Shown here: in pieces, positions 1 to 64,000 of the stretch
Layout: the number at the start of each line of letters is the position of its first letter
How positions within the stretch are numbered: the first letter of the stretch is position 1
Assembly (NCBI GenBank): GCA_964344965.1
Contig: CAYFPJ010000001.1
Span: 86,771 to 150,770, forward strand
Origin: an uncultured Gammaproteobacteria bacterium
GTDB lineage: Bacteria > Patescibacteriota > Patescibacteriia > Magasanikbacterales > UBA922
Direction: 5' to 3'
Length of the DNA stretch: 64,000 nucleotides
The notes under the pieces: model-generated
Database searches by the model: none
Told to the model about the DNA's origin: nothing
What the model saw: the letters and a program-made list of their open reading frames with translations, nothing else
Translations under genes and position numbers: made by a program

Positions 1-1754
1 CTATAGAAGGTGTGAAAGTGGGTCCATCGCCAGACTGGCTTCAGAAAAGGCTATTTTCTGCAGGCTTGAATCCGATCAATAATATAGTTGACATCACAAA
101 TTACATTGCTTTTGATCTTGGTCAGCCCATGCATGCTTTTGATATTGAAAATCTTAATTCCGAAGATGGAGAAGTAGATATTGAAGTCAGGAGAGCAGAC
201 AAAGGTGAAGAGTTTGTCGCTCTTGATCAAAAAGAATATGAACTCACTGAAGATATGCTAGTGATATCTAGTAGAGGTAAAGCTGTGGCCCTTGCTGGTG
301 TCATAGGTGGAGAAGAAAGCGGTGTATATGAAGAGACTACGGGTATAGTATTTGAAGCTGCCAACTTCGATCCAGTCAGTGTTCGTCGGACTTCTACAGC
401 TGTCGGAGTTCGTACTGACTCTTCGGCTAGATTTGAGAAGAGTCTGGATCCAAACAATGCAGAACTTGCCCTTAGAAGGGCAGTAGAGCTCACTCTTGAG
501 ATTTGTCCAGAAGCACGAGTGGTTAGCGAAGTGGCAGACGAAAGTAATTTTGAATTGAATCAAGGGCCGATTGAATTGTCTCTAGATTTTCTTAATAAAA
601 AAATTGGAAAAGAAATTGAAAAAGAAAAAGTGATTGAAATTTTGGAAAGCCTCGGGTTTGGTGTGTCTAGTAAAAAAGATATTTTGAAAGTGACCATTCC
701 AACCTGGAGAGCAACCAAAGACATCTCTATTCCAGTAGATCTGGTAGAAGAAATTTCTCGAGTCTATGGTTATGGAAACGTAGAAACAAAAATGCCTGTT
801 TTTGAAATAGTCCCCCCAGAGAGAAATAATTTGCGTATCCTAGAAAGAAAGATAAAGCAAGTGCTGTCACAGAATTGTGGACTGGCAGAGTCTCTCAATT
901 ATTCCTATGTCTCACCACAACAGATTGCCAAGCTTGGTTTTGATCCAGGTGAATATATTGAATTAGACAATCCGATTGCCAAAGATAGACCATACCTTCG
1001 CCGTCATATCCTGACCAACTTGCTAGATAATCTAGAAAAGAATATTCATAATTATAATCAGGTTGGTTTGTTTGAGATTGGTAAGATTTTTCGATTGGAA
1101 CAAGATGGGATCAACGCTGATTTAGATAGCGATGCCTTGTTACCAAGACAAGACAGTATGCTTGGCTGTGTCTACTCTGCTAAGAAAGATGATACGCCAT
1201 TTTTTGAAGTTTCTTCCTATTTGTCAGAGATTATGAATGACCTTGGTCTTGATTATACTATTAGCTCTGGGTGCACTTCTAATTTGTCTCTAAATCATCC
1301 TGCTAGATGTGCTGATATTTTGGTTGGTAAGAAAAAAATCGGTCTGATCGCTGAACTCCATCCAATGTATCAGGACAATCTTGGCATAGATAGTAGGGTC
1401 GGATTTTTGGTGGTCAATCTTAATGAGCTTTTGGAATTTGTCAGTGAAAAAAATAATTATAATCAAGTGTCTCACTATCCAGCAGTACTACGTGATATTG
1501 CTTTTGTATTAGACAGTGGCGTTCTTCATGCAGATGTGGTAGAGGAAATACAGAAGGTTGATGATTTGATATCTTCAGTAGAATTATTCGACGTTTTTGA
1601 AAATAAGAAACTTGGTGAAAATAAAAAATCAATGGCTTATCATATTGTATATCAGTCTGGTGAAAAGACTTTGGAGGCAGAGGAGGTGGAGAAAGTTCAT
1701 GAAAGGCTGGTGAAGAATTTGAAGAAGAGGTTTGGGGTTGAGGTGAGAGATTAG
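1..1754 (+). CDS. pheT: phenylalanine--tRNA ligase beta subunit, C-terminal portion (5' end lies outside the window)
   Basis: The ORF is open from base 1 in the same frame as the listed 12..1754 ORF. Its organisation (B3/4, B5 and FDX-ACB-like C-terminus) and length fit PheT. Confidence 0.8.
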   Translation, partial: IEGVKVGPSPDWLQKRLFSAGLNPINNIVDITNYIAFDLGQPMHAFDIENLNSEDGEVDIEVRRADKGEEFVALDQKEYELTEDMLVISSRGKAVALAGVIGGEESGVYEETTGIVFEAANFDPVSVRRTSTAVGVRTDSSARFEKSLDPNNAELALRRAVELTLEICPEARVVSEVADESNFELNQGPIELSLDFLNKKIGKEIEKEKVIEILESLGFGVSSKKDILKVTIPTWRATKDISIPVDLVEEISRVYGYGNVETKMPVFEIVPPERNNLRILERKIKQVLSQNCGLAESLNYSYVSPQQIAKLGFDPGEYIELDNPIAKDRPYLRRHILTNLLDNLEKNIHNYNQVGLFEIGKIFRLEQDGINADLDSDALLPRQDSMLGCVYSAKKDDTPFFEVSSYLSEIMNDLGLDYTISSGCTSNLSLNHPARCADILVGKKKIGLIAELHPMYQDNLGIDSRVGFLVVNLNELLEFVSEKNNYNQVSHYPAVLRDIAFVLDSGVLHADVVEEIQKVDDLISSVELFDVFENKKLGENKKSMAYHIVYQSGEKTLEAEEVEKVHERLVKNLKKRFGVEVRD

Positions 1755-1765
1755 TAAATAGAATT

Positions 1766-1793
1766 TTGTTCAATAAGAAAAACATGGTATAAT
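1766..1793 (+). promoter_or_regulatory. putative sigma70 promoter (TTGTTC -16 nt- TGGTATAAT extended -10)
   Basis: ttgttc at 1766-1771 and tggtataat at 1785-1793 read directly; it lies upstream of a small ORF. Confidence 0.35.
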
Positions 1794-1867
1794 ATTGGCA
1801 CTTAATAAATTTCCCTATTTGTTAATTGTAAATTGTCAAAAGTTAACTGTTAATAAAAGCCTGTCAT

Positions 1868-2218
1868 ATGTTCAACACTTCCCAAGATTTACTCTATATT
1901 GTTCTGTCACTCTCTATCCTCTGGTTCACAGTATTTCTCTGCTGGCTGCTATACCAAGCCGCTCGAGTACTGCGTAATGCCAATGAGATTATTGAGAACC
2001 TTACTCACAAACTTGAATTGATTTCTGATGCAGTAGAATTTATCCGTGGTAAGGTAGATAGAGCGACAGATCACATGAATTCAGTCAGTAAGTTTGTTAC
2101 TGGCACGGTGGGGAAGATGGTGATGAGTAAATTTGAGAATGCGTTTGAAGATAGGATTGCCGAGAGAGAGGTAGATAAGAAGAAGCCGAGGAAGAAGGCG
2201 AAGAGGAAGAAAAAATAG
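1868..2218 (+). CDS. hypothetical small membrane protein with lysine-rich C-terminus
   Basis: 116-aa ORF with an N-terminal hydrophobic segment and a KKKPRKKAKRKKK tail, followed by a terminator. Confidence 0.35.
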   Translation: MFNTSQDLLYIVLSLSILWFTVFLCWLLYQAARVLRNANEIIENLTHKLELISDAVEFIRGKVDRATDHMNSVSKFVTGTVGKMVMSKFENAFEDRIAEREVDKKKPRKKAKRKKK

Positions 2219-2230
2219 TTTTTATAAAAA

Positions 2231-2262
2231 TCTACTCATAAAACTGAGTAGATTTTTTGTTT
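2231..2262 (+). terminator. rho-independent terminator
   Basis: atctactca taaaac tgagtagat hairpin followed by a T-run. Confidence 0.6.
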
Positions 2263-2287
2263 TATAAATATTTCGTACGCTATGTTT

Positions 2288-2427
2288 TTATATACTCGTC
2301 ATTGCGAGGAGCGACGAAGGAGCGATCCATTCGATTACGCTCAGGACAGGCTCAAGCAATCTCGATGTTTTACTTCTAAATAATGAGATTGCCACGTCGT
2401 GTGGCTTCGCCCACTCCTCGCAATGAC
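2288..2427. repeat. family A palindromic MITE-like element (TIR GTCATTGCGAGGAG / CTCCTCGCAATGAC)
   Basis: Terminal inverted repeats at 2288-2301 and 2414-2427, with an internal GAGATTGCCACGTCGT core shared by copies at 51039-51154 and 52748-52843. Confidence 0.7.
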
Positions 2428-2495
2428 GAGTAGTGTTTTCAGGCTAGACAAGAGCCTAAATTGACGGTAAGATAGATCCAGCTAACTCGATTTTT

Positions 2496-5400
2496 ATGAA
2501 TTTTGTTCACCTTCATACTCACTCTCATTATTCTCTTTTGCGTGGGTTGCCAAAAATTAAAGAGCTAGTAACCGCTGCCAAACAGAAGGGTTTTTCTGCT
2601 ATTGCACTTACAGATTATGGGGCCATGTACGGGGCAATTGAATTTTATAAAGAATGTCAAAAACAAGATATAAAGCCGATCATTGGTTTCGAGGCATACT
2701 TGGCTCCGAGAAATCATACTGACAAAGATTCACAGCATGATAAAGAATTTTCCAATTTGGTGCTACTGGCCAAAAATTATGACGGCTATCGTAACTTGAT
2801 GAAACTTTGTTCCATTTCACACCTCGATGGATTTTTTGATGGCAAGCCAAGAGTTGATAAAGATTTGTTGCGACAGTATAGCAAAGATATAATTTGTTTG
2901 TCCGGCTCTATCCTAGGAAATATTCCTCGCTTATTAAAAAATAATGATTTGGAAGGAGCAAAAAAAGAAGCTTTGGAGCTCAATGAAATTTTTGGGCCTG
3001 ATAATTTTTATCTGGAAATGCAAGATCATCCGGGAATAGAAGGTCAGCTGGATGTGAACACAAAATTGACTCAGATGTCAAAGGAAACCGGAATACCACT
3101 TGTTGTCAGTCGCAATGTTCATTATTTGGAGCCAGATCAATCTGAAGCCCAGGATGTCTTAGTCTGTATTGGTGAAGGGTGGAAGATAGGTCAGACAGAT
3201 CGTGTAGATTATCGTCACGTCGATCGGTCTCTCAATACAGGAGAGGATATTGCTTCTCGTTTTCGTCATGTGCCAGAGGCAATAGAGAACACTGTCAAGA
3301 TTGCTGACATGGTCAATATTGAAATAGAGCTAGACAAGTGGCATTTCGCGCCAGTAGATTTACCAAAAGATAAGAATGCAGATGAATTTCTTCGTGATGA
3401 GGTTTACAAATATGTAGGAAATTTTTATGATCCAGTGACAGAAGAGATAAAAGAGCGAATTGAATACGAGCTAGACATTATAAAAAACAAAGGATATTCA
3501 CCATATTTCATCTGCGTGGCAGACTATGTTCGCTATGCCAAGGATAATGGAATAGTAGAATCCACTCGTGGTTCAGCAGCAGGATCAGTAGTCTCCTATG
3601 TTCTTGGAATTACTACTGTTGATCCAATTCACTTCAAACTCCCTTTTGAACGTTTTCTAAATCCATTTCGTCCCAGTCCTCCTGATGTAGATACTGATTT
3701 TGCCGATGACCGACGAGATGAGATGATCGAGTATGTAACTAATAAATATGGTGTTGATAAAGTTGCTCAGATCATTACATTCGGATCTATGGCAGCAAGA
3801 GCTAGTGTGCGTGATGTGGGTCGGGTACTTGGTTTTTCTTATGGTTTTTGTGATCAGGTAGCTAAGCTGATTCCTATAGGAGCCCAAGGTTTTCCTATGA
3901 CAATCGAGCGTGCCCTAAAAGAAGAGCCAGATTTGAAAAAATTGTACGATACAAATGAGGACGTAAAGCGTCTCCTCGGTCTGGCCCAGCAAGTGGAAGG
4001 GTGTGCTAGACATACTTCTATTCATGCTGCTGGGGTGGTAATTTCTCCTACACCACTAACTGATTTTACCCCAGTCCAAAGAGAAACCGGGGGAGAGCGT
4101 ATTCTCACTCAGTACAGCATGTATGACGTAGAGTCTGCCGGAGTTCTGAAGAATGATTTTCTTGGGATTCGTAATCTTTCTATCCTTGGAAAGGCTGTGG
4201 AGATCGTGGAAAAAACAACAGGCGAGCGTGTCGATATTTATAACCTTCCACTCGACGATATAAAAACATATGAAATGATTTCACGCGGAGAAACAATGGG
4301 AGTATTTCAGTTTGGTAGCTCGGGGATGCAGCGGTGGATCAAAGAACTTAAGCCGACAAACATCGACGATATCATGGCTATGGTCGCACTATATCGTCCC
4401 GGGCCAATGGATTTCATTCCAGAGTATATTCGTCGCAAACACAACCCAGAAGTAATTGATTATCCGCATCCGGATATTGAAGAGATTCTTGAGAAGTCGC
4501 TCGGACTCTTGATTTATCAAGATGATATCATGCTTACGGCGATCAAGCTTGCTGGCTATGATTGGCTTGAGGCAGACAAATTTCGTAAGGCGATGGGGAA
4601 GAAAATTCCTGAGCTTATGATTGAGCAAGAGAAAAAGTTTAAGCAAGGATGTGTTGAAAATAAGATTCCAAAAGATACCGTGGAAGATTTGTGGAATCGT
4701 ATCAAACCCTTTGCATCTTACGGATTTAATAAAGCACATGCCGCAAGCTATGGCATGGTTGCATATCAGACTGCTCACATGAAGGCTCACTATCCGGTGC
4801 AGTATATGACAGCCGTCCTTCAAGCTGAGTCACATGATGCTGACAAGATTTCTGCTATTGTAGGTGAGTGTAGAAGAATAGGTATTGAAGTGCTACCACC
4901 CGATGTCAACGAAAGTTTCAAATCTTTTGCAATGATCTCAAAACCTGGCGAGAAGGGAAGAATTCGATTTGGTCTCACTGCTATCAAGAATGTGGGTGAT
5001 CATATTTGTGAAGTAATTTATCAAGAAAGAAAGAAGAATGGTCAGTACAAAAGCTTGGAAGATTTTCTTGAGAGAATAGAAGATAAAGATCTGAACAAAA
5101 AGTCAGTAGAGAGTCTAGCAAAGACTGGGGCTCTTGATTGTTTTGGAATTGATCGCGGGGTCTTGATGGCTAATAGTGAGAATATTCTCGGATTTATTCG
5201 TCAAGAAAAAGAGAGGAGACAGACAAATCAGGATTCATTATTTGCCGGGACAAGTATTGCTATTGATTCTAAAGTCAGAATTGTAGAATCAGCAGAAGCT
5301 ACAATGGATGAAAAATTGGTTTGGGAAAAAGAATTGCTTGGAATATATGTGTCTTCTCACCCGTTTGCTTATTATCAAAAGTTTTTGGGAGAAAAAATAA

Positions 5401-5969
5401 CACCCGTATTAGAGGTGGAAGGACTGAACCGAGATTCTTGGGTAGTAGTTGGTGGTGTTGTGGATGCTTTGAAAAAAAAGATTACTAAAAAAGGATCTGT
5501 AATGATGTTTGCTACTCTTCAAGATATGTCTGGTAGAATTGAAATGCTAGTATTCCCAAAAGCATATGAAGCTACTAAAGATTCATGGGAAGTAGGAAAA
5601 GTGATTTGTGTAGTAGGGAAGACTCCTCGGGAAGAAGGGGATAATAAGATTTTTGTAGAAAAAGCATATAATCTCTCTAAAGAAAGTATTGAAGAGGTCT
5701 CTCGTTATTTGTCTTTAGGAAGTGGTACTTCAAAAAAAGAAGAAAAAAAGAGTGACAATTTTGTCACTATCACACTCTCTCACGAAGAATTACAGGGTAA
5801 TGCAGAAAATTTGAAAAGTCTTTTTGAAGAATTTCCAGGAAACTACGATGTATACGTCCAAGTGGGTTCTAGTACTATCAAGGGGCAAACACAAATTGCC
5901 TGGTGTTCAGAATTGGAAAGCAGGCTAGTTGATTTGTTGGGTGATGAGAAGGTGGAGGTGAGTGGGTGA
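2496..5969 (+). CDS. dnaE: DNA polymerase III alpha subunit
   Basis: 1157 aa with an N-terminal PHP domain (HLHTHSHYSLL), a polymerase core and an OB-fold region. Confidence 0.92.
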   Translation: MNFVHLHTHSHYSLLRGLPKIKELVTAAKQKGFSAIALTDYGAMYGAIEFYKECQKQDIKPIIGFEAYLAPRNHTDKDSQHDKEFSNLVLLAKNYDGYRNLMKLCSISHLDGFFDGKPRVDKDLLRQYSKDIICLSGSILGNIPRLLKNNDLEGAKKEALELNEIFGPDNFYLEMQDHPGIEGQLDVNTKLTQMSKETGIPLVVSRNVHYLEPDQSEAQDVLVCIGEGWKIGQTDRVDYRHVDRSLNTGEDIASRFRHVPEAIENTVKIADMVNIEIELDKWHFAPVDLPKDKNADEFLRDEVYKYVGNFYDPVTEEIKERIEYELDIIKNKGYSPYFICVADYVRYAKDNGIVESTRGSAAGSVVSYVLGITTVDPIHFKLPFERFLNPFRPSPPDVDTDFADDRRDEMIEYVTNKYGVDKVAQIITFGSMAARASVRDVGRVLGFSYGFCDQVAKLIPIGAQGFPMTIERALKEEPDLKKLYDTNEDVKRLLGLAQQVEGCARHTSIHAAGVVISPTPLTDFTPVQRETGGERILTQYSMYDVESAGVLKNDFLGIRNLSILGKAVEIVEKTTGERVDIYNLPLDDIKTYEMISRGETMGVFQFGSSGMQRWIKELKPTNIDDIMAMVALYRPGPMDFIPEYIRRKHNPEVIDYPHPDIEEILEKSLGLLIYQDDIMLTAIKLAGYDWLEADKFRKAMGKKIPELMIEQEKKFKQGCVENKIPKDTVEDLWNRIKPFASYGFNKAHAASYGMVAYQTAHMKAHYPVQYMTAVLQAESHDADKISAIVGECRRIGIEVLPPDVNESFKSFAMISKPGEKGRIRFGLTAIKNVGDHICEVIYQERKKNGQYKSLEDFLERIEDKDLNKKSVESLAKTGALDCFGIDRGVLMANSENILGFIRQEKERRQTNQDSLFAGTSIAIDSKVRIVESAEATMDEKLVWEKELLGIYVSSHPFAYYQKFLGEKITPVLEVEGLNRDSWVVVGGVVDALKKKITKKGSVMMFATLQDMSGRIEMLVFPKAYEATKDSWEVGKVICVVGKTPREEGDNKIFVEKAYNLSKESIEEVSRYLSLGSGTSKKEEKKSDNFVTITLSHEELQGNAENLKSLFEEFPGNYDVYVQVGSSTIKGQTQIAWCSELESRLVDLLGDEKVEVSG

Positions 5970-5975
5970 TGGCAA

Positions 5976-6056
5976 TGTCATTCTGAGTGAAACGAAGAAT
6001 CTGTATTCAGGAAGACACCCTCTATAAGAAAGATCCTTCGCTGCGCTCAGGATGAC
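5976..6056. repeat. family B palindromic element (GTCATYCTGAGYG...AGATCCTTCGCTGCGCTCAGGATGAC)
   Basis: Imperfect inverted repeat; its arms match those at 21605-21685, 30190-30313 and 14908-14936. Confidence 0.6.
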
Positions 6057-6059
6057 AAA

Positions 6060-7001
6060 CTATAGATCATTCACCGATTTCACACTCTCATTGTTATGAA
6101 TTCTCTTGATCACTTCGGCAAATCTACTGGTGACAGATACTATCTCTGTGTCTCGCAGATTATGTCTGGCAATCGGAATGGTGTCTGTGGTGAGGAATTT
6201 TCTAATTGGTGAAGCATTCAATTTTTCTCCTGCCCCTTCACCAAGGTTGGCATGGATAAAGCAGGCATCAACACTCTTTGCTCCTGCTGTTTCTAATAAA
6301 TATTTAGCATCTTCGATTAAAGTCCCGCCACTGAGAGTCTCATCGTCTATGATGAGACATTTTTTTCCTTTCACATCACCAAGGACGCTTTTTATTTTTA
6401 CTTTTTCATCATTCCCAACTCTTCTTTTGTCCATCATGGCTATTGGTAGATGCAGGCTGTCAGCGTAGGGCTCTACTAGCTTGGCAGCTCCACTATCTCC
6501 AGCCACCAAGATATAGTTTTCCATATTACTATTTTCTTTTATATATTTCGTAATGTCTGGGGCGGCAATCAGATGGTCGCAAGGGATATTGAAGAAACCA
6601 TGGAGCTGAGGAGAATGCATCTCCATAATGATAACTCGATTGGCTCCAGCAGTCTGGAGCATGTCAGCCATTAGTTTGCCAGTGATACAGATTCTGGGCT
6701 GATCCTTCTTGTCTGATCTTGAGTAAGGGAAGTAGGGGAGGACAGCTGTGATTCTCTTGGCTGAAGCATCACGAAGCGTACGGATATAGATAAGAAGTTC
6801 CATGATATGGGCGTCGACTGGAGGAGTGTGAGATTGAATGACAAATACATCATCGCCGCGCACTGGTTCATCTACTGTGATGAATCTGTTTTCATTACTG
6901 AAGGTGAAAGATGTGGTCTTAGTTTCTTCTATGCCAAGATGCTCGCATATTTTTTTGGTGAATTGTTTGTGACTTGATCCTCCTATGATTTTGAGTGACA
7001 T
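6060..7001 (-). CDS. prs: ribose-phosphate pyrophosphokinase (PRPP synthetase)
   Basis: 313 aa with a PRTase-type fold and an N-terminus MSLKIIGGSSHKQF that matches the Prs family. Confidence 0.88.
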   Translation of the reverse strand: MSLKIIGGSSHKQFTKKICEHLGIEETKTTSFTFSNENRFITVDEPVRGDDVFVIQSHTPPVDAHIMELLIYIRTLRDASAKRITAVLPYFPYSRSDKKDQPRICITGKLMADMLQTAGANRVIIMEMHSPQLHGFFNIPCDHLIAAPDITKYIKENSNMENYILVAGDSGAAKLVEPYADSLHLPIAMMDKRRVGNDEKVKIKSVLGDVKGKKCLIIDDETLSGGTLIEDAKYLLETAGAKSVDACFIHANLGEGAGEKLNASPIRKFLTTDTIPIARHNLRDTEIVSVTSRFAEVIKRIHNNESVKSVNDL

Positions 7002-7018
7002 AAAATATCATTATGTAA

Positions 7019-8929
7019 TTAGACTTTCTTTTTTTTATTTCTTTTACGCCCGCTTTCATACCGTTCAATTATGGCTTCTTCTAGTTCTTGGTCAATCGTG
7101 ATTTGAGATCCTAGTTTTTCATGATCACCCCAAAAATGGAGGACCCATTCTGGATTTTCTTCCACCAACTCTTTCAAACACCGGCGAGGAGCTCTGGGAT
7201 CTATATTATATTTAGGACCCAAACTCCCAACAAATACTTTTTTATTTATGATTTCCTGAAAATATTCTAGATCTTCTATTAGTGTTTTGTTGATGCATAG
7301 GCGAATTCTGAAGTCACCTTTCATACGAAATTCTCTTAAGAGCGGAACATCTATTGGTAGTCCATAACCAAAATCACCTGCTCGTTCTGCTAGTATTCTC
7401 CTTTTTTTCATAATTTGCAAACAGGCTTTTTTAACACTAGGGACAGCTCTCTGTTCAGAGGTAGAGGATGTTTTCCTAACAAAATGACTTAATGGTGTAT
7501 AAGCATCTGTGATTTCAGGATAAGTCTGGTGTATGTAGGACTTTACTTCGAGGATTAGTTTTTCGGAATAGATGATAGTGTTGTGTCCGATAGTTTTTAT
7601 ATTTTCTGACCTTTTTGCCTCACTATATAATTTTGTTGCAACTTGATTTGCCAGCCTCTTGAACAGACTTCTATCTACACCAATTTCTTTTGCGGCCAAG
7701 CTCTCTTTTTGAAATCCTGGGTGTGACAGCTCTAGAGCCGACTCTACCCCATCAGGCAATTTTCTTGGAAATCTAGCTTGGATATCCTTTATTTCTTCAC
7801 CCAATGTAGATTCTGTCGGATTATTTTTATAGACATACTTTAGTAATTCATAGACACCTATATACGATATATCTAAGTGTCTACTAATTTTAAGTCGGGC
7901 AGTGTTGGTCTTGTATACTCCGTATTCGTGTAGATCCACCATCTGTTCACTTGTTTGAAGTGCTGTGTATAGATTATTACACAGTCGGAGGTCAGTTATT
8001 GGTGGCACTAAATGACTATCATATGGGATGTTGTCACCTTCTGCAAAATCAGGTATTTTTTCTTCTGTTTCAAAATTGACAGCCATCACAACAGTATTTC
8101 CTAGAGCTTCAAGAGGTGTTCTGTGACTTTTATTTGCATATATATCTTGCAGTCCATATGTCCCGCGAGCTTCTTGACGTTCTGTTTTATCTAGTTTGGC
8201 TAGATTTTTCCAATCATCCGGATGAGAGAGTCGATGGGCTACAATAGTTGCTAGCCCAACTTGATCAGATACAAAGATTGCTTTATAACGTCTTTCGTCA
8301 TGTTGGTCCGCTATGAGAAAGACAGTATACTCGTGTGTTCGCATAGTCTCACGACCAAGCTCTCGATTGAGTTCATCCACAGACTTTCCGTGCCTGTCTA
8401 CAAAGGTAATTCCGTTATCACTCAATGCTTTTTCTACGGCTTCTGTCTTTTTGAGTTCTCTGAATAACTCTTTTCCTCTTTTGCCTTCAGCTTTTGAAGA
8501 TGGGCCTGACCCGTTTTTAGTATCTGGTGGGAAGATAAAAAAATCAACATCATCAGACTCTTCTGGCGTCAATAGTTCGAACTGGTCAAGTTTTTTTTCT
8601 ACCAGGGTTTCGAAGTAAATTTTTATCTCTCGTTCATCAATTGTGGGTATCTGTTGATCTCCGTCTTCTGCAGTTTCTGACATGAATGTAGTGATATCTT
8701 GTTCTGTCACTGGGTAGATGCCATCTTCATACAGATCCATAAAATCAAAGGCGAAGCGTACTGCGTCAACAAGTGATATCTGATTACCTTGACTCCTAAT
8801 AATCAAGTGAAACTGTTCACTCATCTGGCTTGATAGTCTCCTGATTGTTTCTGTTCTTAATTTTTCTCTGTCTGCAGGACGTTTTTCATCAGGGATAGGA
8901 CGATGTGCTGCTTCTTGTCTGGTTGTCAT
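7019..8929 (-). CDS. hypothetical protein (636 aa), function unknown
   Basis: Long uninterrupted ORF with plausible codon usage and no motif I can assign with confidence. Confidence 0.5.
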   Translation of the reverse strand: MTTRQEAAHRPIPDEKRPADREKLRTETIRRLSSQMSEQFHLIIRSQGNQISLVDAVRFAFDFMDLYEDGIYPVTEQDITTFMSETAEDGDQQIPTIDEREIKIYFETLVEKKLDQFELLTPEESDDVDFFIFPPDTKNGSGPSSKAEGKRGKELFRELKKTEAVEKALSDNGITFVDRHGKSVDELNRELGRETMRTHEYTVFLIADQHDERRYKAIFVSDQVGLATIVAHRLSHPDDWKNLAKLDKTERQEARGTYGLQDIYANKSHRTPLEALGNTVVMAVNFETEEKIPDFAEGDNIPYDSHLVPPITDLRLCNNLYTALQTSEQMVDLHEYGVYKTNTARLKISRHLDISYIGVYELLKYVYKNNPTESTLGEEIKDIQARFPRKLPDGVESALELSHPGFQKESLAAKEIGVDRSLFKRLANQVATKLYSEAKRSENIKTIGHNTIIYSEKLILEVKSYIHQTYPEITDAYTPLSHFVRKTSSTSEQRAVPSVKKACLQIMKKRRILAERAGDFGYGLPIDVPLLREFRMKGDFRIRLCINKTLIEDLEYFQEIINKKVFVGSLGPKYNIDPRAPRRCLKELVEENPEWVLHFWGDHEKLGSQITIDQELEEAIIERYESGRKRNKKKKV

Positions 8930-8946
8930 ACTGTTCTTTAATGGAG

Positions 8947-10161
8947 TTAATTATAGATATGGTTGGGATTTGATAAGTTAGTCTTGATAGAACGCATAAT
9001 TAAGACATCTATTAGTATAGCAGAAGCCATGATGGCTAGTACAATCTGGAAGGCTGTGCTCGATATACTAGGCACAAAGAAAAATAATCCATAACCGACC
9101 ACTCGACTGGCAAAGACATAAATCCATTCTCTGATAACAATATATTCTACACGGTGATTTTTGTAATCTGGAATTTGGTGAAGCAAATTGTCGCGGTATG
9201 TTTTGGCTGGAATTTGAAGAAGTGGTAAGAAAATTTCTCGAGCAAATCCATAAAAGATATAAGTAAATAGAATGGGGAAGCCAACGAGAGTCATGGTAGC
9301 AATAAAAAATAATGAGCCACCAATAGTAAGAATAAATCTATACTTAGAATAAGGGACTTTTTTCCCAAGGAAAAGAACTACAATTATTCCAAAGAGAGAA
9401 AACAAGGAAAGCAGTCCTCCCAAATGTAGCTCACTATTTATAATATCAAAAATAAATACTGGCAATAGTCTTTCGATAGCACCTTTGTATCCAATGTTCC
9501 CAAAAAATCTGGCTAAGATTAGTTTTACGATATCTTTTTTTTGCCAGATTAATTTTAATGTTTTTCTATAATGGAGAGGAGGGGATTTGTGATTTTCAAC
9601 TTTTACAAATCCGATGAAGATTGAAAAAATATAAACTATGATGCTGATGATAAAAATATTACCATAACCAAGATTTAAAAAATTCAGTCCAATCGCTGCC
9701 CCTCCCAAGATAGGGGCAAAGATGGAGATACTAGTAGTGAGGGCTTGCATGGTCCCGTTGAAATTGCCACGGTTTTTGGTGTGAGTAGTTTCAAATTGAA
9801 GAAACAAGTAGCTAATCCAGTACATACCATTGAAAAATCCAATCATAGATCCTGTCAGAATAAGATGATTAGCCACATAGTCTTTTAGAATAAATAGAAT
9901 GAGATAAATAATTGAAGAACCAATAAGACTAAGTACTCTTGGGGTGTGGTGTTTGCCTTTTTTTACAACACTAGCAAAAAGGGTAAATGAAATGATGTGA
10001 GCCGTAATAAGAGCAATCGAATAAATAGCCAGAGATCTGAGTGAATTGGTTTCACCCCACAGAAAGACAACGAAAAATATATTGAAAATGGAGCGACCAA
10101 ACATTGCTAGAGAGTGCGATACAATCAGCCTTTGGACATTTTTACTGAGATTGTTATTCAT
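8947..10161 (-). CDS. polytopic membrane transporter, MFS-like
   Basis: 404 aa with about 12 hydrophobic segments. Confidence 0.5.
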   Translation of the reverse strand: MNNNLSKNVQRLIVSHSLAMFGRSIFNIFFVVFLWGETNSLRSLAIYSIALITAHIISFTLFASVVKKGKHHTPRVLSLIGSSIIYLILFILKDYVANHLILTGSMIGFFNGMYWISYLFLQFETTHTKNRGNFNGTMQALTTSISIFAPILGGAAIGLNFLNLGYGNIFIISIIVYIFSIFIGFVKVENHKSPPLHYRKTLKLIWQKKDIVKLILARFFGNIGYKGAIERLLPVFIFDIINSELHLGGLLSLFSLFGIIVVLFLGKKVPYSKYRFILTIGGSLFFIATMTLVGFPILFTYIFYGFAREIFLPLLQIPAKTYRDNLLHQIPDYKNHRVEYIVIREWIYVFASRVVGYGLFFFVPSISSTAFQIVLAIMASAILIDVLIMRSIKTNLSNPNHIYN

Positions 10162-11203
10162 AAATTTTCCAATTTGGATTGGCTTCTATATCTTGCCACT
10201 TGGTGAAATTTTTATTTTTGGCATGGTGATAAGAGGCAACGGCGATCATGGCGGCGTTGTCCATGGCATATTTTAAGTTCGGAGCCAATAGTTCATAGCC
10301 AATAGTTTTTGTTTTGTCTTCCAGACTTTGGCGAAGTTTCTTATTAGCACTGACGCCGCCGGCGAGGATGATTGTTTTGGGGCTGTATTTTTGGGCGGCT
10401 TTGGTGGTTTTCTCGACAAGGACGTCGGTGATGGCTTGCTGGAAGCTGGCGCAGAAGTCTGGCAAGTTCGGAGCCAATAGTTCATAGTCAATAGTTTTTT
10501 TCTTTGCATTGTCTTGGAGCCAATATAAAGCAGCAGTCTTTAGGCCGGAGAAGCTCATGTCGAAGTTTTTGGAATTTATCATTGGTCTTGGAAAGTTTAT
10601 TGTCTCTGGATTTCCCTCTGTGGCGAGTTTGGAAATTTTTGGACCACCGGGATATTCGAGACCAAGTAGTTTTGCCACCTTATCAAAACATTCTCCAGCA
10701 GCATCGTCACGAGTGCCACCGACCTTTTCATAATTACCTTGTTTTTTGGAGAGGATTAACTCTGTGTGTCCTCCGCTAACAATTAAAGATAGTGCAGGAT
10801 ATTCAAATTGATTTTTGATTTTTGATTTTTGATTTAGGATTTGAACAGAGTGTATATGTCCTTCAATATGATTAACTCCAATCAGAGGTACTTCCCATAG
10901 GTATGACAGTGTCTTTGCCGCCTCAACTCCCACAATCAAACCTGTGATTAGTCCAGGACCAGAAGTGACAGCGATAAGATCTGGTTTTTTTACTCCTGCC
11001 TTTGAAAGCACCTCCTCAACAAGGGGAATAATCTTCTCAGCATGTTTCCTGCCAGCAATTTCTGGTACGACACCACCATATTTTTTGTGTACTTCAATTT
11101 GACTAGCTGTCAGTTCAGCTAGGATTTCAATTTTGTCATCAGTTATTTCTACGAGAGCGACAGATGTATCGTCACAAGAACTTTCTATTCCTAGTATTTT
11201 CAT
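10154..11203 (-). CDS. tsaD: tRNA N6-adenosine threonylcarbamoyltransferase
   Basis: MKILGIESSCDDTSVALV N-terminus and a C-terminal GGVSAN...DNAAMIA motif typical of Kae1/TsaD. Confidence 0.88.
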   Translation of the reverse strand: MKILGIESSCDDTSVALVEITDDKIEILAELTASQIEVHKKYGGVVPEIAGRKHAEKIIPLVEEVLSKAGVKKPDLIAVTSGPGLITGLIVGVEAAKTLSYLWEVPLIGVNHIEGHIHSVQILNQKSKIKNQFEYPALSLIVSGGHTELILSKKQGNYEKVGGTRDDAAGECFDKVAKLLGLEYPGGPKISKLATEGNPETINFPRPMINSKNFDMSFSGLKTAALYWLQDNAKKKTIDYELLAPNLPDFCASFQQAITDVLVEKTTKAAQKYSPKTIILAGGVSANKKLRQSLEDKTKTIGYELLAPNLKYAMDNAAMIAVASYHHAKNKNFTKWQDIEANPNWKIYE

Positions 11204-11243
11204 AACACAGATTATAAAGATTTTTAAGGATTACACAGAATAT

Positions 11244-12752
11244 TTAAGATATATAATGACAACCAATACTTTTTTCTCTCTCTAGTGCAGCTTCAGTAAT
11301 AAGTATTGCTACTGTATTTAAGTTTCGGAGCTCCAGTATTTCCTGATTGATTCCATTTTTATATATTTTTTCAACTTCTTCTTTCAATTTTTTTAATTTT
11401 TCCAAACTTTTTTTCATGTCTTTTTCATTCCTAACAATCCCAACATTTTCCCACATTGTTTTTTGAATATCAATTTTTAATTTCGTAATTTGTTGAGATT
11501 GTGTAGTCTCTGAAATTTGGTGATTGGTGGTTGGAAATTTTTTGGAAATTGTATCTTGTATCTTAGTTGCATATTTTTTTGCAGAATCGACTGCTCTGGC
11601 ACTAAATACCAAGCATTCCAATAAAGAGTTCGAAGCCAAACGATTGGCTCCATGCACTCCTGTATTAGCTACTTCTCCGAAGGCGTATAGTCCATCTAAG
11701 CTTGTCTTGCCATCATAATCAGTATGAATTCCTCCACAAACATAGTGAGCTGCGGGGGCGACAGGGATCATGTCTTGATCCATTTTTATACCATGCCACC
11801 AGAGTTGTTCGTAGATATAGGGAAAACGTTTTTTTATATAATTACTTCCTTTGTGGCGGATATCTAGCAAGACATGATCGCTTTTTGTTTCAAGCATTTC
11901 TGCATAGATTGCCCTAGAGACTATGTCACGAGGAGCAAGATCTTTATCTCCATGATATTTTTGCATGAATTTTTCACCATCAATATTTTTCAAGATACCA
12001 CCTTCTCCGCGTATTGTTTCAGAAATAAGGAAAGCTGGCTTGTCTTCTAGAGCTAGGACAGTAGGGTGAAATTGAATGAACTCCATGTCACGGATTTCAG
12101 CTCCAGCTCGCGCAGCCATGGCGACTCCATCTCCAGTGGCAATTTTGGGATTACAATTTCGGGCATAAATTTGTCCTGCACCTCCAGTAGCCACGATAGT
12201 GGCTTTGGCAAAAAATTGTTGTACCACATTTTTTTCTCCATCAAAGACTAGCGCACCGATACATTTTTTATCTTCTACAATCAGTTCAAAAGCAGTGTGT
12301 GATTCGAATGTGGTGATTTTCTCACTATGTCTCACTTGATGAAGAAGAGCTCGCTCTATTTCTTTTCCTGTAGCATCGTGGACATGGGCAATCCGCTTAT
12401 TGCTATGACCTCCTTCTTGAGTCAGACAAAGCTCTCCATTTTCTCTACTAAATCCGACTCCAATATTGATCAGATGTTCGATTTGGGCTGGGGCATTTTT
12501 TACCAGCAATTCCACAGCTTTTTTATCATTGATCTGACAACCAGCTTTCATGGTATCTTCTATGTGGCTAGCAAAACTATCGTGCTTGTCAAGCACTGCA
12601 GCTATACCACCTTGGGCGTAGTTGCTGTTGCTTTCCATTAATTCTTTTTTGGTGACGATTGCTACTGTGCCATGCTTACTTATTTCCAATGCAAAATTGA
12701 GGCCAGCTATTCCAGAGCCTATTACAAGAAAGTCGAATTGAAAATTGTTCAT
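11244..12752 (-). CDS. nadB: L-aspartate oxidase
   Basis: FAD-binding GSGIAGL N-terminus and a fumarate reductase/SdhA-like flavoprotein fold; it is adjacent to nadC and nadA. Confidence 0.85.
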   Translation of the reverse strand: MNNFQFDFLVIGSGIAGLNFALEISKHGTVAIVTKKELMESNSNYAQGGIAAVLDKHDSFASHIEDTMKAGCQINDKKAVELLVKNAPAQIEHLINIGVGFSRENGELCLTQEGGHSNKRIAHVHDATGKEIERALLHQVRHSEKITTFESHTAFELIVEDKKCIGALVFDGEKNVVQQFFAKATIVATGGAGQIYARNCNPKIATGDGVAMAARAGAEIRDMEFIQFHPTVLALEDKPAFLISETIRGEGGILKNIDGEKFMQKYHGDKDLAPRDIVSRAIYAEMLETKSDHVLLDIRHKGSNYIKKRFPYIYEQLWWHGIKMDQDMIPVAPAAHYVCGGIHTDYDGKTSLDGLYAFGEVANTGVHGANRLASNSLLECLVFSARAVDSAKKYATKIQDTISKKFPTTNHQISETTQSQQITKLKIDIQKTMWENVGIVRNEKDMKKSLEKLKKLKEEVEKIYKNGINQEILELRNLNTVAILITEAALEREKSIGCHYIS

Positions 12753-12759
12753 AGTTTTT

Positions 12760-12840
12760 CATGCTGAGTAACCCCTCCGCCCTTCCACCTTCGCTAAAAC
12801 TACGGCAGACAGGGCGGGCATCTCCCCTTATAAAGGGGAG
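12760..12840. repeat. GC-rich nested hairpins (CCACCTTCGCTAAAACTACGG motif; TCCCCTT ataaa GGGGAGGA)
   Basis: Read directly. A related motif, CCACCTTCGCTAAGGCTACGGTGG, occurs at 20197-20220. Confidence 0.4.
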
Positions 12841-12845
12841 GATAG

Positions 12846-13715
12846 TCACAATATATCTAGTGAAATATCTAAAGCTTTTGTAGAATGGGTGAGGCTCCCA
12901 AGTGAGATGACATCGACACCACTCTTGGCATAGCCAGCAATATTTTTTTCATTAATTCCACCTGATGCTTCGAAAATAATATTAGTTTTGCCAATTTGCT
13001 TGAGAATTTTTCTGATATCACTTGGCTTGAAGTTGTCGAGCATGATGGCGCCGGGGTTTTGTTTTACAAATTTTAATACTTGGGATTTTGTTTTACATTC
13101 TATTTCCCAGAAAGACTTAAGACTTAAGATAGAAGATTTAAGATTTTTGTTTTTTTTGATATGATTGTCCTTTATTAAAATCCAGTCATAGAGTCCTAGT
13201 CTATGTGTTCCGCCACCACCTAAGGTTACTGCTTTTTTGTCGACTAGTCCCCATTGAGTTTTACGGGTTGGGACGATGAGGATATCTTTGCCTACTTTTT
13301 TTACTAGTTTGTTTGTTTGGGTGGTAATACCAGACATTCTTTGTAGTAAGTTTAAAATTGTCCGTTCTACTTTTAGAATATTTTTTATTCCTCCAGTTAT
13401 CTTGAGTATTTTTTCGCCTTTTTTGATCTTGCGACCATCCTTTTTGTAACTTGTAACTTGTAACTTGTAACTAGAGAGAAACCATTGTATTTCTTGGAGG
13501 CCAGCAACAATTCCATTCTCCTTGGCTTTTACAATAGCTGTCACTTTTGGATTTCCTTTTATCATTGCATCACTTGTGACGTCACCGATATTTTCAAGAT
13601 CTTCAGACAAAAAATCTGCAGTCAATCGTTTGACTTGCTCCAAGTATTTTTTATTTTTGAGAGTTAGTTTGGCTCTCTGATTAAAATACTTATATATTTT
13701 TTGTTTTTTATTCAT
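12846..13715 (-). CDS. nadC: nicotinate-nucleotide pyrophosphorylase (quinolinate phosphoribosyltransferase)
   Basis: 289-aa QPRTase family protein. It contains an in-frame (TTGTAAC)x4 tract at 13444-13471. Confidence 0.85.
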   Translation of the reverse strand: MNKKQKIYKYFNQRAKLTLKNKKYLEQVKRLTADFLSEDLENIGDVTSDAMIKGNPKVTAIVKAKENGIVAGLQEIQWFLSSYKLQVTSYKKDGRKIKKGEKILKITGGIKNILKVERTILNLLQRMSGITTQTNKLVKKVGKDILIVPTRKTQWGLVDKKAVTLGGGGTHRLGLYDWILIKDNHIKKNKNLKSSILSLKSFWEIECKTKSQVLKFVKQNPGAIMLDNFKPSDIRKILKQIGKTNIIFEASGGINEKNIAGYAKSGVDVISLGSLTHSTKALDISLDIL

Positions 13716-13729
13716 ACTGATCAGTTTTT

Positions 13730-13810
13730 ATCTGTCTAATCTGTTAGATCTGTGTTCTATTTAATTACACCATTTAGATAGAACACGGATTGAACTGATC
13801 TAACTGATTT
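13730..13810. repeat. family C palindromic element (TAGATCTGTGTTCTAT...ATAGAACACGGATT)
   Basis: Inverted repeat; related copies lie at 49760-49864 and 57841-57920. Confidence 0.6.
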
Positions 13811-13819
13811 GAACGGATT

Positions 13820-14830
13820 TTATTTACTCAGCTCCATCATGCGATCCAAAGCCAATTTTGCTTTTTGTAGAATTTCATCAGGAATATCAACAATTTGTTT
13901 TTTGTGAGGATTTTTCAGAGCCATTAGGACTTGCCCGAGATTAATCTGCTTCATGAAGGGGCAGAGCTGACAAGTGCCAACTATTTGCTTGTTTGGGAAT
14001 TCTGTCTTTACTCTATCAGTGATCCCACATTCGGTGATGAGCATGTAGTTGTCAGCTGGATTTTCTTTTACATATTTGAGCATGTCAGCTGTACTTCCGA
14101 CGAGATCTACAGCGTCAGTGACTGATGAAGTACACTCATAGTGAGCTAAGATGTGAGTTCCAGGATATTTCGTTCGTATATCATCTATGGCTTGCTTGTC
14201 AAAGCGTTCATGCACAATGCAAGTCCCATGCCAGAGGATTAATTTCTTCTTGGTTCTCTTTTGTAGATTTTCTCCCATCAGTTTGTCGGGAATGAAGATC
14301 ACTTCGTCTTCTTCAAATGATTCAATAATTTTGAGAGCATTGGAGCTGGTACAACAGACATCACTTTCAGCTTTCACTTCTGCGCTAGTGTTGACATAGG
14401 TCACTACTGGTACGCCTGGATATTTCTTTTTCAATTCTCTTACATTTTCAGCAGTAATACTCTCAGCTAGAGAACAGCCAGCGACGTCTGGGACTAGGAC
14501 TTCTTTTTCCGGACTAAGTATCTTGGCAGTTTCTCCCATGAAGTGTACCGAGCAAAAGATTATTTTTTTAGCGCTGTGTTCGGCGGCAATCTTGCTGAGA
14601 CCATAAGAATCTCCCACAAAATCAGCAATACCATACATGATATCTGGAGTTTGGTAAGAGTGGGCGAGAATGATAGCGTCTTGCTCTTTTTTGAGCTCAT
14701 TAATTTCCAGGGTCATGTGGGCTATCAAACCACAGTCTTCGAGAGACCAGTTGACGTTTTTTAGTTTTTCGTATAGTCGATTGGTTTCTGCTTTGATTTT
14801 TTCTGGTGAATATTTCATAATTTCTGTCAT
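13820..14830 (-). CDS. nadA: quinolinate synthase
   Basis: 336 aa with the cysteine-containing motifs of the NadA family. Confidence 0.88.
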   Translation of the reverse strand: MTEIMKYSPEKIKAETNRLYEKLKNVNWSLEDCGLIAHMTLEINELKKEQDAIILAHSYQTPDIMYGIADFVGDSYGLSKIAAEHSAKKIIFCSVHFMGETAKILSPEKEVLVPDVAGCSLAESITAENVRELKKKYPGVPVVTYVNTSAEVKAESDVCCTSSNALKIIESFEEDEVIFIPDKLMGENLQKRTKKKLILWHGTCIVHERFDKQAIDDIRTKYPGTHILAHYECTSSVTDAVDLVGSTADMLKYVKENPADNYMLITECGITDRVKTEFPNKQIVGTCQLCPFMKQINLGQVLMALKNPHKKQIVDIPDEILQKAKLALDRMMELSK

Positions 14831-14907
14831 TCTGAACGAAGTGAAGAATCTTTCTTAAGTTGTTTTTTATTTGTAAATAATATAGTGGTTTAAAAGGTTC
14901 TTGGTAG

Positions 14908-14936
14908 AAAAGATCCTTCGCTACGCTCAGGATGAC
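14908..14936. repeat. family B half element (AGATCCTTCGCTACGCTCAGGATGAC)
   Basis: A single arm of the family B palindrome. Confidence 0.5.
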
Positions 14937-15403
14937 AATTCTAGGCTATTCTTTTTAGTCCATGGTGCATGTTGTTGCCATAATGAGTTATTATTTTTTA
15001 TCATCTTACGCAGTTCTGTTCCAGAAATATTAATATTAATCTTAATCTTTTTTACATTATATCCTTTTTCTTCAAACAAACCCGCTACCCATTCATTACC
15101 AGTATAGACTACATCAAAACTTCCAACGATCTTCACCACATGGTCGATCCAATTTTTTTCGTCATGAATATCTGGAATGGCAAGTATTTTGTAATTTAAA
15201 TTTTGATCTTGAAGAGATTTTTCAATCATTTCTTTTCTTTCTTCAAAAGTCCAGGGATTTTCATCAGTATCGCTATACTGTGAACTACCAACTCCAATAA
15301 TTATTTCGTCTTCTGAAATTTGTTTCAAGGCATCGAGGTGGCCGAGATGGAAGGGTTGGAAGCGGCCGATGAAGAGGACTTTTTGCATAGACACAGATTG
15401 CAC
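14927..15403 (-). CDS. nicotinamide/nicotinate mononucleotide adenylyltransferase, archaeal NadM-like
   Basis: 158 aa with a FIGRFQPFHLGH nucleotidyltransferase motif; it sits inside the NAD biosynthesis operon. Confidence 0.75.
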   Translation of the reverse strand: MQSVSMQKVLFIGRFQPFHLGHLDALKQISEDEIIIGVGSSQYSDTDENPWTFEERKEMIEKSLQDQNLNYKILAIPDIHDEKNWIDHVVKIVGSFDVVYTGNEWVAGLFEEKGYNVKKIKININISGTELRKMIKNNNSLWQQHAPWTKKNSLELSS

Positions 15404-15418
15404 AGATTTTTACGGATT

Positions 15419-16159
15419 TCACAGATCACAGATTGGAGCTGTAGTATTTTTGTGAGTTGAATTTTTCATCATCTCTTTTACCTTCTCTACATCTGCACTT
15501 TCAAATCCATCCAAACTAGCATCATCCTCAATCGCTTTCAAAATTTTATCAAGCACTTCGTACGTTATTCCAATCTCTTCTTCATCAGTCTGACCTTCCC
15601 ATAGTCCTGCAGTCGGCGGTCGGTCAATTATCTCTTGAGGAACACCAATATGTTTTGCCAGTTCGCGTTCTTCTGTTTTGTAAAGATCTCCGATAGGTAA
15701 GAGGTCCACTCCACCATCACCATATTTTGTAAAGTAACCAATCATCAATTCTGTTTTATTTCCTGTACCGAGTACTATCCCGCCGATCTCATTTGCCTCA
15801 CCATAAAGGAGCGACATTCGGATCCGGGCTTTGAGGTTACCGGTTGAATATTGGGAGCTGTAGAGATTGTTGGTAGATTTTTGGAATGCCTCTAACATTG
15901 GTTCTATACTGAATACATAAGACTTAAGATTTAAGATTTTTGCCACACGTTTGGCAAGTTCGAGATCTTCCGAAGTGTTGCTGTCAGAAGGGGACATGAT
16001 AACATGGACTTTATCGGCTCCGAGGGCTTCGGTAGCAAGAAAAGCTACGACAGATGAGTCGATTCCGCCACTTAGGCCGATTACTACTGGTTTGTCACCG
16101 ACGTGGTGTTTTATAAATTGGATAATTTTGTCTTTTGTCTGATCCATAGAAATTGGCAT
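15419..16159 (-). CDS. nadE: NH3-dependent NAD+ synthetase
   Basis: VVIGLSGGIDSSVVAFLA PP-loop motif; 246 aa. Confidence 0.88.
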   Translation of the reverse strand: MPISMDQTKDKIIQFIKHHVGDKPVVIGLSGGIDSSVVAFLATEALGADKVHVIMSPSDSNTSEDLELAKRVAKILNLKSYVFSIEPMLEAFQKSTNNLYSSQYSTGNLKARIRMSLLYGEANEIGGIVLGTGNKTELMIGYFTKYGDGGVDLLPIGDLYKTEERELAKHIGVPQEIIDRPPTAGLWEGQTDEEEIGITYEVLDKILKAIEDDASLDGFESADVEKVKEMMKNSTHKNTTAPICDL

Positions 16160-16250
16160 ATATTATGATATTCTTCCTTATTCTAGCAGAATTTGAGAAT
16201 TTTTCCAGTGTTGAGGATAAATGATCAAAATATATTGACATATATATATA

Positions 16251-16279
16251 TTGACATATTCTCCAAAATGCTATATAAT
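16251..16279 (+). promoter_or_regulatory. sigma70 promoter TTGACA-17-TATAAT for tRNA-Glu
   Basis: ttgaca at 16251-16256, a 17-nt spacer and tataat at 16274-16279. A second ttgaca lies at 16235-16240. Confidence 0.6.
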
Positions 16280-16307
16280 TTTTCCGTCTTAGTCAATTAC
16301 TGACTAT

Positions 16308-16379
16308 GGCCCCATCGTCTAGTGGTTAGGACACCAGGTTTTCATCCTGGGAACAGGGGTTCGATTCCCCTTGGGGCTA
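16308..16379 (+). tRNA. tRNA-Glu (anticodon UUC)
   Basis: Cloverleaf folded by hand: acceptor GGCCCCA / TGGGGCT, anticodon stem CCAGG / CCTGG with loop TTTTCAT, T-arm GGGG TTCGATT CCCC. The 5' end resembles E. coli tRNA-Glu. Confidence 0.85.
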
Positions 16380-16496
16380 CGAAACACAAAGAGGTCTTGC
16401 CAAAACAAGATTTTTTTGTTTTCATTAAGCTAAAACTATAGAGTTCCATTTTTTGTAATGGAATTTTTTTAAAAGGGCAACATAAAACGATTCTTA

Positions 16497-16532
16497 CGCC
16501 CAACTTAGCAAAATACAGGGTTCGATTCCCCT
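16497..16532 (+). pseudogene. chimeric tRNA remnant (5' part like tRNA-Thr GCCAACTTAGC, T-arm like tRNA-Glu CAGGGTTCGATTCCCCT)
   Basis: Read directly; it cannot fold into a complete cloverleaf. Confidence 0.45.
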
Positions 16533-16545
16533 AAACTTTTTTTCT

Positions 16546-18696
16546 ATGTCTTTTCTGAATAGAGAACAACGTATTGATTTGTTTATGTCTCTTTTTACCG
16601 GACGTGAAGACGTGTATGCCTACCGTTGGGAAAGTAGGGGCGGAAAGAAAGGGTATGCTCCCGCGTACGCAGATAGTAACAAAAAACAATATATCCCTTT
16701 CACTAAAAATGTTGTAGAGCAACACCTCTTGGGGAATCAAACAATTGGGGTATACCCATTTCTCACATATAATACATCTAGATTTGTCGTAGCGGATTTT
16801 GATACACCGGACTGTCTGAATTTGCTAAAAAGACTGATAGAAGTATGTAGAGAACGTGGAATAGAGACTTACATTGAGCGATCTCAGTCAGGTAGCGGAT
16901 TTCACGCGTGGTGGTTTTTTGAACAAGCGTATCCTGCATACAAATCACGAAAGATATTTCTTACCCTTCTCAAAAATGCAGGAATCATAGATCAATTTGA
17001 TAAAACGGAAAGTTTTGATCGATTATTTCCCAACCAAGATTATCTTTCAGGTAAAGGGTTGGGTAATTTGATTGCTCTGCCATTGCAAGGTAGCTCAAGA
17101 AAAAGAGGTGCCACTGTATTTCTCGACCCTGAGAATGATTTTCGAGTAGCCAAAGATCAATGGGGATTGCTCCAAGGGATAAAACGCATATCTATGGAGA
17201 CATTGGATAAACTATTTGAGATATCCACACAAAATAGGGATTATTTCATTGAGAATGACACAACAATGTTAGACGCAGATACCGGAAGTGTCCCAATTAC
17301 AATATCGACTCATATTGTTATTCCTAAAAAAGCTGTATCAAAAAATTTTGCGAATTTTCTTTCAGATCATTTACATTTTTTCAATACAGAATACGCGGTC
17401 AAACAAAAGATGGGGCTGTCGACGCATAATACGGAACGATTCTTCAATACAATTGAAAAGTCTGATGAACATATTTTCCTCCCAAGAGGTTTCTTCTCAA
17501 AATTTACTTCTTTTCTTGGAGAAAATAATATCCCGTACACTATTCGTGATGCGAGAATAGAATTTGATTCTCCGACAAAGGTTTCATTATCGTGTCCTCT
17601 CTTTGTATATCAAGAGAAAGCAGTACATGCTTGCCTTTCACAAGATACAGGTATTCTTGTTGCCCCTCCGGGATCTGGAAAGACAATCATGGGTTTGTCT
17701 CTCGTCGCAGCCAGGAAACAACCGAGCTTGATTATCACTCACAGAAAACAAATTTATGAGCAATGGTTAGAACGTATCGAACAATTCATGGGAATATCTA
17801 AAAAGAACATTGGACAAATCACATCTACAAAGAAGGTTATACGATCTCCAATTACTGTCGCTACGATTCAGACACTTGCTCGGATGGTAGATACGATAAA
17901 AGACGAGATGGCCACACATTTTGGATGTATTATTGTTGATGAATGCCATCATATCCCTGCAAAAATGTTCAGACGTGTCATTACCCAGCTCAGCCCGAAA
18001 TATCTCTATGGACTTACCGCAACACCAATGCGCAAACATAATGACGAAAGACTAATGTTTTTGTATCTAGGAGAAAACATATATGAAGTCTCAAAGGAGG
18101 ATATAAAACAAAATAGCTCCAAAGATTCATCTGATGTGAAAATTTATGTTCAAGAAACTGAATTATCTTTTCCATTTACCGTTCACACGAGAAATTATCA
18201 GACTGTGTCAAAAATGCTTATTGCCGATACCAAGAGAAATGAACAAATCATTGCCGACGTGACTTCGGAAATTGAACAAGGTAAGAAGTGTTTGTTGCTC
18301 ACAGAACGGAAGGAACACGTAAAGATATTCCAGCTGTATCTTGGTAAAAAATATGAAACCATCACGCTCACCGGTGGAGAAAGGATTATGAAGAGAAAAC
18401 AGAAGATTGAACAGATCAAAAGTGGTCATTTTCAGGTGATTATTGCGACCGGACAGTACATAGGAGAGGGTATGCATTTTGACGATCTGGATTCGTTGTT
18501 TCTGGTATATCCGTGTTCATTTAGTGGAAAATTGACGCAATATATTGGCAGAGTATTACACAGCGATAATAGTTCAAAGAATGTATATGATTATAGAGAC
18601 AGCGACATTCCTTATTTCGAGAGGATGTTCAAAAAGAGGAAAAAATATTATGAAAAAGAGTATGGAGGTAATAGTAATATGAGAACATTGCTATGA
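16546..18696 (+). CDS. PrimPol (archaeo-eukaryotic-type primase-polymerase) domain fused to an SF2 DEAD/DEAH-box helicase
   Basis: N-terminal PrimPol motifs VVADFDTPD (DxD) and SQSGSGFHAWWFF. The helicase carries Walker A APPGSGKT, DECHH, TATPMR and a C-terminal QYIGRVLH motif VI. Confidence 0.75.
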   Translation: MSFLNREQRIDLFMSLFTGREDVYAYRWESRGGKKGYAPAYADSNKKQYIPFTKNVVEQHLLGNQTIGVYPFLTYNTSRFVVADFDTPDCLNLLKRLIEVCRERGIETYIERSQSGSGFHAWWFFEQAYPAYKSRKIFLTLLKNAGIIDQFDKTESFDRLFPNQDYLSGKGLGNLIALPLQGSSRKRGATVFLDPENDFRVAKDQWGLLQGIKRISMETLDKLFEISTQNRDYFIENDTTMLDADTGSVPITISTHIVIPKKAVSKNFANFLSDHLHFFNTEYAVKQKMGLSTHNTERFFNTIEKSDEHIFLPRGFFSKFTSFLGENNIPYTIRDARIEFDSPTKVSLSCPLFVYQEKAVHACLSQDTGILVAPPGSGKTIMGLSLVAARKQPSLIITHRKQIYEQWLERIEQFMGISKKNIGQITSTKKVIRSPITVATIQTLARMVDTIKDEMATHFGCIIVDECHHIPAKMFRRVITQLSPKYLYGLTATPMRKHNDERLMFLYLGENIYEVSKEDIKQNSSKDSSDVKIYVQETELSFPFTVHTRNYQTVSKMLIADTKRNEQIIADVTSEIEQGKKCLLLTERKEHVKIFQLYLGKKYETITLTGGERIMKRKQKIEQIKSGHFQVIIATGQYIGEGMHFDDLDSLFLVYPCSFSGKLTQYIGRVLHSDNSSKNVYDYRDSDIPYFERMFKKRKKYYEKEYGGNSNMRTLL

Positions 18697-18770
18697 TCGG
18701 CTTGTCATTTTTTTCAGATATCCACAGTGATATATCACATTTTTTTTAATTTTGTGATATATTTACAGGG

Positions 18771-19901
18771 ATGTATCATATTCTGCTATATATCAAATAT
18801 ATGCCAAAAACATTCAATCCAACAACTCCATATACACCTCCCACGCTTCCTCCCAAAGATATCAAGGCAATTGAGGCAGCATTAAGCGAACAGATCATGG
18901 AGGCGCGTATAGCCCTCGCTGAACTCAAAGGGTTTAGTGTGGCTGTGCCCAACCCATTATTACTTTTGTCTCCCGCCATCTTGCGTGAATCATTGGCCAG
19001 TTCTGAAATTGAGAATATTCACACAACGTTGATTGATGTCTTGGAAAACCAGTTGTTTCCTGAACGGGAGCAGCGAGAAAAAGACAAAGAAGTTTTGCGT
19101 TATCGTGATGCTATTCTTTGGGGCTTCGAACAAGTAGAAAAATTGGCTGTCTCAACCAGATTGATTCATGGAGTGCATCACAAATTGATGCCTACCATAC
19201 ACAGAGGTTATCGCTCACAGCAAAATACTATTGCTGATGGAGCAGGTCGAGCAATATATACCCCACCTACTGTACCCGTAATGAAAGAGTGTATGAGCGC
19301 ATGGGAAACGTTTGTGAATGATGACAAGCAATCAGTTGATCCTTTGGTAAAAGCCATTCTTGGGCATTATCAATTTGAATCAATCCATCCGTTTCCTGAT
19401 GGAAATGGCAGAACAGGACGTATTTTAATGATTTTAGAATTGATCCAAGATCGAATTCTTATCTGGCCAATTTTGTATATCAGCGGCTACATCAACACGC
19501 ATAAGAGGGAGTATTACTCGTCCCTTATCAATGTAACTAAGAAAAATGACTGGATAAGCTATATTCGTTTTATGTTGGTTGGATTTGCTGACCAAGCAAA
19601 AGAAACCAAAGATGTATTGCAATCTATTATGACGCTCTTTGATGCGTACAAAAAAGAATTAAAGGAAAAGAAAACACGGGTGTATTCCGCTGATTTGGTA
19701 GAGTCGCTATTTACATATCCAATTATCACCCCCACAAAATTGAGTGAGTCTCTCAATATCCATTATACTACTGCCACGAGACATCTTGAGGTACTCAAGA
19801 AGTTAACACTCTTGGAGGAGAAGAAAGTTGGAAAGTACCGATTTTTTATCAATGTCAAATTACTTGAGGTATTATCCCCGAAGAAAGCAAAGAAGAATTG
19901 A
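18771..19901 (+). CDS. Fic/Doc family protein (putative AMP-transferase) with N-terminal inhibitory SxxxEN motif
   Basis: Canonical Fic motif HPFPDGNGRTGR. SSEIEN matches the [ST]xxxE[GN] inhibitory helix of class II Fic proteins. The C-terminus is wHTH-like. Confidence 0.8.
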   Translation: MYHILLYIKYMPKTFNPTTPYTPPTLPPKDIKAIEAALSEQIMEARIALAELKGFSVAVPNPLLLLSPAILRESLASSEIENIHTTLIDVLENQLFPEREQREKDKEVLRYRDAILWGFEQVEKLAVSTRLIHGVHHKLMPTIHRGYRSQQNTIADGAGRAIYTPPTVPVMKECMSAWETFVNDDKQSVDPLVKAILGHYQFESIHPFPDGNGRTGRILMILELIQDRILIWPILYISGYINTHKREYYSSLINVTKKNDWISYIRFMLVGFADQAKETKDVLQSIMTLFDAYKKELKEKKTRVYSADLVESLFTYPIITPTKLSESLNIHYTTATRHLEVLKKLTLLEEKKVGKYRFFINVKLLEVLSPKKAKKN

Positions 19902-20079
19902 TATTTTTTGAAAAAACACGTACACGTATTTCCATTCCAGATCATTCATCTAACCAAACCCGGAAGATAAAAATTGGCTCCACAGCCGCATTTCTTCCAC
20001 AAAAAGGTTCCAATGGTCAGTGGAGTGGTCTACACGGTAGACACCAATGTATGATGTACTTTAAGTGTATTTGAGAACA

Positions 20080-20107
20080 GAAGGGTTCTCCGCCCAAGGC
20101 GGACCCG
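20080..20107. terminator. GC-rich hairpin CCGCCCAAGGCGG acc CGCCTTGGGCGG abutting the att-like repeat
   Basis: The arms are a perfect reverse complement. Confidence 0.4.
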
Positions 20108-20126
20108 CCTTGGGCGGGGATTCCCC
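20106..20126 (+). repeat. direct repeat of the tRNA-Glu 3' end (putative attR)
   Basis: GGGGATTCCCCTTGGGGCTAC versus tRNA 3' GGGGTTCGATTCCCCTTGGGGCTAC; it differs only by a 4-nt deletion. Confidence 0.6.
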
Positions 20127-20139
20127 TTGGGGCTACTAG

Positions 20140-20442
20140 CTTGCTTGCTTGCTTGACAAATCTATTATAGAATGGTATTATCAAGCTCACCATAGACAGC
20201 AGCCCACCTTCGCTAAGGCTACGGTGGATAAGGCTCGATCCAATCGATGCCAAGTCCCATCTAGACCGAAAGGTGATAATATACCAGACTGCCGAGGTTA
20301 TTTACTCCGAATTTTCCAAATTTTTATAATTTGGTGATCGTAGAGAGGTCGAAAATAACAAGAAGTTCTGTGGTCAAACCACAGTTTTTTATTTTATAGC
20401 AATTGTCTATGAACTATTGGCTAAGAACTAAATAAATAAATT
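20140..20442 (+). promoter_or_regulatory. probable ribosomal protein L10 (rplJ) autoregulatory leader
   Basis: A roughly 300-nt structured untranslated region directly upstream of rplJ. The position is conserved for the L10 leader, but the motif itself could not be verified. Confidence 0.35.
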
Positions 20443-20964
20443 ATGGCCAAAACAAAACAAACCAAAGAGCAGGCTGTCCAAGATTTGATCGCTCATCTCA
20501 AGGATTCCAAAGCTGCTGTGTTTGCCAATTTCCAGGGCTTGAAAGTGTCTGAATCAGAAGAGCTACGCGGCATTTGTCGTGAACAAAACGTCAAATATAT
20601 CGCCAGTAAGAAAACTCTCCTGAAAAAGGCTCTCTCAGAATTAGGAATGGAAGTGGATACTAAAGCATTTGAAGGAGCTCCAGCTGTAGTCCTCGGAGTA
20701 GAGGATGAAGTAGCTCCAGCTCAGATCATTGCCAAGTTTGCTAAGGATCACGAGATGGTCAACATCTTTGGCGGAATACTAGAAGGCAATTTGATAGATG
20801 ATGCAAAAGTAAAAGAACTATCTGCTCTACCAAGTAAGCAAGAGCTGCTAGCAAAAGTAGTTGGCTCATTGAACGCTCCAGTCTCTGGATTTGTCAATGT
20901 ACTTGCTGGAAATTTGCGTGGATTAGTTAATGTCCTTAATGCAATTAAAGAAGAAAAAGCTTAA
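20443..20964 (+). CDS. rplJ: 50S ribosomal protein L10
   Basis: 173 aa, with MAKTKQTKEQAVQDLIAHLKDSKAAVFANFQGLKV typical of L10. Confidence 0.9.
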   Translation: MAKTKQTKEQAVQDLIAHLKDSKAAVFANFQGLKVSESEELRGICREQNVKYIASKKTLLKKALSELGMEVDTKAFEGAPAVVLGVEDEVAPAQIIAKFAKDHEMVNIFGGILEGNLIDDAKVKELSALPSKQELLAKVVGSLNAPVSGFVNVLAGNLRGLVNVLNAIKEEKA

Positions 20965-21178
20965 AATGCCACAAAAGCCCGAAAGGCTTGAAAGGTTAAT
21001 GCTTATTAAAAAATTTTAATAAAAAAATATGACAGAAGAAAAAAAAGAGGAGGAAAAAAAGGAAGAAGCTGCAGCTCCGGCTGCTGAAGCAGAAAAACCT
21101 GCTGCTGAGGAAAAGGCAGAAGACAAGGAAGTGGAAGTACCAGCTAAATTTAAGTCTCTTGTAGAAGAGGTTGAAAAA

Positions 21179-21520
21179 ATGTCTGTACTTGATCTAGCTG
21201 AACTAGTGAAGATCTTGGAAGACAAATTTGGTGTATCAGCTGCTGCTCCTGCCATGATGATGGCTGGCACTGCTGCTGGTGGAGACGCTGGAGCTGGAGC
21301 AGAAGAAAAGACAGAATTCACTGTTGAGCTTACTGATGCTGGTAGCAGCAAGATCGCTGTCATCAAAGCTGTCAAAGCAGCTACCGGTCTAGGTTTGGCT
21401 GATGCCAAAGCTCTAGTAGATGGTGCTCCAAAAGCAATTAAAGAAAATGTAGCCAAAGCTGAAGCCGAGGAGCTCAAGAAGCAAATCGAAGAAGCTGGTG
21501 GTAAAGTTGAATTGAAATAA
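21179..21520 (+). CDS. rplL: 50S ribosomal protein L7/L12
   Basis: [19 protein letters not shown] dimerisation domain, an Ala-rich hinge and a conserved CTD. A GAGG SD lies 8 nt before the ATG at 21179. The longer ORF from 21029 would add a KE-rich extension with no SD. Confidence 0.8.
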
Positions 21521-21554
21521 TGCAAATAGCACGAATTTTGATACGAATCAATAC

Positions 21555-21586
21555 GAATTTAAAATCAGCCGTGAAAGCGGCTGATT
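21555..21586 (+). terminator. rho-independent terminator after rplL
   Basis: atcagccg tgaa agcggctgat hairpin followed by a T-run. Confidence 0.65.
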
Positions 21587-21604
21587 TTTGTTTTTAATAG
21601 AAAT

Positions 21605-21685
21605 TGTCATCCTGAGCGCAGCGAAGGATCTTTCTTGTAGAGGACTTCTTCCTTACTAAAGATCCTTCGCTGCGCTCAGGATGAC
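21605..21685. repeat. family B palindromic element, full copy
   Basis: GTCATCCTGAGCGCAGCGAAGGATCTTT ... AAAGATCCTTCGCTGCGCTCAGGATGAC. Confidence 0.7.
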
Positions 21686-21696
21686 ATACGATTTAT

Positions 21697-23943
21697 TTAT
21701 ATTCCAAAAGAGTATATTTTGTTACTATCTAGAATATAGATAGTACCCCCTGCTTCATCCACTATCATTCCGGTCGGATTTTGCCATTCCTCGGCAGTGT
21801 ACTGATTTAGTAGCTTTCCTTCTTTATTTAGTACTACTACACGTTTTCCAGATGGCTCAAGGATATAAATATTTTCGACATCATTGTATGTCCAGAGTAT
21901 AGTTGGGTTGGCAAGTTTTGGGTCTAGTCCTGTGATATTGAATTCTTCTTTTTCTCCACTCACAAATTTGAAAATTTCTCCATCGGCTTTCAAAACAAAG
22001 ATGTCACCATCAACCGCCAGGGAAGTGGCGTCGCTTACGTCCGCCCCTTCTGTCTTTATCCATGAGCTACCTTTGTCATAACCAGTCTTAGTTTTGTTGT
22101 GTTTATATATCTGATTGCCGTCTCTGTCTACTGCGTATAGGCGTAAATTGTACACAAATATATCAGCAATATCCACCTTTTCACTGGGATAGTTTATGTC
22201 ATTCTTTGATAATGTTTTTGTCTCTTTGTTGTAGTCAGAAACGTGTTGACTGTCTGATAAAAACACTATCTTGTCTTGTTCTTTTGGAGTGGATGCTGAT
22301 GCTATGTTTGGTATTATGTCGTGGGAGTGAACTTCACTATTTTGGGTGTCAAGATCAAAATTGTAAAATGATTTATCGTCTGGTCCATAGGCGATCAGAG
22401 TATTGTCGATTCTGGCTATTTTTTGTATGTTTGCTTCAGGGTATTGACTCTGTAGATTTGCCAACAACTTGGGGGACACCACCTCAATATTTCTAAGCTT
22501 AAGGAGGCTTTCTTCAACTAGACTAGAGAATTGTAAGGCAATTTCCTCAGTATTTTTCTTGTTGTCCGGTATTGTGTCAATTAACTTTTGTGCCTCCCTG
22601 AGTAGCGTCAAAGCCTTGCTGCTGTCATTGTATATCATGCTTGCATCAGCTGCTGATATCTTATCTTCAATGGCCTGAATATGATTGATGTAAGCTTGTT
22701 CTCTTATTTTGTTTTCTTCTTTTATTTTTATCCCAGTGATGCTGACAACAAACAGCATGGCCGCCAATATCGTACCAATTAGTAATATTTTACTAAAAAA
22801 AGGTAGATTTTTTAGGTACTGCCCAATATTGTGACCTGTGTTTTTGAATGACTGAATGGACTCCTTTCTACTATTATTTTTATTAGTAATTAGAATAAAA
22901 AGCATGATAAATATTTTTCCAATTACAATTGCTATTTTTTTTATTATATTTATCAAGCCTATACAGCTTTGTACTAAGGCTCTACCTACGCTTACTAGGA
23001 TTGTGCTTTTTAAGGACTGTATTTCTTCGTCTCGTCTTGGTCTATAATTACTTTCTTTTATATTATCTCTGACTATCCTTCTCCTTTTTTTTGAAGATTT
23101 TTTTGAAGAAGATTTTTGTTTTTTGTCTTTTTTTATTTTCTTTTTTAGACTGCCAAATAGGGGAGGGGAAAGAGTCTCAGCTGTATCTCTCTCTGATTGG
23201 AGTAGCTGATCAAGGGATTCGGCTGAGCTTTGATCTGTTCTGCTTGAAAGTGAGTTGTTGGTTGTTTGCAATCCTTCTTTTTGTGCCAAATATTTGCATA
23301 AGATACCTCCAAAAGAAGATTTGTCATGGAGATTTCTCAGGACTTTTTCTATGTGAGATACGCTTTGTTGGATATTTCTAGACCCAATTATTTTTTGGAG
23401 TCTGTCGTATGAAAAGTGGTCGGCAACCTGAGGGGTCATGAGAAATATTTTGTCCTCTGGGTTTATGTTTCCTTCAATTACAGAAGAAAATAGTGTGGCA
23501 CCATCCTCCTCATCAGTGTGCTCATCCAAAATATTGAAAGTATTTGTGTGGTTTTTTTGTTTATAAAATAATATGGCATGAGGGGTACCATGATAACTTA
23601 TTGATATGTTGTCTTTTTTTACCACTGCAACTAGACAGTGGATGGAAACTTTTTTGTCGAGAATTCCTGAATTTTTACGATTGATATACTCTAAGGTCAG
23701 CTCAAATGGACTTTTTTCTCCGTCTTGGTTTGCTGTATCATAGTACCCAGCTTCTATATCATCAATGATTTCTTGCATTTGCTCTATGTGCTCTATTGAT
23801 CCATTATTGATTTCACAAAGTGCCAAAAAATATCCCTTCTCAGACTCTTCTTCTGTCGAGGGTTCTGTAATGTGGAGGAGGACATGTGAGGATTTCTGGT
23901 CATTTCCTTCAACAAAAAATTCTCGTATATCTACGTTATGCAT
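21697..23943 (-). CDS. hypothetical membrane protein: N-terminal degenerate PP2C/SpoIIE-like domain, TM segment, KR-rich linker, C-terminal beta-propeller-like repeats
   Basis: 748-aa ORF. The N-terminus loosely resembles the PPM fold (IHCLVAVV...LMTPQV) but lacks DGHGG. There is one hydrophobic stretch near residue 380. Confidence 0.45.
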   Translation of the reverse strand: MHNVDIREFFVEGNDQKSSHVLLHITEPSTEEESEKGYFLALCEINNGSIEHIEQMQEIIDDIEAGYYDTANQDGEKSPFELTLEYINRKNSGILDKKVSIHCLVAVVKKDNISISYHGTPHAILFYKQKNHTNTFNILDEHTDEEDGATLFSSVIEGNINPEDKIFLMTPQVADHFSYDRLQKIIGSRNIQQSVSHIEKVLRNLHDKSSFGGILCKYLAQKEGLQTTNNSLSSRTDQSSAESLDQLLQSERDTAETLSPPLFGSLKKKIKKDKKQKSSSKKSSKKRRRIVRDNIKESNYRPRRDEEIQSLKSTILVSVGRALVQSCIGLINIIKKIAIVIGKIFIMLFILITNKNNSRKESIQSFKNTGHNIGQYLKNLPFFSKILLIGTILAAMLFVVSITGIKIKEENKIREQAYINHIQAIEDKISAADASMIYNDSSKALTLLREAQKLIDTIPDNKKNTEEIALQFSSLVEESLLKLRNIEVVSPKLLANLQSQYPEANIQKIARIDNTLIAYGPDDKSFYNFDLDTQNSEVHSHDIIPNIASASTPKEQDKIVFLSDSQHVSDYNKETKTLSKNDINYPSEKVDIADIFVYNLRLYAVDRDGNQIYKHNKTKTGYDKGSSWIKTEGADVSDATSLAVDGDIFVLKADGEIFKFVSGEKEEFNITGLDPKLANPTILWTYNDVENIYILEPSGKRVVVLNKEGKLLNQYTAEEWQNPTGMIVDEAGGTIYILDSNKIYSFGI

Positions 23944-24092
23944 ATGGGATATTACCTTTGACTTTTGATATTGAGGGTATTATACTATAGATTATTATCG
24001 CTTGGCAATGAGGCAATATAATTTTAGTCAACCTATTTTGCAATTTTCAATATTTAGAATTTAGAATTTAGAATTTTTGATTTATCAAACAT

Positions 24093-24689
24093 ATGCTTGA
24101 ACACTTATTTGGTTCAAAGACTCGTTTTCGAATGCTTCGTCTTTTTTTTAGAGACTCTACCCAATCTTTTTATGTCCGTGAGTTGGCGCGCATGATAGAT
24201 GTTCAGATTAATGCTGTCAGAAGGGAATTGGAACTACTTATTAGAGCTACTCTTGTCATGGAGGTGACCGCCCCAGGTAATATAAATAAGAAGAAAGCAG
24301 GAGCAGGACTACGAAAATATTATACTATCAACACGGCCTCTCTGCTTTTCCCAGAAATGCAAGCCTTGCTTGTGAAAGCTCAAATGTTGGGTGAGCAGGA
24401 GTTTATCAATACAATCAGAGAAAAGTCAGGCGATATAAAATTACTATTACTTACTGGGCAGTTTGTCGGTAACTCTGAAGTGCAGAGTGATATGCTTGTC
24501 ATTGGTAAAATAAAAGAGAGGACTTTTTCTAAATTGATTACAGAGTATGAAAAGGAGGTAGGATTTGATATTCGCTATACTACGATGACTCCAGAGGAAT
24601 TTTTTGAGCGTCGGCAGATGATGGACAAGTTTATATTTTCTTTGTTTGAATCCAAAGGTGTGGTGGTGGTGAATGAATTGGGGGTATAG
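24093..24689 (+). CDS. hypothetical protein with N-terminal winged-HTH (ArsR-like)
   Basis: LFGSKTRFRMLRLF...VRELARMIDVQINAVRRELELL. Confidence 0.45.
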   Translation: MLEHLFGSKTRFRMLRLFFRDSTQSFYVRELARMIDVQINAVRRELELLIRATLVMEVTAPGNINKKKAGAGLRKYYTINTASLLFPEMQALLVKAQMLGEQEFINTIREKSGDIKLLLLTGQFVGNSEVQSDMLVIGKIKERTFSKLITEYEKEVGFDIRYTTMTPEEFFERRQMMDKFIFSLFESKGVVVVNELGV

Positions 24690-24690
24690 G

Positions 24691-24860
24691 ATAATTTACA
24701 ATTTATAATTTTCAATTTAAAAACAATTTTTAATTTATAAATTTATAATGTTACAAATTTGTCGCTCACTTCGACGAGTTATGTTTTGTGGGTTTTATAA
24801 ATTTAAAATTGAGTCATTAGAAATTGTTTAAAAATTTCAAATTGAAAATTATAAATTTTT
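24691..24860. repeat. family F AT-rich MITE-like element (TIR AATTTACAATTTGAAATTTTTAAACAATTT / AAATTGTTTAAAAATTTCAAATTG...)
   Basis: About 30-bp terminal inverted repeats. Copies lie at 26918-27080, 32616-32776 and 46978-47260. Confidence 0.65.
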
Positions 24861-24864
24861 TACC

Positions 24865-25251
24865 ATGTATTTACTTATCAACATGTCAGAGAAGGACCAA
24901 ATTCATTTGGCTCTTTTTGATGAACAAAATAGAGAAGACAAGACCTACGAAGGTCGCAATCGAGAACTTCTAGCTTCGATTGATGATTTTTTGAGTACCA
25001 AAAATTTGAACAAAGAAAGTGTTCGAGGGATAATGGTCGTAGTGGGAGCTGGCAGTTTCACAAGTACCAGAATCGTGTGTGTGGTCGCCAATACTTTTGC
25101 ATACGTTCGGCAGATTCCACTTTTGGCTATTTCAGTGGAAGACTTTGATAATATTCAAGATTTGATTCCTAAGCTGTTACAACAGAAACCAGGTAATTAC
25201 ATTTCAGCAGAATATAGTGGGGAGCCGAATTTGGGTAATAAAAAGGAGTAA
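24865..25251 (+). CDS. tsaB: TsaB/YeaZ-like protein, N-terminal domain only (tRNA t6A biosynthesis partner)
   Basis: IMVVVGAGSFTSTRIVCVVANTFA matches the TsaB GPGSFTGLRIG region. It is 128 aa, so truncated relative to canonical TsaB. Confidence 0.6.
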   Translation: MYLLINMSEKDQIHLALFDEQNREDKTYEGRNRELLASIDDFLSTKNLNKESVRGIMVVVGAGSFTSTRIVCVVANTFAYVRQIPLLAISVEDFDNIQDLIPKLLQQKPGNYISAEYSGEPNLGNKKE

Positions 25252-25253
25252 AT

Positions 25254-26069
25254 ATGAATGATAAATTATACGCTGATCCTTGGAAAAATATTGCCGAGAA
25301 ATGGGCAAGACTTGGAGAAGGTAATCACCCCTCAGCTCATGATCTCGATCTATATGAAAAGTTTTTTCTAGAAGCAACAGCCGGAATTGTGTCACCTCAA
25401 GCTGTTGTTTTTGGTGCCACACCAGAATTGAGAGATATGCTCGCCAGAAACAATGTCCAGGTCACAGTTCTTGATATTAATGGCAATATGATCGATGCTA
25501 TGGGCTCATACATGAAAGAGAGCCATAGTACGGAAACAAAAGTGGAGGGAAATTGGCTTTCGCCTCCATTTGATGGTCAGTCATTTCATGTGGTGTTTGG
25601 AGATCAAATAAAGTGTAATGTTGCATTTGAAGATTTGGGTCAGCTTTATAGAGAGATTGCTCGTGTGCTTGTACCAGGAGGCTACCATATTACTCGTCTG
25701 ACTAGTCGTCATTCCCATACAAAAATATTTGATGTGGAAGAACTGATAGATATGTACCGTGACAAACCTCCTACAAAACAAACTATTACAGAGTTGTGGA
25801 ATTGGCTTATTTTCCAAACTCACAATAATCCTGATTCTTCGTCAGATAGAATGCTTGATATTCTGGCAAATCATGCTAGTGACCCGGTCATCAATGAATA
25901 TTATCAGCAAATACGAGATATCATTCCGAGAGGAAAGGTATGGACAGTGGGACGATCATGGGAAGAAGAAAGACAAAAGATCGAGAAGTATTTTGAGATT
26001 GAGGACCAAGTACAAGACGATACACTTTTTGCTGATTCTACTTACCTTTATAAGATGAGAAAAAAATAG
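25254..26069 (+). CDS. putative class I SAM-dependent methyltransferase-fold protein
   Basis: A weak motif I (VVFGATPE), an acidic post-I residue (VTVLDIN) and LVPGGYHI. The assignment is tentative. Confidence 0.4.
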   Translation: MNDKLYADPWKNIAEKWARLGEGNHPSAHDLDLYEKFFLEATAGIVSPQAVVFGATPELRDMLARNNVQVTVLDINGNMIDAMGSYMKESHSTETKVEGNWLSPPFDGQSFHVVFGDQIKCNVAFEDLGQLYREIARVLVPGGYHITRLTSRHSHTKIFDVEELIDMYRDKPPTKQTITELWNWLIFQTHNNPDSSSDRMLDILANHASDPVINEYYQQIRDIIPRGKVWTVGRSWEEERQKIEKYFEIEDQVQDDTLFADSTYLYKMRKK

Positions 26070-26133
26070 AGTAATTGACAAAATATGCCAACATGAGGTA
26101 TTGTATATTTATTACTAAGTAATACACTTAAAT

Positions 26134-26382
26134 ATGCGCAAAACAGCCATCATCACTACATCTTTGCCTCACAGTATGGTCAAAAAAGTCAACAAAGCCG
26201 CCAAAAAGCAGCACATGACTCGCTCTGAATTATTGCGTCAAGCACTAAGACAGTACTTTGAATGGCAAGATGTTGACGAGGCAATTCGTATCGCAGAAGA
26301 AGAGAAAGCGGCTGGAAAATTGAAAACTTTGCCAGAAGGGGGTCTGGCAACCCTAATGGAGGAAGCACATGCAACAAATTAA
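26134..26382 (+). CDS. ribbon-helix-helix (CopG/ParD-like) antitoxin
   Basis: 82 aa; MTRSELLRQALRQYFE is RHH-like. It overlaps the downstream toxin by 14 nt. Confidence 0.6.
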   Translation: MRKTAIITTSLPHSMVKKVNKAAKKQHMTRSELLRQALRQYFEWQDVDEAIRIAEEEKAAGKLKTLPEGGLATLMEEAHATN

Positions 26383-26638
26383 AAACATTCTTTATTCTTC
26401 GCACTTCAAACGTTCACTCAAAAAAATTCCTCTCAAATTAATTTCTATTGTTGAAAAAAGAGAAATTTTGTTTCGAAAAAATTGTTTTGATCATAAACTG
26501 CGAACGCACAAATTGAAAGGTAAAAAACCAGCCCTCTGGTCTTTCTCTGTTACTTCAAGTCACAGAGTTCTGTTTCAATTTATTGATAACGAAACAGTAT
26601 TGTTTATGGAGATTGGCGACCACTCCATTTACAAATAA
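26369..26638 (+). CDS. RelE/YafQ-family mRNA interferase toxin
   Basis: 89 aa, with a C-terminal WSFSVTSSHRVLFQFIDNETVLFMEIGDHSIY RelE/YafQ signature. Confidence 0.6.
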   Translation: MQQIKNILYSSHFKRSLKKIPLKLISIVEKREILFRKNCFDHKLRTHKLKGKKPALWSFSVTSSHRVLFQFIDNETVLFMEIGDHSIYK

Positions 26639-26641
26639 AAT

Positions 26642-26917
26642 ATGAACAACCTCCACCTCACTATCCACGGCCAAGTCCAAGGAGTTTTCTTTCGTCAGAC
26701 AGCTTGTGAAAAGGCAAGTGAGCTTGGCCTGACTGGCTGGGTAAAAAATAATCCAGACGGAACAGTGGAGATCGTGGCTGAAGGCAGGGAGCAAGACTTG
26801 AAAAAATTGTTGGAATGGTGTAAAGAAGGACCGGAGTATGCTCATGTTGAGAGGGTTGTGGAGGAGTGGCGAGATGTGGAGGAGAGGAAGTTTGAGGAGT
26901 TTAGAGTAATGTATTAA
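26642..26917 (+). CDS. acyP: acylphosphatase
   Basis: VQGVFFR...GWVKNNPDGTVEIVAEG signature; 91 aa. Confidence 0.85.
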   Translation: MNNLHLTIHGQVQGVFFRQTACEKASELGLTGWVKNNPDGTVEIVAEGREQDLKKLLEWCKEGPEYAHVERVVEEWRDVEERKFEEFRVMY

Positions 26918-27080
26918 TTTGAAATTTACAATTTGAAATTTTTAAACAATTTTTAATTTATAAATTTATAATGTCACAAATTCACTTTTCACTCCGAAGA
27001 GTTATGTTTTGCAGGTTTTATTAATTTAAAATTCAGTCATTAGAAATTGTTTAAAAATTAAAAATTTCAAATTAAAAATT
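26918..27080. repeat. family F MITE-like element
   Basis: Same TIRs and core (TTATAAATTTATAATGTCACAAATT ... AGTCATTAGAAATTGTTTAAAAATT) as the copy at 24691. Confidence 0.65.
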
Positions 27081-28574
27081 GTGTTAACTGATTACCAACG
27101 CTACCGTCTCTACGAAATCCTCCCCGGTCTCTCTATTTGGGGTACTTTGATATTGGCTATTTTTCTCTCATTTGTGAAGCCTTTATGGATGATTTATTTT
27201 ATCATCATCTTTGATATTTACTGGGTTTTGAAAGTAATTAATTTTTCTTTTTATTTGATAGTGGCTTGGAGCAGATTTCGACAGACCAGAAGGATTGATT
27301 GGAAAGATAAAATCAAACATGAATTAACAAACTATCAAGATAAATATCACCTAGTTTTCCTCACACTATATAATGAGGAGTGGGAAGTGGTAGAAACTGC
27401 AGTCGATAGTATTGCCAAGGCTGTCTATGATCGAGACAAGTTTGTCATCGTGGTGGCTGGCGAAGAACGGAAGAAAGAACACTATCAAAATATCTTGAGT
27501 CATATCAAGAATAAATTTTATAATAATTTCCATGATATTGTGGGAGTTTGTCACCCGAGTGACTTGCCGGACGAGATCCCAGGCAAGGGGTCCAATCTCC
27601 ACTATGCCGAACGAGAAATGAAAAAATACATTGATGAAAGAGATTGGAATTATGACAAAATAATTACCACTATTTTTGATATCGATACTGTCTGTCATCA
27701 CCAGTACTTTGCTTATCTTACTTATCTGTACTGCACTCACCCCAATCCAACCCGCAGCTCTTATCAACCAATCGCAGTCTACAACAACAACATTTGGGAT
27801 TCTCCAGCAGTACTCAGGATCATGGCTTTTGGTACCACCTTTTGGATGCTCACTTCTCTTGCCAGACAAGATGCTCTTGTCACTTTCTCTTCTCACTCTA
27901 TGAGCTTCCGAGCGATAGTCGATGCTGGATTTCATGAGAAGCGAATTGTCAGTGAAGACTCCAGAATTTTTTATCAATGCTTACTTGCTTATGATGGTAA
28001 CTATGAAGTAACACCAATGTACTTGCCAGTATCCATGGATACTGTTCGTGATGACAAGTGGAAAAAAAGTATTAAAAATCTCTACAATCAACAAAGGCGT
28101 TGGGCCTGGGGAGTAGAGCATGTTCCATATCTGCTCTGGGAATTTCGCAAAAAAGGAGAGTCTATTCCACTTTGGAAAAAGTTCAAATGGGTTTTCATCG
28201 AATGGGAAGGGAAGTGGTCTTGGTGTTTGATCGCTCTTCTCATTACTGTCCTTGGTCAATTACCGCTATGGGTGGCTCCAGAATCAGTTAGGCAGAGCGC
28301 CTTGTTTTTCAATGCTCCGCACATGTTGCAGATTCTCATGACTAGCGCCATGCTAGGGCTTGTACTTTCTGCTATACTGAGTTTACCACTTTTGCCACGA
28401 CGTCCAGAGTCACATCCTCGACACAAGTACGTGATCATGGTTTTGCAGTGGGTTCTTTTGCCAATCTCTCTAATATTTATTAGTGCTATCCCGGCAATCG
28501 ACGCTGTTACTCACATGATGAGGGGTAAGTATTTGGGATTCAATGTTTCGCAGAAGAAGCGTCTTAGGCACTGA
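27081..28574 (+). CDS. family 2 glycosyltransferase, processive type (cellulose/chitin synthase-like), membrane-bound
   Basis: QQRRW motif (NLYNQQRRWAWG), multiple TM segments and a GTG start. Confidence 0.7.
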   Translation: MLTDYQRYRLYEILPGLSIWGTLILAIFLSFVKPLWMIYFIIIFDIYWVLKVINFSFYLIVAWSRFRQTRRIDWKDKIKHELTNYQDKYHLVFLTLYNEEWEVVETAVDSIAKAVYDRDKFVIVVAGEERKKEHYQNILSHIKNKFYNNFHDIVGVCHPSDLPDEIPGKGSNLHYAEREMKKYIDERDWNYDKIITTIFDIDTVCHHQYFAYLTYLYCTHPNPTRSSYQPIAVYNNNIWDSPAVLRIMAFGTTFWMLTSLARQDALVTFSSHSMSFRAIVDAGFHEKRIVSEDSRIFYQCLLAYDGNYEVTPMYLPVSMDTVRDDKWKKSIKNLYNQQRRWAWGVEHVPYLLWEFRKKGESIPLWKKFKWVFIEWEGKWSWCLIALLITVLGQLPLWVAPESVRQSALFFNAPHMLQILMTSAMLGLVLSAILSLPLLPRRPESHPRHKYVIMVLQWVLLPISLIFISAIPAIDAVTHMMRGKYLGFNVSQKKRLRH

Positions 28575-28607
28575 ATACTTTAACACTTTAACACTTTAAC
28601 ACTTTAA
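28573..28607. repeat. tandem repeat (ACTTTAAC)x4
   Basis: Read directly. Confidence 0.8.
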
Positions 28608-28710
28608 CATCTTGATATCTTTTAATCCCCCTAATATCTTAATACTTTTTGGTTCTGTGCACGTTGTGTGTCTAGGTGTTTAAGTGCTAAGGTGTTCAAG
28701 TGAAGCCCGT

Positions 28711-30198
28711 ATGTTTTTTAGAAGAAAGAAAAAATCTAGTATTTGGAAATGGCTGTTTGGTTCTTGTTTAATTGTGGTTATTTCTTTTGCAATTTTTAGT
28801 TACTATGCCTTGCGTGATTTTGATTTGGCCACTGTGATTGATAATGATTTTGTAGAAGAGGTAATTCGGGCTGAGCTAAGTGAAGACCAAGGTGAAATTT
28901 TGGATATATTGCCGATAGTTTTGGGATTTACAGAGCCCAAGACTTACTTATTCCTTTTCCAAAACAACACAGAATTAAGACCAGGTGGAGGGTTTATTGG
29001 TGTCTATGCAGTTGTGGAAGTGGATAGAGGAAGTATGGAAATTGTTGAAGTTGAGGGGAGTGGAATTTTGGACAAAAGAGCTTCAAAAGATCTTTTACAG
29101 CCCCCACCTGAACCAGTCGGAGAATATCTGGGTGTCGACAGGTGGTATTTCCGTGACAGTAATTGGTCTCCAGACTTCGAAGAAAGTGCCAAAAAAGCTC
29201 TTGAGTTTTATAAAATTGAAGATGGGGTGAAAGCAAATGAAATTGATGTTGTGGTCGGAATTACCCCAACAGTTTTAGAAAGATTAATGAAAATTACAGG
29301 TGACTTCACTATTGAAGGTGTAGATTTTACTACTGAAAGTGTGACAGAGACTCTAGAATACGAAGTAGAATATGGTTATAAAGAAAAAGGAATTGTTTTT
29401 GAGGAGAGAAAAGCTATCATAAGACCATTTATGGAGGCACTTGTGAAAAGAGTGAAAGACACTTTGTTTGAAAATTATGAAAAATATTTTGATACCTTAC
29501 TAGATCTTGCTCATGAAAAACATTTGGTTTTCTTTTCCAAGACAGATGATCTCCAATTTTTGTTAGATCAGTTTGATTTGTCTGCAAACGTATTTGATAC
29601 AGAGGGCGATTATTTACTTTGGGTAGATGCCAATCTTGGTGCTTTAAAAACTGATCATGCTATGGACAGAACTTTGGACTATACTCTGTCCAAGCGTCCA
29701 GCTGCTCATGAGAGTGAATCAGATCGCTATCTTGCTTCGGCTACTATGGAATATGATCATCAGGGTACTTTTGATTGGCGGACTAGTCGCTATCTGACCT
29801 ATGCCAGAGTCTATGTGCCAAAAGGTTCAAAGCTGGTGTCTGTAGTTGGTAAAAAGAAAAATGGACAAGATATAAAATTGGAAGAAGTGGATAGCGGTGA
29901 AGAGCTTGGCAAACAATGGTTTGGGACTTATTTTTCAGTTGAGCCAGGTAACAAAAAATTATTATCATTTATTTATCAGTTACCATCAAATATAAAAGAA
30001 AATATTGATAGTAATAACTATAATTTAACCATTCAAAAACAACTTGGCACGGTTGATCACAGATTGACGCTCCACCTTGATTTTGGTAAGCTTATTCAGT
30101 CTGCAAATCCGGCTGAGTCAGAAGAAAAATGGGGCGATACTACTTATGAATACGAAGGTGACCTGAGGTTGGATCGGGAGTTTAATATTTCATTCTGA
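28711..30198 (+). CDS. DUF4012-like membrane-anchored protein
   Basis: N-terminal TM, then NTELRPGGGFIGVYAVVEV, which resembles the DUF4012 core. This family is often found beside glycosyltransferases. Start set at the ATG at 28711. Confidence 0.55.
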   Translation: MFFRRKKKSSIWKWLFGSCLIVVISFAIFSYYALRDFDLATVIDNDFVEEVIRAELSEDQGEILDILPIVLGFTEPKTYLFLFQNNTELRPGGGFIGVYAVVEVDRGSMEIVEVEGSGILDKRASKDLLQPPPEPVGEYLGVDRWYFRDSNWSPDFEESAKKALEFYKIEDGVKANEIDVVVGITPTVLERLMKITGDFTIEGVDFTTESVTETLEYEVEYGYKEKGIVFEERKAIIRPFMEALVKRVKDTLFENYEKYFDTLLDLAHEKHLVFFSKTDDLQFLLDQFDLSANVFDTEGDYLLWVDANLGALKTDHAMDRTLDYTLSKRPAAHESESDRYLASATMEYDHQGTFDWRTSRYLTYARVYVPKGSKLVSVVGKKKNGQDIKLEEVDSGEELGKQWFGTYFSVEPGNKKLLSFIYQLPSNIKENIDSNNYNLTIQKQLGTVDHRLTLHLDFGKLIQSANPAESEEKWGDTTYEYEGDLRLDREFNISF

Positions 30199-30313
30199 GC
30201 GCAGCGAAGAATCTTTCGGAGTCAATACACTTACATCATACAAATAATATATGTATATTGAATATTATTCACTCCGAAAGATCCTTCGTCGTCCTTTGGG
30301 ACTCCTCAGGATT
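30190..30313. repeat. family B palindromic element, degenerate
   Basis: TCATTCTGAGCGCAGCGAAGAATCTTTCGGAG ... CTCCGAAAGATCCTTCGTCGTCC. Confidence 0.55.
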
Positions 30314-30324
30314 ACAAATAATTT

Positions 30325-31332
30325 ATGTGGATAAAAAAAGTGGCAATTGATCTTGGTACTACGAACGTTTTGGTTCATATTCCGAAGCGAGGTATTGTGA
30401 TTAACGAACCTTCTGTGGTGGCGATATCAGTGAATGATAAGAAGGTGTTGGCAGTTGGTCTAGAGGCAAAAGACATGATTGGGCGTACGCCAGACACTAT
30501 AATAGCTGAAAGACCACTGAAAGATGGGGTTGTGGCTAATTATCGTACTACCGAAGCCATGCTTCGTTATTTTATCAATAAAGCTATTGGTGGCGCTCGG
30601 CTTTTTCGACCGGAAGTGATGGTGGCTGTGCCTGCTGGAATTACTTCTACAGAACGCAGGGCTGTAATTGACGCCTCAATGGCAGCAGGGGCCAAGGCGG
30701 CCTACATCATCAAGGAGCCAATTGTAGCTGCCATTGGAGCTGATATTCCGATTGGGACGGCTAGTGGGCACATGATCATAGACATTGGAGGCGGCACAGC
30801 AGAGATTGCTGTCATCTCTCTTGGTGGGATTGTCTCTTGCGGTTCGGTCAGGATTGGTGGCAATCGTTTTGACAAATCAATTGCTGAGCATATTCGTAAA
30901 AAGCATGGGTTGGCAGTAGGGGAAAGGACTGCAGAAGAGGTGAAGATCAGGGTTGGGTCAGCCATGTTTATGAATAAACCTCTTGAGATGGAGGTCAAGG
31001 GTCGAGATATGATATCTGGCTTACCTCGTATTATCAAAGTGACATCTAGTGATACTACAGAAGCTTTACAACTTGATCTAGAGGATTTGATAGATGCTGT
31101 CAAAAAAGTTCTTCATGATACTCCACCAGAATTATCTGCTGATGTAATGGAAAAGGGTATCATCATGTCTGGTGGATCAAGCCAACTTCGTAATCTTGAC
31201 GAGCTAGTCACCCAGGCCACAGGTGTTGCTTGTTATGTGGCAGAGGAACCGATGCTTTGTGTAGCCAAAGGTACTGGCATTGCACTTGAGAATCTTGATA
31301 GCTACAAGAGGAGTATTATGGCAACTAAGTAG
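30325..31332 (+). CDS. mreB: rod shape-determining protein MreB
   Basis: Actin-like ATPase; IDLGTTNVLV and the other phosphate-binding motifs are present. Confidence 0.9.
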   Translation: MWIKKVAIDLGTTNVLVHIPKRGIVINEPSVVAISVNDKKVLAVGLEAKDMIGRTPDTIIAERPLKDGVVANYRTTEAMLRYFINKAIGGARLFRPEVMVAVPAGITSTERRAVIDASMAAGAKAAYIIKEPIVAAIGADIPIGTASGHMIIDIGGGTAEIAVISLGGIVSCGSVRIGGNRFDKSIAEHIRKKHGLAVGERTAEEVKIRVGSAMFMNKPLEMEVKGRDMISGLPRIIKVTSSDTTEALQLDLEDLIDAVKKVLHDTPPELSADVMEKGIIMSGGSSQLRNLDELVTQATGVACYVAEEPMLCVAKGTGIALENLDSYKRSIMATK

Positions 31333-31403
31333 TTTCCTTCGACTTTACTCAGGGCAAGCTTTGTTCATAGTTCATAGTTCATAGTTTTTGTGGACGGTGA
31401 ATT

Positions 31404-32615
31404 ATGAAAACAAACTTTGATTCAATTGAGGATGCTGTCCGTGCTATAAAAGATGGAGAGGTGGTAATTATCGTCGATGACGAGGGTCGGGAGAATGAGG
31501 GAGACCTAGTAATGGCGGCCGAGTACGTCACAGAAGAGCAAATGGCTTTCATCATCCGTCACACTGGCGGAGTTGTTTGTCTTGCAGTGGAAAACGATCT
31601 AGCCGACAGATTGGATTTACCACCGATGGTGGTCAAAAATACTTCCAAATTAGAGACTGCTTTCACAGTCAGCATCGAGGCTAAAGAGGGGACGACCACA
31701 GGTATTTCAGCTCAGGATCGAGTAACGACCATCAAGGCTGCCATTGCTGATGACGCTAAGCCAGATGATTTGTCTCGTCCTGGCCATGTTTTTCCACTGC
31801 GAGCCCAGCATGGTGGTGTGCTTTGGCGCGGGGGGCACACCGAAGCTTCGGTTGATCTCTGCAATTTGGCTGCCGTCAAGCCGGCTGCGGTGATAAGTGA
31901 ACTTATGGATGATGATGGTAAGATGATGCGTCTACCAGAGTTGCTTAAATTCGCCGAAGAACACAATCTGGCGATTGTCTCAGTAGCTGACCTGATTGCT
32001 CACAGACACAAGAATGAATCCTTCATCGAACTGGCGGCAGAAACAGACTTGCAGACCAAGACCGGAATCTGGCAAATGAAAGTCTATAAGGACTTGCTTC
32101 ATGGTACTCTCCATACTGCTTTAGTCAAAGGAGATGTCAGTGGCGATCAATCAGTTCTAGTTCGTGTTCATTCAGAATGCTTCACTGGTGATGTGCTCGG
32201 GTCTCTTCATTGTGATTGTGGGCAGCAGTTGTCAAAAGCAATGGCTGATATCGAAAAAGAAGGTTCAGGAATTATTCTCTATATGGAGCAAGAGGGAAGA
32301 GGGATTGGATTGGTTAATAAAATAAAAGCTTATCAGCTCCAACACAAAAAAGGTCTTGATACGGTGGAAGCCAATTTGGCTCTTGGTCTACCAGAAGATC
32401 TCCGTGAATATGGAATAGGAGCGCAGATTATCAAGGATCAGGGAGTACGCAAGATTCGTCTCATGACAAATAATCCTAAGAAGATGGGGGGAATTACAGG
32501 TTATGGAATAGAAGTTGTCGAGCAAGTTCCGATTGAGATTCCAGCCAATGGAGTGGATGATAAATATTTGCAGACTAAGAAGGAGAAGATGGGGCACGTG
32601 TTGAGTAATTTTTAA
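31404..32615 (+). CDS. ribBA: bifunctional 3,4-dihydroxy-2-butanone-4-phosphate synthase / GTP cyclohydrolase II
   Basis: RibB and RibA domains are both present; the GTP cyclohydrolase half has CxCGxQL zinc ligands. Confidence 0.9.
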   Translation: MKTNFDSIEDAVRAIKDGEVVIIVDDEGRENEGDLVMAAEYVTEEQMAFIIRHTGGVVCLAVENDLADRLDLPPMVVKNTSKLETAFTVSIEAKEGTTTGISAQDRVTTIKAAIADDAKPDDLSRPGHVFPLRAQHGGVLWRGGHTEASVDLCNLAAVKPAAVISELMDDDGKMMRLPELLKFAEEHNLAIVSVADLIAHRHKNESFIELAAETDLQTKTGIWQMKVYKDLLHGTLHTALVKGDVSGDQSVLVRVHSECFTGDVLGSLHCDCGQQLSKAMADIEKEGSGIILYMEQEGRGIGLVNKIKAYQLQHKKGLDTVEANLALGLPEDLREYGIGAQIIKDQGVRKIRLMTNNPKKMGGITGYGIEVVEQVPIEIPANGVDDKYLQTKKEKMGHVLSNF

Positions 32616-32776
32616 TTTATAATTTAAAATTTTTAAACAATTTTTAATTAATAAATTTACAATGTTACAAGTTTAATACTTGCTTTGACATACTGTATTT
32701 ATAAGTTTTGTACATTAAAAATTAAATCATTGTAAATTGTTTTCAAATTAAAAATTTCAAATTGTAAATTTTCAAT
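32616..32776. repeat. family F MITE-like element
   Basis: Shared TIRs; the central part diverges. Confidence 0.6.
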
Positions 32777-33874
32777 ATGTTCATGCAACGCGCCATCGAA
32801 CTCGCTAAAAAAGGAATTGGCCATGTCTCACCCAATCCTGCTGTTGGTGCTGTCTTGGTGAAGAAAGGAAAAATCATTGGCGAAGGGTGGCATCGGAAGT
32901 ATGGTGGTCCTCATGCTGAAGTGGAAGCTGTGAAAAATGCAAGAGAGAATGTAAAAGGAGCTACTCTTTATGTTACGCTTGAGCCCTGCTGCCATTTTGG
33001 TAAGACTCCGCCTTGTACAGATTTGGTAGTTTCTTCTGGTATCAAGAAGGTGGTGATCGGAATGAAAGATCCCTTCCCAAAGGTCCATGGTAAGGGTTTT
33101 GGGATTTTGAAAAAAAATAAAATTGAGGTGGAATATCTCTCCAAAAGTTCTCCAGATTACAAAGCAATCAGAACCATGATGCAGTCCTATATCAAGTGGA
33201 TGACGACTGGACTGCCCTATATTACTCTCAAGGCGGGGATCAGTCTGGATGGTAAAGTTGCCACCAGGACTGGTCAGTCACAATGGATTACAAGTGATAG
33301 AGCTCGGAAAGATGCTCGCATGGAGAGAAGTCTATGTGATGCTGTGCTGGTAGGATCGGGGACTGTACTGGCTGATGATCCAGAGCTTGCTCCTCACGGT
33401 AGATTTCGCAACAAGAATTTACTAAGAGTAATTATTGACCCTGCCCTTGAGCTGAAAACAAGTCTAGATGTCTTTCGAGATGAGAATGTCTTTGTTGCCT
33501 GCAGTAATTTAGCCAGTGAGAAAAATAGAGAGAAGTTCAAAAAGGCTAACATTGACTTCAAATCTTTTGGAGTAAAAAAAGTCTCTTTGAAAAAGCTTCT
33601 TCAGCACTTGGGTAAAAAATATGTTCAACATCTTTATGTCGAGGGCGGTAGCGGTACTCATGGTTATTTTGTCGACGACGCTTATTATGATCCACTACTT
33701 GTTGACCGGGTTTTATTCTATATCGCTCCGAAGATTATTGGTGGGGTAGATTCTTTGCCAGCTGTTGGGGGTAGGGGATTTGCCACTTTGGAAAAAAGTC
33801 TGAAATTGGATAATGTGGAGACTAGCATGGTAGGTGATGATTTGAAATATATGGGAGTGGTTAATTTTTATTGA
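32777..33874 (+). CDS. ribD: riboflavin biosynthesis deaminase/reductase
   Basis: HAEVEA...LEPCCHFGKTPPC deaminase zinc site plus a reductase domain. Confidence 0.88.
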   Translation: MFMQRAIELAKKGIGHVSPNPAVGAVLVKKGKIIGEGWHRKYGGPHAEVEAVKNARENVKGATLYVTLEPCCHFGKTPPCTDLVVSSGIKKVVIGMKDPFPKVHGKGFGILKKNKIEVEYLSKSSPDYKAIRTMMQSYIKWMTTGLPYITLKAGISLDGKVATRTGQSQWITSDRARKDARMERSLCDAVLVGSGTVLADDPELAPHGRFRNKNLLRVIIDPALELKTSLDVFRDENVFVACSNLASEKNREKFKKANIDFKSFGVKKVSLKKLLQHLGKKYVQHLYVEGGSGTHGYFVDDAYYDPLLVDRVLFYIAPKIIGGVDSLPAVGGRGFATLEKSLKLDNVETSMVGDDLKYMGVVNFY

Positions 33875-33881
33875 CTTATAT

Positions 33882-34496
33882 ATGATAAAAGCATTTTTTT
33901 TCGACTTCGATGGTGTACTGACTACTGATCCTAGTGGTTCTTTTTCTACTTCCAAATATCTTTCAGAAAAATATCAAATTGATCAAGATCTAATTAGATC
34001 TGCTTATCACGAAGAATTTTTTGGTAGAGATAAAATAAAAGGGTTAATCAATGAGTCTGGGTGGTCAAGAGCTTGTGAGAAAATAGGATCTGATATTCCA
34101 TATCAAGAGTTGAAATACGCAATGGGACACCCTCCAAGAAATGAAAAAATGATTGCACTTCTAAAAAGTTTGAAAAAGAATTACAAGGTGGGATTAATCA
34201 CTGATAATCCAACCGAAAGAGCAGTTTTGCTTTATCAAACTTTTAATTTTGAAGATCTCTTTGATTCTCTTGTTATCTCTGCTGAGGTTGGCTCTATGAA
34301 AAATGAGCAGCCAATTTTTGAAGCTGCACTAGATTCTCTCAATATGTTACCAAATCAATGTGTATTTGTAGACAATAAAGAGAAAAATTTGATAATCCCA
34401 AAACAAATGGGATTCCAAACATACTTTCATGATCAAGAAAAAAATGATGTTGATAGCTTTGTGGAATTTTTGAAAAGTTTGCAAGTAAAAATATGA
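33882..34496 (+). CDS. HAD-superfamily hydrolase (possibly the riboflavin-pathway phosphatase)
   Basis: FFDFDGVLT motif I; the specific role is inferred from its position next to rib genes. Confidence 0.6.
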   Translation: MIKAFFFDFDGVLTTDPSGSFSTSKYLSEKYQIDQDLIRSAYHEEFFGRDKIKGLINESGWSRACEKIGSDIPYQELKYAMGHPPRNEKMIALLKSLKKNYKVGLITDNPTERAVLLYQTFNFEDLFDSLVISAEVGSMKNEQPIFEAALDSLNMLPNQCVFVDNKEKNLIIPKQMGFQTYFHDQEKNDVDSFVEFLKSLQVKI

Positions 34497-35626
34497 TCAT
34501 CGGCATCGACGCTAGTCGGGCAAATCATGAGCAGAAGACAGGTGTAGAATGGTATGCTTATTTTTTGATTAGAGAGTTCATGGTTCATAGTTCATCGCTC
34601 ATGGAGCAGGACGTTGAGTTTGTCTTGTACACAGACAAGCCTTTGCAAGGAGAATTGGCTAAGTTGCCAGAAGGGTGGAGTGAAAAAGTTTTGCATTGGC
34701 CTTTAGGTAGATTTTGGACGCAGATTCGGATGAGTTGGGAGATGTTTCGTAATCCGCCTGATGTCTTGTTCATCCCAGCTCATGTCTTCCCGATTATTCA
34801 CCCGAAGAAGACTGTGATGACAGTTCACGATGTGGCTGCTACCAGGTTTCCAGAAAGTTATAATTGGTTTGAAAGGTGGTATTCGGTGTGGTCGGCGCGG
34901 TATGCAGTGAAAAAATTGTGGAAAGTGGTAGTGCCGAGTGAGTTTACGAAAAATGAATTGACTTCAGACTTCAGACTTCAGACTTCAGGTAATATATCCG
35001 TAGTGCATCATGGATATGATGAGAAATATCGAGTGATTGAAGATAAGATAAATATTAGACAAATATTAGACAAATATTCTATTGCTAAGCCGTTTGTGAT
35101 GTCGATTGGAAGACTGGAGCATAAGAAGAATACATTGCGTATTGTTGAGGCATTTGAAAAAGTAAAAAGTCAACTGTCAACTGTCAACTGTCAACTGTTG
35201 TTGATTGGTAAATCAGGCTTTGGATATTCAAAGATCAAGTCGGTAATAGATAACTCTCAATTCAAATCAGACATAATTGCACCGGGCTGGGTAGATGAAG
35301 AAGATATCCCAATACTCATGAATGCGGCAGAAGTTTTTGTTTTCCCGAGTCTATACGAGGGGTTTGGTATCCCAGTTTTGGAAGCACTTGCCTGTCGAAC
35401 ACCTGTGGTTGCATCTCGAGGGAGTAGCTTGGAAGAAGTGGGAGGAGATTGCGCTCTGTATGTTGATCCTGAGAAGCCAGAAGAAATTGCCAATGCTATT
35501 ATTGAATTAATGCAAAATGATAAACTTAGAATGAAAAAAGTTGAATTGGGAATGGAGAGAGTGAAAGAATTTTCTTGGGAAAAATGTGCTAAAGAGACTT
35601 TGGATATTTTGTTGTCTAGGGATTAA
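34493..35626 (+). CDS. family 4 (GT-B fold) glycosyltransferase
   Basis: EVFVFPSLYEGFGIPVLEALACRTPVV motif. It contains (ACTTCAG)x4 at 34961-34988 and (CAACTGT)x4 at 35171-35198. Confidence 0.8.
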   Translation: MIIGIDASRANHEQKTGVEWYAYFLIREFMVHSSSLMEQDVEFVLYTDKPLQGELAKLPEGWSEKVLHWPLGRFWTQIRMSWEMFRNPPDVLFIPAHVFPIIHPKKTVMTVHDVAATRFPESYNWFERWYSVWSARYAVKKLWKVVVPSEFTKNELTSDFRLQTSGNISVVHHGYDEKYRVIEDKINIRQILDKYSIAKPFVMSIGRLEHKKNTLRIVEAFEKVKSQLSTVNCQLLLIGKSGFGYSKIKSVIDNSQFKSDIIAPGWVDEEDIPILMNAAEVFVFPSLYEGFGIPVLEALACRTPVVASRGSSLEEVGGDCALYVDPEKPEEIANAIIELMQNDKLRMKKVELGMERVKEFSWEKCAKETLDILLSRD

Positions 35627-35648
35627 GACTGTGCTACACTAGGCCCAT

Positions 35649-36551
35649 ATGAGAGATGAAGTTATCGGTCACAAACAAGTTTTTGATTTTTTTGATAAGG
35701 TGATTGAAAATGGCAATCTCAGTCATGCCTATTGTTTTGTTGGTCCAGACAGTGTCGGTAAGTTGACTGTGGCAAAAGAAATTAGCGCCCAGTTGCTTGA
35801 AGTTTCTTCAGATAAGCTAAATATCACACCTGATTTTTCACTGGTCCAGCAGATCCAGGATGAGAAGACTGGTAAGACCAAAAAAAATATCTCGATTGAA
35901 CAATTACAAGCTTTGAGATCTTTTTTGACTGGAAGTCCCTTTGTCAAAAAGTACAAAATTGCTGTCATTGATGAAGCCGAAAAAATGAGTATAGGAGCCT
36001 CCAATGCTCTCCTAAAAACCCTTGAGGAGCCTAGCATAAATACCATAATATTCCTCATTACCAAAGATGAGAGTTTGCTCCCAGCTACCATTCAGTCTCG
36101 TTGTCAGATGGTCTATTTCCACCCAGTATCATCTCAAGATATATTTAATTTTTTATTTCAAGATGGTGGTAAGTTTGCAGAGGAGATTGTTAAGTATTCT
36201 TATGGCCTACCAGGCAGAGCCATAGCTTGGAAAGATGATCCGGAGTCGTTTGAAAAATACAAAGCAGAACGAGACAGGTTCGCAGGCTTAATTGGTAAGC
36301 CATTTTATCAAAAGTTAAAAAATGTTGACGAGTTATTTGGTGACAAGACAGATCATGTTGCTACCAGAAATAAGTTACAGGAAGTACTCGGTATTTGGCA
36401 GACTATGTTAAGTTCTTTCGAGGATAATCTAGAAATAGATACAAATCAAAAAGTGGATATATATGACCAAATCTTGTATACTATAGAAATGTTAAATAAG
36501 AATGTTCATCCTCGGTTGTTGGTTGAACAAGTTTTGTTGAAGTTGCCTTGA
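35649..36551 (+). CDS. holB: DNA polymerase III delta-prime subunit
   Basis: AAA+ clamp-loader fold with HAYCFVGPDSVGKLTVA; 300 aa. Confidence 0.75.
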   Translation: MRDEVIGHKQVFDFFDKVIENGNLSHAYCFVGPDSVGKLTVAKEISAQLLEVSSDKLNITPDFSLVQQIQDEKTGKTKKNISIEQLQALRSFLTGSPFVKKYKIAVIDEAEKMSIGASNALLKTLEEPSINTIIFLITKDESLLPATIQSRCQMVYFHPVSSQDIFNFLFQDGGKFAEEIVKYSYGLPGRAIAWKDDPESFEKYKAERDRFAGLIGKPFYQKLKNVDELFGDKTDHVATRNKLQEVLGIWQTMLSSFEDNLEIDTNQKVDIYDQILYTIEMLNKNVHPRLLVEQVLLKLP

Positions 36552-36693
36552 ATTACAAAAATCTCTACCTCAGTATTTCTTTTTTTCTTGGACCGAAGGT
36601 GCAAAATCACATCGGCTCCAATAAAAAAAGAAATATTGGGTTGTGTCTAGAATTTTGTAGTTCAAGGAAAGTTATCATAACTTACTTAAATTT

Positions 36694-37779
36694 ATGAAAA
36701 CACCTTTTTTTAAACCTCTTTTGGCAGTAGCTATCCCATTTCTCATAGGTGCCGGCTGTATGTCACTTTCATCATCCAATGTGCCGACTACATCTGGGCC
36801 AGGAGGTATGTTTATCTCTACAAGCAAGGGTGAATCTTGGCAACAAATTTCAGCAAAACCCACCACACAAGGAGTGGAAAATATATCTAATGTCAGTGTT
36901 TATCGTCTTATCCCAGATCTGCAAGACAATAAGACACTCTACTGGCTAACGAGAACAAATGGATTGTTTTTTACATATGATGATGGCAAATCTTGGCAGC
37001 AAGCTCCAGCTCCGCTGAACAAAGGTTTTGTCTATAGTATTGCTATTCATCCAGAAGATGTCTGTACTGTATATGCTACAGACGGCAGTCATGTTTACAA
37101 AAGCATAGATTGTAATAGGACTTGGACAGAAGTGTATCGTGAATCCCGTACCAATGTTGGTATTAGAGCTTTGGCAGTCAATCCGTTCCCTCCTCATCAA
37201 GTTTTTTTGGCTGAGACCAATGGAGACTTACTCCAAAGTCACGATCTTGGGAAGAGCTGGTCTGTATCAAAAAGATTTGGTTCTCATATAGTCAGTATTG
37301 TCGGTGACCCAGCCCAAGAAGGTGTGATGTACTTGATCACCAAAACAAAGGGTCTGTATAGATCTGACGATGGGGCCGAGACTTGGAATTCTCTCTCAGA
37401 AGGATTGAATAAGTATTCTAAAGCAACAGAGTATAGGAATTTTTATATTCATCCAAATAAGTTAGATACCTTGTATTGGATTTCTACTTATGGTATTTTG
37501 ATCTCCGAAGATGGGGGTATAAATTGGAATCCTCTCAATCTCATTACTCCTCCAGGAAGTGCCCAGATTTATAGCTTTGCCATAAATCCTGAAAATGATA
37601 AAGAGATTTACTATACAGCAACCATCAACAATCGCTCTACTTTTTATCGAAGTATAGATGGTGGTAACAATTGGATCACTAGGAAAATGCCTTCTGGTCA
37701 GATTCCAACAATACTCAGAGTTCACCCAGACAGAGAAGATTTGCTTTATCTAGGGTTTACCATTCCTCCAAAACAATAA
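36694..37779 (+). CDS. secreted BNR/Asp-box repeat protein (Ycf48/sialidase-like beta-propeller)
   Basis: Signal peptide and repeated SxDxGxTW motifs (DDGKSWQQ, DLGKSWSV, DDGAETWN, EDGGINWN, DGGNNW). Confidence 0.7.
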   Translation: MKTPFFKPLLAVAIPFLIGAGCMSLSSSNVPTTSGPGGMFISTSKGESWQQISAKPTTQGVENISNVSVYRLIPDLQDNKTLYWLTRTNGLFFTYDDGKSWQQAPAPLNKGFVYSIAIHPEDVCTVYATDGSHVYKSIDCNRTWTEVYRESRTNVGIRALAVNPFPPHQVFLAETNGDLLQSHDLGKSWSVSKRFGSHIVSIVGDPAQEGVMYLITKTKGLYRSDDGAETWNSLSEGLNKYSKATEYRNFYIHPNKLDTLYWISTYGILISEDGGINWNPLNLITPPGSAQIYSFAINPENDKEIYYTATINNRSTFYRSIDGGNNWITRKMPSGQIPTILRVHPDREDLLYLGFTIPPKQ

Positions 37780-37812
37780 TTTTTAAAAATTTGTAATTTA
37801 CAATCTAAACTT

Positions 37813-38364
37813 ATGGATTTTATTACACAGTATAAAGAAAAGTTTGAAAAGACTATCGAATTTTTGAAATCAGAAATTTCATCTCTTAGGACTGGTCGGG
37901 CTACACCCGCGTTAGTTGAAGATCTAAATGTGGAGGCTTATGGATCCAAGCAACCCCTAAAAGCAATGGCCTCTATTTCTGTGGCTGATGCCAAAACTAT
38001 CAATGTTCAGCCATGGGACAAAAGCGTGCTCCAAGACATTGAGACTGCAATTCGTAATTCTGACCTTGGTCTGAATCCAGTTAACGATGGCACTTTGATT
38101 CGATTGATTTTACCTGATTTGACTACTGAACGTCGTGCTGAGCTTATCAAAGTTTTACACAACAAATTGGAGCAAGCCCGCATAGCTATTCGTAAGATTA
38201 GAGAAGAAGTACGGGATGAAATAAATAAGGGAGAAAAAGATAAAACAATCTCTGAAGATGAGAAGTATAATTACCAAGAAGAATTGGATAAAGCTGTCAA
38301 AGAATATAATGAAAAAGTGAAAGAGATTGGTGAGGATAAGGAGGAGGAGATTTTGAAAGTATAA
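37813..38364 (+). CDS. frr: ribosome recycling factor
   Basis: 183 aa with the RRF family signature. Confidence 0.9.
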   Translation: MDFITQYKEKFEKTIEFLKSEISSLRTGRATPALVEDLNVEAYGSKQPLKAMASISVADAKTINVQPWDKSVLQDIETAIRNSDLGLNPVNDGTLIRLILPDLTTERRAELIKVLHNKLEQARIAIRKIREEVRDEINKGEKDKTISEDEKYNYQEELDKAVKEYNEKVKEIGEDKEEEILKV

Positions 38365-38388
38365 AATTAACTATCCAGATTTACGGAT

Positions 38389-38826
38389 ATGAAAGTTGTA
38401 GTTCAACGTGTATCACAAGCAAGTGTGAAAGTAGATAACAAAACCATTGGTCAAATCGATCGTGGTTTTTTGGTCTTACTTGGAATTACACACAATGATA
38501 CAAAAGCGCAAGCCGAGAAATTGGCTGAAAAACTTGTTAAGCTTAGAGTATTTGAAGACTCTGAAGGTAAGATGAACAATGATATTGTCCAGGCTAGTGG
38601 AAGCATCTTAGTGGTCTCGCAGTTTACTCTCTATGGAGATTGTAAAAAAGGCAACCGACCAAGCTTTATCAAAGCCGCTAGGCCAGAAGTAGCTGAGCCA
38701 TTGTATCTGTATTTTGTGGATAAAATAAGAGAAAAAGGTTTGAAAGTAGAAACAGGAGAGTTTGGTGGGTACATGCAGGTAGAATTAGTTAATGATGGCC
38801 CTACAACCCTAATACTAGAAAACTAG
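38389..38826 (+). CDS. dtd: D-aminoacyl-tRNA deacylase
   Basis: MKVVVQRV...SQFTLYGD signature. Confidence 0.88.
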   Translation: MKVVVQRVSQASVKVDNKTIGQIDRGFLVLLGITHNDTKAQAEKLAEKLVKLRVFEDSEGKMNNDIVQASGSILVVSQFTLYGDCKKGNRPSFIKAARPEVAEPLYLYFVDKIREKGLKVETGEFGGYMQVELVNDGPTTLILEN

Positions 38827-39024
38827 GTAATTATTCTATCTCTACTATTGACAAATTGATCTATATATAGTACTCTATAGCCATCAAAAACAGTGTTGTA
38901 AAGCAAACATAGTCGAAGTTTGACCTACTCAACCAAGTTGAGGACTATGCTGGATTTTGATAAACCTGCTTACGCTCAAGGCGTACAAGTATGGCAGGTG
39001 AGTTATTCATTTGTTTTACAATTT

Positions 39025-39246
39025 ATGCAACAAGGTGTAATTGCCAGACTTACCGATAAGGGGTTTGGTTTCATTACTCGCGAAGGTGAAGAAAAAGATC
39101 TCTTTTTCCACATGAGCGAGCTTGTAGACGTAGAGTATAACGATCTTCGTGAAGGTGACAAAGTTCAATTCGAGGTTGCTGAAGGTCCAAAAGGTTTGAA
39201 CGCTATCAAGGTTAGCAGAGTTGCTGCTACTTCAGACGAAGCCTAA
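39025..39246 (+). CDS. cspA: cold-shock domain protein
   Basis: GFGFI and FFHMSEL RNP motifs. The ORF could extend to 38920, but that would add an atypical 35-aa N-terminus. Confidence 0.7.
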   Translation: MQQGVIARLTDKGFGFITREGEEKDLFFHMSELVDVEYNDLREGDKVQFEVAEGPKGLNAIKVSRVAATSDEA

Positions 39247-39265
39247 GCTTTATTACAAGTTCAAA

Positions 39266-39295
39266 AACACTCCAATAAAATTGGAGTGTTTTTTA
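39266..39295 (+). terminator. rho-independent terminator after csp
   Basis: aacactccaa taaaa ttggagtgtt hairpin followed by TTTTT. Confidence 0.7.
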
Positions 39296-39376
39296 GTTTA
39301 GTATGTTATGTCATGTAATTATTTTTTGGTATAATACATTATCATAGAACTCATACCAAGTTTTTCAAACCCACCA

Positions 39377-39454
39377 AAATATTAACTTATTTTTTAGCCC
39401 CAAAACTCGTCTTTGGGCTCACACAATTGTGTCTAAAAAATAAGTTAATATTTT
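39377..39454. repeat. 21-bp perfect inverted repeat (AAAATATTAACTTATTTTTTA / TAAAAAATAAGTTAATATTTT) enclosing two smaller hairpins
   Basis: Read directly; candidate small RNA, operator or MITE. Confidence 0.5.
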
Positions 39455-39515
39455 GTTCTACTTTGGTCAAAAATAGGTAAAACTTAATACCAGTTCACAA
39501 ATTAATTTCAATATC

Positions 39516-39893
39516 ATGGTTAAAAATTTTATTTTTGGCATCCAAGCTTTGGCAAGAGAAATTAGAATTTTTATATTACATATGTTTGGTAACACAACTA
39601 TATTGGGATTTTTTTTCGGCTTTTTTTTCACCTTACTTGTGTCTTCTCTTGTTATCACAAGAGATCCTAGGTCTATCCCACTTATTTTGCGTTATTCAGC
39701 GGCAGATGGTTTTACAAAATTTGTCAATAAAAAAAGTGGTGGAAGAGGAAAAAACGGAACTATCAATGTTTCATTTGTTAAGTTTTTAAAAATTTATTCT
39801 CAGATACGTATTTTATTTTTGATGGCTTTCATAATTTTTTGTGTGATGATTTTGACCATTGTCTTGATGGCAAATTCTTTTCAAATTGTTTAG
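39516..39893 (+). CDS. hypothetical small membrane protein
   Basis: 125-aa ORF with several hydrophobic stretches. Whether it is coding is uncertain. Confidence 0.25.
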   Translation: MVKNFIFGIQALAREIRIFILHMFGNTTILGFFFGFFFTLLVSSLVITRDPRSIPLILRYSAADGFTKFVNKKSGGRGKNGTINVSFVKFLKIYSQIRILFLMAFIIFCVMILTIVLMANSFQIV

Positions 39894-39903
39894 TATTTTT
39901 TCA

Positions 39904-39931
39904 CTTGACTTTTTTCATAATTTTGCTATAG
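39904..39931 (+). promoter_or_regulatory. putative promoter TTGACT-16-TATAGT
   Basis: ttgact at 39904-39909 and tatagt at 39926-39931. Confidence 0.45.
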
Positions 39932-39937
39932 TTTAGA

Positions 39938-40125
39938 TACCTTTGAAGAAGCAGGATGGAAACTGCGGAGAAGGTACAAATTTAAAGAGAGTCTCCCGAT
40001 TGAATCGGGGGAAACTTAGGTGGAACCGTCCTTAAAGATGCTAACATACTAATAGTACAAATGATACTAATGGTATACGAATATTATTGAGGACCCTGAG
40101 ACAGTGATAAACTGTCTTTTTTTAT
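39938..40125 (+). promoter_or_regulatory. candidate glycine T-box leader upstream of glyQS
   Basis: AAACTTAGGTGGAACCGTCC resembles the T-box consensus AAUUAGGGUGGNACCGCG with a UGGA bulge complementary to the UCCA 3' end of tRNA-Gly. There is an AGAGA element in a stem I-like region and a downstream hairpin gacagtgataaactgtc followed by T7. Confidence 0.35.
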
Positions 40126-40246
40126 TCTTTTTTAGTTGATATAATGTAGAAAAATCCTAAATCTAAAATCCGAAATCATAAATTATTTTTGTCTGTTTGG
40201 TAATTTTATTTATGATTTCAGATTTATGATTTATGATTAAATACAT

Positions 40247-41617
40247 ATGTTGAATTCTTTAGAAAAAATTGTCTCCTTTGCCAAGCAACGTGGTTTTATT
40301 TTCCAATCATCAGAAATCTACGGAGGTCTTTCATCTTGCTATGACTATGGGCCACTCGGGATGCTCCTCAAGGATAATATAAAAAAATCCTGGTGGCGTA
40401 CTATGGTCCAGACCAGAAATGAAGTGGAAGGTGTACAAACATCTATCCTTATGCATCCCAAAATTTGGGAGGCGAGTGGGCATGTTGGTGGTTTTTCTGA
40501 TCCATTGGTCGACTGTAAGGAATGCAAAAAAAGATTCCGAGCAGATCATCTCCTGGAGGCAAAGGGGATCAAGCCAGATTTTCGTCCAGGTGCATGGCTA
40601 GAGGCAAAGGTCGCTTGTCCAGAGTGTGGTGGTGAGCTGACAGATGTCAGACAATTCAATCTCATGTTTAAGACCCAGATGGGAGTGATTGAAGGAGAAG
40701 GGAATGACATTTATCTTCCCCCAGAGACAGCACAAGGCACATATGTCAATTTTTTGAATGTCCACAAATCAATGCGTAAAAAAATTCCATTTGGTATTGC
40801 GCAGATTGCCAAGGCTTTTCGTAATGAGATTACGCCAGGGCACTTCACTTTCCGAACTCGTGAGTTTGAGCAGATGGAACTCCAGTATTTTGTTCACCCA
40901 AACGATGCAGCAGATTGGTATGAAAAATGGAAAGCAATAAAGAAAGAATGGTACCTCTCTCTTGGTATGAGACAAGAGTCTATTAGATTTCGCGATCATG
41001 CTGAGAATGAGCTTGCCCATTATGCCAAAGCTGCTGTTGATATTGAATATGATTTTCCTGGCATGGGATTCCAAGAGCTCGGTGGTGTACACAATAGAGG
41101 AAACTGGGATCTGTCTCGACATCAGAAATTTAGTGGTCAGAATCATGAATATTTCGATCAAGTGACAGGAGAAAAATACATCCCACATATAGTAGAGAAC
41201 ACAGATGGAGCAGATCGAGCGACGCTTGTGTTTCTTCTCAATGCTTATGATGAAGTAGAGACCAGAAGTGGAGAAGAAGGAAAGCATGAAAAGGAAGTCG
41301 TCCTTCGATTGCACAAAGACCTGGCTCCAATCAAGATTGCAGTCTTACCATTGTCAAAGAAAGAACCATTGCAAAAGCTTTCACAAGAAATACAATCGTC
41401 ACTCTGGCACAGCCATCAAACTCAGTATGACGAGACGGGCAGCATCGGTAAGCGCTATCGTCGTCAGGATGAGATTGGTACACCGTATTGTGTGACAGTT
41501 GATTTTGATTCATTGGAAGATAAAAAGGTGACAGTAAGGGATCGGGATACGATGCAACAAGAAAGAATAGATATTATTGAATTGCACACTTACTTTGTTG
41601 AAAAGTTTGGGTGTTGA
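40247..41617 (+). CDS. glyQS: glycine--tRNA ligase (alpha2 dimeric GlyQS type)
   Basis: 456-aa class II aaRS whose N-terminus, MLNSLEKIVSFAKQRGFIFQSSEIYGG, is typical of GlyRS. Confidence 0.9.
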   Translation: MLNSLEKIVSFAKQRGFIFQSSEIYGGLSSCYDYGPLGMLLKDNIKKSWWRTMVQTRNEVEGVQTSILMHPKIWEASGHVGGFSDPLVDCKECKKRFRADHLLEAKGIKPDFRPGAWLEAKVACPECGGELTDVRQFNLMFKTQMGVIEGEGNDIYLPPETAQGTYVNFLNVHKSMRKKIPFGIAQIAKAFRNEITPGHFTFRTREFEQMELQYFVHPNDAADWYEKWKAIKKEWYLSLGMRQESIRFRDHAENELAHYAKAAVDIEYDFPGMGFQELGGVHNRGNWDLSRHQKFSGQNHEYFDQVTGEKYIPHIVENTDGADRATLVFLLNAYDEVETRSGEEGKHEKEVVLRLHKDLAPIKIAVLPLSKKEPLQKLSQEIQSSLWHSHQTQYDETGSIGKRYRRQDEIGTPYCVTVDFDSLEDKKVTVRDRDTMQQERIDIIELHTYFVEKFGC

Positions 41618-41764
41618 ATTTTTGATCGGTACTCCTTGGGTGGAGAGCAGGAGAGAGTGGAGATTGAAGAGTTGAAAAATTATTTTGTTGATAAGTTTTA
41701 TAATTCAAAGTAATTGAGTATTTTATTATAAATTTGAAATTTTTAACTTGAAATTTTATTAGCT

Positions 41765-43033
41765 ATGTTCGAACATTATAGTCTAAAAAACAACGCCAAC
41801 GTCTATCTCGTACCCCAAGCCGATGCCCAGTCAGTGACAGTCTTAGTAATGTACCCAGTCGGCTCACGTTACGAACCAAACAAAATGGCCGGAGTTTCAC
41901 ACTACATCGAGCATTTGATGTTCAAGGGTACTAAAAAAAGAAAAGATACACTTACTTTAACCCGTGAGATTGATAGACTCGGAGCACACTACAATGCTTT
42001 CACTGGCAAAGAATATACAGGTTACTATATTAAGACAGATAAAAAGTATTCTGAAATTTCTATCGACATCCTTTCCGATATGCTCCACGGGTCAAAGTTC
42101 GACCCCAAAGAAATGGAGCGGGAAAAAGGGCCAATCGTGGAAGAGATTCGCATGTATAAAGATAATCCAATGATGAATATTGATAATATTTTTGAGGATC
42201 TTATGTTTGCTGGTTGTCCACTGGGTCGGGATATTGCTGGAACAGAAAATCATGTCAGGAGTTACAAACGTCCAGATGTGTTGAAGTTTCGAGACAGATA
42301 CTATGATCCAAGTAATATGCATATCGTGGTCGCTGGAGCTGTGAATGAGGAGACAAGTAAATATATTGAAAAATATTTTGGCTCAGTAAAATCTAAGCGA
42401 GCACTTGGAGCTAGCGCCAAAAAGTTCAAGCCATTTTGTTTTGGTTCTACTGCCAAGAAAGATCGTATTTTTGTAGAAAAAAAAGATACTGATCAGGCTC
42501 AGATGATGCTCGGATTTCCAGCTTTCAAATATGGTGATAAGCGTAATATTGCTCTATCAGTACTGAACAATGTACTTGGCGGATCTATGAGTTCTAGATT
42601 ATTTATCCAGATTCGTGAACGACGTGGTCTTGCGTATCATGTTCGCAGTGGGGTAGAGAATTTTCGAGACACAGGATATAGTTATGTGCGGGCAGGACTG
42701 GAAGCCAAAAATATCAACAAGGCAATAGCTGTCATCAAAAAGGAAATTGAAAAAATTGTTGCCAAAGGTGTCACAAAAAGAGAGTTAGCTGATGCCAAAT
42801 CCAACATTCGTGGGAGTTTGACCCTATCTATGGAAAATTCAAGCACCCAGGCCAATTGGTATGCTAGCCAAGCTCTCTTTGCCAGTAAGATCAAGTCGCC
42901 GGAAGAAAAATTGGCCAGAATCGACAAGGTCACTAATGAAGATGTAATGAAAGTGGCAAACCAAGTTTTCAAATGGAATAAAATGAGAGTAGCGATTATT
43001 GGGGATGTAGATAAAGGAAGTATCAAGTTTTAG
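41765..43033 (+). CDS. M16 family zinc peptidase (insulinase-like)
   Basis: HYIEHLMFKGT inverted zinc-binding motif (HxxEH). Confidence 0.8.
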   Translation: MFEHYSLKNNANVYLVPQADAQSVTVLVMYPVGSRYEPNKMAGVSHYIEHLMFKGTKKRKDTLTLTREIDRLGAHYNAFTGKEYTGYYIKTDKKYSEISIDILSDMLHGSKFDPKEMEREKGPIVEEIRMYKDNPMMNIDNIFEDLMFAGCPLGRDIAGTENHVRSYKRPDVLKFRDRYYDPSNMHIVVAGAVNEETSKYIEKYFGSVKSKRALGASAKKFKPFCFGSTAKKDRIFVEKKDTDQAQMMLGFPAFKYGDKRNIALSVLNNVLGGSMSSRLFIQIRERRGLAYHVRSGVENFRDTGYSYVRAGLEAKNINKAIAVIKKEIEKIVAKGVTKRELADAKSNIRGSLTLSMENSSTQANWYASQALFASKIKSPEEKLARIDKVTNEDVMKVANQVFKWNKMRVAIIGDVDKGSIKF

Positions 43034-43051
43034 ATATTTATTTATAATCTT

Positions 43052-43297
43052 ATGTCAGAAAGAGACAGAAGAAGGAGAGGTAGAAGAAGGACTGGTGACC
43101 AGCCCGCATCTCCTGAACAATCAGTAGTGGAAAGACAAGAGTCTTGGTTTGATGCATTTGAAAAAAAACACAAAGAAAATATCAGACAAGCAATACTTGA
43201 AAAATACGATGTGTTTGAAGAATTTGAAAATGTGACCCCCGTTGAATCTTTAAGCGGTTTTATTCCTCGATGCTTGCATCGAAAAAGTGAAAACTAA
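43052..43297 (+). CDS. hypothetical small Arg-rich protein
   Basis: 81-aa ORF; its last 50 nt fall inside the 145-bp direct repeat. Confidence 0.3.
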   Translation: MSERDRRRRGRRRTGDQPASPEQSVVERQESWFDAFEKKHKENIRQAILEKYDVFEEFENVTPVESLSGFIPRCLHRKSEN

Positions 43298-43389
43298 CAT
43301 TGGTTGAAATAAGATTTTCTGCCAATACCCCGCAGCTTGCTGCGGGGATGGCCCGATGAAGTCTTACTTAAACCAAATTTACTTTTATT
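43245..43389 (+). repeat. 145-bp direct repeat, copy 1 (identical to 47019-47163)
   Basis: Base-by-base comparison shows identity across all 145 nt. It contains the hairpin CCCCGCAGC ttgc TGCGGGG. Confidence 0.85.
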
Positions 43390-45005
43390 TTCAAGGGGAT
43401 ATAAAAGGTCGGGTGGTTGATATTATTCTGGAGAGAGAATTAGCTTTCTGTCGTCATTTGTTTGATAGACTGGAAGACATAAATAATAGACTAAGAACTA
43501 GTCAAGAGGATTTGTCGCCAGATGATTCTGATTCACATCTGGTATTACAATTCAATACTTCCATGCTCTATGATGTAGATGAAACTTTGTATACGAAATG
43601 TTTCTCAAAAGGTGTTATTCGTCCTAGTGCCAGAATTATTTTGCAATCTCTTCACGAAGATTATGGTGTTATTAATGGTATTGTTACTACTAGAAATGAT
43701 GATGTAGTAAGAAGGCAGTTGGCAGGAGAATATAGAGAAAACAATATAGATGATATATCAGAATATATAGATAATCAATATGTGTATGGTATGCCAGGCA
43801 CTGTTTCATTTGATCTTAGCGGGCTTCGTATAGATACACTATTGGGCCAATATGACATAGAATCTCCGAGATTGGGTGTATTTTTACCAGGGACTAGATA
43901 TATTTCTCCAGAAGATGCGTGGAGAGAATCTGTTGAAGCAGTAGAGGGTGTAAGTATAGAAGGATTAGAAGAATTATTGTCCAGTCAAAGTGGACTGGAT
44001 ATGTATACCAAGTCTTTGAAAAGAGGTTTTTATGGAAAATTATTTAGAGAAAATCCCGACATGCCAATGCTAGATGATTTAGAAGAGAGATATTTGAAAT
44101 ATCTGGAAGAACAGGCACGGCACCTTCAACGTTATTTGGACGAACAAAAGGCAGAAATAGACGAAGCAGATATTGGTGAAAAATGGGATAAATTATTTCA
44201 ATTTTTTCAGTATGATAATACCATATTCACCGATGACGGCAGGGATCCTGTGTTGCCAGATTTCCTAGATGCAGAAAAATTGGGGATTCTCCGTGAATTG
44301 TTTTTAGTTTTTGGTAAGGAAGATAAAGAGCTTGTGGATTATTTTGACAGTCCAGAATTAGCTCAGGAGTTTTGGGAAACAATAGGTAAGAGACTATATA
44401 ATTATCTCCTTACTAATTATGCAGAATTCAATTTTGGAGGATCTCTTGCGCAACCAGAAAAAGTTCTAGAAGATATTAAAGATAAAATAAAGGCACGTGC
44501 CAACAAATTTTCAGAATCTGACTTTTTTGTTAAATTGGACATGATGGGTAGAATAATTGATAGAGAGGAATGGAGTCATGAGATGATAAAAGTGATAACT
44601 TCTCATCGCAAAATTGTAAAAAAATACGAGGACAATAATGTCGAAGCATACAGAGATTTGTTTGTTGGTTTGTCTAAACTATTTGGGATAAATATAAAAA
44701 AAAGAAAAAATGAAATAAATTTATCTATTGTTTTTTGGAAGCTTATCCAGGCAAAAAATGCTATTGATAACAGTGGAGATGACAATGTGGTGGTATCTAT
44801 TGCTATAGATAATGAAGAGTTGGCCGAAAAATTTTATGAGTTACTTAGCGGGAAAATAGAAGATGAAGATGGTGTGGTTGATGGCTATGCGATGTTTGGT
44901 CTAGATGATCCTAAGTATCGGGATAAGGTTTATTTGATTTCGTGTGGAAAACGAGGAGTATTTTCTGAAAAGGAAATTAAAAAGGAATTGCAACAAGCTG
45001 CCTAA
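43356..45005 (+). CDS. hypothetical 549-aa protein with N-terminal HAD-like DxDxT motif
   Basis: MLYDVDETLYT matches HAD motif I and GIVTTRN resembles motif II; the long C-terminal region is unassigned. The first 11 codons lie inside the direct repeat. Confidence 0.5.
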   Translation: MKSYLNQIYFYFQGDIKGRVVDIILERELAFCRHLFDRLEDINNRLRTSQEDLSPDDSDSHLVLQFNTSMLYDVDETLYTKCFSKGVIRPSARIILQSLHEDYGVINGIVTTRNDDVVRRQLAGEYRENNIDDISEYIDNQYVYGMPGTVSFDLSGLRIDTLLGQYDIESPRLGVFLPGTRYISPEDAWRESVEAVEGVSIEGLEELLSSQSGLDMYTKSLKRGFYGKLFRENPDMPMLDDLEERYLKYLEEQARHLQRYLDEQKAEIDEADIGEKWDKLFQFFQYDNTIFTDDGRDPVLPDFLDAEKLGILRELFLVFGKEDKELVDYFDSPELAQEFWETIGKRLYNYLLTNYAEFNFGGSLAQPEKVLEDIKDKIKARANKFSESDFFVKLDMMGRIIDREEWSHEMIKVITSHRKIVKKYEDNNVEAYRDLFVGLSKLFGINIKKRKNEINLSIVFWKLIQAKNAIDNSGDDNVVVSIAIDNEELAEKFYELLSGKIEDEDGVVDGYAMFGLDDPKYRDKVYLISCGKRGVFSEKEIKKELQQAA

Positions 45006-45032
45006 ATTTTGTTTATATAAAAATTAATCACT

Positions 45033-45776
45033 ATGAAACACATCTTCGCCAACTGGAAAATGTATCTCAATTTTGATGAGACCATGATCCTCACCAACCA
45101 ACTATTGGCAGAAAATTTTGATACAGAAAAAATTAATTTAGCAGTTTTTCCCAATGCCCTTGCGACAAGCGAAGTGCTCAAGGCGACACAAGATAGTTCA
45201 ATTAGTGTAGGTGCTCAGACTGCCAACTGGACACCACGAGGGGCCTATACTGGAGCTATTTCTGCTGATTTTTATAGCAGCCTTGGGTGCCAGTATGCTC
45301 TAGTTGGTCACTCAGAGAGACGCTATATTTTTGGAGAGACTTATGAAGATGTGAGGAAGAAGTTAGAAGCAATCATTGACGCAAAGCTAACTCCAGTCTT
45401 ATGCATTGGAGATACAAAAGGAGATCAAGATGATGGTAAGGCAGAATATAGGCTGAAAAAACAACTGATGAAAGCATTAGAGAATTTGGAACTTGATGGT
45501 AGCGAGTTGATTATTGCCTATGAGCCAGTTTGGGCTATTGGCAGCGGAGAGCCCTGCATGCCAGAAGACGCAAACAAAATGGCAAACATTATAAAAATGG
45601 AAACAAAACAATACATTGATAAAGAAATTTCCATTCTTTATGGTGGTAGTGTAAAGGCAGAAAATGTGCTATCATATTTGTCACAAGACAACATTTCTGG
45701 TGTGTTGGTGGGAGGAGCATCTGCCAAATTTGAGACCTTAATGCCTATTATTCGTGAAATAGAAAATATTTCTTAA
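45033..45776 (+). CDS. tpiA: triosephosphate isomerase
   Basis: ANWKMY, GHSERR and AYEPVWAIGSG motifs are all present. Confidence 0.92.
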   Translation: MKHIFANWKMYLNFDETMILTNQLLAENFDTEKINLAVFPNALATSEVLKATQDSSISVGAQTANWTPRGAYTGAISADFYSSLGCQYALVGHSERRYIFGETYEDVRKKLEAIIDAKLTPVLCIGDTKGDQDDGKAEYRLKKQLMKALENLELDGSELIIAYEPVWAIGSGEPCMPEDANKMANIIKMETKQYIDKEISILYGGSVKAENVLSYLSQDNISGVLVGGASAKFETLMPIIREIENIS

Positions 45777-45827
45777 CTCCGGGTTGGTCTAAATACATAA
45801 TTTATTTTTTGTTGTTCAAGTCAGATT

Positions 45828-46715
45828 ATGCTAGATATAATCCCATTTATTCTCATTATTTTATCTTTATCTTCTATCGTGATTCTTATTGTACGCAAAT
45901 TCCCTCAGTTAAGCATACTAGATGTTGACACCATACCAGAAGCAAAAGAAGAAAGGAAGAAAGACGAGATTATAATGAATCGAGTAAAGAAAAAGACAAA
46001 AGAAAAAGACAGTCTCTGGAGGCAGCGCACCTTGCCCCTGGTAAAGAAATGGGGAGATGTCCAGCTTTCATTTCGTAAGTATGTTGGTAAAATAAAAAGA
46101 GATGTAATGGAAGAAGAACAGAATAAAATTGTCAGCAACTCTTCTAGTTATTCAGGGTTTGATATCCGCAATTTACTGACTGAGGCCAAAAGTGCTGCTG
46201 AACAAAATGAATGGGAAGATGCAGAAAAGGTATATATTGCTCTTATCAAGCGTGACACAAAGAATAAAGAAGCGTATAAAGGTCTGGCTGATGTTTACTT
46301 TTCTCAAGGGCAGCTCGATGAAGCCAAAGAGACCTACAAATTTTTACTACAATTTGACTCAAAAAATGAAGCGGTATTTACAAAGCTGGCTGAAATAAGC
46401 GAAGAGCAAAACAATCTAGAAGATGCTGTCATGTACTATCAGCAAGCAGTATTAATCAAAGATAATGTCCCTGATATTTTTGTAAAAATATATGAATTAC
46501 TGCTGAGACTTAATCAGGGTGATAGTGCTCTAGAGGCAATCAGGCAAGCCGTAGAATTATCACCAAACAACCCCAAGTATCTTGACAAATTAATAGAAGC
46601 TAGTATAATGGTCGGGAATAAGAAATTGGCAGAAGAAGGATATCAGCAATTACGGATGACAGACCCAGAGAATAGGAGATTGGGAGTCTTGAAGGATAAG
46701 ATAGACAGGTTATAA
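45828..46715 (+). CDS. TPR-repeat protein with N-terminal TM anchor
   Basis: An N-terminal hydrophobic segment followed by several 34-aa TPR-like repeats. Confidence 0.6.
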   Translation: MLDIIPFILIILSLSSIVILIVRKFPQLSILDVDTIPEAKEERKKDEIIMNRVKKKTKEKDSLWRQRTLPLVKKWGDVQLSFRKYVGKIKRDVMEEEQNKIVSNSSSYSGFDIRNLLTEAKSAAEQNEWEDAEKVYIALIKRDTKNKEAYKGLADVYFSQGQLDEAKETYKFLLQFDSKNEAVFTKLAEISEEQNNLEDAVMYYQQAVLIKDNVPDIFVKIYELLLRLNQGDSALEAIRQAVELSPNNPKYLDKLIEASIMVGNKKLAEEGYQQLRMTDPENRRLGVLKDKIDRL

Positions 46716-46809
46716 CAATTGACCTTTGACAATTAACAATTAACTTTTTTGAAAAAGCTACATGACAATTAGTCAATTGTCAAAAGTTAAATGTTAATTG
46801 TAGCATTAT

Positions 46810-46830
46810 GCCAACTTAGATCAGCTGGTC
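46810..46830 (+). pseudogene. duplicated 5' fragment of tRNA-Thr (GCCAACTTAGATCAGCTGGT) followed by the GC hairpin CCGCCTACGCTGAAGCTTCGGCGG
   Basis: Matches the first 21 nt of the tRNA at 46900 with one mismatch; there is no T-arm. Confidence 0.6.
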
Positions 46831-46899
46831 CGCCTACGCTGAAGCTTCGGCGGATAAATGCCGCAATCGTTTTGTTCTTTCAATTATTATACAACACAT

Positions 46900-46975
46900 G
46901 CCAACTTAGCTCAGCTGGTAGAGCAATGGTTTTGTAAACCATCGGTCCGGGGTTCGAGTCCCCGAGTTGGCTCCA
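46900..46975 (+). tRNA. tRNA-Thr (anticodon UGU), CCA encoded
   Basis: Acceptor GCCAACT/AGTTGGC, D GCTC/GAGC, anticodon stem ATGGT/ACCAT with loop TTTGTAA, T-arm CGGGG TTCGAGT CCCCG, discriminator T, then CCA. Confidence 0.85.
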
Positions 46976-46977
46976 CG

Positions 46978-47260
46978 ATAATTTACAATTTGAAATTTTT
47001 AATTTGAAAACAATTTTAAATCTTTAAGCGGTTTTATTCCTCGATGCTTGCATCGAAAAAGTGAAAACTAACATTGGTTGAAATAAGATTTTCTGCCAAT
47101 ACCCCGCAGCTTGCTGCGGGGATGGCCCGATGAAGTCTTACTTAAACCAAATTTACTTTTATTGATTTAATTTTTTAATTTTAAAATTTGTTTAGTCCAT
47201 TGAATAATTAAAAATTAAGACATTGTTTAAAAATTTCAAATTGTAAATTATAAATTTAAC
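46978..47260. repeat. family F MITE-like element interrupted by copy 2 of the 145-bp direct repeat (47019-47163)
   Basis: Left TIR at 46978-47018 and right portion at 47164-47260. The inserted segment is identical to 43245-43389. Confidence 0.6.
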
Positions 47261-47265
47261 AATAC

Positions 47266-47333
47266 GGGTCGGTACTCAAGCGGTCAACGAGGGCAGACTG
47301 TAAACCTGCCTGCCGGCAGGTCTGCTAGAGTAC
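47266..47333 (+). pseudogene. tRNA-Tyr-like 5' fragment with a GC hairpin (CCTGCCTGCCGGCAGG) inserted after the anticodon loop; no T-arm
   Basis: GGGTCGGTACTCAAGCGGTCAACGAGGGCAGACTGTAAA parallels the 5' half of the real tRNA-Tyr at 47344. Confidence 0.55.
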
Positions 47334-47343
47334 TAACTAAAAT

Positions 47344-47426
47344 GGGTCGGTAGCGAAGCGGTCAAACGCAACAGACTGTAAATCTGTCGGTATATACCTT
47401 CGAAGGTTCGAATCCTTCCCGGCCCA
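47344..47426 (+). tRNA. tRNA-Tyr (anticodon GUA) with long variable arm
   Basis: Acceptor GGGTCGG/CCGGCCC, anticodon stem ACAGA/TCTGT with loop CTGTAAA, variable arm CGGTATATACCTTC, T-arm GAAGG TTCGAAT CCTTC, discriminator A. Confidence 0.85.
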
Positions 47427-47499
47427 CACAGGAAGACACTGCCAAATTGGTGGTGTTTTTTATATTTTTTTCTTGCAAAACAATTCAAAATGGTGTTTA

Positions 47500-47694
47500 A
47501 TATATGTGCTAAAAAGAAGATGGTGCTCGTTGTTGGTCGGTCTTATCAGATATTGGTCGATGGTCTGGTTACTACTCAACAACGTTCGTTCCCGATTAGA
47601 TCGGGACATCTATCTTCTTGGGAGGTTAAAATAAATTTTAATCAAAAAAGCTTTTCAAGCCTTTTAGGCTTTTTCAGCTTTTCAAGCTTTTTTT
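47500..47694 (+). promoter_or_regulatory. structured leader upstream of metK (candidate SAM-responsive element; class not assignable)
   Basis: Long-range helix CGTTGTTG...CAACAACG encloses CTTATCAGATATTGGTCGATGG, which echoes the CUUAUCA of SAM-I. It is followed by the hairpins CCCGAT tag ATCGGG and AAGCC tttt AGGCTT followed by a T-run. Confidence 0.3.
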
Positions 47695-48843
47695 ATGGAA
47701 AAACAATTTTTTACTTCAGAATCTGTGACCGAAGGTCATCCCGACAAAATTTGTGATCAGATTTCTGACGCAGTACTTGACGCAGTATTGAAAGATGACC
47801 CAGACGGAGCATGTTGTTGTGAAGTGTTCACAACTACTGGTCTAGTAGTGGTCGGTGGTGAGATTACTACCAAGACTTATGTTGACATCCCTGGCGTTGT
47901 TCGCAGTGTCCTTACTGACATTGGATATACAGATGATGATTATGGCATTGATGCCAAGAGTTGCGGAGTGATGGTGGCAGTAGACGAGCAGAGTGCAGAG
48001 ATTGCTCAGGGAGAGATTGAAACTGAGGGAGATCACAAAGCTCAGGGAGCAGGTGACCAAGGGATGATGTTTGGCTATGCCTGCAAAGAAACGCCAGAGC
48101 TGATGCCACTTCCAATCATGCTTGCTCATGGTCTCACTCGTAAGCTAGCAGAAGTTCGTAAAGATGGAACTTTGTCTTACCTTCGTCCAGATGGGAAGAG
48201 CCAAGTGACAGTAGAGTACGAAGATGGTAAGCCAAAGCGAGTAGACGCTGTGGTGATAGCTGCCCAACATGACGAGATAGATTTAGAAATTCTTCGCAAA
48301 GATATTAAAGAGAAGGTAATCAAGTCAGTGTGTGGAGAATTTGTCGATGACAATACCAAATATTATATCAACGAGACTGGTAAATTTGTCATCGGTGGGC
48401 CACATGGAGACACCGGCCTGACTGGACGAAAAATCATCGTTGACACATATGGGGGAGTCGGACGTCACGGTGGGGGAGCATTCTCTGGTAAGGTGCCAAA
48501 CAAGCAAGACCGTTCTGGAGCCTACATGGCGCGCTATGTGGCGAAGAACATTGTTGCGGCTGACCTAGCTGACAAGTGTGAAGTCCAGTTATCTTATGCT
48601 ATTGGCTATCCAGAACCAGTCAGTGTACTAGTAGATACTTTTGGTACTGGCAAAATAAGTAATGAAAAATTAGAGTCAGCTGTGCGAGAAGTCTTTGACC
48701 TTACTCCAGCGGGAATTATATCTACTCTTGATTTGAAGCGTCCAATCTATAGAGCTACTGCAGCTTACGGTCATTTTGGGAGAGACGAATTTCCTTGGGA
48801 GAAGGTGGATAAAGTTGAGGAGTTGACTGAGTTGGCTAAGTAG
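47695..48843 (+). CDS. metK: S-adenosylmethionine synthetase
   Basis: 382 aa with [18 protein letters not shown] and GGGAFSGK motifs. Confidence 0.93.
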
Positions 48844-48872
48844 ATAAGTTTACTAAGTTACATGATAAAAAA

Positions 48873-48902
48873 GCCACTTTTCGCTTTGGGAAGTGGTTTT
48901 TT
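48873..48902 (+). terminator. rho-independent terminator after metK
   Basis: ccactt ...loop... aagtgg hairpin followed by TTTTTT. Confidence 0.55.
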
Positions 48903-48928
48903 GTTTGTATTTTTGATAAAATATAGAC

Positions 48929-49741
48929 ATGACAATCACCCAATCAATTGTCCTTGGGATTATCCAAGGCCTGACAGAATTTCTTCCAGTATCCTCTTCT
49001 GGTCATCTTATTTTTTTGCCAGAATTTTTTGGTTGGGTTGACCAAGGTCTATCTTTCGATGTGGTTGTCCACTTGGGGAGCTTGTTTGCTGTGGTCTTTT
49101 ATTTTAGAAAAAAGTTGTGGCAGATTGTCCGGTCTTTTTTTGAGAGAGGTGTAGATTCAAAATTAAATAGAAGATTGGGATTGCTTCTAATTTTGACAAT
49201 TATCCCTGCTGGACTAGTAGGATTTTTTGGATCTGAATGGATAGGGAATACTCTTCGTTCTTCTTCTGTAGTTGCTTTTGGTCTAATATTTTGGGGACTG
49301 GTATTGCTCGGAGCTGATTATCTAAATAAGTTTTGGATGAAGAAAAAGGAGAATTTGAGTGACTTGAATAATTTGAATTGGAAGCAAATTACCTTTGTGG
49401 CTTGTAGTCAGGCCATTGCCCTCATTCCTGGTACTTCGAGGTCTGGCATTACCATGACAGCGGGATTATTTGCCAAATTTGATAAAAAAACTGCTGCAGA
49501 ATTTTCATTTTTGATGAGCGTACCAATTATTGTTTTGGCTGGTTTTCTAAAGATATTTGAACTTTTTCAAACTGGTCTAGATACTCGTAGCCTTACTCCA
49601 CTGGTATTTGGATTTTTGGCAGCGATGATTAGTGGATTTTTTGCTATTTCTATACTTATGAAGATTATTCAGAAGTGGAGTTTTAAGCCTTTTGCTATTT
49701 ATAGGATTATTGTAGGTATTTTAATACTTATATTGTTGTGA
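48929..49741 (+). CDS. uppP: undecaprenyl-diphosphatase
   Basis: 270-aa polytopic membrane protein with the SSSGHL and PGTSRSG motifs of BacA/UppP. Confidence 0.88.
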   Translation: MTITQSIVLGIIQGLTEFLPVSSSGHLIFLPEFFGWVDQGLSFDVVVHLGSLFAVVFYFRKKLWQIVRSFFERGVDSKLNRRLGLLLILTIIPAGLVGFFGSEWIGNTLRSSSVVAFGLIFWGLVLLGADYLNKFWMKKKENLSDLNNLNWKQITFVACSQAIALIPGTSRSGITMTAGLFAKFDKKTAAEFSFLMSVPIIVLAGFLKIFELFQTGLDTRSLTPLVFGFLAAMISGFFAISILMKIIQKWSFKPFAIYRIIVGILILILL

Positions 49742-49759
49742 TTATTTTGAATTAAAAAT

Positions 49760-49864
49760 TTAGGTAATAGAACACGGGCCTTCGGCACACGGATTCAACG
49801 GATATGAACGGATTTAATACGTGTCAATCCGTTGAATCCGTGTCATCCGTGTTCTATTACCTAA
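49760..49864. repeat. family C palindromic element (TTAGGTAATAGAACACGG ... CCGTGTTCTATTACCTAA)
   Basis: Nested inverted repeats with ACGGATTCAACGG / CCGTTGAATCCGT inside. Confidence 0.65.
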
Positions 49865-49951
49865 AGTTTTTACCAAACAAAATATCCGTAAATCTGAATT
49901 ATTCCTGAAGAGGAATGCCTTGTGGGTATACGTATAATCCGCATTATTCCT

Positions 49952-50965
49952 ATGCACAAAACACACCGCACAATCACCACTGTCCTCGGTGCTGGTAATA
50001 TGGGTACAGCTTTGGCCCAGGTTTTGGCTGAGAATGGCCATCGAGTTCATCTATGGAATTGGCATGATGATCTCTTGCCTTTGCAACAGATTGAAAAAAA
50101 GCGTGAAAATAAAAAATATCTTCCTGGAGTTAAGTTGTCACACCGTATTATTACAGAAGAAAAACTTGAGGATGCTCTCAGAGGTTCGTCTGTTGTATTT
50201 TTTGTTATTCCTGCCAAAACTATGAAGCATACCATTGCTTTTGCTTCTCGGAATATTGAGCACAATGCTGTTTTGGTTGATGTATCAAAAGGTGTTCATC
50301 CTCACACTCTCCAGCCAATCACTACCATCATGTCTAAGTATGTACGACCAAAATTGAAGAAAAACATTGTCACTATGTCTGGGCCAGCAGTGGCCAAACA
50401 GATGTCCCACCATCATCACACTGTCATGAACATTGCTTCCAAAAATAAGCAGGCTATTAGATTTGTCAGGAGAGTGGTGGAAAATAAATATATGCACTTG
50501 ATCCCCACTTCTGACGTTATTGGAGTAGAGGTAGCTGGTTCATTCAAAAATGTTTATTCTATTGCTATGGGAATTTGTGATGGGCTGGGACTTGGTCTCA
50601 ATACCAAGGCTTATTTGATTACTAGGTCAGTAGATGAGATTGCTGACCTGGTTCAGGCGATGGGTGGTAGACGGAAGACTGCTTACGGCTTGGCTGGACT
50701 GGGAGATCTGATTGGTACTGGTCTTGCTAAGGAGAGTCGTAATAGGCAATTCGGGGAGTGTCTGGCCGGAGGGCTGTCTACAGAGAAATCTTGTAAGAGG
50801 ATAGGACAGACTATAGAGGGGATATCTTCTTCAGAGTCACTAATGAAGTTGTCTCGTAAGTATAAGCTAGATTTGCCTTTCGCTAAGGTAATTTTTGATA
50901 TAGTTCATAAGAAATCAGGGGCTAAGAAGGCGATGTTAGATTTTTTGTCTAGGGTTGACTTTTGA
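49952..50965 (+). CDS. gpsA: NAD(P)H-dependent glycerol-3-phosphate dehydrogenase
   Basis: GAGNMGTALA Rossmann motif. The likely start is the ATG at 49952 (MHKTHRTITTVLGAG). Confidence 0.75.
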   Translation: MHKTHRTITTVLGAGNMGTALAQVLAENGHRVHLWNWHDDLLPLQQIEKKRENKKYLPGVKLSHRIITEEKLEDALRGSSVVFFVIPAKTMKHTIAFASRNIEHNAVLVDVSKGVHPHTLQPITTIMSKYVRPKLKKNIVTMSGPAVAKQMSHHHHTVMNIASKNKQAIRFVRRVVENKYMHLIPTSDVIGVEVAGSFKNVYSIAMGICDGLGLGLNTKAYLITRSVDEIADLVQAMGGRRKTAYGLAGLGDLIGTGLAKESRNRQFGECLAGGLSTEKSCKRIGQTIEGISSSESLMKLSRKYKLDLPFAKVIFDIVHKKSGAKKAMLDFLSRVDF

Positions 50966-51038
50966 GCTTTTTGTGGTTAGGATAATGACTGTCTTAAGGT
51001 TAAAACTGTCAAGCACGTCAGACTTATTTTGCAACTCT

Positions 51039-51154
51039 GTCATTGCGAGGAGAGAGTCGGAGCCAAAGCGAAGAAGAACGACGTGGCAATCTCATCGTTT
51101 TTACACAAAACCCATGAGATTGCCACGTCGTTCTTTCAGACTCCTCGCAATGAC
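51039..51154. repeat. family A MITE-like element
   Basis: TIR GTCATTGCGAGGAG / CTCCTCGCAATGAC with an internal inverted repeat ACGACGTGGCAATCTCAT / ATGAGATTGCCACGTCGT. Confidence 0.7.
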
Positions 51155-51183
51155 GAAATAGTTAGCGGATTTTATAATCTATA

Positions 51184-52708
51184 TATGGATAAAAAAGAAA
51201 TTTTCAAAAAAATTTATCATGTTTCTGATGAGACGTATACGGACGTCTATGTTGTTGGTGGGTATGTGAGGGATGAGTTGCTTGGGGTTGAAAATAAGAA
51301 AGATATTGATTTTGTTGTAGCAGGAAGTGGCCTTAAGTTTGCTACCCAGCTTTTTACCAATTTTGATGAAGAAGATACTAGGCTTGTCGAGTTTCCAGAT
51401 TTTGATACTGCTCGGATCGTTTTTTTGGTTCCTCAAGAGAAAGATAAAAAAACAAAAGTAGTAATTGGTGGACAAGGTCTGGAAGAAGTGGAGATTGATC
51501 CATCCGATGAAATAAAAAAGAAGGTTTTGTTTGAAATAGAATTTGCTGGAGCAAGAACAGAGGAGTATAACGACAAATCTCGTAAGCCAAAAGTACAATC
51601 AACAACTCTTGAGGATGATTTGAGACGCCGTGATTTCACAGTTAATGCAATGGCTCAAAAAGTTGAAAAGAATGGCAAATTGGGAAAGATTGTGGATTTA
51701 TTTGATGGTCAAAAAGATTTAAAAAATAAAATTCTCCGTACACCATTAGATCCAGACGAGACTTTTGTCGATGACCCGCTTCGTATGCTCCGAGCAACTC
51801 GTTTTGCAGCTCAGCTCGAGTTTGCTATTGAGCCGAAGACCCTCCAGGCAATCAATGAAAACAGAAAGAGACTGAAAATAGTTTCCAAAGAAAGAATTCA
51901 AGAAGAAATTATCAAATTATTCGCTTCTGTCCAGCCTTCAGTTGGTCTTTTTATTCTCTATCAAACTAAGTTGATTGACGAATTCATGCCAGAAGTATCC
52001 AAGCTTGCTGGGGTGGAAGAAGTCAAAGGGTATAGTCATAAGGATAATCTGTCTCATACTTTTGCCGTGGTCGACAATATCGCTGAGAATTCAGACAAGC
52101 CATTACTTAGGTTCGCTGGTCTAATGCACGATATTGCCAAGCCAGATACTAAGAAATTTACCAAGGGGAGAGGTTGGACCTTTGATATGCATGAGCATTT
52201 GGGTAAGAAAATGACCAGAGATATTTGTCGTCGACTGAAATTTAGCAAAAAAGACACAGAGTATCTGGCCAAGTTGGTCCGCTATCATCTCCAGCCGATT
52301 GCTCTTATGGACAGAGGAGTGACAGATAGTCCAGTTCGTCGTTTAGTCATTGATGTTGGAGAGGATTTGGATGATTTGCTTGTCCTTTGTCGGGCTGATA
52401 TTACCACTGGTAATCAAAAGAAAAAGGCCAGGAGATTAAAAAATTATGATATTCTAGAAAAGCGAATTGTCGAGCTGATAGAGAAAGACAAGCTCAAATC
52501 ATTCCAATCCCCAGTACGCGGAGAAGAAATTATGGAGCTCACAGGTCTCAAGGCTGGTCCGACTGTGGGGAAAATAAAAAAACGCATTGAAAATGCTATT
52601 CTTGATGGTGAGATTGGTAATGATTATGAGGAGGCGAAGAATTTTTTGGAAAGCATTCGAGAGGAGTATGTGAGTGAGGCGGAGGAGTGGGAGAGGGGTA
52701 GTGGTTAG
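51184..52708 (+). CDS. cca: CCA-adding tRNA nucleotidyltransferase with HD domain
   Basis: Head domain GGYVRDELLG...DIDF and the HD motif LMHDIAKP. The start is set at the ATG at 51184, because the longer ORF would begin inside the family A repeat. Confidence 0.8.
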
Positions 52709-52747
52709 ACCAAAGTTTATCTTGAACTATAGAAAACTACAACTTTC

Positions 52748-52843
52748 GTCATTGCGAGGAGCGACGAAGGAGCGATCTATCTCATTGTTTTCTCTACTAC
52801 CACTGAGATTGCCACGTCGTTCTTTCAGACTCCTCGCAATGAC
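52748..52843. repeat. family A MITE-like element
   Basis: Same TIRs and orientation as the copy at 51039-51154. Confidence 0.7.
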
Positions 52844-52860
52844 GAATTAATTTTGAAAAT

Positions 52861-52895
52861 AAAAAAGCGCTGTGAATGCAGCGTTTTTGTTTTTG
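52861..52895. terminator. bidirectional terminator hairpin (AAAAAAGCGCTG tgaa TGCAGCGTTTTTG)
   Basis: An A-run, a hairpin and a T-run between cca (+) and the minus-strand RNA gene cluster. Confidence 0.6.
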
Positions 52896-52902
52896 TGTTG
52901 TG

Positions 52903-53035
52903 TGGACCGGCCCGGTTCGCACACTCTCTTCCGGAAGGATAGGTACTCCTTCGAGGGCGCCCCTCCCCCTTGGGAGAACCTGGGTTTGAGAGTGGCGAAC
53001 CGGTCCGGTCTGGTTACCGGAGGCGGGGTCATATC
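52903..53035 (-). ncRNA. GC-rich structured element of unknown identity (candidate small RNA)
   Basis: Long-range pairing GACCGGACCGGTTCGCCACTCTC / GAGAGTGTGCGAACCGGGCCGGTC on the minus strand encloses about 60 nt containing a TTCCGGAAGGA motif. There is no ORF, and GC is far above the local average. The strand is uncertain. Confidence 0.35.
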
Positions 53036-53042
53036 TATGCTA

Positions 53043-53116
53043 TGTGTGCGACAGGATTCGAACCTGCGACCTCCCTCATACCAAGAGGGCGCTCTATCCG
53101 CTAGAGCTACGCACAC
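53043..53116 (-). tRNA. tRNA-Thr (anticodon GGU)
   Basis: Minus strand: acceptor GTGTGCG/CGCACAC, D GCTC/GAGC, anticodon stem CCCTC/GAGGG with loop TTGGTAT, T-arm GCAGG TTCGAAT CCTGT, discriminator A. Confidence 0.8.
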
Positions 53117-53147
53117 AAACATGATGACCCCGCCTCAACGGCGAGTA

Positions 53148-53254
53148 TTGCGGGGGCAGGAGTCGAACCTGCGAGCCCTTGGAGAGTCTCGGTTTTGAAT
53201 CTCCAAGGCACCGGGTCATGAACCCGGCGGCCAAACCAGCTGGCGTTCCCCGCG
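53148..53254 (-). tRNA. initiator-like tRNA-Met (anticodon CAU) with an approximately 31-nt hairpin inserted in the variable region
   Basis: Minus strand: 5' CGCGGGG ... CCCCGCA A 3' as in E. coli tRNA-fMet, including the C1xA72 mismatch. Anticodon stem CCGGG/CCCGG with three G-C pairs and loop TTCATGA. T-arm GCAGG TTCGACT CCTGC. The extra hairpin CCTTGGAGA ... TCTCCAAGG lies between the anticodon and T arms. Total length is 107 nt. Confidence 0.55.
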
Positions 53255-53303
53255 ACAACTGGCTTTTACCCTAGCGATATCTCTCATTTTTGTCAAGTAT
53301 AAT

Positions 53304-54059
53304 TTGTGGAAGTATAATGTTGTAGTCAAAAACAAAAGAATGTATAATAGGTGGTATATGATTATTGAATTTTGGAATACATTTCTCTACGAACCCCTGT
53401 TCAACTTCTTGATCTGGATGTACAACAATTGGACAGACGCCAATATGGGTTGGGCGATAATTGCCTTGACCGTTTCTTTGCGTTTGGTCTTATTACCTCT
53501 TACCATCATTACGGAACGTAATCAGGCCAAAAATGATGGTCTAGAGGACGAAATCAAGCGAGTGGCGAAGGACTATCACTATGACCCAGTACTTCAGAAA
53601 GAAGAAATACGTCGCAAATTGAAACAGCGCAAAGTAAAGCCATGGGCCAAGGCTATCAATCTTGGCATCCAAGGTCTGGTCTTACTTTTGCTTTACCAAG
53701 TGTTTGTGAATGGGATTACTGGAGAGCGGATGATCAAGACCCTCTATTCTTCTGTAGATTTTCCTGGTGTGATCAATACTATGTTCTTTGGTCTTGATCT
53801 TAGTGAACCTTATGGATTATTCCTATCTGGAGCAGTGGGAATCTGGCTCATGCTTGAGATTTATATGGGTTTCAAAGGTCACCGCAAGTCTTTATCCCGA
53901 GCTGATTTGTTTTATTTCCTCCTTCTCCCTCTGTCAGTCTTCTTGCTACTCTGGGTGTTGCCCATGGTCAAAGCTCTTTTCATCCTCACTTCATTAGCAT
54001 TCTCACTAGTCGCTCACTGGCTGATGAAACCGTTTTTTAAGAAAAAGAAAAAGGCTTAG
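53304..54059 (+). CDS. yidC: YidC/Oxa1-family membrane protein insertase (short form)
   Basis: GWAIIALTVSLRLVLLPLTI and a KPWAKAINLGIQGLVLLLLYQVF core. The exact start is uncertain. Confidence 0.7.
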   Translation: MWKYNVVVKNKRMYNRWYMIIEFWNTFLYEPLFNFLIWMYNNWTDANMGWAIIALTVSLRLVLLPLTIITERNQAKNDGLEDEIKRVAKDYHYDPVLQKEEIRRKLKQRKVKPWAKAINLGIQGLVLLLLYQVFVNGITGERMIKTLYSSVDFPGVINTMFFGLDLSEPYGLFLSGAVGIWLMLEIYMGFKGHRKSLSRADLFYFLLLPLSVFLLLWVLPMVKALFILTSLAFSLVAHWLMKPFFKKKKKA

Positions 54060-54124
54060 CTAAGGCATTTTAACGCTCTCTTTGTTTACATTTGATTGAT
54101 TTTGTGATAATCTATTGTAGATTT

Positions 54125-54230
54125 GGGTTATACAACTAACAACTAACAACTAACAATTTTTTTAGATAATGTGATGTGAATTGTTAATTGTTAATTGTTA
54201 ATTTGTAATTTCAGATTTTGTAGCTCAGCT
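54125..54230. repeat. AT-rich palindrome with (CAACTAA)x3 ... (AATTGTT)x3 arms
   Basis: Read directly; related to GTCAATTGTCAAAAGTTAAATGTTAATTG motifs at 1830-1860 and 46722-46800. Confidence 0.55.
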
Positions 54231-54270
54231 TTTTTGTTTTGAGCACAGTCTCTATATTCATTGACTAGGT

Positions 54271-54861
54271 ATGTCCCAATCTCTCGACAAACTGATGTAT
54301 TCCTTTGTGATGGAAGATGTTCTCAAGGGATTTTTTATTTACGTGCCACCAGGATATGTTGCTTGTGTCTATGATCTTGGTAGGGGAGTACTCAAAAAAG
54401 TTTTGACTCCAGGTCTTCACTTCAAAATTCCGTTTTGGCAAAAGGCCAAGCTTTTCAACACTCAAACTCTCGAATACAGCATCTCTCGTAATTTCAATCC
54501 AGAAAATGAAAAAGCAATGGGAGATATCCCAACAGCAGCGGTGACAGAAGATGGGAAGAGGATTGGAGTGGAAGGGACTATCTTGCTTCGTTTAGACATT
54601 CATCAGATCCCAGCTATTTGGCAGACCATTGGTGAGGATTTTGTAGCGAAGATTATCCGTCCCACTGTCAGAAGTAGGATTAGGATGGTTGCCAGTCGAT
54701 TTGAATTTCAGGATCTGGTCGGAGCGAAGCGAGATACTGTAGAGACAGAGCTCAAGAATGAATTAGAGCGCATATTCTATTCTCGTGGTATTTATGTCGA
54801 GAATGTCCTTCTTAGTGAGATTGCTAATGTGCAGGAGTATAAGCGGACTGCGGAAGAATGA
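54271..54861 (+). CDS. SPFH/Band 7 (stomatin-prohibitin) domain protein
   Basis: 196 aa with a Band-7 core (GLHFKIPFWQKAK...TEDGKRIGVEGTILLR). Confidence 0.65.
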   Translation: MSQSLDKLMYSFVMEDVLKGFFIYVPPGYVACVYDLGRGVLKKVLTPGLHFKIPFWQKAKLFNTQTLEYSISRNFNPENEKAMGDIPTAAVTEDGKRIGVEGTILLRLDIHQIPAIWQTIGEDFVAKIIRPTVRSRIRMVASRFEFQDLVGAKRDTVETELKNELERIFYSRGIYVENVLLSEIANVQEYKRTAEE

Positions 54862-55029
54862 TGATACTAATGACACGAATATTGAGTTGGAATAACACGA
54901 ATTTTACCACCCAAGCTGGGTGGTTTTTTGATACTACGGATTACGGATAATACGGATTTACGGATAGAAGACTGGTTGCCTTTTTTAAAAAATGGTTTAG
55001 AGTGTATACGCACTGAAGGGAGGTGCAAG

Positions 55030-55320
55030 ATGGCAGGATTCTGGGCGTCTGTGGCGGTGGCGACTGTGGTCGTTGTCGTCGTAAAGACGATCCTCTGGGT
55101 CCGAGAGGACCGCTTGCAGAAGAGGATCCTTGCGTTTCTTGAGACCGAGGAAGGGCAACTTTCCGACCTGGCAGAGATCACATCCGAGGTTATCCCGGCC
55201 GGGAAGAAGATGTACCGGGATCAGGTTCGAGTTGAGGAGTCCTTGAACACACTCCTCGACAAGAAAAAGATTTGGTACAATTGCGACTACGGGTACTCCG
55301 TCGTTAAGAAGGAGGACTGA
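55030..55320 (+). CDS. small hypothetical protein encoded in an anomalously GC-rich segment
   Basis: A GGAGG SD 7 nt upstream, an N-terminal hydrophobic stretch (VAVATVVVVVV) and a helical C-terminus. Its codon usage is GC-rich (GCG GTG GCG GTC), unlike neighbouring genes. Confidence 0.4.
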   Translation: MAGFWASVAVATVVVVVVKTILWVREDRLQKRILAFLETEEGQLSDLAEITSEVIPAGKKMYRDQVRVEESLNTLLDKKKIWYNCDYGYSVVKKED

Positions 55321-55599
55321 CATGCCCTGTCAACCCAACCTACGAATTTGCGGTTTCTCTCGTGGGTTGGCTGAGGAGGGGTCAGCATGGCATTTTCTCG
55401 ACCGATTTGGTCAGAGGAAACTGTAAATGCTTATCCGGGCCGTGGTCTGGAGGGGGTGTCGCGGCTCGGTCGAAGAACATTGGTTTTAGCCACTCTTTGC
55501 CACTTTTTGAAGTGGTTTTTGTATATTTTCTCATCGTAGGTAGAAAGTGCCTGCACTACGTAGCCCGACCGTAGGGGGGCGAAGCAGTGTGGATAAGTA

Positions 55600-55652
55600 T
55601 TGACACCTTATTTGAAAGTATGATATTATCACTCACAGTATTAGAGTGATAA
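55600..55652 (+). promoter_or_regulatory. hrcA promoter (TTGACA-17-ATATTA) with overlapping CIRCE-like operator TTATCACTC-N9-GAGTGATAA
   Basis: ttgaca at 55600-55605. The inverted repeat at 55626-55652 matches CIRCE (TTAGCACTC-N9-GAGTGCTAA) at 14 of 18 positions and sits immediately before the hrcA ATG. Confidence 0.6.
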
Positions 55653-55653
55653 T

Positions 55654-56334
55654 ATGCTAAGTCCTCGCAGAGAAAAACTTCTTCGATTGGTAATTGAGAA
55701 TTATATAGACACTGCAGAGCCAGTAGGCTCTAGTTTTTTGGCCCAAAAAGGAGGCTTGAAAGTTAGTGGTGCCACGATCAGGAATGAGATGCGTGTTCTC
55801 GAAGAATTAGGATATCTTACCCATCCTCATACTTCTTCTGGACGTATTCCGACTGAGATTGGGTATCAATATTATGTAGAGAACATCATGGAAGTGCCTT
55901 CTGTAGACAAAGATATGATTAGAAAGGTAGAGACTGTAGTAAAGGAAGAGTCAGATATGCGCACCCAAGTAAAGCAAGTAGCCAAGTTTACTGCCGAGCA
56001 TTTGCAAAATTCTATTATCGTAGCTTTTGGTCCTCACTCTGTTTATTACACTGGCATTTCATATTTGTTTGCCCAGCCAGAATTTCGAGATTCAGCCTAT
56101 ACTGTCAATATTTCAAAAATTTTTGACCACTGTGAAGACAATTTGGAAGCTATGTATGACCTCATATCTGAAGGGAAAACAGAAGTACTAATAGGGCAAA
56201 AAAATCCTTTTGGCAAATCATGTGGACTGGTGGGGACTAGAGTAGGAGATACATTGTTTACAGTCCTAGCACCGCTTCGTATGAATTATGCCAAAGCAGT
56301 CGGACTTCTTACTTATATAAATTCTGCAAAATAA
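55654..56334 (+). CDS. hrcA: heat-inducible transcription repressor HrcA (short form)
   Basis: The N-terminal wHTH LVIENYIDTAEPVGSSFLAQK...GATIRNEMRVLEELGYL is typical of HrcA. Confidence 0.85.
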   Translation: MLSPRREKLLRLVIENYIDTAEPVGSSFLAQKGGLKVSGATIRNEMRVLEELGYLTHPHTSSGRIPTEIGYQYYVENIMEVPSVDKDMIRKVETVVKEESDMRTQVKQVAKFTAEHLQNSIIVAFGPHSVYYTGISYLFAQPEFRDSAYTVNISKIFDHCEDNLEAMYDLISEGKTEVLIGQKNPFGKSCGLVGTRVGDTLFTVLAPLRMNYAKAVGLLTYINSAK

Positions 56335-56335
56335 C

Positions 56336-57235
56336 ATGACAAATGATATAGATAACAAAACACAAAAAAAGACACGGGATATTTCAATAGTTACAGGAGT
56401 TTTTGTTGAAAATGAAGATAATGAAGTATTGTTTGTAAAAATGCCAAAATGGGGAGACAGATGGGGTATTCCGGGAGGGCATCTTGATAGAGGTGAGGCA
56501 CTAGAAAAGGCTGCACTCCGTGAATTGAAAGAAGAGACAGGAGTTGATGCAGACAAGGCTGAATATATTGGATACACAGAGATGGCAGAGCCAAAAGATT
56601 TCCACAAAAGCAAACATTTTATTAGCTTTCAATTTAAAGTAAAAGTAAAAGGTAGACCGAAGCTTAAATTAGAAAAGAGAGAATTGACTGATCATCGGTG
56701 GATGACACTAGAAGATGCCCGAAAGCAAGATGATCTAAATTCCATCATGGTGAAGACTTTGGAGATGATGTCAGATCAGGTGAAAGAAGAAAACATTGAT
56801 TATAAAGATAAATGGCTTCGTGCTCAAGCAGACTATTCCAATCTACAAAAAGAAATTTCTGAAAAAAGAAGCCAATGGGCAGAGATGAGTGAGTGGCAGA
56901 TTCTCGAAGAGTTTATCCCAGTCTATGATAATTTCAAAAAAGCATTTGACAATGATCAGCGAGCAATGATCAACGATCAGAAGCTACAGAATTGGGTTAT
57001 CGGGGTAGAATATATTAAAAAACAATTTTCGGACGTACTTGCAAGTCATGGTGTTGAAGAGATAGAAACAATCGGGGAAACATTTGATCCAAATTTTCAT
57101 GAGTGCATGAGTGAAGAAAGTTCAGATGAGCATGAAGACGGAGCGATCATTCGGGAAGTAAGTTCTGGGTATAAGAAAGGGGGGCGGGTATTGAAAGTTG
57201 CGGGTGTGGTTCTCAATAAAAAAAATAAAGAATAG
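56336..57235 (+). CDS. grpE: NUDIX hydrolase domain fused to nucleotide-exchange factor GrpE
   Basis: Residues about 45-68, GGHLDRGEALEKAALRELKEETGV, form a perfect Nudix box (Gx5Ex7REUxEExGU). The C-terminal 145 aa (WLRAQADYSNLQKEISEKR, FIPVYDNFKKAF, GETFDPNFHE, GYKKGGRVLKVAGVVL) align with GrpE. It is a single continuous ORF. Confidence 0.8.
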   Translation: MTNDIDNKTQKKTRDISIVTGVFVENEDNEVLFVKMPKWGDRWGIPGGHLDRGEALEKAALRELKEETGVDADKAEYIGYTEMAEPKDFHKSKHFISFQFKVKVKGRPKLKLEKRELTDHRWMTLEDARKQDDLNSIMVKTLEMMSDQVKEENIDYKDKWLRAQADYSNLQKEISEKRSQWAEMSEWQILEEFIPVYDNFKKAFDNDQRAMINDQKLQNWVIGVEYIKKQFSDVLASHGVEEIETIGETFDPNFHECMSEESSDEHEDGAIIREVSSGYKKGGRVLKVAGVVLNKKNKE

Positions 57236-57364
57236 AACCATCCTGAACGATGGCGAAGGATTTCGTGAATTCCCTGATATCTCTTGGCTCCCTTCGGTCG
57301 CTCGAGATGGCGTACCAAATTCTACATTCTATATTCATAATTCTTAATTCTTAATTCCAAACAT

Positions 57365-57823
57365 ATGTCATTAATACGTTGGTCACCAAATTGGGACCCA
57401 TTTCGAGAGATGGAAGAGATGATGAATCGTCTTCCTGCTCTCTCTGGTTCTTCCTTGCCATCAAAAGGATTTGTGCCCGCTATGGATGTCTATGAGACAA
57501 AAGACTCTGTAGTCGCAGAAACTACACTTCCTGGAGTGCGTCCAGAGGATGTCGAAGTAAGTGTCGAGGATGGGATGATCACTATCCAAGGTGAAACAAA
57601 CAAAGAGCGAGAAGTGGAAGAGAAAAATTATTATCGCAAAGAAGTTCGTTCTGGATCATTCTTTCGTCAAGTACCTCTGCCAGTTGCTGTTCTAGAAGAA
57701 AAAGTGACAGCAGAGTTTGATGGTGGTGTGCTAAGGGTCACTTGTCCAAAGGTTGGAAAAAAGAAAGAAGTGAAAAAGATTAAGATTGCGGTGAAGAAAA
57801 AAAAAGAAGTAACTAGTAATTAG
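57365..57823 (+). CDS. Hsp20/alpha-crystallin family small heat-shock protein
   Basis: An ACD core (PAMDVYETKDSVVAETTLPGVRPEDVEVSVEDGMITIQGE) and a C-terminal IKI-like motif. Confidence 0.85.
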   Translation: MSLIRWSPNWDPFREMEEMMNRLPALSGSSLPSKGFVPAMDVYETKDSVVAETTLPGVRPEDVEVSVEDGMITIQGETNKEREVEEKNYYRKEVRSGSFFRQVPLPVAVLEEKVTAEFDGGVLRVTCPKVGKKKEVKKIKIAVKKKKEVTSN

Positions 57824-57840
57824 TAACTTGTAACCAGAGA

Positions 57841-57920
57841 ATAGAACACGGATTAAACGGATCGAACAGATAAAAACAGATCAGTTCAGATCAGTTTAAT
57901 CCGTTAGATCTGTGTTCTAT
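57841..57920. repeat. family C palindromic element (ATAGAACACGGATTAAACGG ... CCGTTAGATCTGTGTTCTAT)
   Basis: Read directly. Confidence 0.65.
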
Positions 57921-57922
57921 AA

Positions 57923-58062
57923 TTTTATAACTAACTAAAAATATGCCAAAAATATTAGGAATCTTCCTACGCTCTCCGCTGCGCTCCGAGCTTCGGAAGG
58001 ACAAGTCGACTTTAATTATAACTAACTAAAAAATATGCCAAAAATATTAGGAATTGATTTAG
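57923..58062 (+). repeat. duplication of the dnaK ribosome-binding site and first seven codons (two copies about 92 nt apart) flanking a GC-rich hairpin insert
   Basis: TTATAACTAACTAAAAATATGCCAAAAATATTAGGAAT at 57923-57962 and again at 58015-58056, with the insert CTTCCTACGCTCTCCGCTGCGCTCCGAGCTTCGGAAGG between them. The upstream copy opens a 27-codon ORF ending TAA 6 nt before the dnaK ATG. Confidence 0.7.
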
Positions 58063-59996
58063 GAACAACAAACAGTTGTATGGCCATCACAGAAGGTGGT
58101 CAACCCAAGGTCCTTGAAAATAAGGAAGGAAATAGGACTACACCATCTATGGTGGCAATAAGTAAGACTGGTGAGCGCCTGGTCGGTCAGCTAGCAAAGC
58201 GCCAAGCTGTGACCAATCCTGGAAATACACTATTCTCTATAAAACGTTTGATTGGACGCCGTTTTGAGGACAAAGAAGTGCAGGAAGTGATAAAGCACGC
58301 TCCTTACAAGATTGTCAAAGACGGTGAAAAAGTGAAGGTCACCATGGGTGACAAAGACTACACTCCTCAAGAAATCAGCGCCATGGTCTTGCAAAAGCTG
58401 ATTGCTGATGCCAAAGAAAAAACTGGTGAAAATATTGAGGAAATTGTCGTGACAGTCCCAGCTTACTTTGACGATGCTCAAAGACAGGCCACCAAAGATG
58501 CTGGGACCATTGCTGGAGTGAAAGTCAGTCGTGTCATCAATGAGCCGACTGCAGCAGCATTTGCTTATGGATTTGACAAGAAAGGTGAACAGAAGATCGT
58601 TGTCTATGATCTAGGTGGTGGCACATTTGATGTCTCAGTTCTTGAGATTTCTCACGACGCTGAGACAGACGCCGCTACAGTAGAAGTGCTCTCAACTCAC
58701 GGTGACACCCATCTTGGTGGTGATGATTTTGACAAAGCAATTATTGAGTGGATTCTCGAAGAATTCAAGAAATCAGAAGGAATTGACCTTTCCAATGATC
58801 CATTGTCTCTACAGCGAGTCAAAGATGCTGCTGAGAAGGCCAAAATTGAGCTCTCTAGCACTCCAGAGACAGAAATCAATGAACCATTCATCACCCAAGG
58901 AAACGAAGGTCCAAAGCACCTAAACATGAAAATCTCTCGTTCTAAGCTAGAGGAGATCGTTAGTGAATTGGTAGAGAAGACTATGGGTCCAGTGAGAGAA
59001 GCTCTCAAAGAAGCCAGTGTTGATAAAAATGCTATCAATGAAATCATCATGGTCGGTGGTATGACTCGTATGCCACTAGTCCAAAAGAAGGTGGAAGAAT
59101 TTTTTGGCAAAAAGCCAAATGTCAGTGTCAATCCAGATGAAGTGGTAGCGACAGGTGCTGCTATCCAAGCTGGTCAGCTCCAAGGTGATCTTGGTAAAGA
59201 TATTCTTCTTCTTGATGTCACTCCGCTTTCATTTGGTATCGAGACTCTCGGTGGTGTATCTACCAAACTGATTGAAAAAAATACTACTATCCCTACCAAC
59301 AAGACTCAGGTATTTTCTACAGCAACTGACAATCAGCCTAGTGTAGAGATCCATGTTTTGCAAGGTGAGCGTGAGATGTCTGGCGACAACAAATCTCTGG
59401 GTAGATTCATGCTCGATGGTATTCCGCCAGCACCACGTGGAGTTCCTCAGATCGAAGTGAAGTTTGACATCGATGCCAATGGAATTTTGAACGTAAGTGC
59501 CAAGGACAAGGGTACTGGTAAGGAGCAAAGTATTCGTATCGAAGCAAGCTCTGGACTTAGTGATGAAGAAATAGAAAAGATGAAAAAAGATGCAGAGCTT
59601 CATGCCGAAGAAGATAAGAAAAAACGTGAAATGATTGATGTCAAAAACACCGCAGACACCATGGTATACACTACAGAAAAAATGATGAAAGACGTGGAAG
59701 AGAAAAAAATCGACATCACAGATGAAGAAAAGAAAGCTGTAGAAGATGCACTCGCAAAAATGAAAGAATTGAAAGATGGAGAAGACATGGAAGCTATCAA
59801 AGCAGCTTCTGAAGAGCTTTCCAAAGCTGGACAAGCAGTCGGTATGAAGATGTATCAACAAGAGCAGGCCAATTCTGCTGAAGGCGGAGCTGAAGCAGGA
59901 AAGCAAGAGAGTGGCGATGCCCCAAAGGATGAAAAAAAGGATGAGGCTGTAGAAGGAGAGGTTGTGGATGAAGGAGAGCAAGAGGCTGGAAAATAG
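58035..59996 (+). CDS. dnaK: molecular chaperone DnaK (Hsp70)
   Basis: 653 aa, with [18 protein letters not shown] and the rest of the canonical Hsp70 sequence. Confidence 0.95.
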
Positions 59997-60006
59997 TGTA
60001 TACTAC

Positions 60007-60035
60007 AATCCTCCCCATATTGGGGAGGATTTATA
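60007..60035 (+). terminator. hairpin ATCCTCCCC atatt GGGGAGGAT after dnaK
   Basis: Perfect 9-bp stem followed by a T-rich tract. Confidence 0.5.
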
Positions 60036-60099
60036 TAGGAAGTAATGAGATAGGTCAATCTATCTTATTTATCTCTACCAAGAAAAATAATTTTGACAT

Positions 60100-60546
60100 A
60101 TGAACTATTTTTTTAGGATTGGAATGTTAGTTATTTGCCTGTCTTTTTTTATGGGTTGTGGTAATGCACAAAATATACCAGACACTTCTGTCACACCAGA
60201 AGATGAGGTAGAATTAGATTATCTACCTGAACAAGCCCCAATTATGATGGAAAATGATGAGGGTATCTTTTCTTTTGTGGAGGTAGTCGAGCCAGAGCAG
60301 ATTGTTGGCAATTGGCAAGCCGTGGAAGGTGCTTCCTATGAAGAAATTATTTTTGACGTTGATGGGACTTATAGTACTTTTCTAAATCAAAAACCTTTTG
60401 TAGAGGGTACTTGGCAGATAGCGAAAGGATTTTTGATAATGGCTGACTCTGTCCATGGAAATAATATTTATACTGATGTAGCAATAGAAGAAAATATGTT
60501 TGTAGTTGAAAATGATGATGATAAAATAGTTTGGCAAAAATTATAA
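60100..60546 (+). CDS. hypothetical lipoprotein
   Basis: Signal peptide with a lipobox (FFMGC); 148 aa. Confidence 0.5.
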   Translation: MNYFFRIGMLVICLSFFMGCGNAQNIPDTSVTPEDEVELDYLPEQAPIMMENDEGIFSFVEVVEPEQIVGNWQAVEGASYEEIIFDVDGTYSTFLNQKPFVEGTWQIAKGFLIMADSVHGNNIYTDVAIEENMFVVENDDDKIVWQKL

Positions 60547-60577
60547 ATCTTATAATTATTTTTTAGATTATAATCAT

Positions 60578-61273
60578 ATGTTCAAGTTGATTAAGATAGT
60601 TTTAATGGTCGGTGTTTTGGCAGTGGCTTGGTGGCTTTTGTCTCCACTTTTCATTGACAAAGAGGTGGATGATGAGCTAGATCCAAAGGTAGAGTCAGCG
60701 ATCAATTTTGCGCTTGAAAAAACTGGCGAAGGACTCCAAAAAGCTGGAGAAAAAATCAAAGATACAGATGTGGCGGAAATAAAAAAGAAAATAGCAGAGC
60801 TCAAAGAAGATGCCTCTACAAACTTAGAAGACCAGATCAAGAGTGAGGAAGAGATGGCAGAATTTGCAATAGAGATGAGCAAGATGGAAGATAAGGAAAT
60901 GAGTGAAGATGTGATGGATAGTGGAGAGCCAAAAGTTTTATCTACGGGTGAATTTGTCAGTGTAGGTCATACCGGCAGTGGTCAGGTAAAGTTGATAGAT
61001 CTTGGAGGTGACGCAGGCTCTGTTCTTAGATTTGAGAATCTTGATGTTTCCAATGGGCCTGATTTGAGGGTGTATCTATCTAAGAATGGTGATGTTACTA
61101 CCAGCAAGAATTTGGGAGATTTTGTAGAACTTGGACAATTGAAAGGGAATAAAGGAAATCAGAATTATGTTATTCCTAGCAGTATCAATGTTGATCAATA
61201 TAATTCTGTTGTGATATATTGTAAACCGTTTAAGGTGGTATTTAATACTGCTAATTTGGAAAAATCTCAGTAG
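60578..61273 (+). CDS. secreted protein with C-terminal DM13-like domain
   Basis: An N-terminal TM or signal segment and an acidic region. The C-terminal block GEFVSVGHTGSGQVKLI...NGPDLRVYLS resembles DM13. The assignment is tentative. Confidence 0.45.
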   Translation: MFKLIKIVLMVGVLAVAWWLLSPLFIDKEVDDELDPKVESAINFALEKTGEGLQKAGEKIKDTDVAEIKKKIAELKEDASTNLEDQIKSEEEMAEFAIEMSKMEDKEMSEDVMDSGEPKVLSTGEFVSVGHTGSGQVKLIDLGGDAGSVLRFENLDVSNGPDLRVYLSKNGDVTTSKNLGDFVELGQLKGNKGNQNYVIPSSINVDQYNSVVIYCKPFKVVFNTANLEKSQ

Positions 61274-61356
61274 TAGTTTGAAACAATTAGTTATTTTTAG
61301 CCAATTGTGGTAGAAAAATTAATTTATTTATAAAGTTTATTTAATAGATTTCAAAT

Positions 61357-61899
61357 ATGAAACTATTGTCAAAGTATGTAGGAATGCTCGCACTGGCATT
61401 GCTCTTGGTAGGTGGGGGTTGTGCATCACAAGGAGATGTGTCAGACTCAGCCATGGAAGCTGGTCATGATTTAGATTCTGCTATGGAGGGTGTAGAAGAG
61501 GTGGTAGATGAAAATGTAGAAGGGGGTGGTGAAGTTGTGGGAGAGGTATCTGTCGAATTGACTTCTGAGACTTTTACTCATGAGAGTGGGGCATATACAT
61601 ATACATTTGATCCAGCCAAATATGCTACTCAAATTTACGTTAGTTCAGATTCTGTAAGTCTGGATGATATATCTGGGGAATTTAGTAAGACAGCTTTGCA
61701 AGTATTTGTAAAGTCAGCAGATGATAGTAAGCTTGCTCCAGAAGTGTTGGAAAATGCAACTAGTCAAACTCCTACTTTTGCCAAAAAATTTGGTACACAG
61801 AGTATCTATGGCGCATTGGCAAGTGATGGGCAAATTTTGGAAGTAAGATGTCAGGCAAAGAGCTGTGATGATCTACTACCAATGCTTAGTGTAAATTAA
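61357..61899 (+). CDS. hypothetical lipoprotein
   Basis: Signal peptide with lipobox LLVGGGC; 180 aa. Confidence 0.5.
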   Translation: MKLLSKYVGMLALALLLVGGGCASQGDVSDSAMEAGHDLDSAMEGVEEVVDENVEGGGEVVGEVSVELTSETFTHESGAYTYTFDPAKYATQIYVSSDSVSLDDISGEFSKTALQVFVKSADDSKLAPEVLENATSQTPTFAKKFGTQSIYGALASDGQILEVRCQAKSCDDLLPMLSVN

Positions 61900-61984
61900 T
61901 CTATACTTATTAGATTGAGAATCAAAAGTGGTTGTCTCAACCACTTTTGTCCTTAATATAATATTTTCAAAATAAAATAAAACC

Positions 61985-63088
61985 ATGTCCAAAGATTACT
62001 ACAAAATTCTTGGTGTTGAAAAAAATTCTTCACAACCAGATATCAAAAAAGCATTTCGTAAGCTAGCTCATAAATATCATCCTGATAAAAAAGGAGGTGA
62101 CGAAGCAAAATTTAAAGAAGTAAATGAGGCTTACCAAGTCCTTGGTGATGAGAAGAAGCGTCAACAGTACGACCAGTTTGGATCAGATTTTGCTCAGCAA
62201 GGTGGATTTGGTGGTGGAGCTGGCTGGGAGGATTTCATGCGAGCGGCTAGGGGTCAAGGCGGTGGTAATGTCCACTTTGATTTTGGTGGAGTAGATATTG
62301 GAGATATTTTTGGTGACTTGTTTGGCTTCAGCGGTGGTCGGAGAGCTGGCGGAAGACGTAGACAGCGTGGTAATGATATCCAAGTTGATATACAACTAGA
62401 TTTTCGTGAGGCAGTATTTGGTACTGAAAAAGAAATAAATCTTACAAAACACAATGACTGTGATGTCTGTAAGGGGTCTGGAGCAGAGCCTGGAGCAGAA
62501 GTGCACAAATGTGGCAAATGTAATGGTGCTGGACAAGTTCGTGTCGTTCAACAGACTATTCTCGGGGCTATGCAAACTGCCACTACTTGTCCAGACTGTG
62601 GTGGGGCAGGGAAGAAGGCTAGTAAGATGTGTAAGCATTGTGGTGGAGATGGGGTGACTAGGAGTGAATCCAAATACAAAGTAAAAATTCCAGCCGGTAT
62701 AGATGATGGTGGTGTAATAAAGCTTTCTGGTAAAGGAGAAGCGATTGGTCTTGGTGGTCATCCTGGTGATCTTTATATCAGGGTTCGTGTTAAGTCAGAA
62801 AAATATTTTGAGCGTCGTAATTTTGATATCTATACAGAAGTGAACATAAATTTTGTTCAAGCTGTTTTGGGAGATAAAATTGAAATAGAAACTCTTGATG
62901 GTCGTAAGAAGTTGGTAATCCCAGCTGGTACACAATCACACCAACAATTTCGTCTCAAGGGGCTCGGTGTGCCAAGACTACAACGTAGTGGTAGGGGAGA
63001 TCAATTTGTAAATGTTATTGTAGATATACCGAAGAAGTTGAATAGGAAAACGAAGAAACTTTTACAAGATTTAGAAAAAGAGCTATAA
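61985..63088 (+). CDS. dnaJ: molecular chaperone DnaJ
   Basis: J domain (YYKILGV...HPDK), a G/F region and four CxxCxGxG zinc-finger repeats. Confidence 0.93.
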
Positions 63089-63110
63089 TATAGATAGCTC
63101 TTTTTTCTTA
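63079..63110 (+). terminator. hairpin AGAGCTAT aatat AGATAGCTCT followed by a T-run, after dnaJ
   Basis: Read directly. Confidence 0.5.
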
Positions 63111-63153
63111 GGTTGGTGTATGGAGGTTTTGACTTTTATTTTTATAATAATTT

Positions 63154-63666
63154 ATGGAGTATATAGTTTCTCTCTTCCCGTCTGTTGATATATTTATTTT
63201 AGTTTTATTTGGTTTTGCGTTAATAGTTCATCTTATTTTTGTCAGGAAGACGAAATTGTTTATAGATATATTGTCGGTTTATCTCAGCTTCAGTATAATT
63301 TTTCTTTTACCAATATCTCACAAACCTTGGCAGGAATGGATGATCTCACACGCTAATTTGCGCGCTTGGGTTTTTGTTGGTTTGATTATTTTATTTCACA
63401 TTCTATTTTCTTTCAGTAACTTGCGGTTTTTTTCTTCACGAGTGAGACCGCTCCATTTTTTTCAATCTCTACTGTATCGTTTTTCAATTGTTGGTTTGAT
63501 GTTTTCTGGATTTTTGTATTTTGCTCCAGAAGAAATAAAATCAAAATTAGGTGTTCTTGGTGGATCTTTGTTTACTAATTTTGGTGCTTTGGCATTTTGG
63601 TTTTTCCTCCCATTATTTTTGGCTTTTGTCTACAGGTTTCACACTAAGAGTGGGTGGACGGAATAA
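63154..63666 (+). CDS. hypothetical polytopic membrane protein
   Basis: 170 aa with five or six hydrophobic helices. Confidence 0.45.
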   Translation: MEYIVSLFPSVDIFILVLFGFALIVHLIFVRKTKLFIDILSVYLSFSIIFLLPISHKPWQEWMISHANLRAWVFVGLIILFHILFSFSNLRFFSSRVRPLHFFQSLLYRFSIVGLMFSGFLYFAPEEIKSKLGVLGGSLFTNFGALAFWFFLPLFLAFVYRFHTKSGWTE

Positions 63667-63678
63667 ATTATAAGAAAT

Positions 63679-63706
63679 AAAAACCCCTCATAACGAGGGG
63701 TTTTTA
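63679..63706. terminator. bidirectional terminator AAAAACCCCTC ataa CGAGGGGTTTTT
   Basis: Perfect stem flanked by A and T runs, between convergent genes. Confidence 0.7.
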
Positions 63707-63716
63707 TTTCTTCTTC

Positions 63717-64000
63717 TTATTTTTCTTGCCGCCAGTTGCCTTATATCCTTTTTTTGGCTTGTCAGCTACCACTAGGCCATGCTGACTGAGAATATTCTCT
63801 AGAGTGTTATAAATATTACTTCTTTCTTCCTTTTTTATTTTTTCGTGGTCCGCCTTTCTCTTTTTTGTTTTACTGTCTTGAATCAGTTCTTCCCACAGTT
63901 CAAAATCTTCGGCAGAAGCCAGTGCTATTTTTGGCTTGCCGTGCTCTGTAAGAATGTATACTACTTTTTTATTTTTTACCTCTTCAGATATCTCAAATAT
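63717..64000 (-). CDS. Phd/YefM-like antitoxin-family protein, partial (5' end beyond the window)
   Basis: Minus-strand translation ...VVYILTEHGKPKIALASAEDFELWEEL...GGKKNK* with stop at 63717-63719. The core is YefM/Phd-like. Confidence 0.4.

Follow-up and report, generated by a model that had tools for sequence, protein, structure and literature searches.

A 145-bp sequence, here called R, is present in two copies, 3.8 kb apart and in direct orientation, within the window (the whole 64-kb stretch of DNA that was analysed), and these copies represent two very recent insertions in the same orientation. R is probably a non-autonomous, ends-only (PATE/MITE-like) derivative of the IS200/IS605 transposons that inserted twice, once into a protein-coding gene (copy 1) and once into an older palindromic repeat (copy 2; Table 1). 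That the same 145-bp block was inserted at both sites speaks for a discrete element whose ends are defined. Its parts are a left end (AATCT...ATTCC followed by a G-CUUG-C hairpin), a spacer, a right-end hairpin (CCCCGCAG-CTTG-CTGCGGGG) and a 42-nt tail.

The two copies agree at all 145 positions, as a preliminary description of this DNA had reported, and their perfect identity supports its suggestion of a very recent duplicative event. When counted from 43242 and 47016, the identity stretches to 148 nt with one mismatch (TTG vs TTA). A 40-mer of R occurs exactly twice in the 64-kb window, with 0 occurrences expected from 100 shuffles. No third, diverged copy was detected in the window by nhmmer, and exact probes of 30–34 nt retrieved no further copy from viral contigs or JGI metagenomes; R is known from these two copies only.

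Table 1. Coordinates of the two R copies, their internal structures and the sequences that surround them
Feature	Position	Strand	Basis or remark
Native N-terminal part of the split gene, codons 1-64	43052..43244	+	Now the 81-aa ORF, which ends within R at 43297 (R provides its final 17 residues and stop)
Target TTG, directly 5' of copy 1	43242..43244	+	TTN before AATC in 21/25 family left ends
R copy 1	43245..43389	+	Probable 145-bp transposase-less IS200/IS605-type element in a protein-coding gene; removal restores a 602-aa ORF; 5' end matches the family left end
R left end, AATCTTTAAGCGGTTTTATTCC plus hairpin 1	43245..43282 (copy 2: 47019-47056)	+	Aligns with AATCTCTCNGGGTNNNATTCC plus G-CTTG-C hairpin of the family
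R hairpin 1, TCGATG-CTTG-CATCGA	43267-43282	+	
Long imperfect hairpin, R positions 39-142	43283..43386 (copy 2: 47057-47160)	+	Hairpin 2 at apex; 3' arm is the 42-nt tail
R hairpin 2, CCCCGCAG-CTTG-CTGCGGGG, right-end type	43328..43347 (copy 2: 47102-47121)	+	Exact 20-mer in metagenome contigs
Native C-terminal part of the split gene	43390..45005	+	Now the 549-aa ORF; HMM alignment
tRNA-Thr 5' duplicate, 22 nt	46808-46829		
tRNA-Thr(TGT)	46900-46975		
F4 left arm, host site of copy 2	46977..47018	+	Family-F comparison, L040 spacer
Target TTA, directly 5' of copy 2	47016..47018	+	Same TTN rule
R copy 2	47019..47163	+	Same element in palindromic spacer F4 between tRNA-Thr and tRNA-Tyr; orthologous L040 spacer lacks R; F4 minus R collinear with F1–F3
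F4 right part	47164..47257	+	Family-F comparison, L040 spacer

The gene interrupted by copy 1

Copy 1 takes in the final 53 nt of an 81-aa ORF (ORF81; 43052-43297), a hairpin (CCCCGCAGCTTGCTGCGGGG) and the first 34 nt of a 549-aa ORF (43356-45005), and these surroundings are as the preliminary description gave them. There, copy 1 was read as spanning the junction of two separate genes; judged by comparison with homologous proteins, it is instead an insertion that broke one ancestral gene into the two ORFs. Removing exactly the 145 bp of copy 1 joins them into an uninterrupted 602-aa ORF, which aligns gap-free with about 20 homologues that are single polypeptides. The positional orthologue of the split gene (P0002), which in another patescibacterium is followed directly by tpiA and a TPR gene, encodes a single 447-aa protein and aligns without gaps across the R junction.

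The two parts were further placed on an HMM of the split-gene family, built from 16 homologues with the window's sequences left out. Residues 26-51 of ORF81 correspond to HMM positions 20-44 (E = 1.5e-4) and residues 20-549 of the 549-aa protein (P549) to positions 66-560, and the 21-residue gap between the two matches equals 21 HMM positions, so that the spacing is kept exactly. The fused ORF yields a single HMM domain of 213 bits, compared with 202 bits for P549 alone. The match of ORF81 to its homologues, with E = 0.006 in pairwise comparison and E = 1.5e-4 on the HMM, is modest by itself and takes its weight from collinearity; residues 26-51 of ORF81 are also collinear with the N-terminus of P0002.

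R supplies the 549-aa ORF with its Shine-Dalgarno-like GGGGA, its ATG (43356) and its first 11–12 codons. The split gene, which sits between an M16 peptidase gene and tpiA, is conserved and its function is unassigned; no R-free allele of it is on record. The 549-aa protein has no match in Pfam and no sequence match in the PDB, and a DxDxT motif that is invariant in its family is the sole support for the label "HAD-like".

The palindromic repeat interrupted by copy 2

An AT-rich palindromic repeat family of ~165 bp, termed F, has four members in the window (F1–F4, at 24690, 26915, 32606 and 46977), and copy 2 lies within the fourth, between tRNA-Thr and tRNA-Tyr. The earlier view that copy 2 interrupts an otherwise intact member of this family is supported by the corresponding spacer of the closest relative (L040; M16 peptidase 81% identical), where an orthologous F element lies between tRNA-Thr and tRNA-Tyr without R, and by F4 itself, which after subtraction of R is collinear with F1–F3 across the junction. 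At the level of sequence, copy 2 is thereby shown to be an insertion into the older repeat F4, and its position corresponds to an unpaired internal loop of this AT-rich palindromic spacer.

Structure of R and its probable relationship to IS200/IS605 elements

The termini of R (AATCTTTAAG... and ...CTTTTATT) do not form inverted repeats, and neither copy is flanked by a target-site duplication. Excision of R in silico recovers both the gene and the F consensus with no base gained or lost, at a resolution of 3 nt. The self-complementarity of R is internal (74% over about 100 nt, R positions 46-142). The long imperfect hairpin folds at -44.8 kcal/mol as RNA (z = -5.1) and at -23.6 kcal/mol as ssDNA (z = -3.9), and as RNA R holds two stable G(CUUG)C tetraloops. 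A classical MITE, derived from a DDE transposase element, was ruled out, as the R copies have neither terminal inverted repeats nor target-site duplications.

The first 38 nt of R can be aligned with short two-hairpin elements from unrelated metagenomes (L099, L148, L088 and others), at their left end, as well as with the left ends of tnpA-bearing elements (L104, L184, L123 and the Piscirickettsia element L204). The tnpA adjacent to these ends in complete elements matches Pfam Y1_Tnp (E = 1e-36), and one complete element is annotated as IS200/IS605 tnpA in Piscirickettsia salmonis. The outer limits of the family are visible in two L099 copies, which diverge exactly outside AATC... and past ...TTCATT. 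Of the 25 family left ends, 21 have TTN 5' of AATC (background frequency of TT, 0.072), and the TTG and TTA found at the R sites fit this context. IS608 and ISDra2 have targets of 4–5 nt, longer than this TTN target of only 2–3 nt.

In the tnpA-bearing group, a hairpin identical to hairpin 2 serves as the right-end hairpin and is preceded by (G/A)ATA. The exact 20-mer of hairpin 2 was found in >120 metagenome contigs, at the ends of Y1_Tnp genes or solo; where a Y1_Tnp gene adjoins, it is encoded on the strand of the hairpin in all cases (11/11) with the hairpin 5-103 nt downstream, and about 92% of the metagenome copies are solo, just downstream of ordinary genes. The 3' tail of R is atypical: it runs 42 nt past hairpin 2 and ends in ...TTTTATT, as opposed to 9 nt ending in ...TTCATT in the family, and its one likeness to the canonical end is the terminal T-rich ATT motif (see L174, ...TTTATT). 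The right cleavage site of R is accordingly inferred.

Proposed mechanism of insertion

IS200/IS605 elements are characterised by subterminal palindromes, the lack of inverted and direct repeats and a lagging-strand bias, and their left end always lies 3' of a specific short target (PMC5027513). PATEs consist of the ends only and are mobilised in trans (PMC7290912). A Y1 (HUH) transposase supplied in trans would move R by single-strand "peel-and-paste" and would join the left end of R to the 3' side of TTN on the lagging-strand template; such an insertion would involve neither inverted-repeat ends nor target duplication, and excision would be precise. Both R copies have their top strand on the plus strand, which has a positive GC skew window-wide and would thus be the lagging-strand template, an arrangement that concerns two copies only and an inferred direction of replication. 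No Y1 transposase gene is present in the 64-kb window or in 1.04 Mb of the relatives' loci.

R probably adds one member to an already known kind of element. It is doubtful that it represents more, namely a structurally new IS200/IS605 mini-element whose right cleavage site, 42 nt from the hairpin, is brought near by the ~100-nt extended hairpin, which acts as a benign "gene splitter" by providing a stop, a Shine-Dalgarno-like motif and an in-frame ATG such that both gene pieces are expressed, and which is active in a reduced CPR (Magasanikbacteria) genome maybe without a transposase of its own. Were this the case, R would be mobilised in trans, possibly by the transposase of another replicon or organism.

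Alternative explanations

The repeated insertion of a mobile element has to be weighed against local templated copying, in which R would have inserted once, by whatever route, and a 145-bp patch would then have been copied 3.8 kb away, in either direction, by template switching or break repair at a fragile F4 without any transposase. This is compatible with two close, directly oriented and 100% identical copies and with a window free of transposase genes; moreover, forks could stall at F4, a long AT-rich palindrome, and the TT (2 nt) that both copies have next to their left boundary is a possible microhomology. However, at both sites the limits of the copied block are also those of the insertion: taking out the same 145 bp yields the intact gene at one site and the F consensus at the other, which is unexpected of a random patch. 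Its left boundary is exactly the AATC terminus that is conserved in a transposon family, and it follows that family's TTN target at both sites. We therefore consider templated copying unlikely. An RNA-level, intron-like intervening sequence that would still allow the 602-aa protein to be made is very unlikely: although the exact removal of R restores the reading frame and the RNA structure is strong, with its two tetraloops, frame restoration has a 1-in-3 chance, copy 2 lies in non-coding DNA, R is homologous to DNA transposon ends and, at 145 nt, it is far smaller than known self-splicing introns. Furthermore, R matches no intron or ribozyme family of Rfam; the Rfam scan of the window returned only tRNAs above the gathering threshold, and a permissive scan of copy 2 gave chance-level matches only.

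The preliminary description had also proposed that the copies bracket an excisable or invertible 3.8-kb cassette that loops out by homologous recombination. In principle, 145 bp of perfect direct homology would suffice for RecA-mediated deletion, and short-read assemblies alone cannot tell the linear order from a deletion plus circle. The list of bracketed genes in that description holds: the segment contains the 3' part of the split gene, tpiA, a TPR protein gene, the tRNA-Thr 5' duplicate and tRNA-Thr(TGT). Yet this is syntenic housekeeping DNA. The order M16 peptidase-tpiA-TPR-tRNA-Thr-tRNA-Tyr-metK is conserved, and the proposed comparison of relatives found tpiA and the TPR gene after the M16 gene in about 50 of them, with tRNA-Thr and tRNA-Tyr following in the five relatives scanned for tRNAs; among the bracketed genes, only the 3' part of the split gene lacks wide conservation, and it has a positional orthologue. 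No integrase or recombinase is encoded in the bracketed 3.8 kb, and each copy is an independent insertion whose own two flanks belong together. Direct repeats delete and cannot invert, and looping out would cost tpiA as well as tRNA-Thr(UGU), of which the window has no second gene. The cassette is accordingly highly improbable; what lies between the copies is ordinary, conserved chromosomal DNA and not cargo, and the R copies do not bound a unit. An island or cassette with att-type direct repeats was likewise rejected, given that the bracketed DNA is not accessory, that a recombinase is lacking and that there is empty-site evidence for each repeat. The chance that one copy is an assembly artefact, a collapsed or chimeric join, is close to negligible. 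The source is a metagenome-assembled genome, the length of R (145) is just above the common maximum k, and no single short-read contig spans a copy: the contigs stop inside R, the upstream one ending at 43371, the middle one covering 43266-47126 and the downstream ones starting at 47042. Nevertheless, the sequence assembled from four runs (ERR2281800-803) by two assemblers (MEGAHIT k127 and Logan) was 100% identical to that of the window, and each of the four R junctions was recovered independently. In addition, copy 1 is flanked by the two complementary halves of one gene and copy 2 by those of one palindromic element, an arrangement that a mis-join would not give.

Comparison with known systems

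Among the closest known systems are the IS200-type elements of the IS200/IS605 group that carry tnpA only (for example, the annotated element of P. salmonis plasmid NZ_CP039244 and the metagenome elements L104, L184 and L123). They have the same left-end sequence (AATCTC...ATTCC plus G-CTTG-C hairpin) and the same kind of right-end hairpin (G-CTTG-C loop, GC-rich stem, preceded by (G/A)ATA), and, like R, they have no inverted-repeat ends and no target duplication and abut TTN with their left end. R differs from them in lacking tnpA, in its length of 145 bp compared with about 575-600 bp and in the tail described above. With PATEs (PMC7290912), R shares a small size, palindromic ends only and presumed mobilisation in trans, and short two-hairpin elements such as L099, L148 and L088 are canonical PATE-type members of its group; R is set apart from these by the longer right-end tail, which pairs with the spacer to form the ~100-nt hairpin.

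REP/BIME sequences with their RAYT Y1 transposases (PMC3333891) are also hairpin-forming short repeats related to IS200/IS605 ends. R has a full IS200-type left end in place of a bare REP, has no conserved 5' GTAG and is found in two copies only, one of them inside a coding sequence. REPINs also belong with these RAYT-associated REP/BIME sequences. Small palindromic mobile repeats that lie in or near genes and alter reading frames, as R does, include the Correia elements of Neisseria and the palindromic elements of Rickettsia. The former have inverted-repeat ends and a TA duplication, neither of which is seen in R, whereas the latter insert in frame and are translated, in contrast to R, which splits its gene.

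Repeat pair and assembly support

The 145-bp block termed R occurs at 43245–43389 (copy 1) and 47019–47163 (copy 2), where 145/145 positions are identical and the adjoining 3 nt on the left also match but for one base (TTG versus TTA). A 40-mer of R is found exactly twice in the 64-kb window, as opposed to no occurrence in 100 shuffles; nhmmer revealed no third, diverged copy in the window, and two copies are all that is known. The perfect direct repeats of the preliminary description are thus borne out, and its surrounding gene calls match as well. The genes in this region are GlyRS, M16 peptidase, the 81-aa and 549-aa ORFs that copy 1 overlaps (ORF81 and P549), tpiA, a TPR/membrane protein, tRNA-Thr(TGT), tRNA-Tyr, metK, uppP and gpsA. 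All genes from GlyRS to gpsA lie on the + strand.

A possible assembly artefact is contradicted by four runs (ERR2281800-803, PRJEB17505), whose independent assemblies (MEGAHIT at k127; Logan) are 100% identical to the window. Every one of them breaks inside the 145-bp block (Table), the pattern given by a true repeat longer than k, and all four R junctions are therefore independently seen. No short-read contig among these assemblies spans a copy of R; the order of the flanks is fixed because those of copy 1 are the halves of one gene and those of copy 2 the halves of one palindromic element. A perfect repeat of this length suffices to interrupt short-read assemblies, and also to cause lethal deletions via recombination.

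Table. Positions of repeat families and of independent contigs around R (window coordinates, except for L040, the closest relative)
Feature	Position	Remark
Family F repeats (AT-rich palindromic, ~165 bp)	24690-24857, 26915-27082, 32606-32773, 46977-47257	
L040 family F copy	3486-3608	F4/L040 variant ~125-135 bp
Upstream contig, independent assemblies	ends 43371	
Middle contig, independent assemblies	43266-47126	3,861 bp
Downstream contigs, independent assemblies	start 47042	
Other short GC-rich hairpin/palindromic repeats	5975-6063, 14909-14940, 21602-21692, 30183-30217	
Other short GC-rich hairpin/palindromic repeats	2296-2330, 52746-52780	
Other short GC-rich hairpin/palindromic repeats	2368-2400, 51099-51163, 52788-52852	
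Other short GC-rich hairpin/palindromic repeats	13716-13819, 49805-49858, 57840-57920	

Synteny of the bracketed DNA

The window comes from a Candidatus Magasanikbacteria (Patescibacteria/CPR) MAG. The order GlyRS–M16 peptidase–tpiA–TPR protein is kept in ~50 related genomes, where the gap between the M16 gene and tpiA is only ~10–270 bp. In L040, the M16 peptidase is 81% identical to that of the window, the M16–tpiA gap measures 43 bp and the onward order (tRNA-Thr, tRNA-Tyr, metK, uppP, gpsA) is the same. Due to this conserved synteny, the DNA bracketed by the copies of R is conserved chromosome and not cargo.

Copy 1 splits a conserved gene

Copy 1 disrupts and splits a conserved gene. Its exact deletion (43245–43389) yields an uninterrupted 602-aa ORF in which codons 1–64 of ORF81 are joined in frame to P549 from codon 13 onwards. 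The sole match in a word-indexed search is P0002, a single 447-aa protein of another patescibacterial contig, which is encoded directly upstream of tpiA and the TPR gene (41 and 40% identical, respectively) and is therefore a positional orthologue; its alignment with the fused ORF covers residues 11–274 and is gap-free at the junction (E = 5e-21). An exhaustive HMMER search expanded the family to 28 members, most of which are single polypeptides of 430–590 aa. In a family HMM built from 16 of these 28, with the window's own sequences left out, ORF81 residues 26–51 correspond to positions 20–44 (E = 1.5e-4) and P549 residues 20–549 to positions 66–560, 21 residues between these blocks correspond to 21 HMM positions, and the fused ORF aligns as a single domain at 213 bits, compared with 202 bits for P549 by itself. 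The collinear alignment with the HMM and with P0002 shows that the two annotated “genes” of 81 and 549 aa are the halves of one ancestral gene, thereby correcting the annotation to one conserved gene, function unassigned. R gives ORF81 its last 17 codons and stop, and P549 its GGGGA Shine-Dalgarno-like motif, ATG and 11–12 codons. The reconstructed 602-aa protein of the R-free allele is not on record by exact look-up.

The split gene (43052–45005) and its homologues (P0002–P0028; L203 48–1391) share an invariant DxDxT motif; R-P and R residues and the C-terminal domain are conserved as well. The earlier label “HAD-like” for the 549-aa protein, which derives only from the DxDxT motif, finds no match for the split gene among Pfam, PHROG or PDB sequences. 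ORF81 and P549 had also been considered a 2-kb foreign insertion, since ~50 relatives lack them between the M16 gene and tpiA; P0002 refined this view, as it shows that one gene belongs at this position and is retained only sporadically. The M16 peptidase–tpiA gap of another Magasanikbacteria genome (L064 11260–13419) is occupied by a 719-aa orphan ORF, which is unrelated and was dismissed as a counterpart; genes may have been gained repeatedly at this intergenic position.

Copy 2 interrupts a palindromic repeat

Copy 2 is nested in an older palindromic repeat, F4. F4 is the fourth member of the AT-rich palindromic family F (~165 bp), in an element of which the preliminary description had also placed copy 2. 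Insertion is shown by the orthologous F-type spacer between tRNA-Thr and tRNA-Tyr of L040, where the left arm runs straight into the right arm without R, and by the collinearity of F4 minus 47019–47163 with F1–F3 over the junction (AACAATTTTA/GATTTAATT versus AACAATTTTTAATTTAT; the slash marks the boundary here and below). Without R, F4 folds as one long hairpin with the insertion point in an unpaired internal loop. Replacement of the central ~55 bp of F via break repair is out, as the L040 element and re-alignment reveal a clean insertion into a naturally shorter F variant. Given the orthologous copy in L040, this F element predates the split of both genomes.

The same neighborhood contains altered tRNA sequences. 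At 46808–46860, 90 bp ahead of the intact tRNA-Thr, a second copy of its initial 22 nt (ATGCCAACTTAGATCAGCTGGT, 21/22 identical) is fused to a GC-rich hairpin repeat (CCGCCTACGCTGAAGCTTCGGCGG) found again at 12785 and 20204; no such duplicate exists upstream of tRNA-Thr in L040. Furthermore, a truncated tRNA-Tyr copy (47266–47325; 5' two-thirds, ~75% identical to the functional gene) adjoins the right arm of F4, at a position orthologous to the 5' end of the single intact tRNA-Tyr of L040, and the functional tRNA-Tyr (47344–47427) follows 78 bp downstream. With L040 as the reference, the arrangement resembles an insertion of ~78 bp, or a partial duplication, within the tRNA gene.

R resembles IS200/IS605 elements

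R folds into a left-end hairpin (hairpin 1, TCGATG-CTTG-CATCGA, R positions 23–38) and, 3' of it, an imperfect hairpin of ~100 nt (R positions 39–142) capped by CCCCGCAG-CTTG-CTGCGGGG (z of -5.1 as RNA and -3.9 as ssDNA), and neither terminal inverted repeats nor a target duplication are found at R. The 20-nt central hairpin (hairpin 2) is present, identical over its 20 nt (CCCCGCAGCTTGCTGCGGGG), in >120 JGI metagenome contigs (L083–L202; GC 32–64%), where its flanks are conserved as well (GATA...NAGTTCATT). Clustering of the ORFs flanking these hairpins revealed a recurring small protein, Pfam Y1_Tnp (IS200-like transposase, E = 1e-36). Y1_Tnp genes adjoin 7 of the 83 hairpin copies with enough flanking sequence, and 11/11 adjacent genes lie on the hairpin's strand, 5–103 nt off. 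The remaining copies (~92%) are solo, often located 5–50 nt past the stop codon of ordinary genes, and the end of one IS200 subgroup is dispersed in this way in a cosmopolitan, REP-like manner. TnpB was considered for larger ORFs that stop shortly before solo hairpins and was rejected, as these are ordinary, unrelated genes.

In complete elements, tnpA is preceded by a G-CTTG-C-loop hairpin and followed by GATA, a hairpin and NAGYTTCATT, beyond which copies are no longer alike. Alignment of R with the metagenome units matched by nhmmer to R positions 10–105 delineates a family of short two-hairpin units with TTN/AATCTCTCNGGGTNNNATTCC, hairpin A (G-CTTG-C loop) and a 20–45 nt spacer on the left, and GATA, hairpin B and AGGTTCATT/ on the right; similarity between the two element copies of contig L099 stops exactly at these ends. 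R starts at the family terminus (AATCTTTAAGCGGTTTTATTCC and hairpin 1) and has hairpin B where expected. This full alignment supersedes an assignment of hairpin 2 to a “left-end class” from its flanks (AATA/hp/ATGG) and places it at the right-end position. MKSYLNQ, considered a relic of the tnpA N-terminus, was dropped, being too short and lacking positional homology with the start codon of L152. In a pattern scan, 23 metagenome positions, among them the left ends of the tnpA-bearing elements L104, L184 and L123, carried the left-end signature, as did the two copies of R. TTN directly precedes AATC in 21 of these 25 left ends (TT background 7%), and the R sites, GTTG/ and TTTA/, fit this rule.

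A Piscirickettsia salmonis plasmid element with an annotated IS200/IS605 tnpA (AATCTCTGAGGGTCTGATTCC-CCGAAGCTTGCTTCG ... tnpA ... GATA-CCTCGTAGCTTGCTGCGAGG-AGTATCATT) is alike in architecture to the complete metagenome elements. It lies within an IS30-family transposase gene (L204, NZ_CP039244, 503–1061), with IS30 CDS fragments on either side, and its flank 5' of AATC, ATC, is an exception to the TTN rule. As published, IS200/IS605 members have subterminal imperfect palindromes, lack inverted and direct repeats, and insert with the left end 3' of a short target of defined sequence, using the lagging-strand template (PMC5027513); R and its family agree with this definition in their palindromes, lack of repeats and left-end target. 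PATEs are ends-only derivatives mobilised in trans (PMC7290912). The top strand of R is the + strand in both copies (n = 2); as GC skew on this strand is positive throughout the window, it is presumably the lagging-strand template. No Y1 transposase gene was found in the 64-kb window or in 1.04 Mb of relatives' loci. The right end of R is unusual for an otherwise known kind of element: its 3' tail is 42 nt long and ends in TTTTATT, as opposed to a canonical 9 nt ending in TTCATT, and the long hairpin results from base-pairing of this tail with the spacer. The mode of right-end cleavage is one that we infer.

Nothing informative came from exact 30-nt and 34-nt R probes in viral and JGI contigs, a literature search on the hairpin string, blastn of R against plasmids or nhmmer against 1.15 Mb of fetched loci, mostly of relatives.

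Origin of the repeat pair

Taken from sequence, the R pair probably represents two recent insertions of a 145-bp transposase-less element of the IS200/IS605 type. That copy 1 and copy 2 are insertions of one and the same 145 bp speaks for an element with defined ends rather than for a copied patch with arbitrary limits. Local templated copying from one site to the other is unlikely, as it explains neither why the block ends coincide with insertion boundaries at both sites nor the match to a transposon terminus and its target motif. An intron-like role of R is very improbable: it is backed by nothing more than the reading frame restored upon removal (1 in 3 by chance) and strong folding, and an Rfam search at gathering and permissive thresholds returned nothing informative. 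Synteny, gene content and the independent empty-site evidence for each copy contradict the excisable cassette proposed in the preliminary description, and a cassette delimited by the copies has next to no probability. The recent duplicative event proposed alongside it stands, and the apparent excisable cassette with tpiA and tRNA gives way to what are probably two fresh insertions of a mini single-strand transposon.

Such insertions would mean that mini single-strand transposons are active, now or recently, in a Candidate Phyla Radiation genome. Upon excision of R by peel-and-paste, the transposon circle junction would read ...CTTTTATT/AATCTTTAAG... IS annotation may gain an IS200 subgroup with left end AATC...ATTCC plus hairpin, target TTN, right end GATA + CCCCGCAGCTTGCTGCGGGG + NAGTTCATT and mostly solo copies.

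Related elements

One metagenome contig (L102) carries a long-hairpin unit of ~110 nt twice, without differences and in inverted orientation (~480–590 on the + strand and ~10010–10100 on the - strand), with the same CUUG hairpin at the apex (flanks GAATA/hp/ATGAA). This unit is another MITE-like derivative and belongs to a second left-end subtype, which L111, L189 and L152 likewise have upstream of tnpA. In L180 (~167–450, inverted copy ~3617–3900), group II introns start 9 nt past an IS200-type right-end hairpin (...AGGCTTCAT/GTGTG...), the exact expected IS terminus, which suggests that they are hairpin-targeting (class C-like) introns with the transposon end as insertion site. Group II intron matches in L150 and L088 lie elsewhere on the hairpin-bearing contig, and the precise hairpin–intron relation is seen in L180 only. 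Other short GC-rich repeats are scattered across the window (Table), with motifs such as TGTCATCCTGAGCGCAGCGAAGGATCTTT and TCGTCATTGCGAGGAGCGACGAAGGAGCGATC; a further motif, ACTCCTCGCAATGAC, recurs where the unrelated contig L203 begins.

Follow-up and report, generated by a model that had tools for sequence, protein, structure and literature searches.

Truncated 5' tRNA copies with GC-rich hairpins in a Candidatus Magasanikbacteria genome as possible relics of GIY-YIG nuclease cassettes

Partial 5' copies upstream of tRNA-Thr, tRNA-Tyr and dnaK

The window (the whole stretch of 64,000 nt that was analysed) belongs to a Candidatus Magasanikbacteria genome in which dead 5'-end copies with GC-rich hairpins lie upstream of two tRNA genes and of dnaK, all on the forward strand. 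An earlier note on this DNA had described the tRNA genes as each being preceded by a duplicate of their own 5' half. Such a copy was found for two of the four called tRNAs, whereas tRNA-Glu (16308) and tRNA-Thr(GGU) (53042) have no stub. The hairpins were confirmed at the positions the note had given, and both tRNA stubs bear out its observation that 5' ends, and not the usual 3' fragments, are duplicated. The arrangement is identical in up to five independent assemblies. MEGAHIT and Logan contigs from ERR2281800-05 match the window exactly at all three sites except for a single SNP in L111, which falls within the intact tRNA-Thr gene (position 46925), and an assembly artefact was rejected on account of this identity. 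The duplications and hairpins are genuine, and chance is excluded by far.

The intact tRNA-Thr(UGU) gene (46900..46975) was detected by ARAGORN and Rfam (71.1 bits) and has the same sequence as the gene in the relatives L084 and L089. Its stub begins directly downstream of a promoter-like site ending at 46806. Part A (46808..46829, ATGCCAACTTAGATCAGCTGGT) consists of 2 nt of flank and tRNA positions 1-20 and is identical to 46898-46919 in 21 of 22 nt, confirming the duplicated tRNA start described earlier. A hairpin is present as had been claimed, but it interrupts the copy instead of terminating it. This GC-rich palindromic module, TCCGCC-TACGCTGAAGCTTC-GGCGGA-TAAAT(GCC) at 46829..46862, takes the place of AGA in the D-loop of the stub, after which the tRNA sequence resumes in part B (46863..46875; D-stem 3' strand to anticodon, positions about 24-36). 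Part B is collinear with part A and shares 12 of 13 nt with 46923-46935 (GCAATCGTTTTGT vs GCAATGGTTTTGT), the copy ending at 36|37, directly after the anticodon. An AT-rich spacer (46876..46899) leads to the intact gene. A simple tandem duplication was rejected, as agreement within the 90-nt unit is limited to 22 + 13 nt. Folding of the Thr region was no more stable than that of shuffled sequences.

The pseudo-tRNA-Tyr stub (47257..47322) is composed of 9 nt of native flank, tRNA positions 1-44 with D arm and anticodon arm (anticodon GTA retained), a variable-arm-like hairpin of 11 nt (CTGCCGGCAGG, 47310-47320) and the TC of the T stem. The 5' copy and hairpin noted before are thus present, but the copy includes about 9 nt of flank and reaches 2 nt into the T stem, and CCTGCCTGCCGGCAGG, previously regarded as a separate insert, overlaps the anticodon arm, the 11-nt hairpin and the start of the T stem. 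Between the stub and the intact tRNA-Tyr(GUA) gene (47344..47427) lies the spacer TGCTAGAGTACTAACTAAAAT (47323..47343). The 5' part of the spacer, with the TC at 47321-47322 included, can base-pair with the stub (TCTGC to GCAGA, GAGTAC to GTACTC), and the fold of 47266-47343 reaches -30.9 kcal/mol (z = -3.68), a stability attained by 0 of 200 shuffles.

Comparison of 47261-47308 with 47339-47386 gave a match of 75%. The stub was closer to the real tRNA-Tyr of the relative L087 (42/45) than to the adjacent intact gene (36/45), which contradicts its description as a duplicate of its neighbour, and its upstream flank was identical to that of L084 at 34 of 35 positions when compared by eye. The D stem, anticodon stem and variable arm of the intact gene are unlike those of the stub and the relatives, the 5' two-thirds of the gene differing from the stub through paired stem changes. 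Judged from these alignments, the Tyr stub and its intact neighbour are of different origins. A simple tandem duplication was rejected here as well, the stub being nearer to orthologues than to its neighbour.

Neither stub was reported by ARAGORN, nor by Rfam even at E values up to 10. Both lack the T arm and the 3' acceptor strand and with these the complete cloverleaf of a functional tRNA (RF00005); the tRNA stubs are non-functional 5' copies of tRNA-Thr and tRNA-Tyr. The possibility raised before that the fragments are parts of split or permuted tRNAs finds no support, given the intact gene beside each stub, the bacterial host (indicated by a bacterial-type metK) and the lack of a complementary hairpin partner in the window.

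At the third site, a duplicate of the dnaK leader and the first 21 coding nt (57916..57962) is followed by a GC-rich insert of 46 nt (CTTCCTACGCT...AGCTTCGGAAGGACAAGTCG, 57963..58008) and by a second leader copy with the true dnaK start (58009..58054, ATG at 58035). The duplicated dnaK start was thereby confirmed (57916-57962 vs 58009-58054); the repeat has a 26-nt exact core within a block of ~38 nt that contains one A indel and matches 58017-58054. This region, too, folded no more stably than shuffles.

GC-rich hairpins and flanking repeats

The pair CCTACGCT..AGCTTCGG occurs twice, in the Thr and dnaK inserts, vs 0.00 occurrences expected from shuffles. Lone matches to CCTACGCT or AGCTTCGG elsewhere in the window are located in coding sequence and were rejected as chance. 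A further motif common to inserts is CCTGCCTGCC..GGCAGG, and the dnaK insert has ACAAG in common with hairpins of L122. When copies of the hairpins were sought beyond their sites, as the earlier note had suggested, each proved to be single-copy in the 64-kb window with up to 3 mismatches allowed, and not present in the multiple dispersed copies characteristic of REP, MITE or GC-cluster families. Motifs related to the window hairpins were found in other genomes.

Flanking repeats of at least 12 nt were detected at 6 of 132 GC islands in AT-rich context, all but one of the six being gene-start or tRNA-stub sites. Direct repeats flank the hairpins at dnaK and at L122 731-790, where a 13-nt repeat encloses CCTGCCTGCCGGCAGACAAG and neither a tRNA nor a nuclease gene is found; none flank the hairpins within the tRNA stubs. 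The target-duplicating element that had been put forward agrees with the hairpins at dnaK and L122 731-790, but within the tRNA stubs the hairpin lies inside the copy. Since the tRNA sequence resumes after it, the long repeat at these sites does not represent a plain target-site duplication made by the hairpin.

An explanation built on the hairpins would be that tiny non-autonomous GC-rich palindromes insert into promoter-proximal, highly transcribed DNA of these AT-rich genomes and create, or survive solely within, a duplication of the target 5' end, with no cassette involved. It would account for the 26-nt exact-core repeat around the 46-nt insert at dnaK, the 13-nt repeat of L122, the preference of repeat-flanked islands for gene starts and tRNA stubs and the motifs shared by the inserts, and further palindromic repeat families do occur in the window. 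However, the resumption of tRNA sequence past the hairpin with no target duplication around it and the single-copy status of every hairpin in the 64 kb argue against such an element, which also leaves the native-type stub beside a foreign-type tRNA-Tyr and the GIY-YIG genes found at the same site in relatives (see below) unexplained. We consider this explanation rather unlikely; if it holds, the palindrome would be mobile and the target duplications that accompany it unusually long.

Alternatively, template switching during replication or repair could have copied short segments, in tandem or to ectopic sites, in a repair-poor genome in the absence of any selfish element, the hairpins being filler or snap-back sequence and the stubs neutral. 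Further small ectopic copies are visible in the window: 148 nt from 43242-43389 recur at 47016-47163, in the centre of a palindrome, and tsaD contains a 41-nt in-frame copy. Moreover, each insert opens with an inverted copy of the sequence that closes the duplicated block (at dnaK TAGGAA-TC-TTCCTA, at Tyr CCTGCC-TGCC-GGCAGG). Neutral copying would, however, not be expected to place stubs at one tRNA locus across many lineages with orthologous conserved inserts, to yield Tyr copies of different origins, or to give the Thr stub a hairpin module in common with nuclease cassettes, and we regard it as unlikely.

Stubs and GIY-YIG cassettes in related genomes

The gene order M16-TIM-TPR-tRNA-Thr-tRNA-Tyr-metK is shared by L084/L103, L087 and L089, all of which have clean single tRNAs at this locus. 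L103 also has a clean dnaK start, from which the duplication is absent. As the nearest syntenic relatives are clean, the duplications are lineage-specific, and together with the 26-nt exact core at dnaK the absence of the window stubs from these relatives indicates that the duplications are recent. A MetK search of genome contigs was swamped by conserved patterns and yielded a single close relative, without tRNAs. The window also carries, inserted relative to the relatives, a 549-aa ORF (43356-45005) that gave no match in Pfam, PHROG or PADLOC and no sign of a recombinase or nuclease.

Stubs of tRNA-Thr 5' ends were identified in L116, L119, L121, L122 (two), L125, L130, L132, L136 and L140 (two), with GC-rich inserts in all except that of L125. 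At least eight other Patescibacteria lineages carry them at the TPR-tRNA locus. No endonuclease gene lies beside these recurrent stubs. In L116 the whole tRNA-Thr gene has been replaced, the same pattern of different origins as at Tyr in the window. The sequence upstream of 51 viral tRNAs and of 16 from other bacteria showed no 5' stubs, and a metagenome pattern of two tRNA-Thr 5' 20-mers spaced 45-75 nt apart gave no match.

Upstream 5' fragments on the same strand have the configuration and orientation of islands with a 5'-type attachment site, a minority class (159 of 3919; PMC4383910), and a tyrosine-integrase island could have displaced the 5' fragment and regenerated the gene before its interior was deleted. 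The Thr stub ends at the anticodon, anticodon-centred crossovers are common among islands (PMC4383910), and an integrase adjoins tRNA-Thr(GGU) in L125. Yet neither an ORF nor an integrase lies in the intervals, which span 68 nt at Thr and 23-34 nt at Tyr, a hairpin breaks up the supposed core, the dnaK site is no tDNA, and in L116 an entire gene was replaced. With three independent near-total deletions needed in addition, an integrase scar appears extremely improbable.

In L119, L121, L132 and L136 the stub is conserved together with an insert of ~100 nt, with 10 compensatory pairs, among genomes whose TPR proteins are about 52% identical. A T-box reading of this insert (GGGUGG, UGGA) was rejected, as L121 has AGGA and no Rfam T-box match was obtained; a viral scan for the insert found nothing. 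Stubs and hairpins might in general be functional leader or small RNAs, acting in processing, as transcription regulators or as tRNA-half-shaped decoys, and beside the covarying insert the stable fold of the Tyr stub with its spacer (z = -3.7) and the promoter-like site just 5' of the Thr stub are in line with this. Against it stand the folding of the Thr and dnaK regions, the stubs missing in the nearest relatives and the exact 26-nt core of the dnaK copies, as well as the result that Rfam at permissive thresholds returned no family for any stub, hairpin or insert. A functional RNA therefore seems very unlikely as a general explanation.

In L114/L142-L145, Magasanikbacteria with the synteny of the window, a tRNA-Tyr stub with a GC hairpin in place of CAGACTG is followed by an 80-aa GIY-YIG ORF (PF01541, E = 2e-17) and an intact tRNA-Tyr. 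An endonuclease ORF is present at the site in L114/L142, L150 and L151. Stub-nuclease units are repeated in tandem in L146, L148 and L150. In L150 a second GIY-YIG gene is also present, with a 3' partial tRNA-Tyr after it. In another genomic context, L151/L152 have a nuclease gene, a hairpin-disabled stub, a 44-nt spacer and an intact tRNA-Tyr. The stub of L151 ends 3-4 nt into the T stem, and the end point of the Tyr stub in the window matches it. At the syntenic locus the presence of the cassette varies: it occupies the tRNA-Thr/tRNA-Tyr gap in L142 and is absent from L084, L087 and L089; the window has just a stub. In 1.05 Mb of fetched DNA, GGCGG(G)ATAAAT following a TCC(C)GCC stem was found exclusively in the window Thr stub and in the hairpin-disabled tRNA-Tyr copies of the GIY-YIG cassettes; the matching sequence GGCGGATAAAT is short, and about 0.1-0.5 chance matches are expected in the DNA searched. 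On this motif match, the hairpin module ties the Thr stub of the window to the cassettes.

No GIY-YIG gene or remnant was recognisable in the window by tblastn with 62 proteins (best E = 0.06). A weak similarity (about 11/14, by eye) was noted between the 3' part of the spacer downstream of the Tyr stub and the 3' terminus of the GIY-YIG gene in L142. The 80-aa proteins comprise a bare GIY-YIG domain with no DNA-binding domain. Several homologues have N- or C-terminal extensions resembling translated tRNA (P0131 tRNA-Thr, P0141 tRNA-Glu), although the similarity to tRNA is weak (E of 0.07-0.5, and of 0.21 over 11 aa). A viral scan with the D arm of the variant tRNA-Tyr recovered ordinary phage tRNA-Leu and tRNA-Tyr genes only.

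Proposed origin of the stubs and known systems

Our preferred explanation, to which we give about an even chance, is that free-standing GIY-YIG cassettes, whose nuclease gene has since been lost, drove break-and-repair at tRNA genes and left the tRNA stubs as relics. A small cassette of this type would break a tRNA gene. The repair, templated by cassette-bearing DNA and accompanied by slippage or template switching, would produce a truncated 5' copy, the cassette and a regenerated complete gene, the 5' part of which could be supplied by the donor. Later deletion of the nuclease gene, in a course of invasion, decay and loss, would leave a stub, a short spacer and an intact gene, as seen in the window. 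The GC-rich palindromic module would be a cassette-associated sequence that sits in the stub and disables it. The stubs, the clean loci of near relatives, the cassettes occupying this site in other relatives, the common breakpoint and the common hairpin module were observed directly, whereas the former presence of a cassette in the window, the cutting of tRNA genes by the 80-aa nuclease and the exact route of repair are inferred. The native-type stub (42/45 to L087) next to a divergent intact gene (36/45) is consistent with co-conversion from a donor. The template switching considered in the earlier note retains a place in this break-and-repair scheme, which still involves recombination or template switching, but the evidence favours GIY-YIG cassettes as the cause.

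Several observations stand against the cassette explanation, among them those given above that the window has no recognisable GIY-YIG gene or remnant, that the spacer resembles a nuclease gene only weakly, that the 80-aa proteins have no DNA-binding domain and that the module match is short. In the Tyr stub of the window the anticodon is retained, and the hairpin found there in the cassettes is missing. A nuclease-bearing counterpart for the tRNA-Thr stubs or for dnaK was not found among the genomes compared, and the repeat-flanked hairpins of dnaK and L122 731-790 have no tRNAs or nucleases. The dnaK duplication probably arose from the same break-repair or hairpin process; the cassette model leaves it unexplained. 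Moreover, it would be strange for independent deletions to have left a single genome with three scars of like size (78, 90 and 92 nt).

As a more tentative proposal, the stubs may trace a previously undescribed selfish cassette of Patescibacteria, a minimal 80-aa GIY-YIG nuclease gene residing in chromosomal tRNA genes and carrying a hairpin-disabled partial copy of its target. Cycles of invasion and loss would leave 5' stubs and drive unusually rapid compensatory turnover or replacement of tRNA-Tyr and tRNA-Thr, and in one clade the stub with its ~100-nt covarying GC-rich domain would have been exapted as a leader RNA whose structure is conserved in the tRNA-Thr(GGU) operon. If the cassette explanation is correct, elements of the homing-endonuclease type parasitise single-copy essential tRNA genes of ultra-small bacteria, a parasitism documented experimentally so far for phage tRNA clusters only. 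It would account for a class of 5' tRNA fragments prone to being overlooked or misinterpreted by island-finding tools and tRNA finders, and suggest how tRNA-Tyr came to diverge rapidly, stem by stem, among close Magasanikbacteria. It would also supply a practical annotation rule (stub, hairpin, intact tRNA) and two testable objects, the 80-aa nuclease with its predicted tRNA-gene target and the conserved ~100-nt RNA candidate in the tRNA-Thr stub.

Parts of the arrangement are known from other systems. In the split tRNA genes of Nanoarchaeum, too, GC-rich sequence comes after the 5' part of a tRNA; here, in contrast, the host is bacterial, a complete gene lies adjacent, a complementary partner is lacking and the break points differ. 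SXT/R391 integrates into the 5' end of prfC, and the element supplies the new 5' end. There, too, incoming DNA replaces the 5' end of a gene and the old 5' piece stays upstream, but SXT/R391 targets a protein-coding gene, is large and integrase-borne, and leaves no hairpins. Bacterial REP elements and yeast mitochondrial GC clusters are mobile GC-rich palindromes of AT-rich genomes. The window hairpins resemble them as short, imperfect GC-rich palindromes that are scattered in non-coding AT-rich DNA and at times flanked by short repeats, but differ in flanking repeats that are long and variable (12-47 nt) or absent, in their single copies in the window and in their position within dead tRNA copies. 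With Islander tDNA islands the stubs share the displaced 5' fragment upstream of a regenerated tRNA gene and, at Thr, an end in the anticodon region, whereas integrase and island are missing, the fragment is interrupted by a hairpin, and the interval of 23-68 nt compares with an Islander minimum of 2 kb (PMC4383910).

A further comparison is with SegB of phage T4, a free-standing GIY-YIG endonuclease of intronless homing, which is encoded within a tRNA cluster and recognises the T-loop motif of tRNA genes (PMC2330249); in phage T6, SegB drives tandem amplification of tRNA-Tyr and segB through recombination (PMC13096335). As with SegB, the GIY-YIG gene of the cassette-bearing relatives directly abuts tRNA genes, its presence varies among close relatives at one locus, tRNA-nuclease units occur in tandem, and the flanking tRNA sequence is of differing origin, in keeping with co-conversion. 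Unlike in the phages, the window has no nuclease gene, which was lost if ever present. The cassettes further differ from the phage system in that the host is a cellular Patescibacteria chromosome, the protein of just 80 aa is a bare catalytic domain, and a partial copy of the target tRNA, disabled by a hairpin, brackets the cassette.

Partial tRNA copies in the window and its relatives

Four tRNA genes were called in the window by ARAGORN and Rfam: tRNA-Glu (16308), tRNA-Thr(UGU) (46900-46975), tRNA-Tyr(GUA) (47344-47427) and tRNA-Thr(GGU) (53042-53117, minus strand). Upstream of tRNA-Thr(UGU), positions 46808-46829 match 46898-46919 at 21 of 22 nt, and this partial 5' copy (stub) runs into a palindromic GC-rich block at 46829-46862, T-CCGCC-TACGCTGAAGCTTC-GGCGG-A followed by TAAATGCC. 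Past the hairpin block the tRNA-Thr copy picks up again at 46863-46875 (GCAATCGTTTTGT versus GCAATGGTTTTGT) and ends directly 3' of the anticodon, with a 24-nt AT-rich spacer before the intact gene. The Tyr stub (47257-47322) consists of 9 nt of flank, tRNA positions 1-44 and a 3' part in which an 11-nt variable-arm-like hairpin precedes the first two bases of the T stem; 21 nt separate it from the intact tRNA-Tyr. The start of dnaK is present twice in the same style (57916-57962 and 58009-58054), as a block of about 38 nt with one A indel and an exact 26-nt core, the copies flanking a 46-nt GC-rich insert. Each hairpin occurs once within the 64-kb window; CCTACGCT..AGCTTCGG is common to the Thr and dnaK inserts, within different 5-bp stems (2 occurrences observed, 0.00 expected).

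Across two assemblers and five sequencing runs, contigs were identical to the window at all three sites, with the one exception of a SNP at 46925 in the matching contig L111, within the intact tRNA-Thr gene. Since independent contigs agree, the structures are real, and the observation of the earlier note, that tRNAs are preceded by duplicates of their 5' halves joined to GC-rich hairpins, was upheld with corrections.

The window was placed in Candidatus Magasanikbacteria (Patescibacteria/CPR) by MetK homologues, the closest other genomes showing about 90% MetK identity. In three relatives (L084/L103, L087 and L089) the gene order M16 peptidase, TIM, TPR protein, tRNA-Thr, tRNA-Tyr, metK is kept and the tRNAs are single and clean; the HSP20-dnaK spacer of L103 is likewise clean (51 nt). 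This makes the duplications lineage-specific, and the exact core common to both dnaK copies indicates that they are recent. For the Tyr stub, a recent in situ duplication was ruled out, as the stub is nearer to the functional tRNA-Tyr of L087 (42/45) than to its intact neighbour (only 36/45). The intact gene differs from the stub by paired changes in the D stem, anticodon stem and variable arm, and the native upstream flank adjoins the stub (34/35 against L084, read by eye). Judged from these alignments, the stub represents the ancestral 5' portion, and the working gene would have acquired its 5' two-thirds from outside.

Several further features were recorded nearby. A 148-nt segment occurs twice (47016-47163 and 43242-43389, 99% identity); it spans the final 56 nt of a DUF2164-like gene, a spacer with the hairpin CCCCGCAGCTTGCTGCGGGG and the opening 34 nt of a 549-aa ORF. 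One copy lies in the middle of a palindromic, AT-rich element located between tRNA-Thr and tRNA-Tyr, and breaks in metagenome contigs fall at this repeat. The ORF (43356-45005, plus strand), located between the DUF2164 gene and TIM, is missing from L087 and L089 and had no match in Pfam, PHROG or PADLOC. The AT-rich element belongs to a family of about 170 nt with inverted-repeat ends in intergenic spacers (24690-24880, 26913-27095, 32604-32771 and 46977-47257; also L084 3485-3610 and L142 1335-1437). A conserved leader 5' of metK (ATGGTGCWCGTTGTTGG...CAACAAYGTYCG; window 47520-47640, L084 3755-3830, L087 3865-3925, L089 2370-2440, L088 335-400) looks like a riboswitch and had no Rfam match at E up to 10. 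Immediately 5' of tRNA-Thr(GGU), an initiator-tRNA-like gene (53140-53262, minus strand) uncalled by ARAGORN and Rfam has a C1:A72 mismatch, a CAU anticodon, three G-C pairs in the anticodon stem, A8, G37 and a 32-nt hairpin (CCTTGGAGA...TCTCCAAGG) at the variable-loop position; this is an unusual tRNA or else a dead copy into which a hairpin was inserted. Downstream of tRNA-Thr(GGU) lies a GC-rich, apparently structured region of about 130 nt (52900-53035, minus strand) without an Rfam match. The block 52709-53303 is missing whole from L103.

Stubs and GIY-YIG cassettes in other lineages

When metagenomes were scanned for the adjacent TPR protein, 28 related loci were obtained, in which stubs were identified by script and manual inspection. 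tRNA-Thr 5' stubs lie upstream of the intact gene in L116, L119, L121, L122 (two), L125, L130, L132, L136 and L140 (two), and all except that of L125 carry a GC-rich palindromic insertion, located between tRNA positions 7 and 8, 9 and 10, 13 and 14 or 19 and 20. As in the window, the tRNA sequence of most stubs picks up again past the insertion and continues for 9-20 nt; several stubs stop within the anticodon loop or close to it. No comparable stub was found upstream of 51 phage tRNAs or 16 other-bacterial tRNAs in the fetched DNA. In L116 the stub is clade-typical but the acceptor stem of the intact tRNA-Thr differs, which indicates replacement rather than simple copying. In L125 (3394-3437, 3585-3872 and 3930-4700), a roughly 240-nt intervening sequence without an Rfam match interrupts tRNA-Thr(GGU) directly past the anticodon (36/37), with a 5' stub (positions 1-38) ahead of the gene and a tyrosine-recombinase-like ORF behind it.

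Four loci (L119 3404-3563, L121 3412-3579, L132 3342-3501, L136 3316-3419) share an orthologous GC-rich insert of about 100 nt, located where the D loop would be in a 5' stub of tRNA-Thr(GGU). The insert keeps 79% identity across genomes with only about 52% identity between their TPR proteins, RNAalifold gave 41 pairs, 10 with compensatory changes, and no Rfam family matched; the insert is a candidate for a new structured RNA. It shows that retention of a stub under selection is possible. For the window's own stubs a functional role is unlikely, as near relatives lack them and the Tyr region is the only one to fold better than shuffled sequence.

In Magasanikbacteria loci with the same synteny (L114, L142-L145), three items follow each other between tRNA-Thr and tRNA-Tyr: a tRNA-Tyr stub ending in the variable arm, in which CAGACTG of the anticodon arm is replaced by the 16-nt hairpin TCCCGCCACGGCGGGA; an 80-aa ORF corresponding to a GIY-YIG catalytic domain (PF01541, E = 2e-17); and, four bases past the ORF, the intact tRNA-Tyr. 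Such nuclease genes lie beside or between hairpin-disabled tRNA-Tyr copies and the intact gene at L142 1439-1830, L150 1-812, L151 1201-1640 and L146 1501-1842. Stub-nuclease units are in tandem in L146, L148 and L150, the last with a second, different GIY-YIG gene 3' of the tRNA and then a 3' partial tRNA-Tyr. In a different genomic neighbourhood (L151/L152), the nuclease gene is followed by a stub with a homologous hairpin (TCCCGCCATCGGCGGGA), a 44-nt AT-rich spacer and the intact tRNA-Tyr; like the Tyr stub of the window, this one stops inside the T stem, here after 3-4 nt. Terminal extensions of several GIY-YIG homologues resemble translated tRNA sequence (weak matches, E 0.07-0.5), so gene calls run into tRNA fragments.

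Within 1.05 Mb of fetched DNA, GGCGG(G)ATAAAT past a TCC(C)GCC stem was confined to the cassette stubs and the Thr stub of the window. In the cassettes TAAAT is part of the tRNA-Tyr anticodon loop, and it has no counterpart in tRNA-Thr, which suggests that the Thr stub received a copied piece of a Tyr cassette stub.

Origin of the stubs

The most economical account, to which we give an about even chance, is that the window's tRNA stubs are relics of break-and-repair at tRNA genes caused by GIY-YIG cassettes, the nuclease gene having since been lost. It would explain where the Tyr stub lies and breaks off, why this native-type stub adjoins a working gene of foreign type, how the Thr stub came by a cassette-type hairpin module, and why stubs recur at this locus. 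We put the chance no higher because no nuclease remnant was detectable in the window and any target specificity of the 80-aa protein is a predicted one.

The dnaK duplication is not directly accounted for by cassette relics, nor is L122 731-790, where 13-nt direct repeats (TTTAACTTTATAA) enclose a tiny GC hairpin (CCTGCCTGCCGGCAGACAAG) just 5' of an ORF start; this hairpin is of the same type as at the window's Tyr stub. Both cases have GC hairpins between direct repeats without a tRNA or nuclease nearby, and they keep two rivals alive: a tiny palindromic element that duplicates its target, and template switching independent of a nuclease. The latter is further favoured by inverted micro-copies at insert junctions and by other small ectopic copies in this genome. 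In tsaD (minus strand), a 41-nt segment occurs twice, 189 nt apart (10275-10315 and 10464-10504), giving KTIDYELLAPNL and KTIGYELLAPNL in frame, another small ectopic copy. Three further palindromic intergenic repeat families are present, TGTCATCCTGAGCGCAGCGAAGGATC..., TCGTCATTGCGAGGAGCGACGAAGG... and ATAGAACACGGATT..., grouped at 5976-6063, 14827-14938, 21605-21692 and 30190-30324; at 2296-2400, 51099-51163 and 52746-52852; and at 13716-13818, 49813-49857 and 57841-57920. One of the families lies directly upstream of the dnaK duplication.

The earlier note had proposed a target-duplicating insertion element or template switching; duplication by recombination or template switching stands, while the agent is probably a homing-type nuclease cassette and not the hairpin.

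Comparison with known systems

Island-borne tDNA fragments are mostly 3' (5' fragments, 159/3919), and 5' fragments require an island of at least 2 kb that carries an integrase (PMC4383910); the window has no such island. The stub pattern recurs, is apparently unreported and lends itself to direct testing. A tRNA cluster of phage T4 encodes the GIY-YIG endonuclease SegB, which recognises a conserved T-loop motif of tRNA genes and promotes the inheritance of segB and neighbouring tRNA genes (PMC2330249), and in phage T6 a tRNA-Tyr and segB unit undergoes recombination-dependent, SegB-driven tandem amplification (PMC13096335). Homing elements of the free-standing GIY-YIG kind at tRNA genes are already known, as are fragments of tRNA genes; what is seen here in Patescibacteria chromosomes is a variation on both.

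Follow-up and report, generated by a model that had tools for sequence, protein, structure and literature searches.

Among the closest described counterparts of the locus reported here are the RNase III processing stems of rRNA operons, in which complementary flanks form a long helix that encloses the mature RNA within a multi-gene stable-RNA transcript; RNase III needs roughly two helical turns (roughly 20 bp or more). The same enzyme excises the intervening sequences (IVS) of 23S and 16S rRNA, which are sporadic hairpin insertions bounded by inverted repeats, and both 4.5S RNA and tmRNA are matured from co-transcripts. To our knowledge, tRNA operons normally need no helices of this kind, and we know of IVS in rRNA helices and not in tRNA genes or tRNA trailers. 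Among archaea, split and intron-containing tRNA genes include the split tRNAs of Nanoarchaeum and the tri-split tRNAs of Caldivirga (summarised in PMC10714607). We searched the literature for CPR bacteria with split or nested tRNAs and for stem-clasped bacterial tRNAs, and found nothing relevant.

The window (the whole 64-kb stretch of DNA that was analysed) carries two tRNA genes on its minus strand, followed by a GC-rich element at 52903–53035. This element is an orphan structured segment and is statistically unusual. We tentatively read it, with a probability of about 40%, as the structured 3′ trailer that is co-transcribed with a tRNA cassette of recent acquisition; its long helices would then serve in double-strand processing or in stability.

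Anatomy of the two-tRNA block

Two plus-strand genes flank a 650-bp spacer, with the CCA-adding-enzyme gene ending at 52708 and yidC starting at 53359. Within this spacer the minus strand presents, in order, a promoter-like site, tRNA(CAU), tRNA-Thr, the element and a terminator, with the following features.

53268–53296, minus strand: promoter-like site, read from the sequence, with TTGACA (53296–53291), a 17-nt spacer and TAGGGT (53273–53268)
53148–53254, minus strand: initiator-like tRNA(CAU) (Rfam tRNA model, 33.9 bits, E = 2.7e-5)
53177–53208, minus strand: variable-loop hairpin of tRNA(CAU), 32 nt, an inverted repeat with a 9-bp stem (CCUUGGAGA/UCUCCAAGG) and a 14-nt loop
53124–53136, minus strand: 5′ (leader) strand of the clasp S1, perfect inverted repeat
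53042–53117, minus strand: tRNA-Thr(GGU) (ARAGORN; Rfam, 59 bits)
53020–53032, minus strand: 3′ (trailer) strand of S1, perfect inverted repeat, supported by ensemble pairing
52988–53010, minus strand: 5′ arm of the long stem P1 (fold, inverted-repeat search and ensemble pairing)
52929–52987, minus strand: interior of the element, 59 nt enclosed by P1 (fold predictions)
52905–52928, minus strand: 3′ arm of P1, with outer 16-bp and inner 7-bp parts and a single bulged U between them on this arm
52863–52888, both strands: bidirectional intrinsic terminator (terminator scan, sites on both strands)

The GC content of 52903–53035 is 63.9%, against 38.9% for the window as a whole, which is close enough to the 60% in a 35% background given in an earlier note on this DNA, and the strongest GC island of the 64 kb extends over 52864–53289 (100-nt windows; maximum 0.66, mean 0.389, s.d. 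0.071). The long-range complementarity described in that note takes the form of the stem P1, in which 52905–52928 pairs with 52988–53010 (plus-strand numbering) through 22 Watson–Crick pairs, with one mismatch and one bulged base. Its 16-nt core was recovered at 94% as an inverted repeat by the repeat search, and its pairing probabilities in the full-transcript ensemble are 0.96–1.0. The internal motif reported earlier, TTCCGGAAGGA, was likewise read in the sequence at about 52929–52939, and the interior also contains the palindrome CUUCCGGAAG. The MFE structure of the interior has three small hairpins on a four-way junction, of which the centroid keeps only GAAGGA/UCCUUC, and the fold z-scores of the element are −3.8 on the minus strand and −2.8 on the plus strand. 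The earlier description of the region as free of ORFs is loosely true, in that the element is non-coding, but mechanical ORFs of 91 aa (minus strand) and 108 aa (plus strand) cross it. Both frames also traverse the tRNA genes, and translated-ORF searches found no credible homologue of either peptide. Positions 52903–53035 are thereby confirmed as a real, non-coding, unusually GC-rich and strongly self-complementary segment.

The Rfam scan proposed in the earlier note assigned the element to no family (E ≤10, 149 nt). At gathering score only the tRNAs were recovered; at E ≤10 over 651 nt the extra matches were noise (YrlA at 24.1 bits and assorted unrelated sRNA models), and the element's 149 nt alone gave three matches of 12–16 bits, two of them to models of microRNA precursors and one to a viral packaging signal. 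SRP and 6S RNA, which had been suggested as identities, were thus returned neither at gathering score nor at E ≤10 on either length. The tip of SRP helix 8 consists of a short helix capped by a GNRA tetraloop, with the conserved symmetric loop AGG/AGCA on its flanks. The GGAA tetraloop that had been likened to SRP domain IV can be formed solely by the plus strand, where it closes a hairpin of 3 bp, with flanks that read CUCU/UAGG and no AGCA inside the hairpin, and SRP RNA (RF00169) gave no model match at any threshold. For 6S RNA (RF00013 and related), whose rod-like fold opens into a large bubble at its centre, there was no match at E ≤10, and the predicted interior of the element is a small multi-branch structure or a series of short internal loops. 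The YrlA model (RF02553), which combines a terminal stem with a tRNA-like domain, scored 24.1 bits against a cut-off of 69 bits and matched 53057–53196, a segment that spans the two tRNAs and not the element. A divergent member of a known family, whether SRP (4.5S), 6S or a Y-RNA-like RNA, is essentially excluded within the reach of these searches: the UCC-GGAA-GGA hairpin on the plus strand, the rod-like overall pairing and the YrlA score point towards one, but the helix 8 bases AGCA and AGG are absent and the strand that carries the GGAA hairpin is the one on which the element follows the terminator.

P1 may also be viewed as a 16-bp leader/trailer clasp followed by a 7-bp acceptor-like stem, with the bulged base at the discriminator position, in which case the element would be a decayed stem-clasped tRNA and its interior the remains of D, anticodon and T arms. 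The 16 + 7 bp split with the bulged U on the 3′ arm mirrors the neighbouring clasped tRNA-Thr, the interior folds into three hairpins around a four-way junction in the MFE structure, the element is the third unit in a tRNA operon, and pseudo-tRNA fragments occur elsewhere in the window. We nevertheless regard such an origin as improbable, as the 149 nt gave no match to the tRNA model (RF00005) at E ≤10 and no ARAGORN call even at relaxed threshold, only one arm is confident, the T-loop and D-loop consensus sequences are both missing, as is an anticodon loop of 7 nt, and the third arm is separated from the stem by five extra nucleotides. Similarity to the two neighbouring tRNAs is also not significant; the best match, with the variable-loop insert, covers 21 nt at p about 0.05. 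A hidden outer tRNA was considered separately and rejected, since deletion of S1 with its tRNA, of P1, or of both revealed no new tRNA.

The perfect 13-bp inverted repeat S1 brackets the whole of tRNA-Thr(GGU) on the minus strand, as the earlier note had claimed, although its left arm, at 53020–53032, is one base off the position given there (53021–53033). The two strands stand 7 and 10 nt from the tRNA ends, and the mean pairing probability of S1 is 0.92 in the full-transcript ensemble. The MFE structure joins S1 and additional leader/trailer pairs to the acceptor stem in a near-continuous helix of ~31 pairs, from 53142/53016 to 53110/53050, of which ~24 leader/trailer pairs with small bulges are predicted outside the acceptor stem. 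A perfect inverted repeat of 13 bp was reached in 1 of 300 composition-preserving shuffles of 52890–53260, and perfect leader/trailer complementarity of at least 13 bp was found in 3 of ~212 tRNA contexts from the CPR loci fetched, the window's tRNA-Thr included.

The C1×A72 mismatch and three G–C pairs at the base of the anticodon stem are hallmarks of bacterial initiator tRNA. The tRNA(CAU), which was missed by ARAGORN and found by Rfam, shows the C1×A72 mismatch and GGG/CCC in the anticodon stem, together with an odd anticodon loop, UUCAUGA. After exact deletion of 53177–53208, ARAGORN calls a 77-nt tRNA-Met with a 5-nt variable loop, and the tRNA without this insert has 76% identity to a CPR initiator tRNA.

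We infer that the promoter-like TTGACA-17-TAGGGT would serve the tRNA cassette; its −10 (TAGGGT) matches three of six bases, and the site is absent from the list of the promoter scan. The terminator at 52863–52888 is predicted to serve both strands, closing the tRNA cassette in the minus orientation and the CCA-enzyme gene in the plus orientation. Read as plus strand, the element follows directly on this terminator, and the scan gave no promoter-like site for it there; it is therefore placed most simply as the tail of the minus-strand unit. Co-transcription of the element with the tRNAs is likely, being the natural expectation from the gene order on that strand. The predicted 403-nt transcript folds at −201.6 kcal/mol, against −144.5 ± 6.7 kcal/mol for shuffles (z = −8.6), into three modules: the tRNA(CAU) cloverleaf with its extra arm (A), the clasped tRNA-Thr (B) and the element with P1 (C). 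G–U pairs are absent from S1, P1 and the variable-loop hairpin, which together comprise 44 pairs, so that the structures do not tell the strand, nor selection on RNA from selection on DNA.

Distribution and origin of the block

The window belongs to a CPR (Patescibacteria) bacterium close to Candidatus Magasanikbacteria, and the YidC encoded in it is 86% identical to that of a Magasanikbacteria assembly. At 86% (L081–L083) and 83% (L164) YidC identity, the CCA-enzyme and yidC genes are adjacent, with a spacer of about 170–210 bp and no tRNA, and at 62–65% identity (L084, L085 and L165) the spacer measures 43–70 bp or holds one small ORF. The whole ~590-bp block (tRNAs plus element) of the window's CCA–YidC spacer (52709–53358) is missing from that spacer in every relative fetched (block-free spacers compared include L081 2830–3000 and L084 2932–3000, with those of L164 and L165) and, to judge from these loci, was inserted or translocated in this lineage specifically.

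Beyond the window, the element was recovered only in two identical sequences (L087 and L088) from the same organism and one sequencing project; the organism also occurs in ENA ERZ930070 and run ERR2281801. The element was not found at 80 CCA-enzyme loci of GTDB genomes, a covariance model of it recovered nothing but itself in 719 kb of CPR and phage loci, and blastn against phages and plasmids returned generic tRNA similarity or nothing. Exact-pattern searches of viral contigs gave single chance matches only for the P1 arm and no match for a 24-mer of the P1 interior. Metagenomes were probed through tRNA anchors only. The 25-nt anticodon arm of tRNA-Thr had no exact match in JGI metagenome contigs or viral contigs, and its 20-nt D arm matched exactly only in GC-rich (64–66%) phage-like arrays of 23–27 tRNAs, from which the element is absent.

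Overall, tRNA-Thr has 74–76% identity to the tRNA-Thr(GGU) of phage-like arrays, compared with 53% to the window's tRNA-Thr(UGU). The anticodon arm of tRNA(CAU) matches exactly in the tRNA-Met genes of two viral contigs, while the body of this tRNA is equally close (76%) to a CPR initiator. On these sequence similarities it is plausible that the two-tRNA cassette is foreign, possibly phage-derived, and a foreign origin would account for the high GC content without any RNA constraint. The closest tRNA-Thr(GGU) matches lie at L158 3751–3825 and L161 1925–1997 (also L162 and L163), with an exact D arm of 20–23 nt and 74–76% identity overall; one matching array is on a 210-kb viral contig, and the L161 copy was missed by ARAGORN.

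These distributions bear on whether the element is a new, lineage-restricted small RNA gene of ~110 nt, with a long closing stem and a branched tip, that would be matured from the tRNA co-transcript. Such a gene would be consistent with a GC-rich island in an AT-rich genome, with the significant fold energy and with a position in a stable-RNA operon just before the terminator, and it would be new, as no known family matched. However, the element is absent at the locus in relatives down to 83–86% YidC identity and from all collections searched, its interior is poorly determined, and its high GC is common to the whole putatively foreign block and need not mean RNA constraint, which together make a small RNA gene improbable.

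Several other features were observed in the window. Truncated 5′ fragments of tRNA genes occur at 46812–46899 and 47266–47343, each a short way upstream of an intact gene of its own type; one, of tRNA-Thr(UGU), ends in the D loop and is followed by a GC-rich hairpin, and the other, of a diverged tRNA-Tyr, ends at the variable arm. A second GC-rich (up to 62%) lineage-specific insertion lies between the Band_7 and hrcA genes (54930–55500), 1.7 kb from the block; it contains an ORF of 96–130 aa that matched nothing in the databases other than its own sequence, and the 86% relative lacks the insertion. A hairpin repeat family (TCGTCATTGCGAGGAG ... CTCCTCGCAATGACGA) has copies at 2293–2432, 51039–51158 and 52745–52846, one of them directly between the CCA-enzyme gene and the terminator, and a related hairpin with a 29-bp stem (TGTCATCCTGAGCGCAGCGAAGGATC...) is found at 21605–21686. 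For the CCA-adding enzyme, the mechanical ORF (559 aa) starts within one copy of this repeat (51029–51181). As the enzymes of relatives have 489–505 aa, translation probably begins at the ATG at 51182 (MDKKEIF...).

Possible insertion relics and proposed tRNA processing

Two other CPR contexts with leader/trailer complementarity of at least 13 bp carry a bracketed tRNA inside a tRNA gene of the same anticodon. Within disrupted tRNA genes, in the D loop or the anticodon loop, tRNAs with 11–17-bp stems occur at L039 1120–1330 (minus strand), L019 3640–3840 (minus strand) and L008 5050–5290 (plus strand). The bracketed tRNA of L019 sits in the D loop of tRNA-Arg(UCG), and that of L008 follows a tRNA 5′ half and precedes two copies of the stem strand plus tRNA 3′ half. 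In L039 the arrangement is nested twice, and excising one insertion together with both of its complete 11-bp stems leaves a perfect tRNA-Arg(UCG), joined at G18/G19. The outer stems of the three loci have the motif CCCCCACA..AAA.TTT in common, which as a pattern had no match in viral contigs, and the stem strands of L019 (AAAGTTT/AAACTTT) and L008 (AAAATTT/AAATTTT) differ in a matched way. The S1 unit of the window has the same geometry as these units but a different sequence and no recognisable outer tRNA. The block could conceivably be a member of an undescribed class of stem-bracketed 'clasped' tRNA-associated units, inverted-repeat-bounded and in many cases with an entire tRNA inside, that insert into tRNA genes or operons of CPR bacteria, although we give this only a small chance. 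The element would then be a unit with non-tRNA or decayed cargo, and the helices would be mobility determinants or RNase III-dependent tRNA-release signals, a proposal of similarly low probability.

The main rival to a processing trailer is a DNA-level palindrome or relic, in which S1, P1 and the variable-loop hairpin would be inverted-repeat-bounded insertions (MITE-like or IVS-like) or scars of hairpin rearrangement. The segments would have come with the foreign tRNA cassette or accumulated in it, and would be passively transcribed with no RNA function. This explanation is possible, if on the unlikely side. It is consistent with stems in which all 44 pairs are Watson–Crick, with the restoration of a canonical tRNA by exact removal of the 32-nt hairpin, and with the same signature in L039, where a stem-to-stem deletion restores a perfect tRNA-Arg. 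Terminal inverted repeats are present (9 bp, 13 bp and 16/23 bp), the block is lineage-specific, the element is an orphan in all collections searched, and the same genome contains GC-rich lineage-specific orphan DNA 1.7 kb away, tRNA 5′ fragments and hairpin repeat families. Several observations argue against it: P1 and S1 each occur only once in the 64 kb analysed, no target-site duplication is readable at S1 or P1, deletion of either uncovers no host gene, and no transposase or integrase adjoins the block.

The processing trailer is favoured by the gene order and signals of the minus strand, by the stable predicted fold with its well-paired S1 and P1, by a 13-bp repeat that is improbable by chance and rare in CPR tRNA contexts, by the lack of a promoter-like site for the element on the plus strand, by the block's absence from the spacer of relatives, and by two atypical tRNAs, whose exact arm matches (D arm of tRNA-Thr, anticodon arm of tRNA(CAU)) came only from phage-type contigs. 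We suggest that a recently acquired, lineage-specific cassette, inserted between the CCA-adding-enzyme and YidC genes, may have brought three modules, each with an inverted-repeat-bounded segment (the variable-loop hairpin, the tRNA-Thr leader/trailer helix and P1). The leader/trailer helix would lengthen the tRNA-Thr acceptor stem by roughly 24 pairs, and the S1 and P1 helices in the transcript would present an RNase III-type substrate; in the predicted fold, the ~31-pair S1–acceptor helix and the 22-pair P1 are both at or above the length that RNase III needs. Cleavage at these helices would separate tRNA-Thr from its neighbours, and the stable terminal hairpin that remained might protect the trailer or dispose of it. 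The anatomy, the predicted fold, the absence from relatives and the lack of a family match are results of this analysis; transcription, cleavage and any benefit to the cell are proposals. The trailer reading is weakened by the weak −10 (3/6), by all-Watson–Crick stems that fit young DNA-level inverted duplications too, by a P1 interior with no confident fold (one hairpin in the centroid), by the lack of homologues in the collections searched, by the general rule that tRNA operons do without such helices, and by the lack of clasps (≤7 bp) in the phage tRNA arrays that match these tRNAs best.

Functional helices would mean that tRNAs are matured from double-stranded processing stems in the manner of rRNAs, in bacteria whose RNA-processing machinery is very reduced. 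Should the helices be mobile units or insertion relics, small cassettes would carry and remodel tRNA genes in CPR genomes, and counts of CPR tRNA complements would be affected, ARAGORN having missed one tRNA in this window.

Comparison with known systems

The bacterial small SRP RNA (RF00169) resembles the element in its size of ~100 nt, its overall hairpin and the GGAA loop that can be drawn in the element, and differs in that the element has no model match and no helix-8 loops, with its GGAA hairpin on the unlikely strand. Archaeal split and intron-containing tRNA genes likewise show GC-rich complementary sequence beside tRNA parts and interruption at non-canonical positions, and the nested tRNAs of L008, L019 and L039 recall them. 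In contrast, the window's organism is a bacterium and its clasp encloses a complete tRNA and joins no halves; no bulge-helix-bulge motif was noticed when the junctions were read by eye.

The long extra arm at the variable position of tRNA(CAU) is reminiscent of class II tRNAs and allo-tRNAs. Unlike class II tRNAs, however, this tRNA has initiator hallmarks and the standard 7/5 acceptor/T geometry, and the arm can be removed as an exact 32-nt unit bounded by inverted repeats, a sign that it was inserted and is not native as in class II tRNAs. The IVS of rRNA offer a similar picture, as both the 32-nt variable-loop hairpin and P1 look like hairpins bounded by inverted repeats in stable-RNA genes.

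The RNase III stems of rRNA operons differ from the window's arrangement in that the latter encloses a single tRNA, with a perfect part of 13 bp and about 24 pairs with bulges in a fold that is predicted only. The likeness lies in the complementary flanks, the long helix enclosing a mature RNA and the multi-gene stable-RNA transcript: at S1 a complementary leader and trailer enclose a stable RNA, and helices of ~20 bp or more are predicted both for the ~24-pair leader/trailer helix and for P1.

Follow-up and report, generated by a model that had tools for sequence, protein, structure and literature searches.

An initiator-type tRNA gene with an apparent oversized, class II-like variable arm in Ca. 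Magasanikbacteria

We describe a tRNA gene of Ca. Magasanikbacteria that, judged by its sequence, is a bacterial initiator tRNA carrying an oversized class II-like arm. Few RNAs in biology are as strongly conserved as initiator tRNAs, which the textbook view assigns to class I with its short variable loop; here a perfectly paired hairpin occupies that loop in a gene lying in the window (the whole 64-kb stretch of DNA analyzed). The reading that we put first, tentatively and at a shade below even confidence, is that the gene encodes a working, expressed initiator tRNA(fMet) of this lineage, in which a recently gained 32-nt palindromic insertion has been retained as a class II-like arm. Coordinates of the gene, of its companions in a compact RNA operon and of the phage genes that most resemble it are collected in Table 1.

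Table 1. Positions of the long-arm tRNA gene, the elements accompanying it and the phage tRNA-Met genes compared with it
Feature	Position	Strand	Description
Initiator-type tRNA-Met(CAU) gene	53148..53254	minus	107 nt; Rfam RF00005, MFE cloverleaf, ARAGORN after hairpin deletion
Anticodon CAU	53218..53220	minus	in loop UUCAUGA, with U32 and G37
Extra hairpin	53177..53208	minus	32 nt: 9-bp perfect stem CCUUGGAGA/UCUCCAAGG, 14-nt loop UUCAAAACCGAGAC
Possible promoter	53268..53296	minus	perfect -35 TTGACA 53296-53291, 17-nt spacer, weak -10 TAGGGT 53273-53268; found by eye
Canonical tRNA-Thr(GGU)	53042..53117	minus	ARAGORN; Rfam 59 bits; no CCA encoded
13-bp perfect inverted repeat GAGGCGGGGTCAT/ATGACCCCGCCTC	53020-53032 + 53124-53136	no strand	brackets tRNA-Thr(GGU)
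RNA X, GC-rich structured RNA	52905..53010	minus	~106 nt; ~23-bp closing stem, 2-3 internal hairpins
Terminator-like hairpin	52868..52883	minus	CGCTGCATTCACAGCG then CTTTTTTATT (T-run); closes RNA operon
Phage tRNA-Met(CAU) genes with extra arm	L060 5388-5475; L074; L057 5376-5463; L061 3938-4024 (-); L071 5410-5501; L073 3009-3105		87-97 nt; GGG/CCC anticodon stem

The gene escapes routine annotation, since over the whole window neither ARAGORN nor an Rfam run with default filters reports it. ARAGORN misses the intact gene but calls a tRNA-Met(CAT) once the hairpin is removed, and does so in five of five variants in which 32–34 nt were deleted in silico, which leaves the insert as the only reason for the omission. 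The Rfam family RF00005 matches end to end (model positions 1–71) with a score of 33.9 bits, where the gathering score is 29; the E-value is 4e-5 when 1 kb is searched and 0.0026 when the whole window is searched with all families, and under laxer filters the Rfam alignment assigns ~36 nt to an insert within the variable region. The minimum-free-energy (MFE) fold, at −57.5 kcal/mol (z = −4.98), is a cloverleaf with a single further arm, and none of 200 shuffles folds as well; the signal thus exceeds chance. The sole other Rfam match over this region, to YrlA, reaches 24 bits where the gathering score is 69 and is driven by the tRNA arms; this rules out a different RNA with a better alternative fold, which the preliminary description had named as the result that would overturn its interpretation. 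That interpretation, an initiator-type tRNA-Met of 107 nt with the variable loop replaced by a long hairpin, is supported by the Rfam match, the fold, the ARAGORN calls after deletion and the alignment described below, and the gene can be assigned to the minus strand.

With RNA position n corresponding to window coordinate 53255 − n, the 5′ half reads CGCGGGG-AA-CGCC-AGCUGGUUU-GGCC-G-CCGGG-UUCAUGA-CCCGG-U-G up to the extra hairpin, and the hairpin and 3′ half continue as CCUUGGAGA-UUCAAAACCGAGAC-UCUCCAAGG-GCU-C-GCAGG-UUCGACU-CCUGC-CCCCGCA-A; no CCA is encoded. The hairpin (CCTTGGAGA-(14 nt)-TCTCCAAGG, RNA positions 47–78) is placed between U44-G45 and GCU-C48, where class II tRNAs have their variable arm, and brings the variable region to 38 nt in total, a net gain of 33 nt over a 5-nt loop. 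Its 9-bp stem and 14-nt loop at this site had been recognized before, although the size of ~31 nt then given needs correcting to 32 nt. Folded on its own, the hairpin has a z of −4.0.

The determinants reported for bacterial initiators comprise the 1x72 mismatch, G2:C71, C3:G70 and three G:C pairs at 29–31:39–41 (PMC6393288), together with R11:Y24 and, for MetRS, the CAU anticodon (PMC9976931), and at the level of sequence the long-arm tRNA possesses all of those listed in this literature. Its acceptor end combines C1xA72 (the 1:72 pair is marked as non-canonical by Rfam) with G2:C71, C3:G70 and A73 (5′ CGCGGGG, 3′ CCCCGCA+A), the anticodon stem CCGGG/CCCGG supplies G29:C41, G30:C40 and G31:C39, and the loop UUCAUGA identifies the anticodon as CAU. 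The mismatch and both ends, the three consecutive G-C pairs, the anticodon and a G at position 37 had all been noted in the preliminary description, and every one of them is seen here. When the hairpin-deleted sequence is aligned with 11 canonical bacterial initiators, the three anticodon-stem G:C columns are invariant across all 12. The stems are Watson–Crick paired at 2–7:66–71, at five of five positions in both the anticodon stem and the T-stem and at three of four in the D-stem, and G18, G19, the T-loop UUCGACU and G15/C48 are retained. In the D-stem, A:U at 11:24 (found in the other 11 initiators) has become G:C in the Rfam register and G:C at 12:23 has become C:G, so that both sides are changed and pairing is kept; such two-sided replacement suggests structural constraint rather than decay.

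The tRNA core is less orthodox. Relative to the 11 canonical initiators it carries A8 (for U8), C10xC25 (G10 replaced by C), U21 (for A21), U44 (for A44) and G37, all but the last being additions to the preliminary description, and positions 8, 10:25 and 21 are nearly invariant among the others; the class I combination of U8, G10:C25 and A21 with a 4–5-nt variable loop is therefore replaced by A8, C10xC25, U21 and 38 nt. The MFE fold suggests possible pairing of C25 with G45 and of G26 with U44, which would cluster the core anomalies at the junction of the new arm with the tRNA body, a clustering that fits co-adaptation of arm and core and is no proof of it. G37, present where A37 would be expected, is rare rather than disqualifying: a scan of metagenome contigs for G37 initiators with variable arms of any length returned six bacterial genes (L040, L041, L042, L043, L050 and L053), four of them with the loop UUCAUGA, and the remaining matches were due to chance. 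All six are true initiators of ordinary length with short variable loops, from which it follows that G37 initiators recur in nature; U32, like G37, occurs in rare normal initiators too.

On the minus strand, the long-arm tRNA is preceded by a -35 and a weak -10 element and followed by tRNA-Thr(GGU), the 106-nt structured RNA X and a terminator-like hairpin. The possible promoter ends 13 nt ahead of the tRNA 5′ end, and a promoter scan makes no call there because the -10 matches at three of six positions only. tRNA-Thr(GGU) follows on this strand after 30 nt and is probably co-transcribed with the long-arm tRNA; the inverted repeat around it may act as a processing stem, the tRNA sitting atop 13 bp in the precursor. 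RNA X, the last element ahead of the terminator, has a predicted fold of −62.9 kcal/mol (z = −5.9). Its comparison with Rfam yields no family at a meaningful score (edge-overlapping matches lie far under their gathering scores), an exact scan of viral contigs gives no match, and it is absent from the syntenic loci of relatives; RNA X may represent a small RNA not described before that is transcribed together with the tRNAs. The 5′ half of the long-arm tRNA likewise has no exact match in viral contigs, and BLAST against phage and plasmid records returns generic tRNA-arm similarity alone. With no relative of this 5′ half or of RNA X in these viral contigs and phage and plasmid records, a phage origin of the operon was rejected.

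A palindromic element of ~100–135 nt, with terminal arms TTCGTCATTGCGAGGAG and core GACGTGGCAATCTCA, occurs three times in the window (~2295–2430, ~51036–51157 and ~52745–52846), one copy abutting the terminator of the RNA operon, and in its sequence appears to behave like a miniature inverted-repeat element. The extra hairpin is unrelated in sequence to the copy adjoining the operon. A second copy of the hairpin was found neither in the window nor in any fetched locus, even with three mismatches allowed or with short-word BLAST, and this weakens a mobile mini-insertion as its origin.

The surrounding sequence is ordinary chromosome (pheT, dnaE, tsaD, nadABCE, frr, GlyRS, tpiA, metK, uppP, gpsA, cca, yidC and hrcA-grpE-dnaK-dnaJ), and YidC homologues place the organism in Ca. 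Magasanikbacteria, within Patescibacteria/CPR. The RNA operon sits in the spacer between yidC and its upstream neighbor cca, the gene for the CCA-adding enzyme. Synteny extends over 20 kb in three relatives (YidC 86%, 63% and 60% identical), with the order tRNA-Thr(UGU)-tRNA-Tyr-metK-uppP-(gpsA)-cca-yidC-band7-hrcA-grpE-dnaK. Their cca-yidC spacers measure 40–170 nt and are free of tRNA genes, initiators included, and of anything like the operon, and their loci contain no initiator within ~10 kb on either side; the position of the operon is thus specific to this genome.

Three other loci in the window merit separate mention. The ORF of the CCA-adding enzyme (51029–52708, plus strand) spans 559 aa from a TTG at 51029 and starts inside a copy of the palindromic element; as the relatives' enzymes have 483–505 aa, the true start probably lies ~50 codons downstream. 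GrpE (56336–57235, plus strand; 299 aa) has a NUDIX hydrolase domain fused at its N terminus, an arrangement also present in assembly L031, and the GrpE proteins of the three relatives (177–193 aa) have no NUDIX domain. At 16546–19901 (plus strand), next to tRNA-Glu, a 716-aa fusion of a TOTE conflict-system primase (AEP) and a helicase precedes a Fic/DOC protein, and this segment looks like a defence island.

We scanned 185,579 species-representative genomes, a set from which the source genome is absent, for an anticodon arm of the initiator type that is separated by 22–52 nt from a T-arm downstream. None of the 30 matches is related to the window gene: 12 are assembly duplications or adjacent T-arm-like sequences, 6 are N-masked scaffolds, 9 are archaeal tRNAs with inserts and 3 are odd bacterial cases (L017, L022 and L025), the artefacts among them being tandem duplications of tRNA segments or N runs. 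With the patterns used, neither the ~186,000 species genomes nor the metagenomes collected at JGI yielded a counterpart, and within the limits of those patterns the long-arm initiator, on sequence evidence, is so far unique among cellular genomes. The absence of insert-bearing homologues means that there is no covariation, and hence no sign of selection, to be read from the hairpin. A limited literature search, which is weak evidence of absence, found neither a long-arm initiator nor short tRNA inserts in CPR bacteria. Two of the odd bacterial cases are informative in themselves. An Eggerthellaceae MAG (L017 1240–1345, CAMOUE010000036.1) contains a 104-nt initiator-like tRNA with a ~29-nt insert at 47/48; apart from the window gene it is the one cellular bacterial case with an insert at this site, and it could be an artefact. 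A Kapaibacterium MAG (L025) contains a canonical 74-nt initiator at 5672–5745 and, 350 nt away, an aberrant 98-nt tRNA-Met(CAU) at 6026–6123 with a rearranged 5′ half plus an insert, demonstrating that normal and aberrant copies do co-occur.

The absence of the operon from the relatives' locus raises the possibility that it was acquired recently and duplicates a normal initiator elsewhere. According to this alternative, the main rival, which we regard as unlikely though it deserves serious weight, the window holds a redundant or disabled copy: a recently acquired or duplicated cassette of tRNA-fMet, tRNA-Thr and RNA X, in which the long-arm gene would be a young pseudogene or a dispensable accessory tRNA beside a short-loop initiator encoded elsewhere. 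The confinement of the cassette to the cca-yidC spacer of this genome is what such a history would leave, and the substitutions of U8 by A, G10 by C (giving C10xC25) and A21 by U at near-invariant core positions would suit a gene released from use, yet every stem pair other than 10:25 is intact and the initiator determinants are all kept. The lack of an insert-bearing orthologue in the species genomes and JGI metagenomes agrees with a redundant or disabled copy, the Kapaibacterium pair provides a precedent for one, and the palindromic repeats (three in 64 kb, one of them against the operon) point to a repeat family active in the genome; an insertion into a dead gene, however, could land anywhere, and this one occupies the single structurally permissive site. 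The adjoining tRNA-Thr(GGU) is canonical and the unit has its own terminator, which further counts against a decaying cassette, as does the small size of CPR genomes, which usually hold one copy per tRNA. A second canonical tRNA-fMet, which the preliminary description had said would mark the long-arm copy as a pseudogene, was sought in the 64-kb window alone, and there the long-arm tRNA has the only initiator-type anticodon arm.

It is improbable, in our estimation, that the hairpin is an intervening sequence, either spliced out with ligation of the flanks or nicked in its A/U-rich loop to leave two pieces held together by the 9-bp and acceptor stems. CPR rRNA genes are known for intervening sequences, and the ordinary tRNA-Met that ARAGORN recognizes after deletion of 32–34 nt is compatible with removal of the hairpin. 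Archaeal initiators with inserts of 25–40 nt between the anticodon arm and the T-arm (L003, L007, L012, L015, L020, L021 and L030) show that excisable sequence of similar size can occupy the same region, but the archaeal and window genes part company at the splice site. We enumerated bulge-helix-bulge (BHB) motifs, defined by a pair of 3-nt bulges on either side of a 4-bp helix at the exon–intron junctions; the archaeal positive controls L007, L020 and L030 give clear motifs with inner helices of 5–10 bp, whereas the insert in the window gene gives none that is coherent, its two geometric matches being incoherent and one of them destroying the T-stem. An archaeal-type intron is rejected on this basis. 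Group I introns in bacterial tRNA genes have a ribozyme core of ~200 nt or more and usually interrupt the anticodon loop (PMC3984707); the insert, at 32 nt, is ~10x too short, lies outside that loop and matches no Rfam intron family. Among ~39 window ORFs scanned there is no gene for a splicing endonuclease, RtcB or RNase III, a result that says little beyond the window. A stem of 9–10 bp is, moreover, short for RNase III. Three readings had originally been left open for the hairpin (long arm, intervening sequence and mobile mini-insertion), and the second and third have lost ground, the one for want of a BHB and the other for want of a second copy.

That the hairpin is an assembly or amplification artefact absent from the DNA of the organism is scarcely credible: chimeric reads can yield palindromes and all the assemblies come from one study population, but the identical 107 nt are present in three assemblies produced by different pipelines (the window, L031 from ENA ERZ930070 and L032 from Logan ERR2281801, the latter two from separate sequencing runs), the hairpin is not an inverted copy of adjacent sequence, and the genuine artefacts of our scan look different, consisting of tandem tRNA-segment duplications or N runs.

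We therefore return to a working long-arm initiator as the preferred reading. A small palindromic insertion would have landed in the variable loop of the initiator gene of the lineage, and the long-arm tRNA, tRNA-Thr(GGU) and the 106-nt structured RNA would be transcribed as one precursor whose ends are trimmed, CCA presumably being added by the CCA-adding enzyme since none is encoded. MetRS would charge the tRNA via the CAU anticodon and A73, the formyltransferase would accept it via C1xA72, G2:C71, C3:G70 and R11:Y24, and the three G:C pairs would permit selection in the 30S P-site. The hairpin would be kept on the mature tRNA and project from the back of the L-shape in the manner of the variable arm in Leu, Ser and Tyr tRNAs; because the variable loop is the one place where a protruding helix can be accommodated without disturbing the acceptor, anticodon and elbow surfaces, the tRNA could still work. 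The hairpin might simply be tolerated, or it might provide a lineage-specific protein handle.

Several lines of evidence support a working initiator. The insert is a perfect helix, placed at the only site that bears long arms in natural tRNAs, and the 64 kb contain no other initiator-type anticodon arm, no splice motif at the insert and no repeat family for the hairpin. The intact determinants and stems, the apparently compensatory D-stem changes and the predicted operon with its canonical tRNA-Thr and terminator point the same way, and phage long-arm initiator-like tRNAs and engineered V-arm tRNAs (PMC7590224) lend plausibility by analogy. Counting against it are the lack of an insert-bearing homologue and hence of covariation, A8, C10xC25 and U21 at near-invariant positions, the absence of the operon from the relatives' locus and the marginal activity of V-loop aptamer fusions made from ordinary E. 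coli tRNAs (cited in PMC7590224). A bolder version would have the long-arm tRNA as the sole initiator of a free-living (non-phage) bacterium, with a class II-like arm larger than any natural Leu, Ser or Tyr arm retained and accommodated by MetRS, the formyltransferase, IF2/IF3 and the P site, and with a co-adapted core (A8, an unpaired C10 and C25 free for G45); this we hold with clear doubt, stopping short of calling it unlikely.

If the tRNA works, the formyltransferase, the initiation factors and the P site must tolerate a 32-nt helical appendage, a property that would be useful for engineering tagged or orthogonal initiators and would add to the departures of CPR bacteria from the standard translation machinery. 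If it is in addition the sole initiator, then together with the phage long-arm cases it would imply that the class I body plan is not obligatory for initiators. A disabled copy would instead be a clear example of palindromic insertion into a tRNA gene, with little wider importance. Standard annotation by ARAGORN or with default Rfam filters misses the gene, and genomes of this kind would accordingly be scored as having no initiator tRNA.

Set beside known systems, the gene combines features that are otherwise kept apart. With the class I bacterial initiator tRNA(fMet) it shares C1xA72, G2:C71, C3:G70, A73, R11:Y24, the three G:C pairs, CAU and the 7/5 acceptor/T-stem layout, and it differs in having a variable region of 38 nt rather than 5 nt along with G37, U32, A8, C10xC25, U21 and U44. 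With class II tRNAs (Leu, Ser, Tyr, Sec) it has in common a helical arm, here of 9 bp, between 44/45 and 48 with few unpaired bases ahead of C48; its initiator-Met anticodon CAU, discriminator A73 and C1xA72 are, in contrast, not those of Leu, Ser, Tyr or Sec tRNAs. To our knowledge, a 9-bp stem with a 14-nt loop exceeds natural class II arms. SerRS uses G73 (PMC7609411), whereas the window gene has A73. Archaeal initiators with BHB introns share the 25–40 nt of extra sequence between anticodon arm and T-arm, and differ from the window gene in their BHB motif (L007, L020 and L030) and in its bacterial host, which is not known to have a splicing endonuclease. The Eggerthellaceae gene L017 is likewise an initiator-type tRNA gene of a cellular bacterium in which extra sequence enters the variable loop at 47/48, but the sequence of its insert is unrelated and the fold less regular, U1-G72 takes the place of C1xA72, CCA is encoded, and ARAGORN makes no call.

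The closest parallels in form come from phages. A scan of IMG/VR with the same pattern recovered several unrelated phage tRNA-Met(CAU) genes of 85–104 nt with extra arms, of which the examples in Table 1 share with the window gene the GGG/CCC anticodon stem, CAU and an extra arm at the variable position. Two of them have U1xU72 (L060 and L074, with A73) and one has U1xC72 (L071). Arrays L060 and L071 each contain two Met genes, a short copy with an elongator-type stem and a long-arm copy with three G:C pairs and a 1x72 mismatch. Phages therefore do encode initiator-like tRNAs whose extra arm is class II-like, if smaller than that of the window gene. We found no description of these phage genes in the literature searched, a limited search. 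They show no sequence kinship to the window gene, their arms are mostly of 4–7 bp, none has C1xA72, and they lie in phage arrays rather than in a chromosome. Three further IMG/VR contigs (L062, L066 and L070; 77–162 kb) share one 104-nt tRNA-like gene with a CAU anticodon, identical in all three, whose extra arm has 7 bp and whose 41-nt gap is near the size of that in the window gene; its acceptor stem is fully paired and elongator-type, and ARAGORN makes no call. The L071 and L060 arrays (L071 2334–2423 and 2448–2541; L060 1648–1737) also contain unusually long versions of other tRNAs that normally have short loops, namely Ile(UAU) (90 nt), Pro(UGG) (94 nt) and Lys(UUU) (90 nt), as well as a tRNA with the stop-codon-reading anticodon UUA and one called as Pyl(CUA). 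These sequences suggest that large phages commonly encode tRNAs with extra arms as well as recoding tRNAs.

Engineered tRNAs offer a functional counterpart. tRNAs bearing hairpin aptamers on the V-arm stay active in translation (Mukai 2020, PMC7590224), and V-loop aptamer fusions of ordinary E. coli tRNAs, as they are cited in that paper (PMC7590224), had marginal activity only. The active constructs resemble the window gene in that a foreign hairpin is placed at the variable arm and translation is still possible; they are artificial elongator or suppressor chassis that had long arms beforehand, whereas the window gene appears to be a natural initiator descended from forms with a 5-nt loop.
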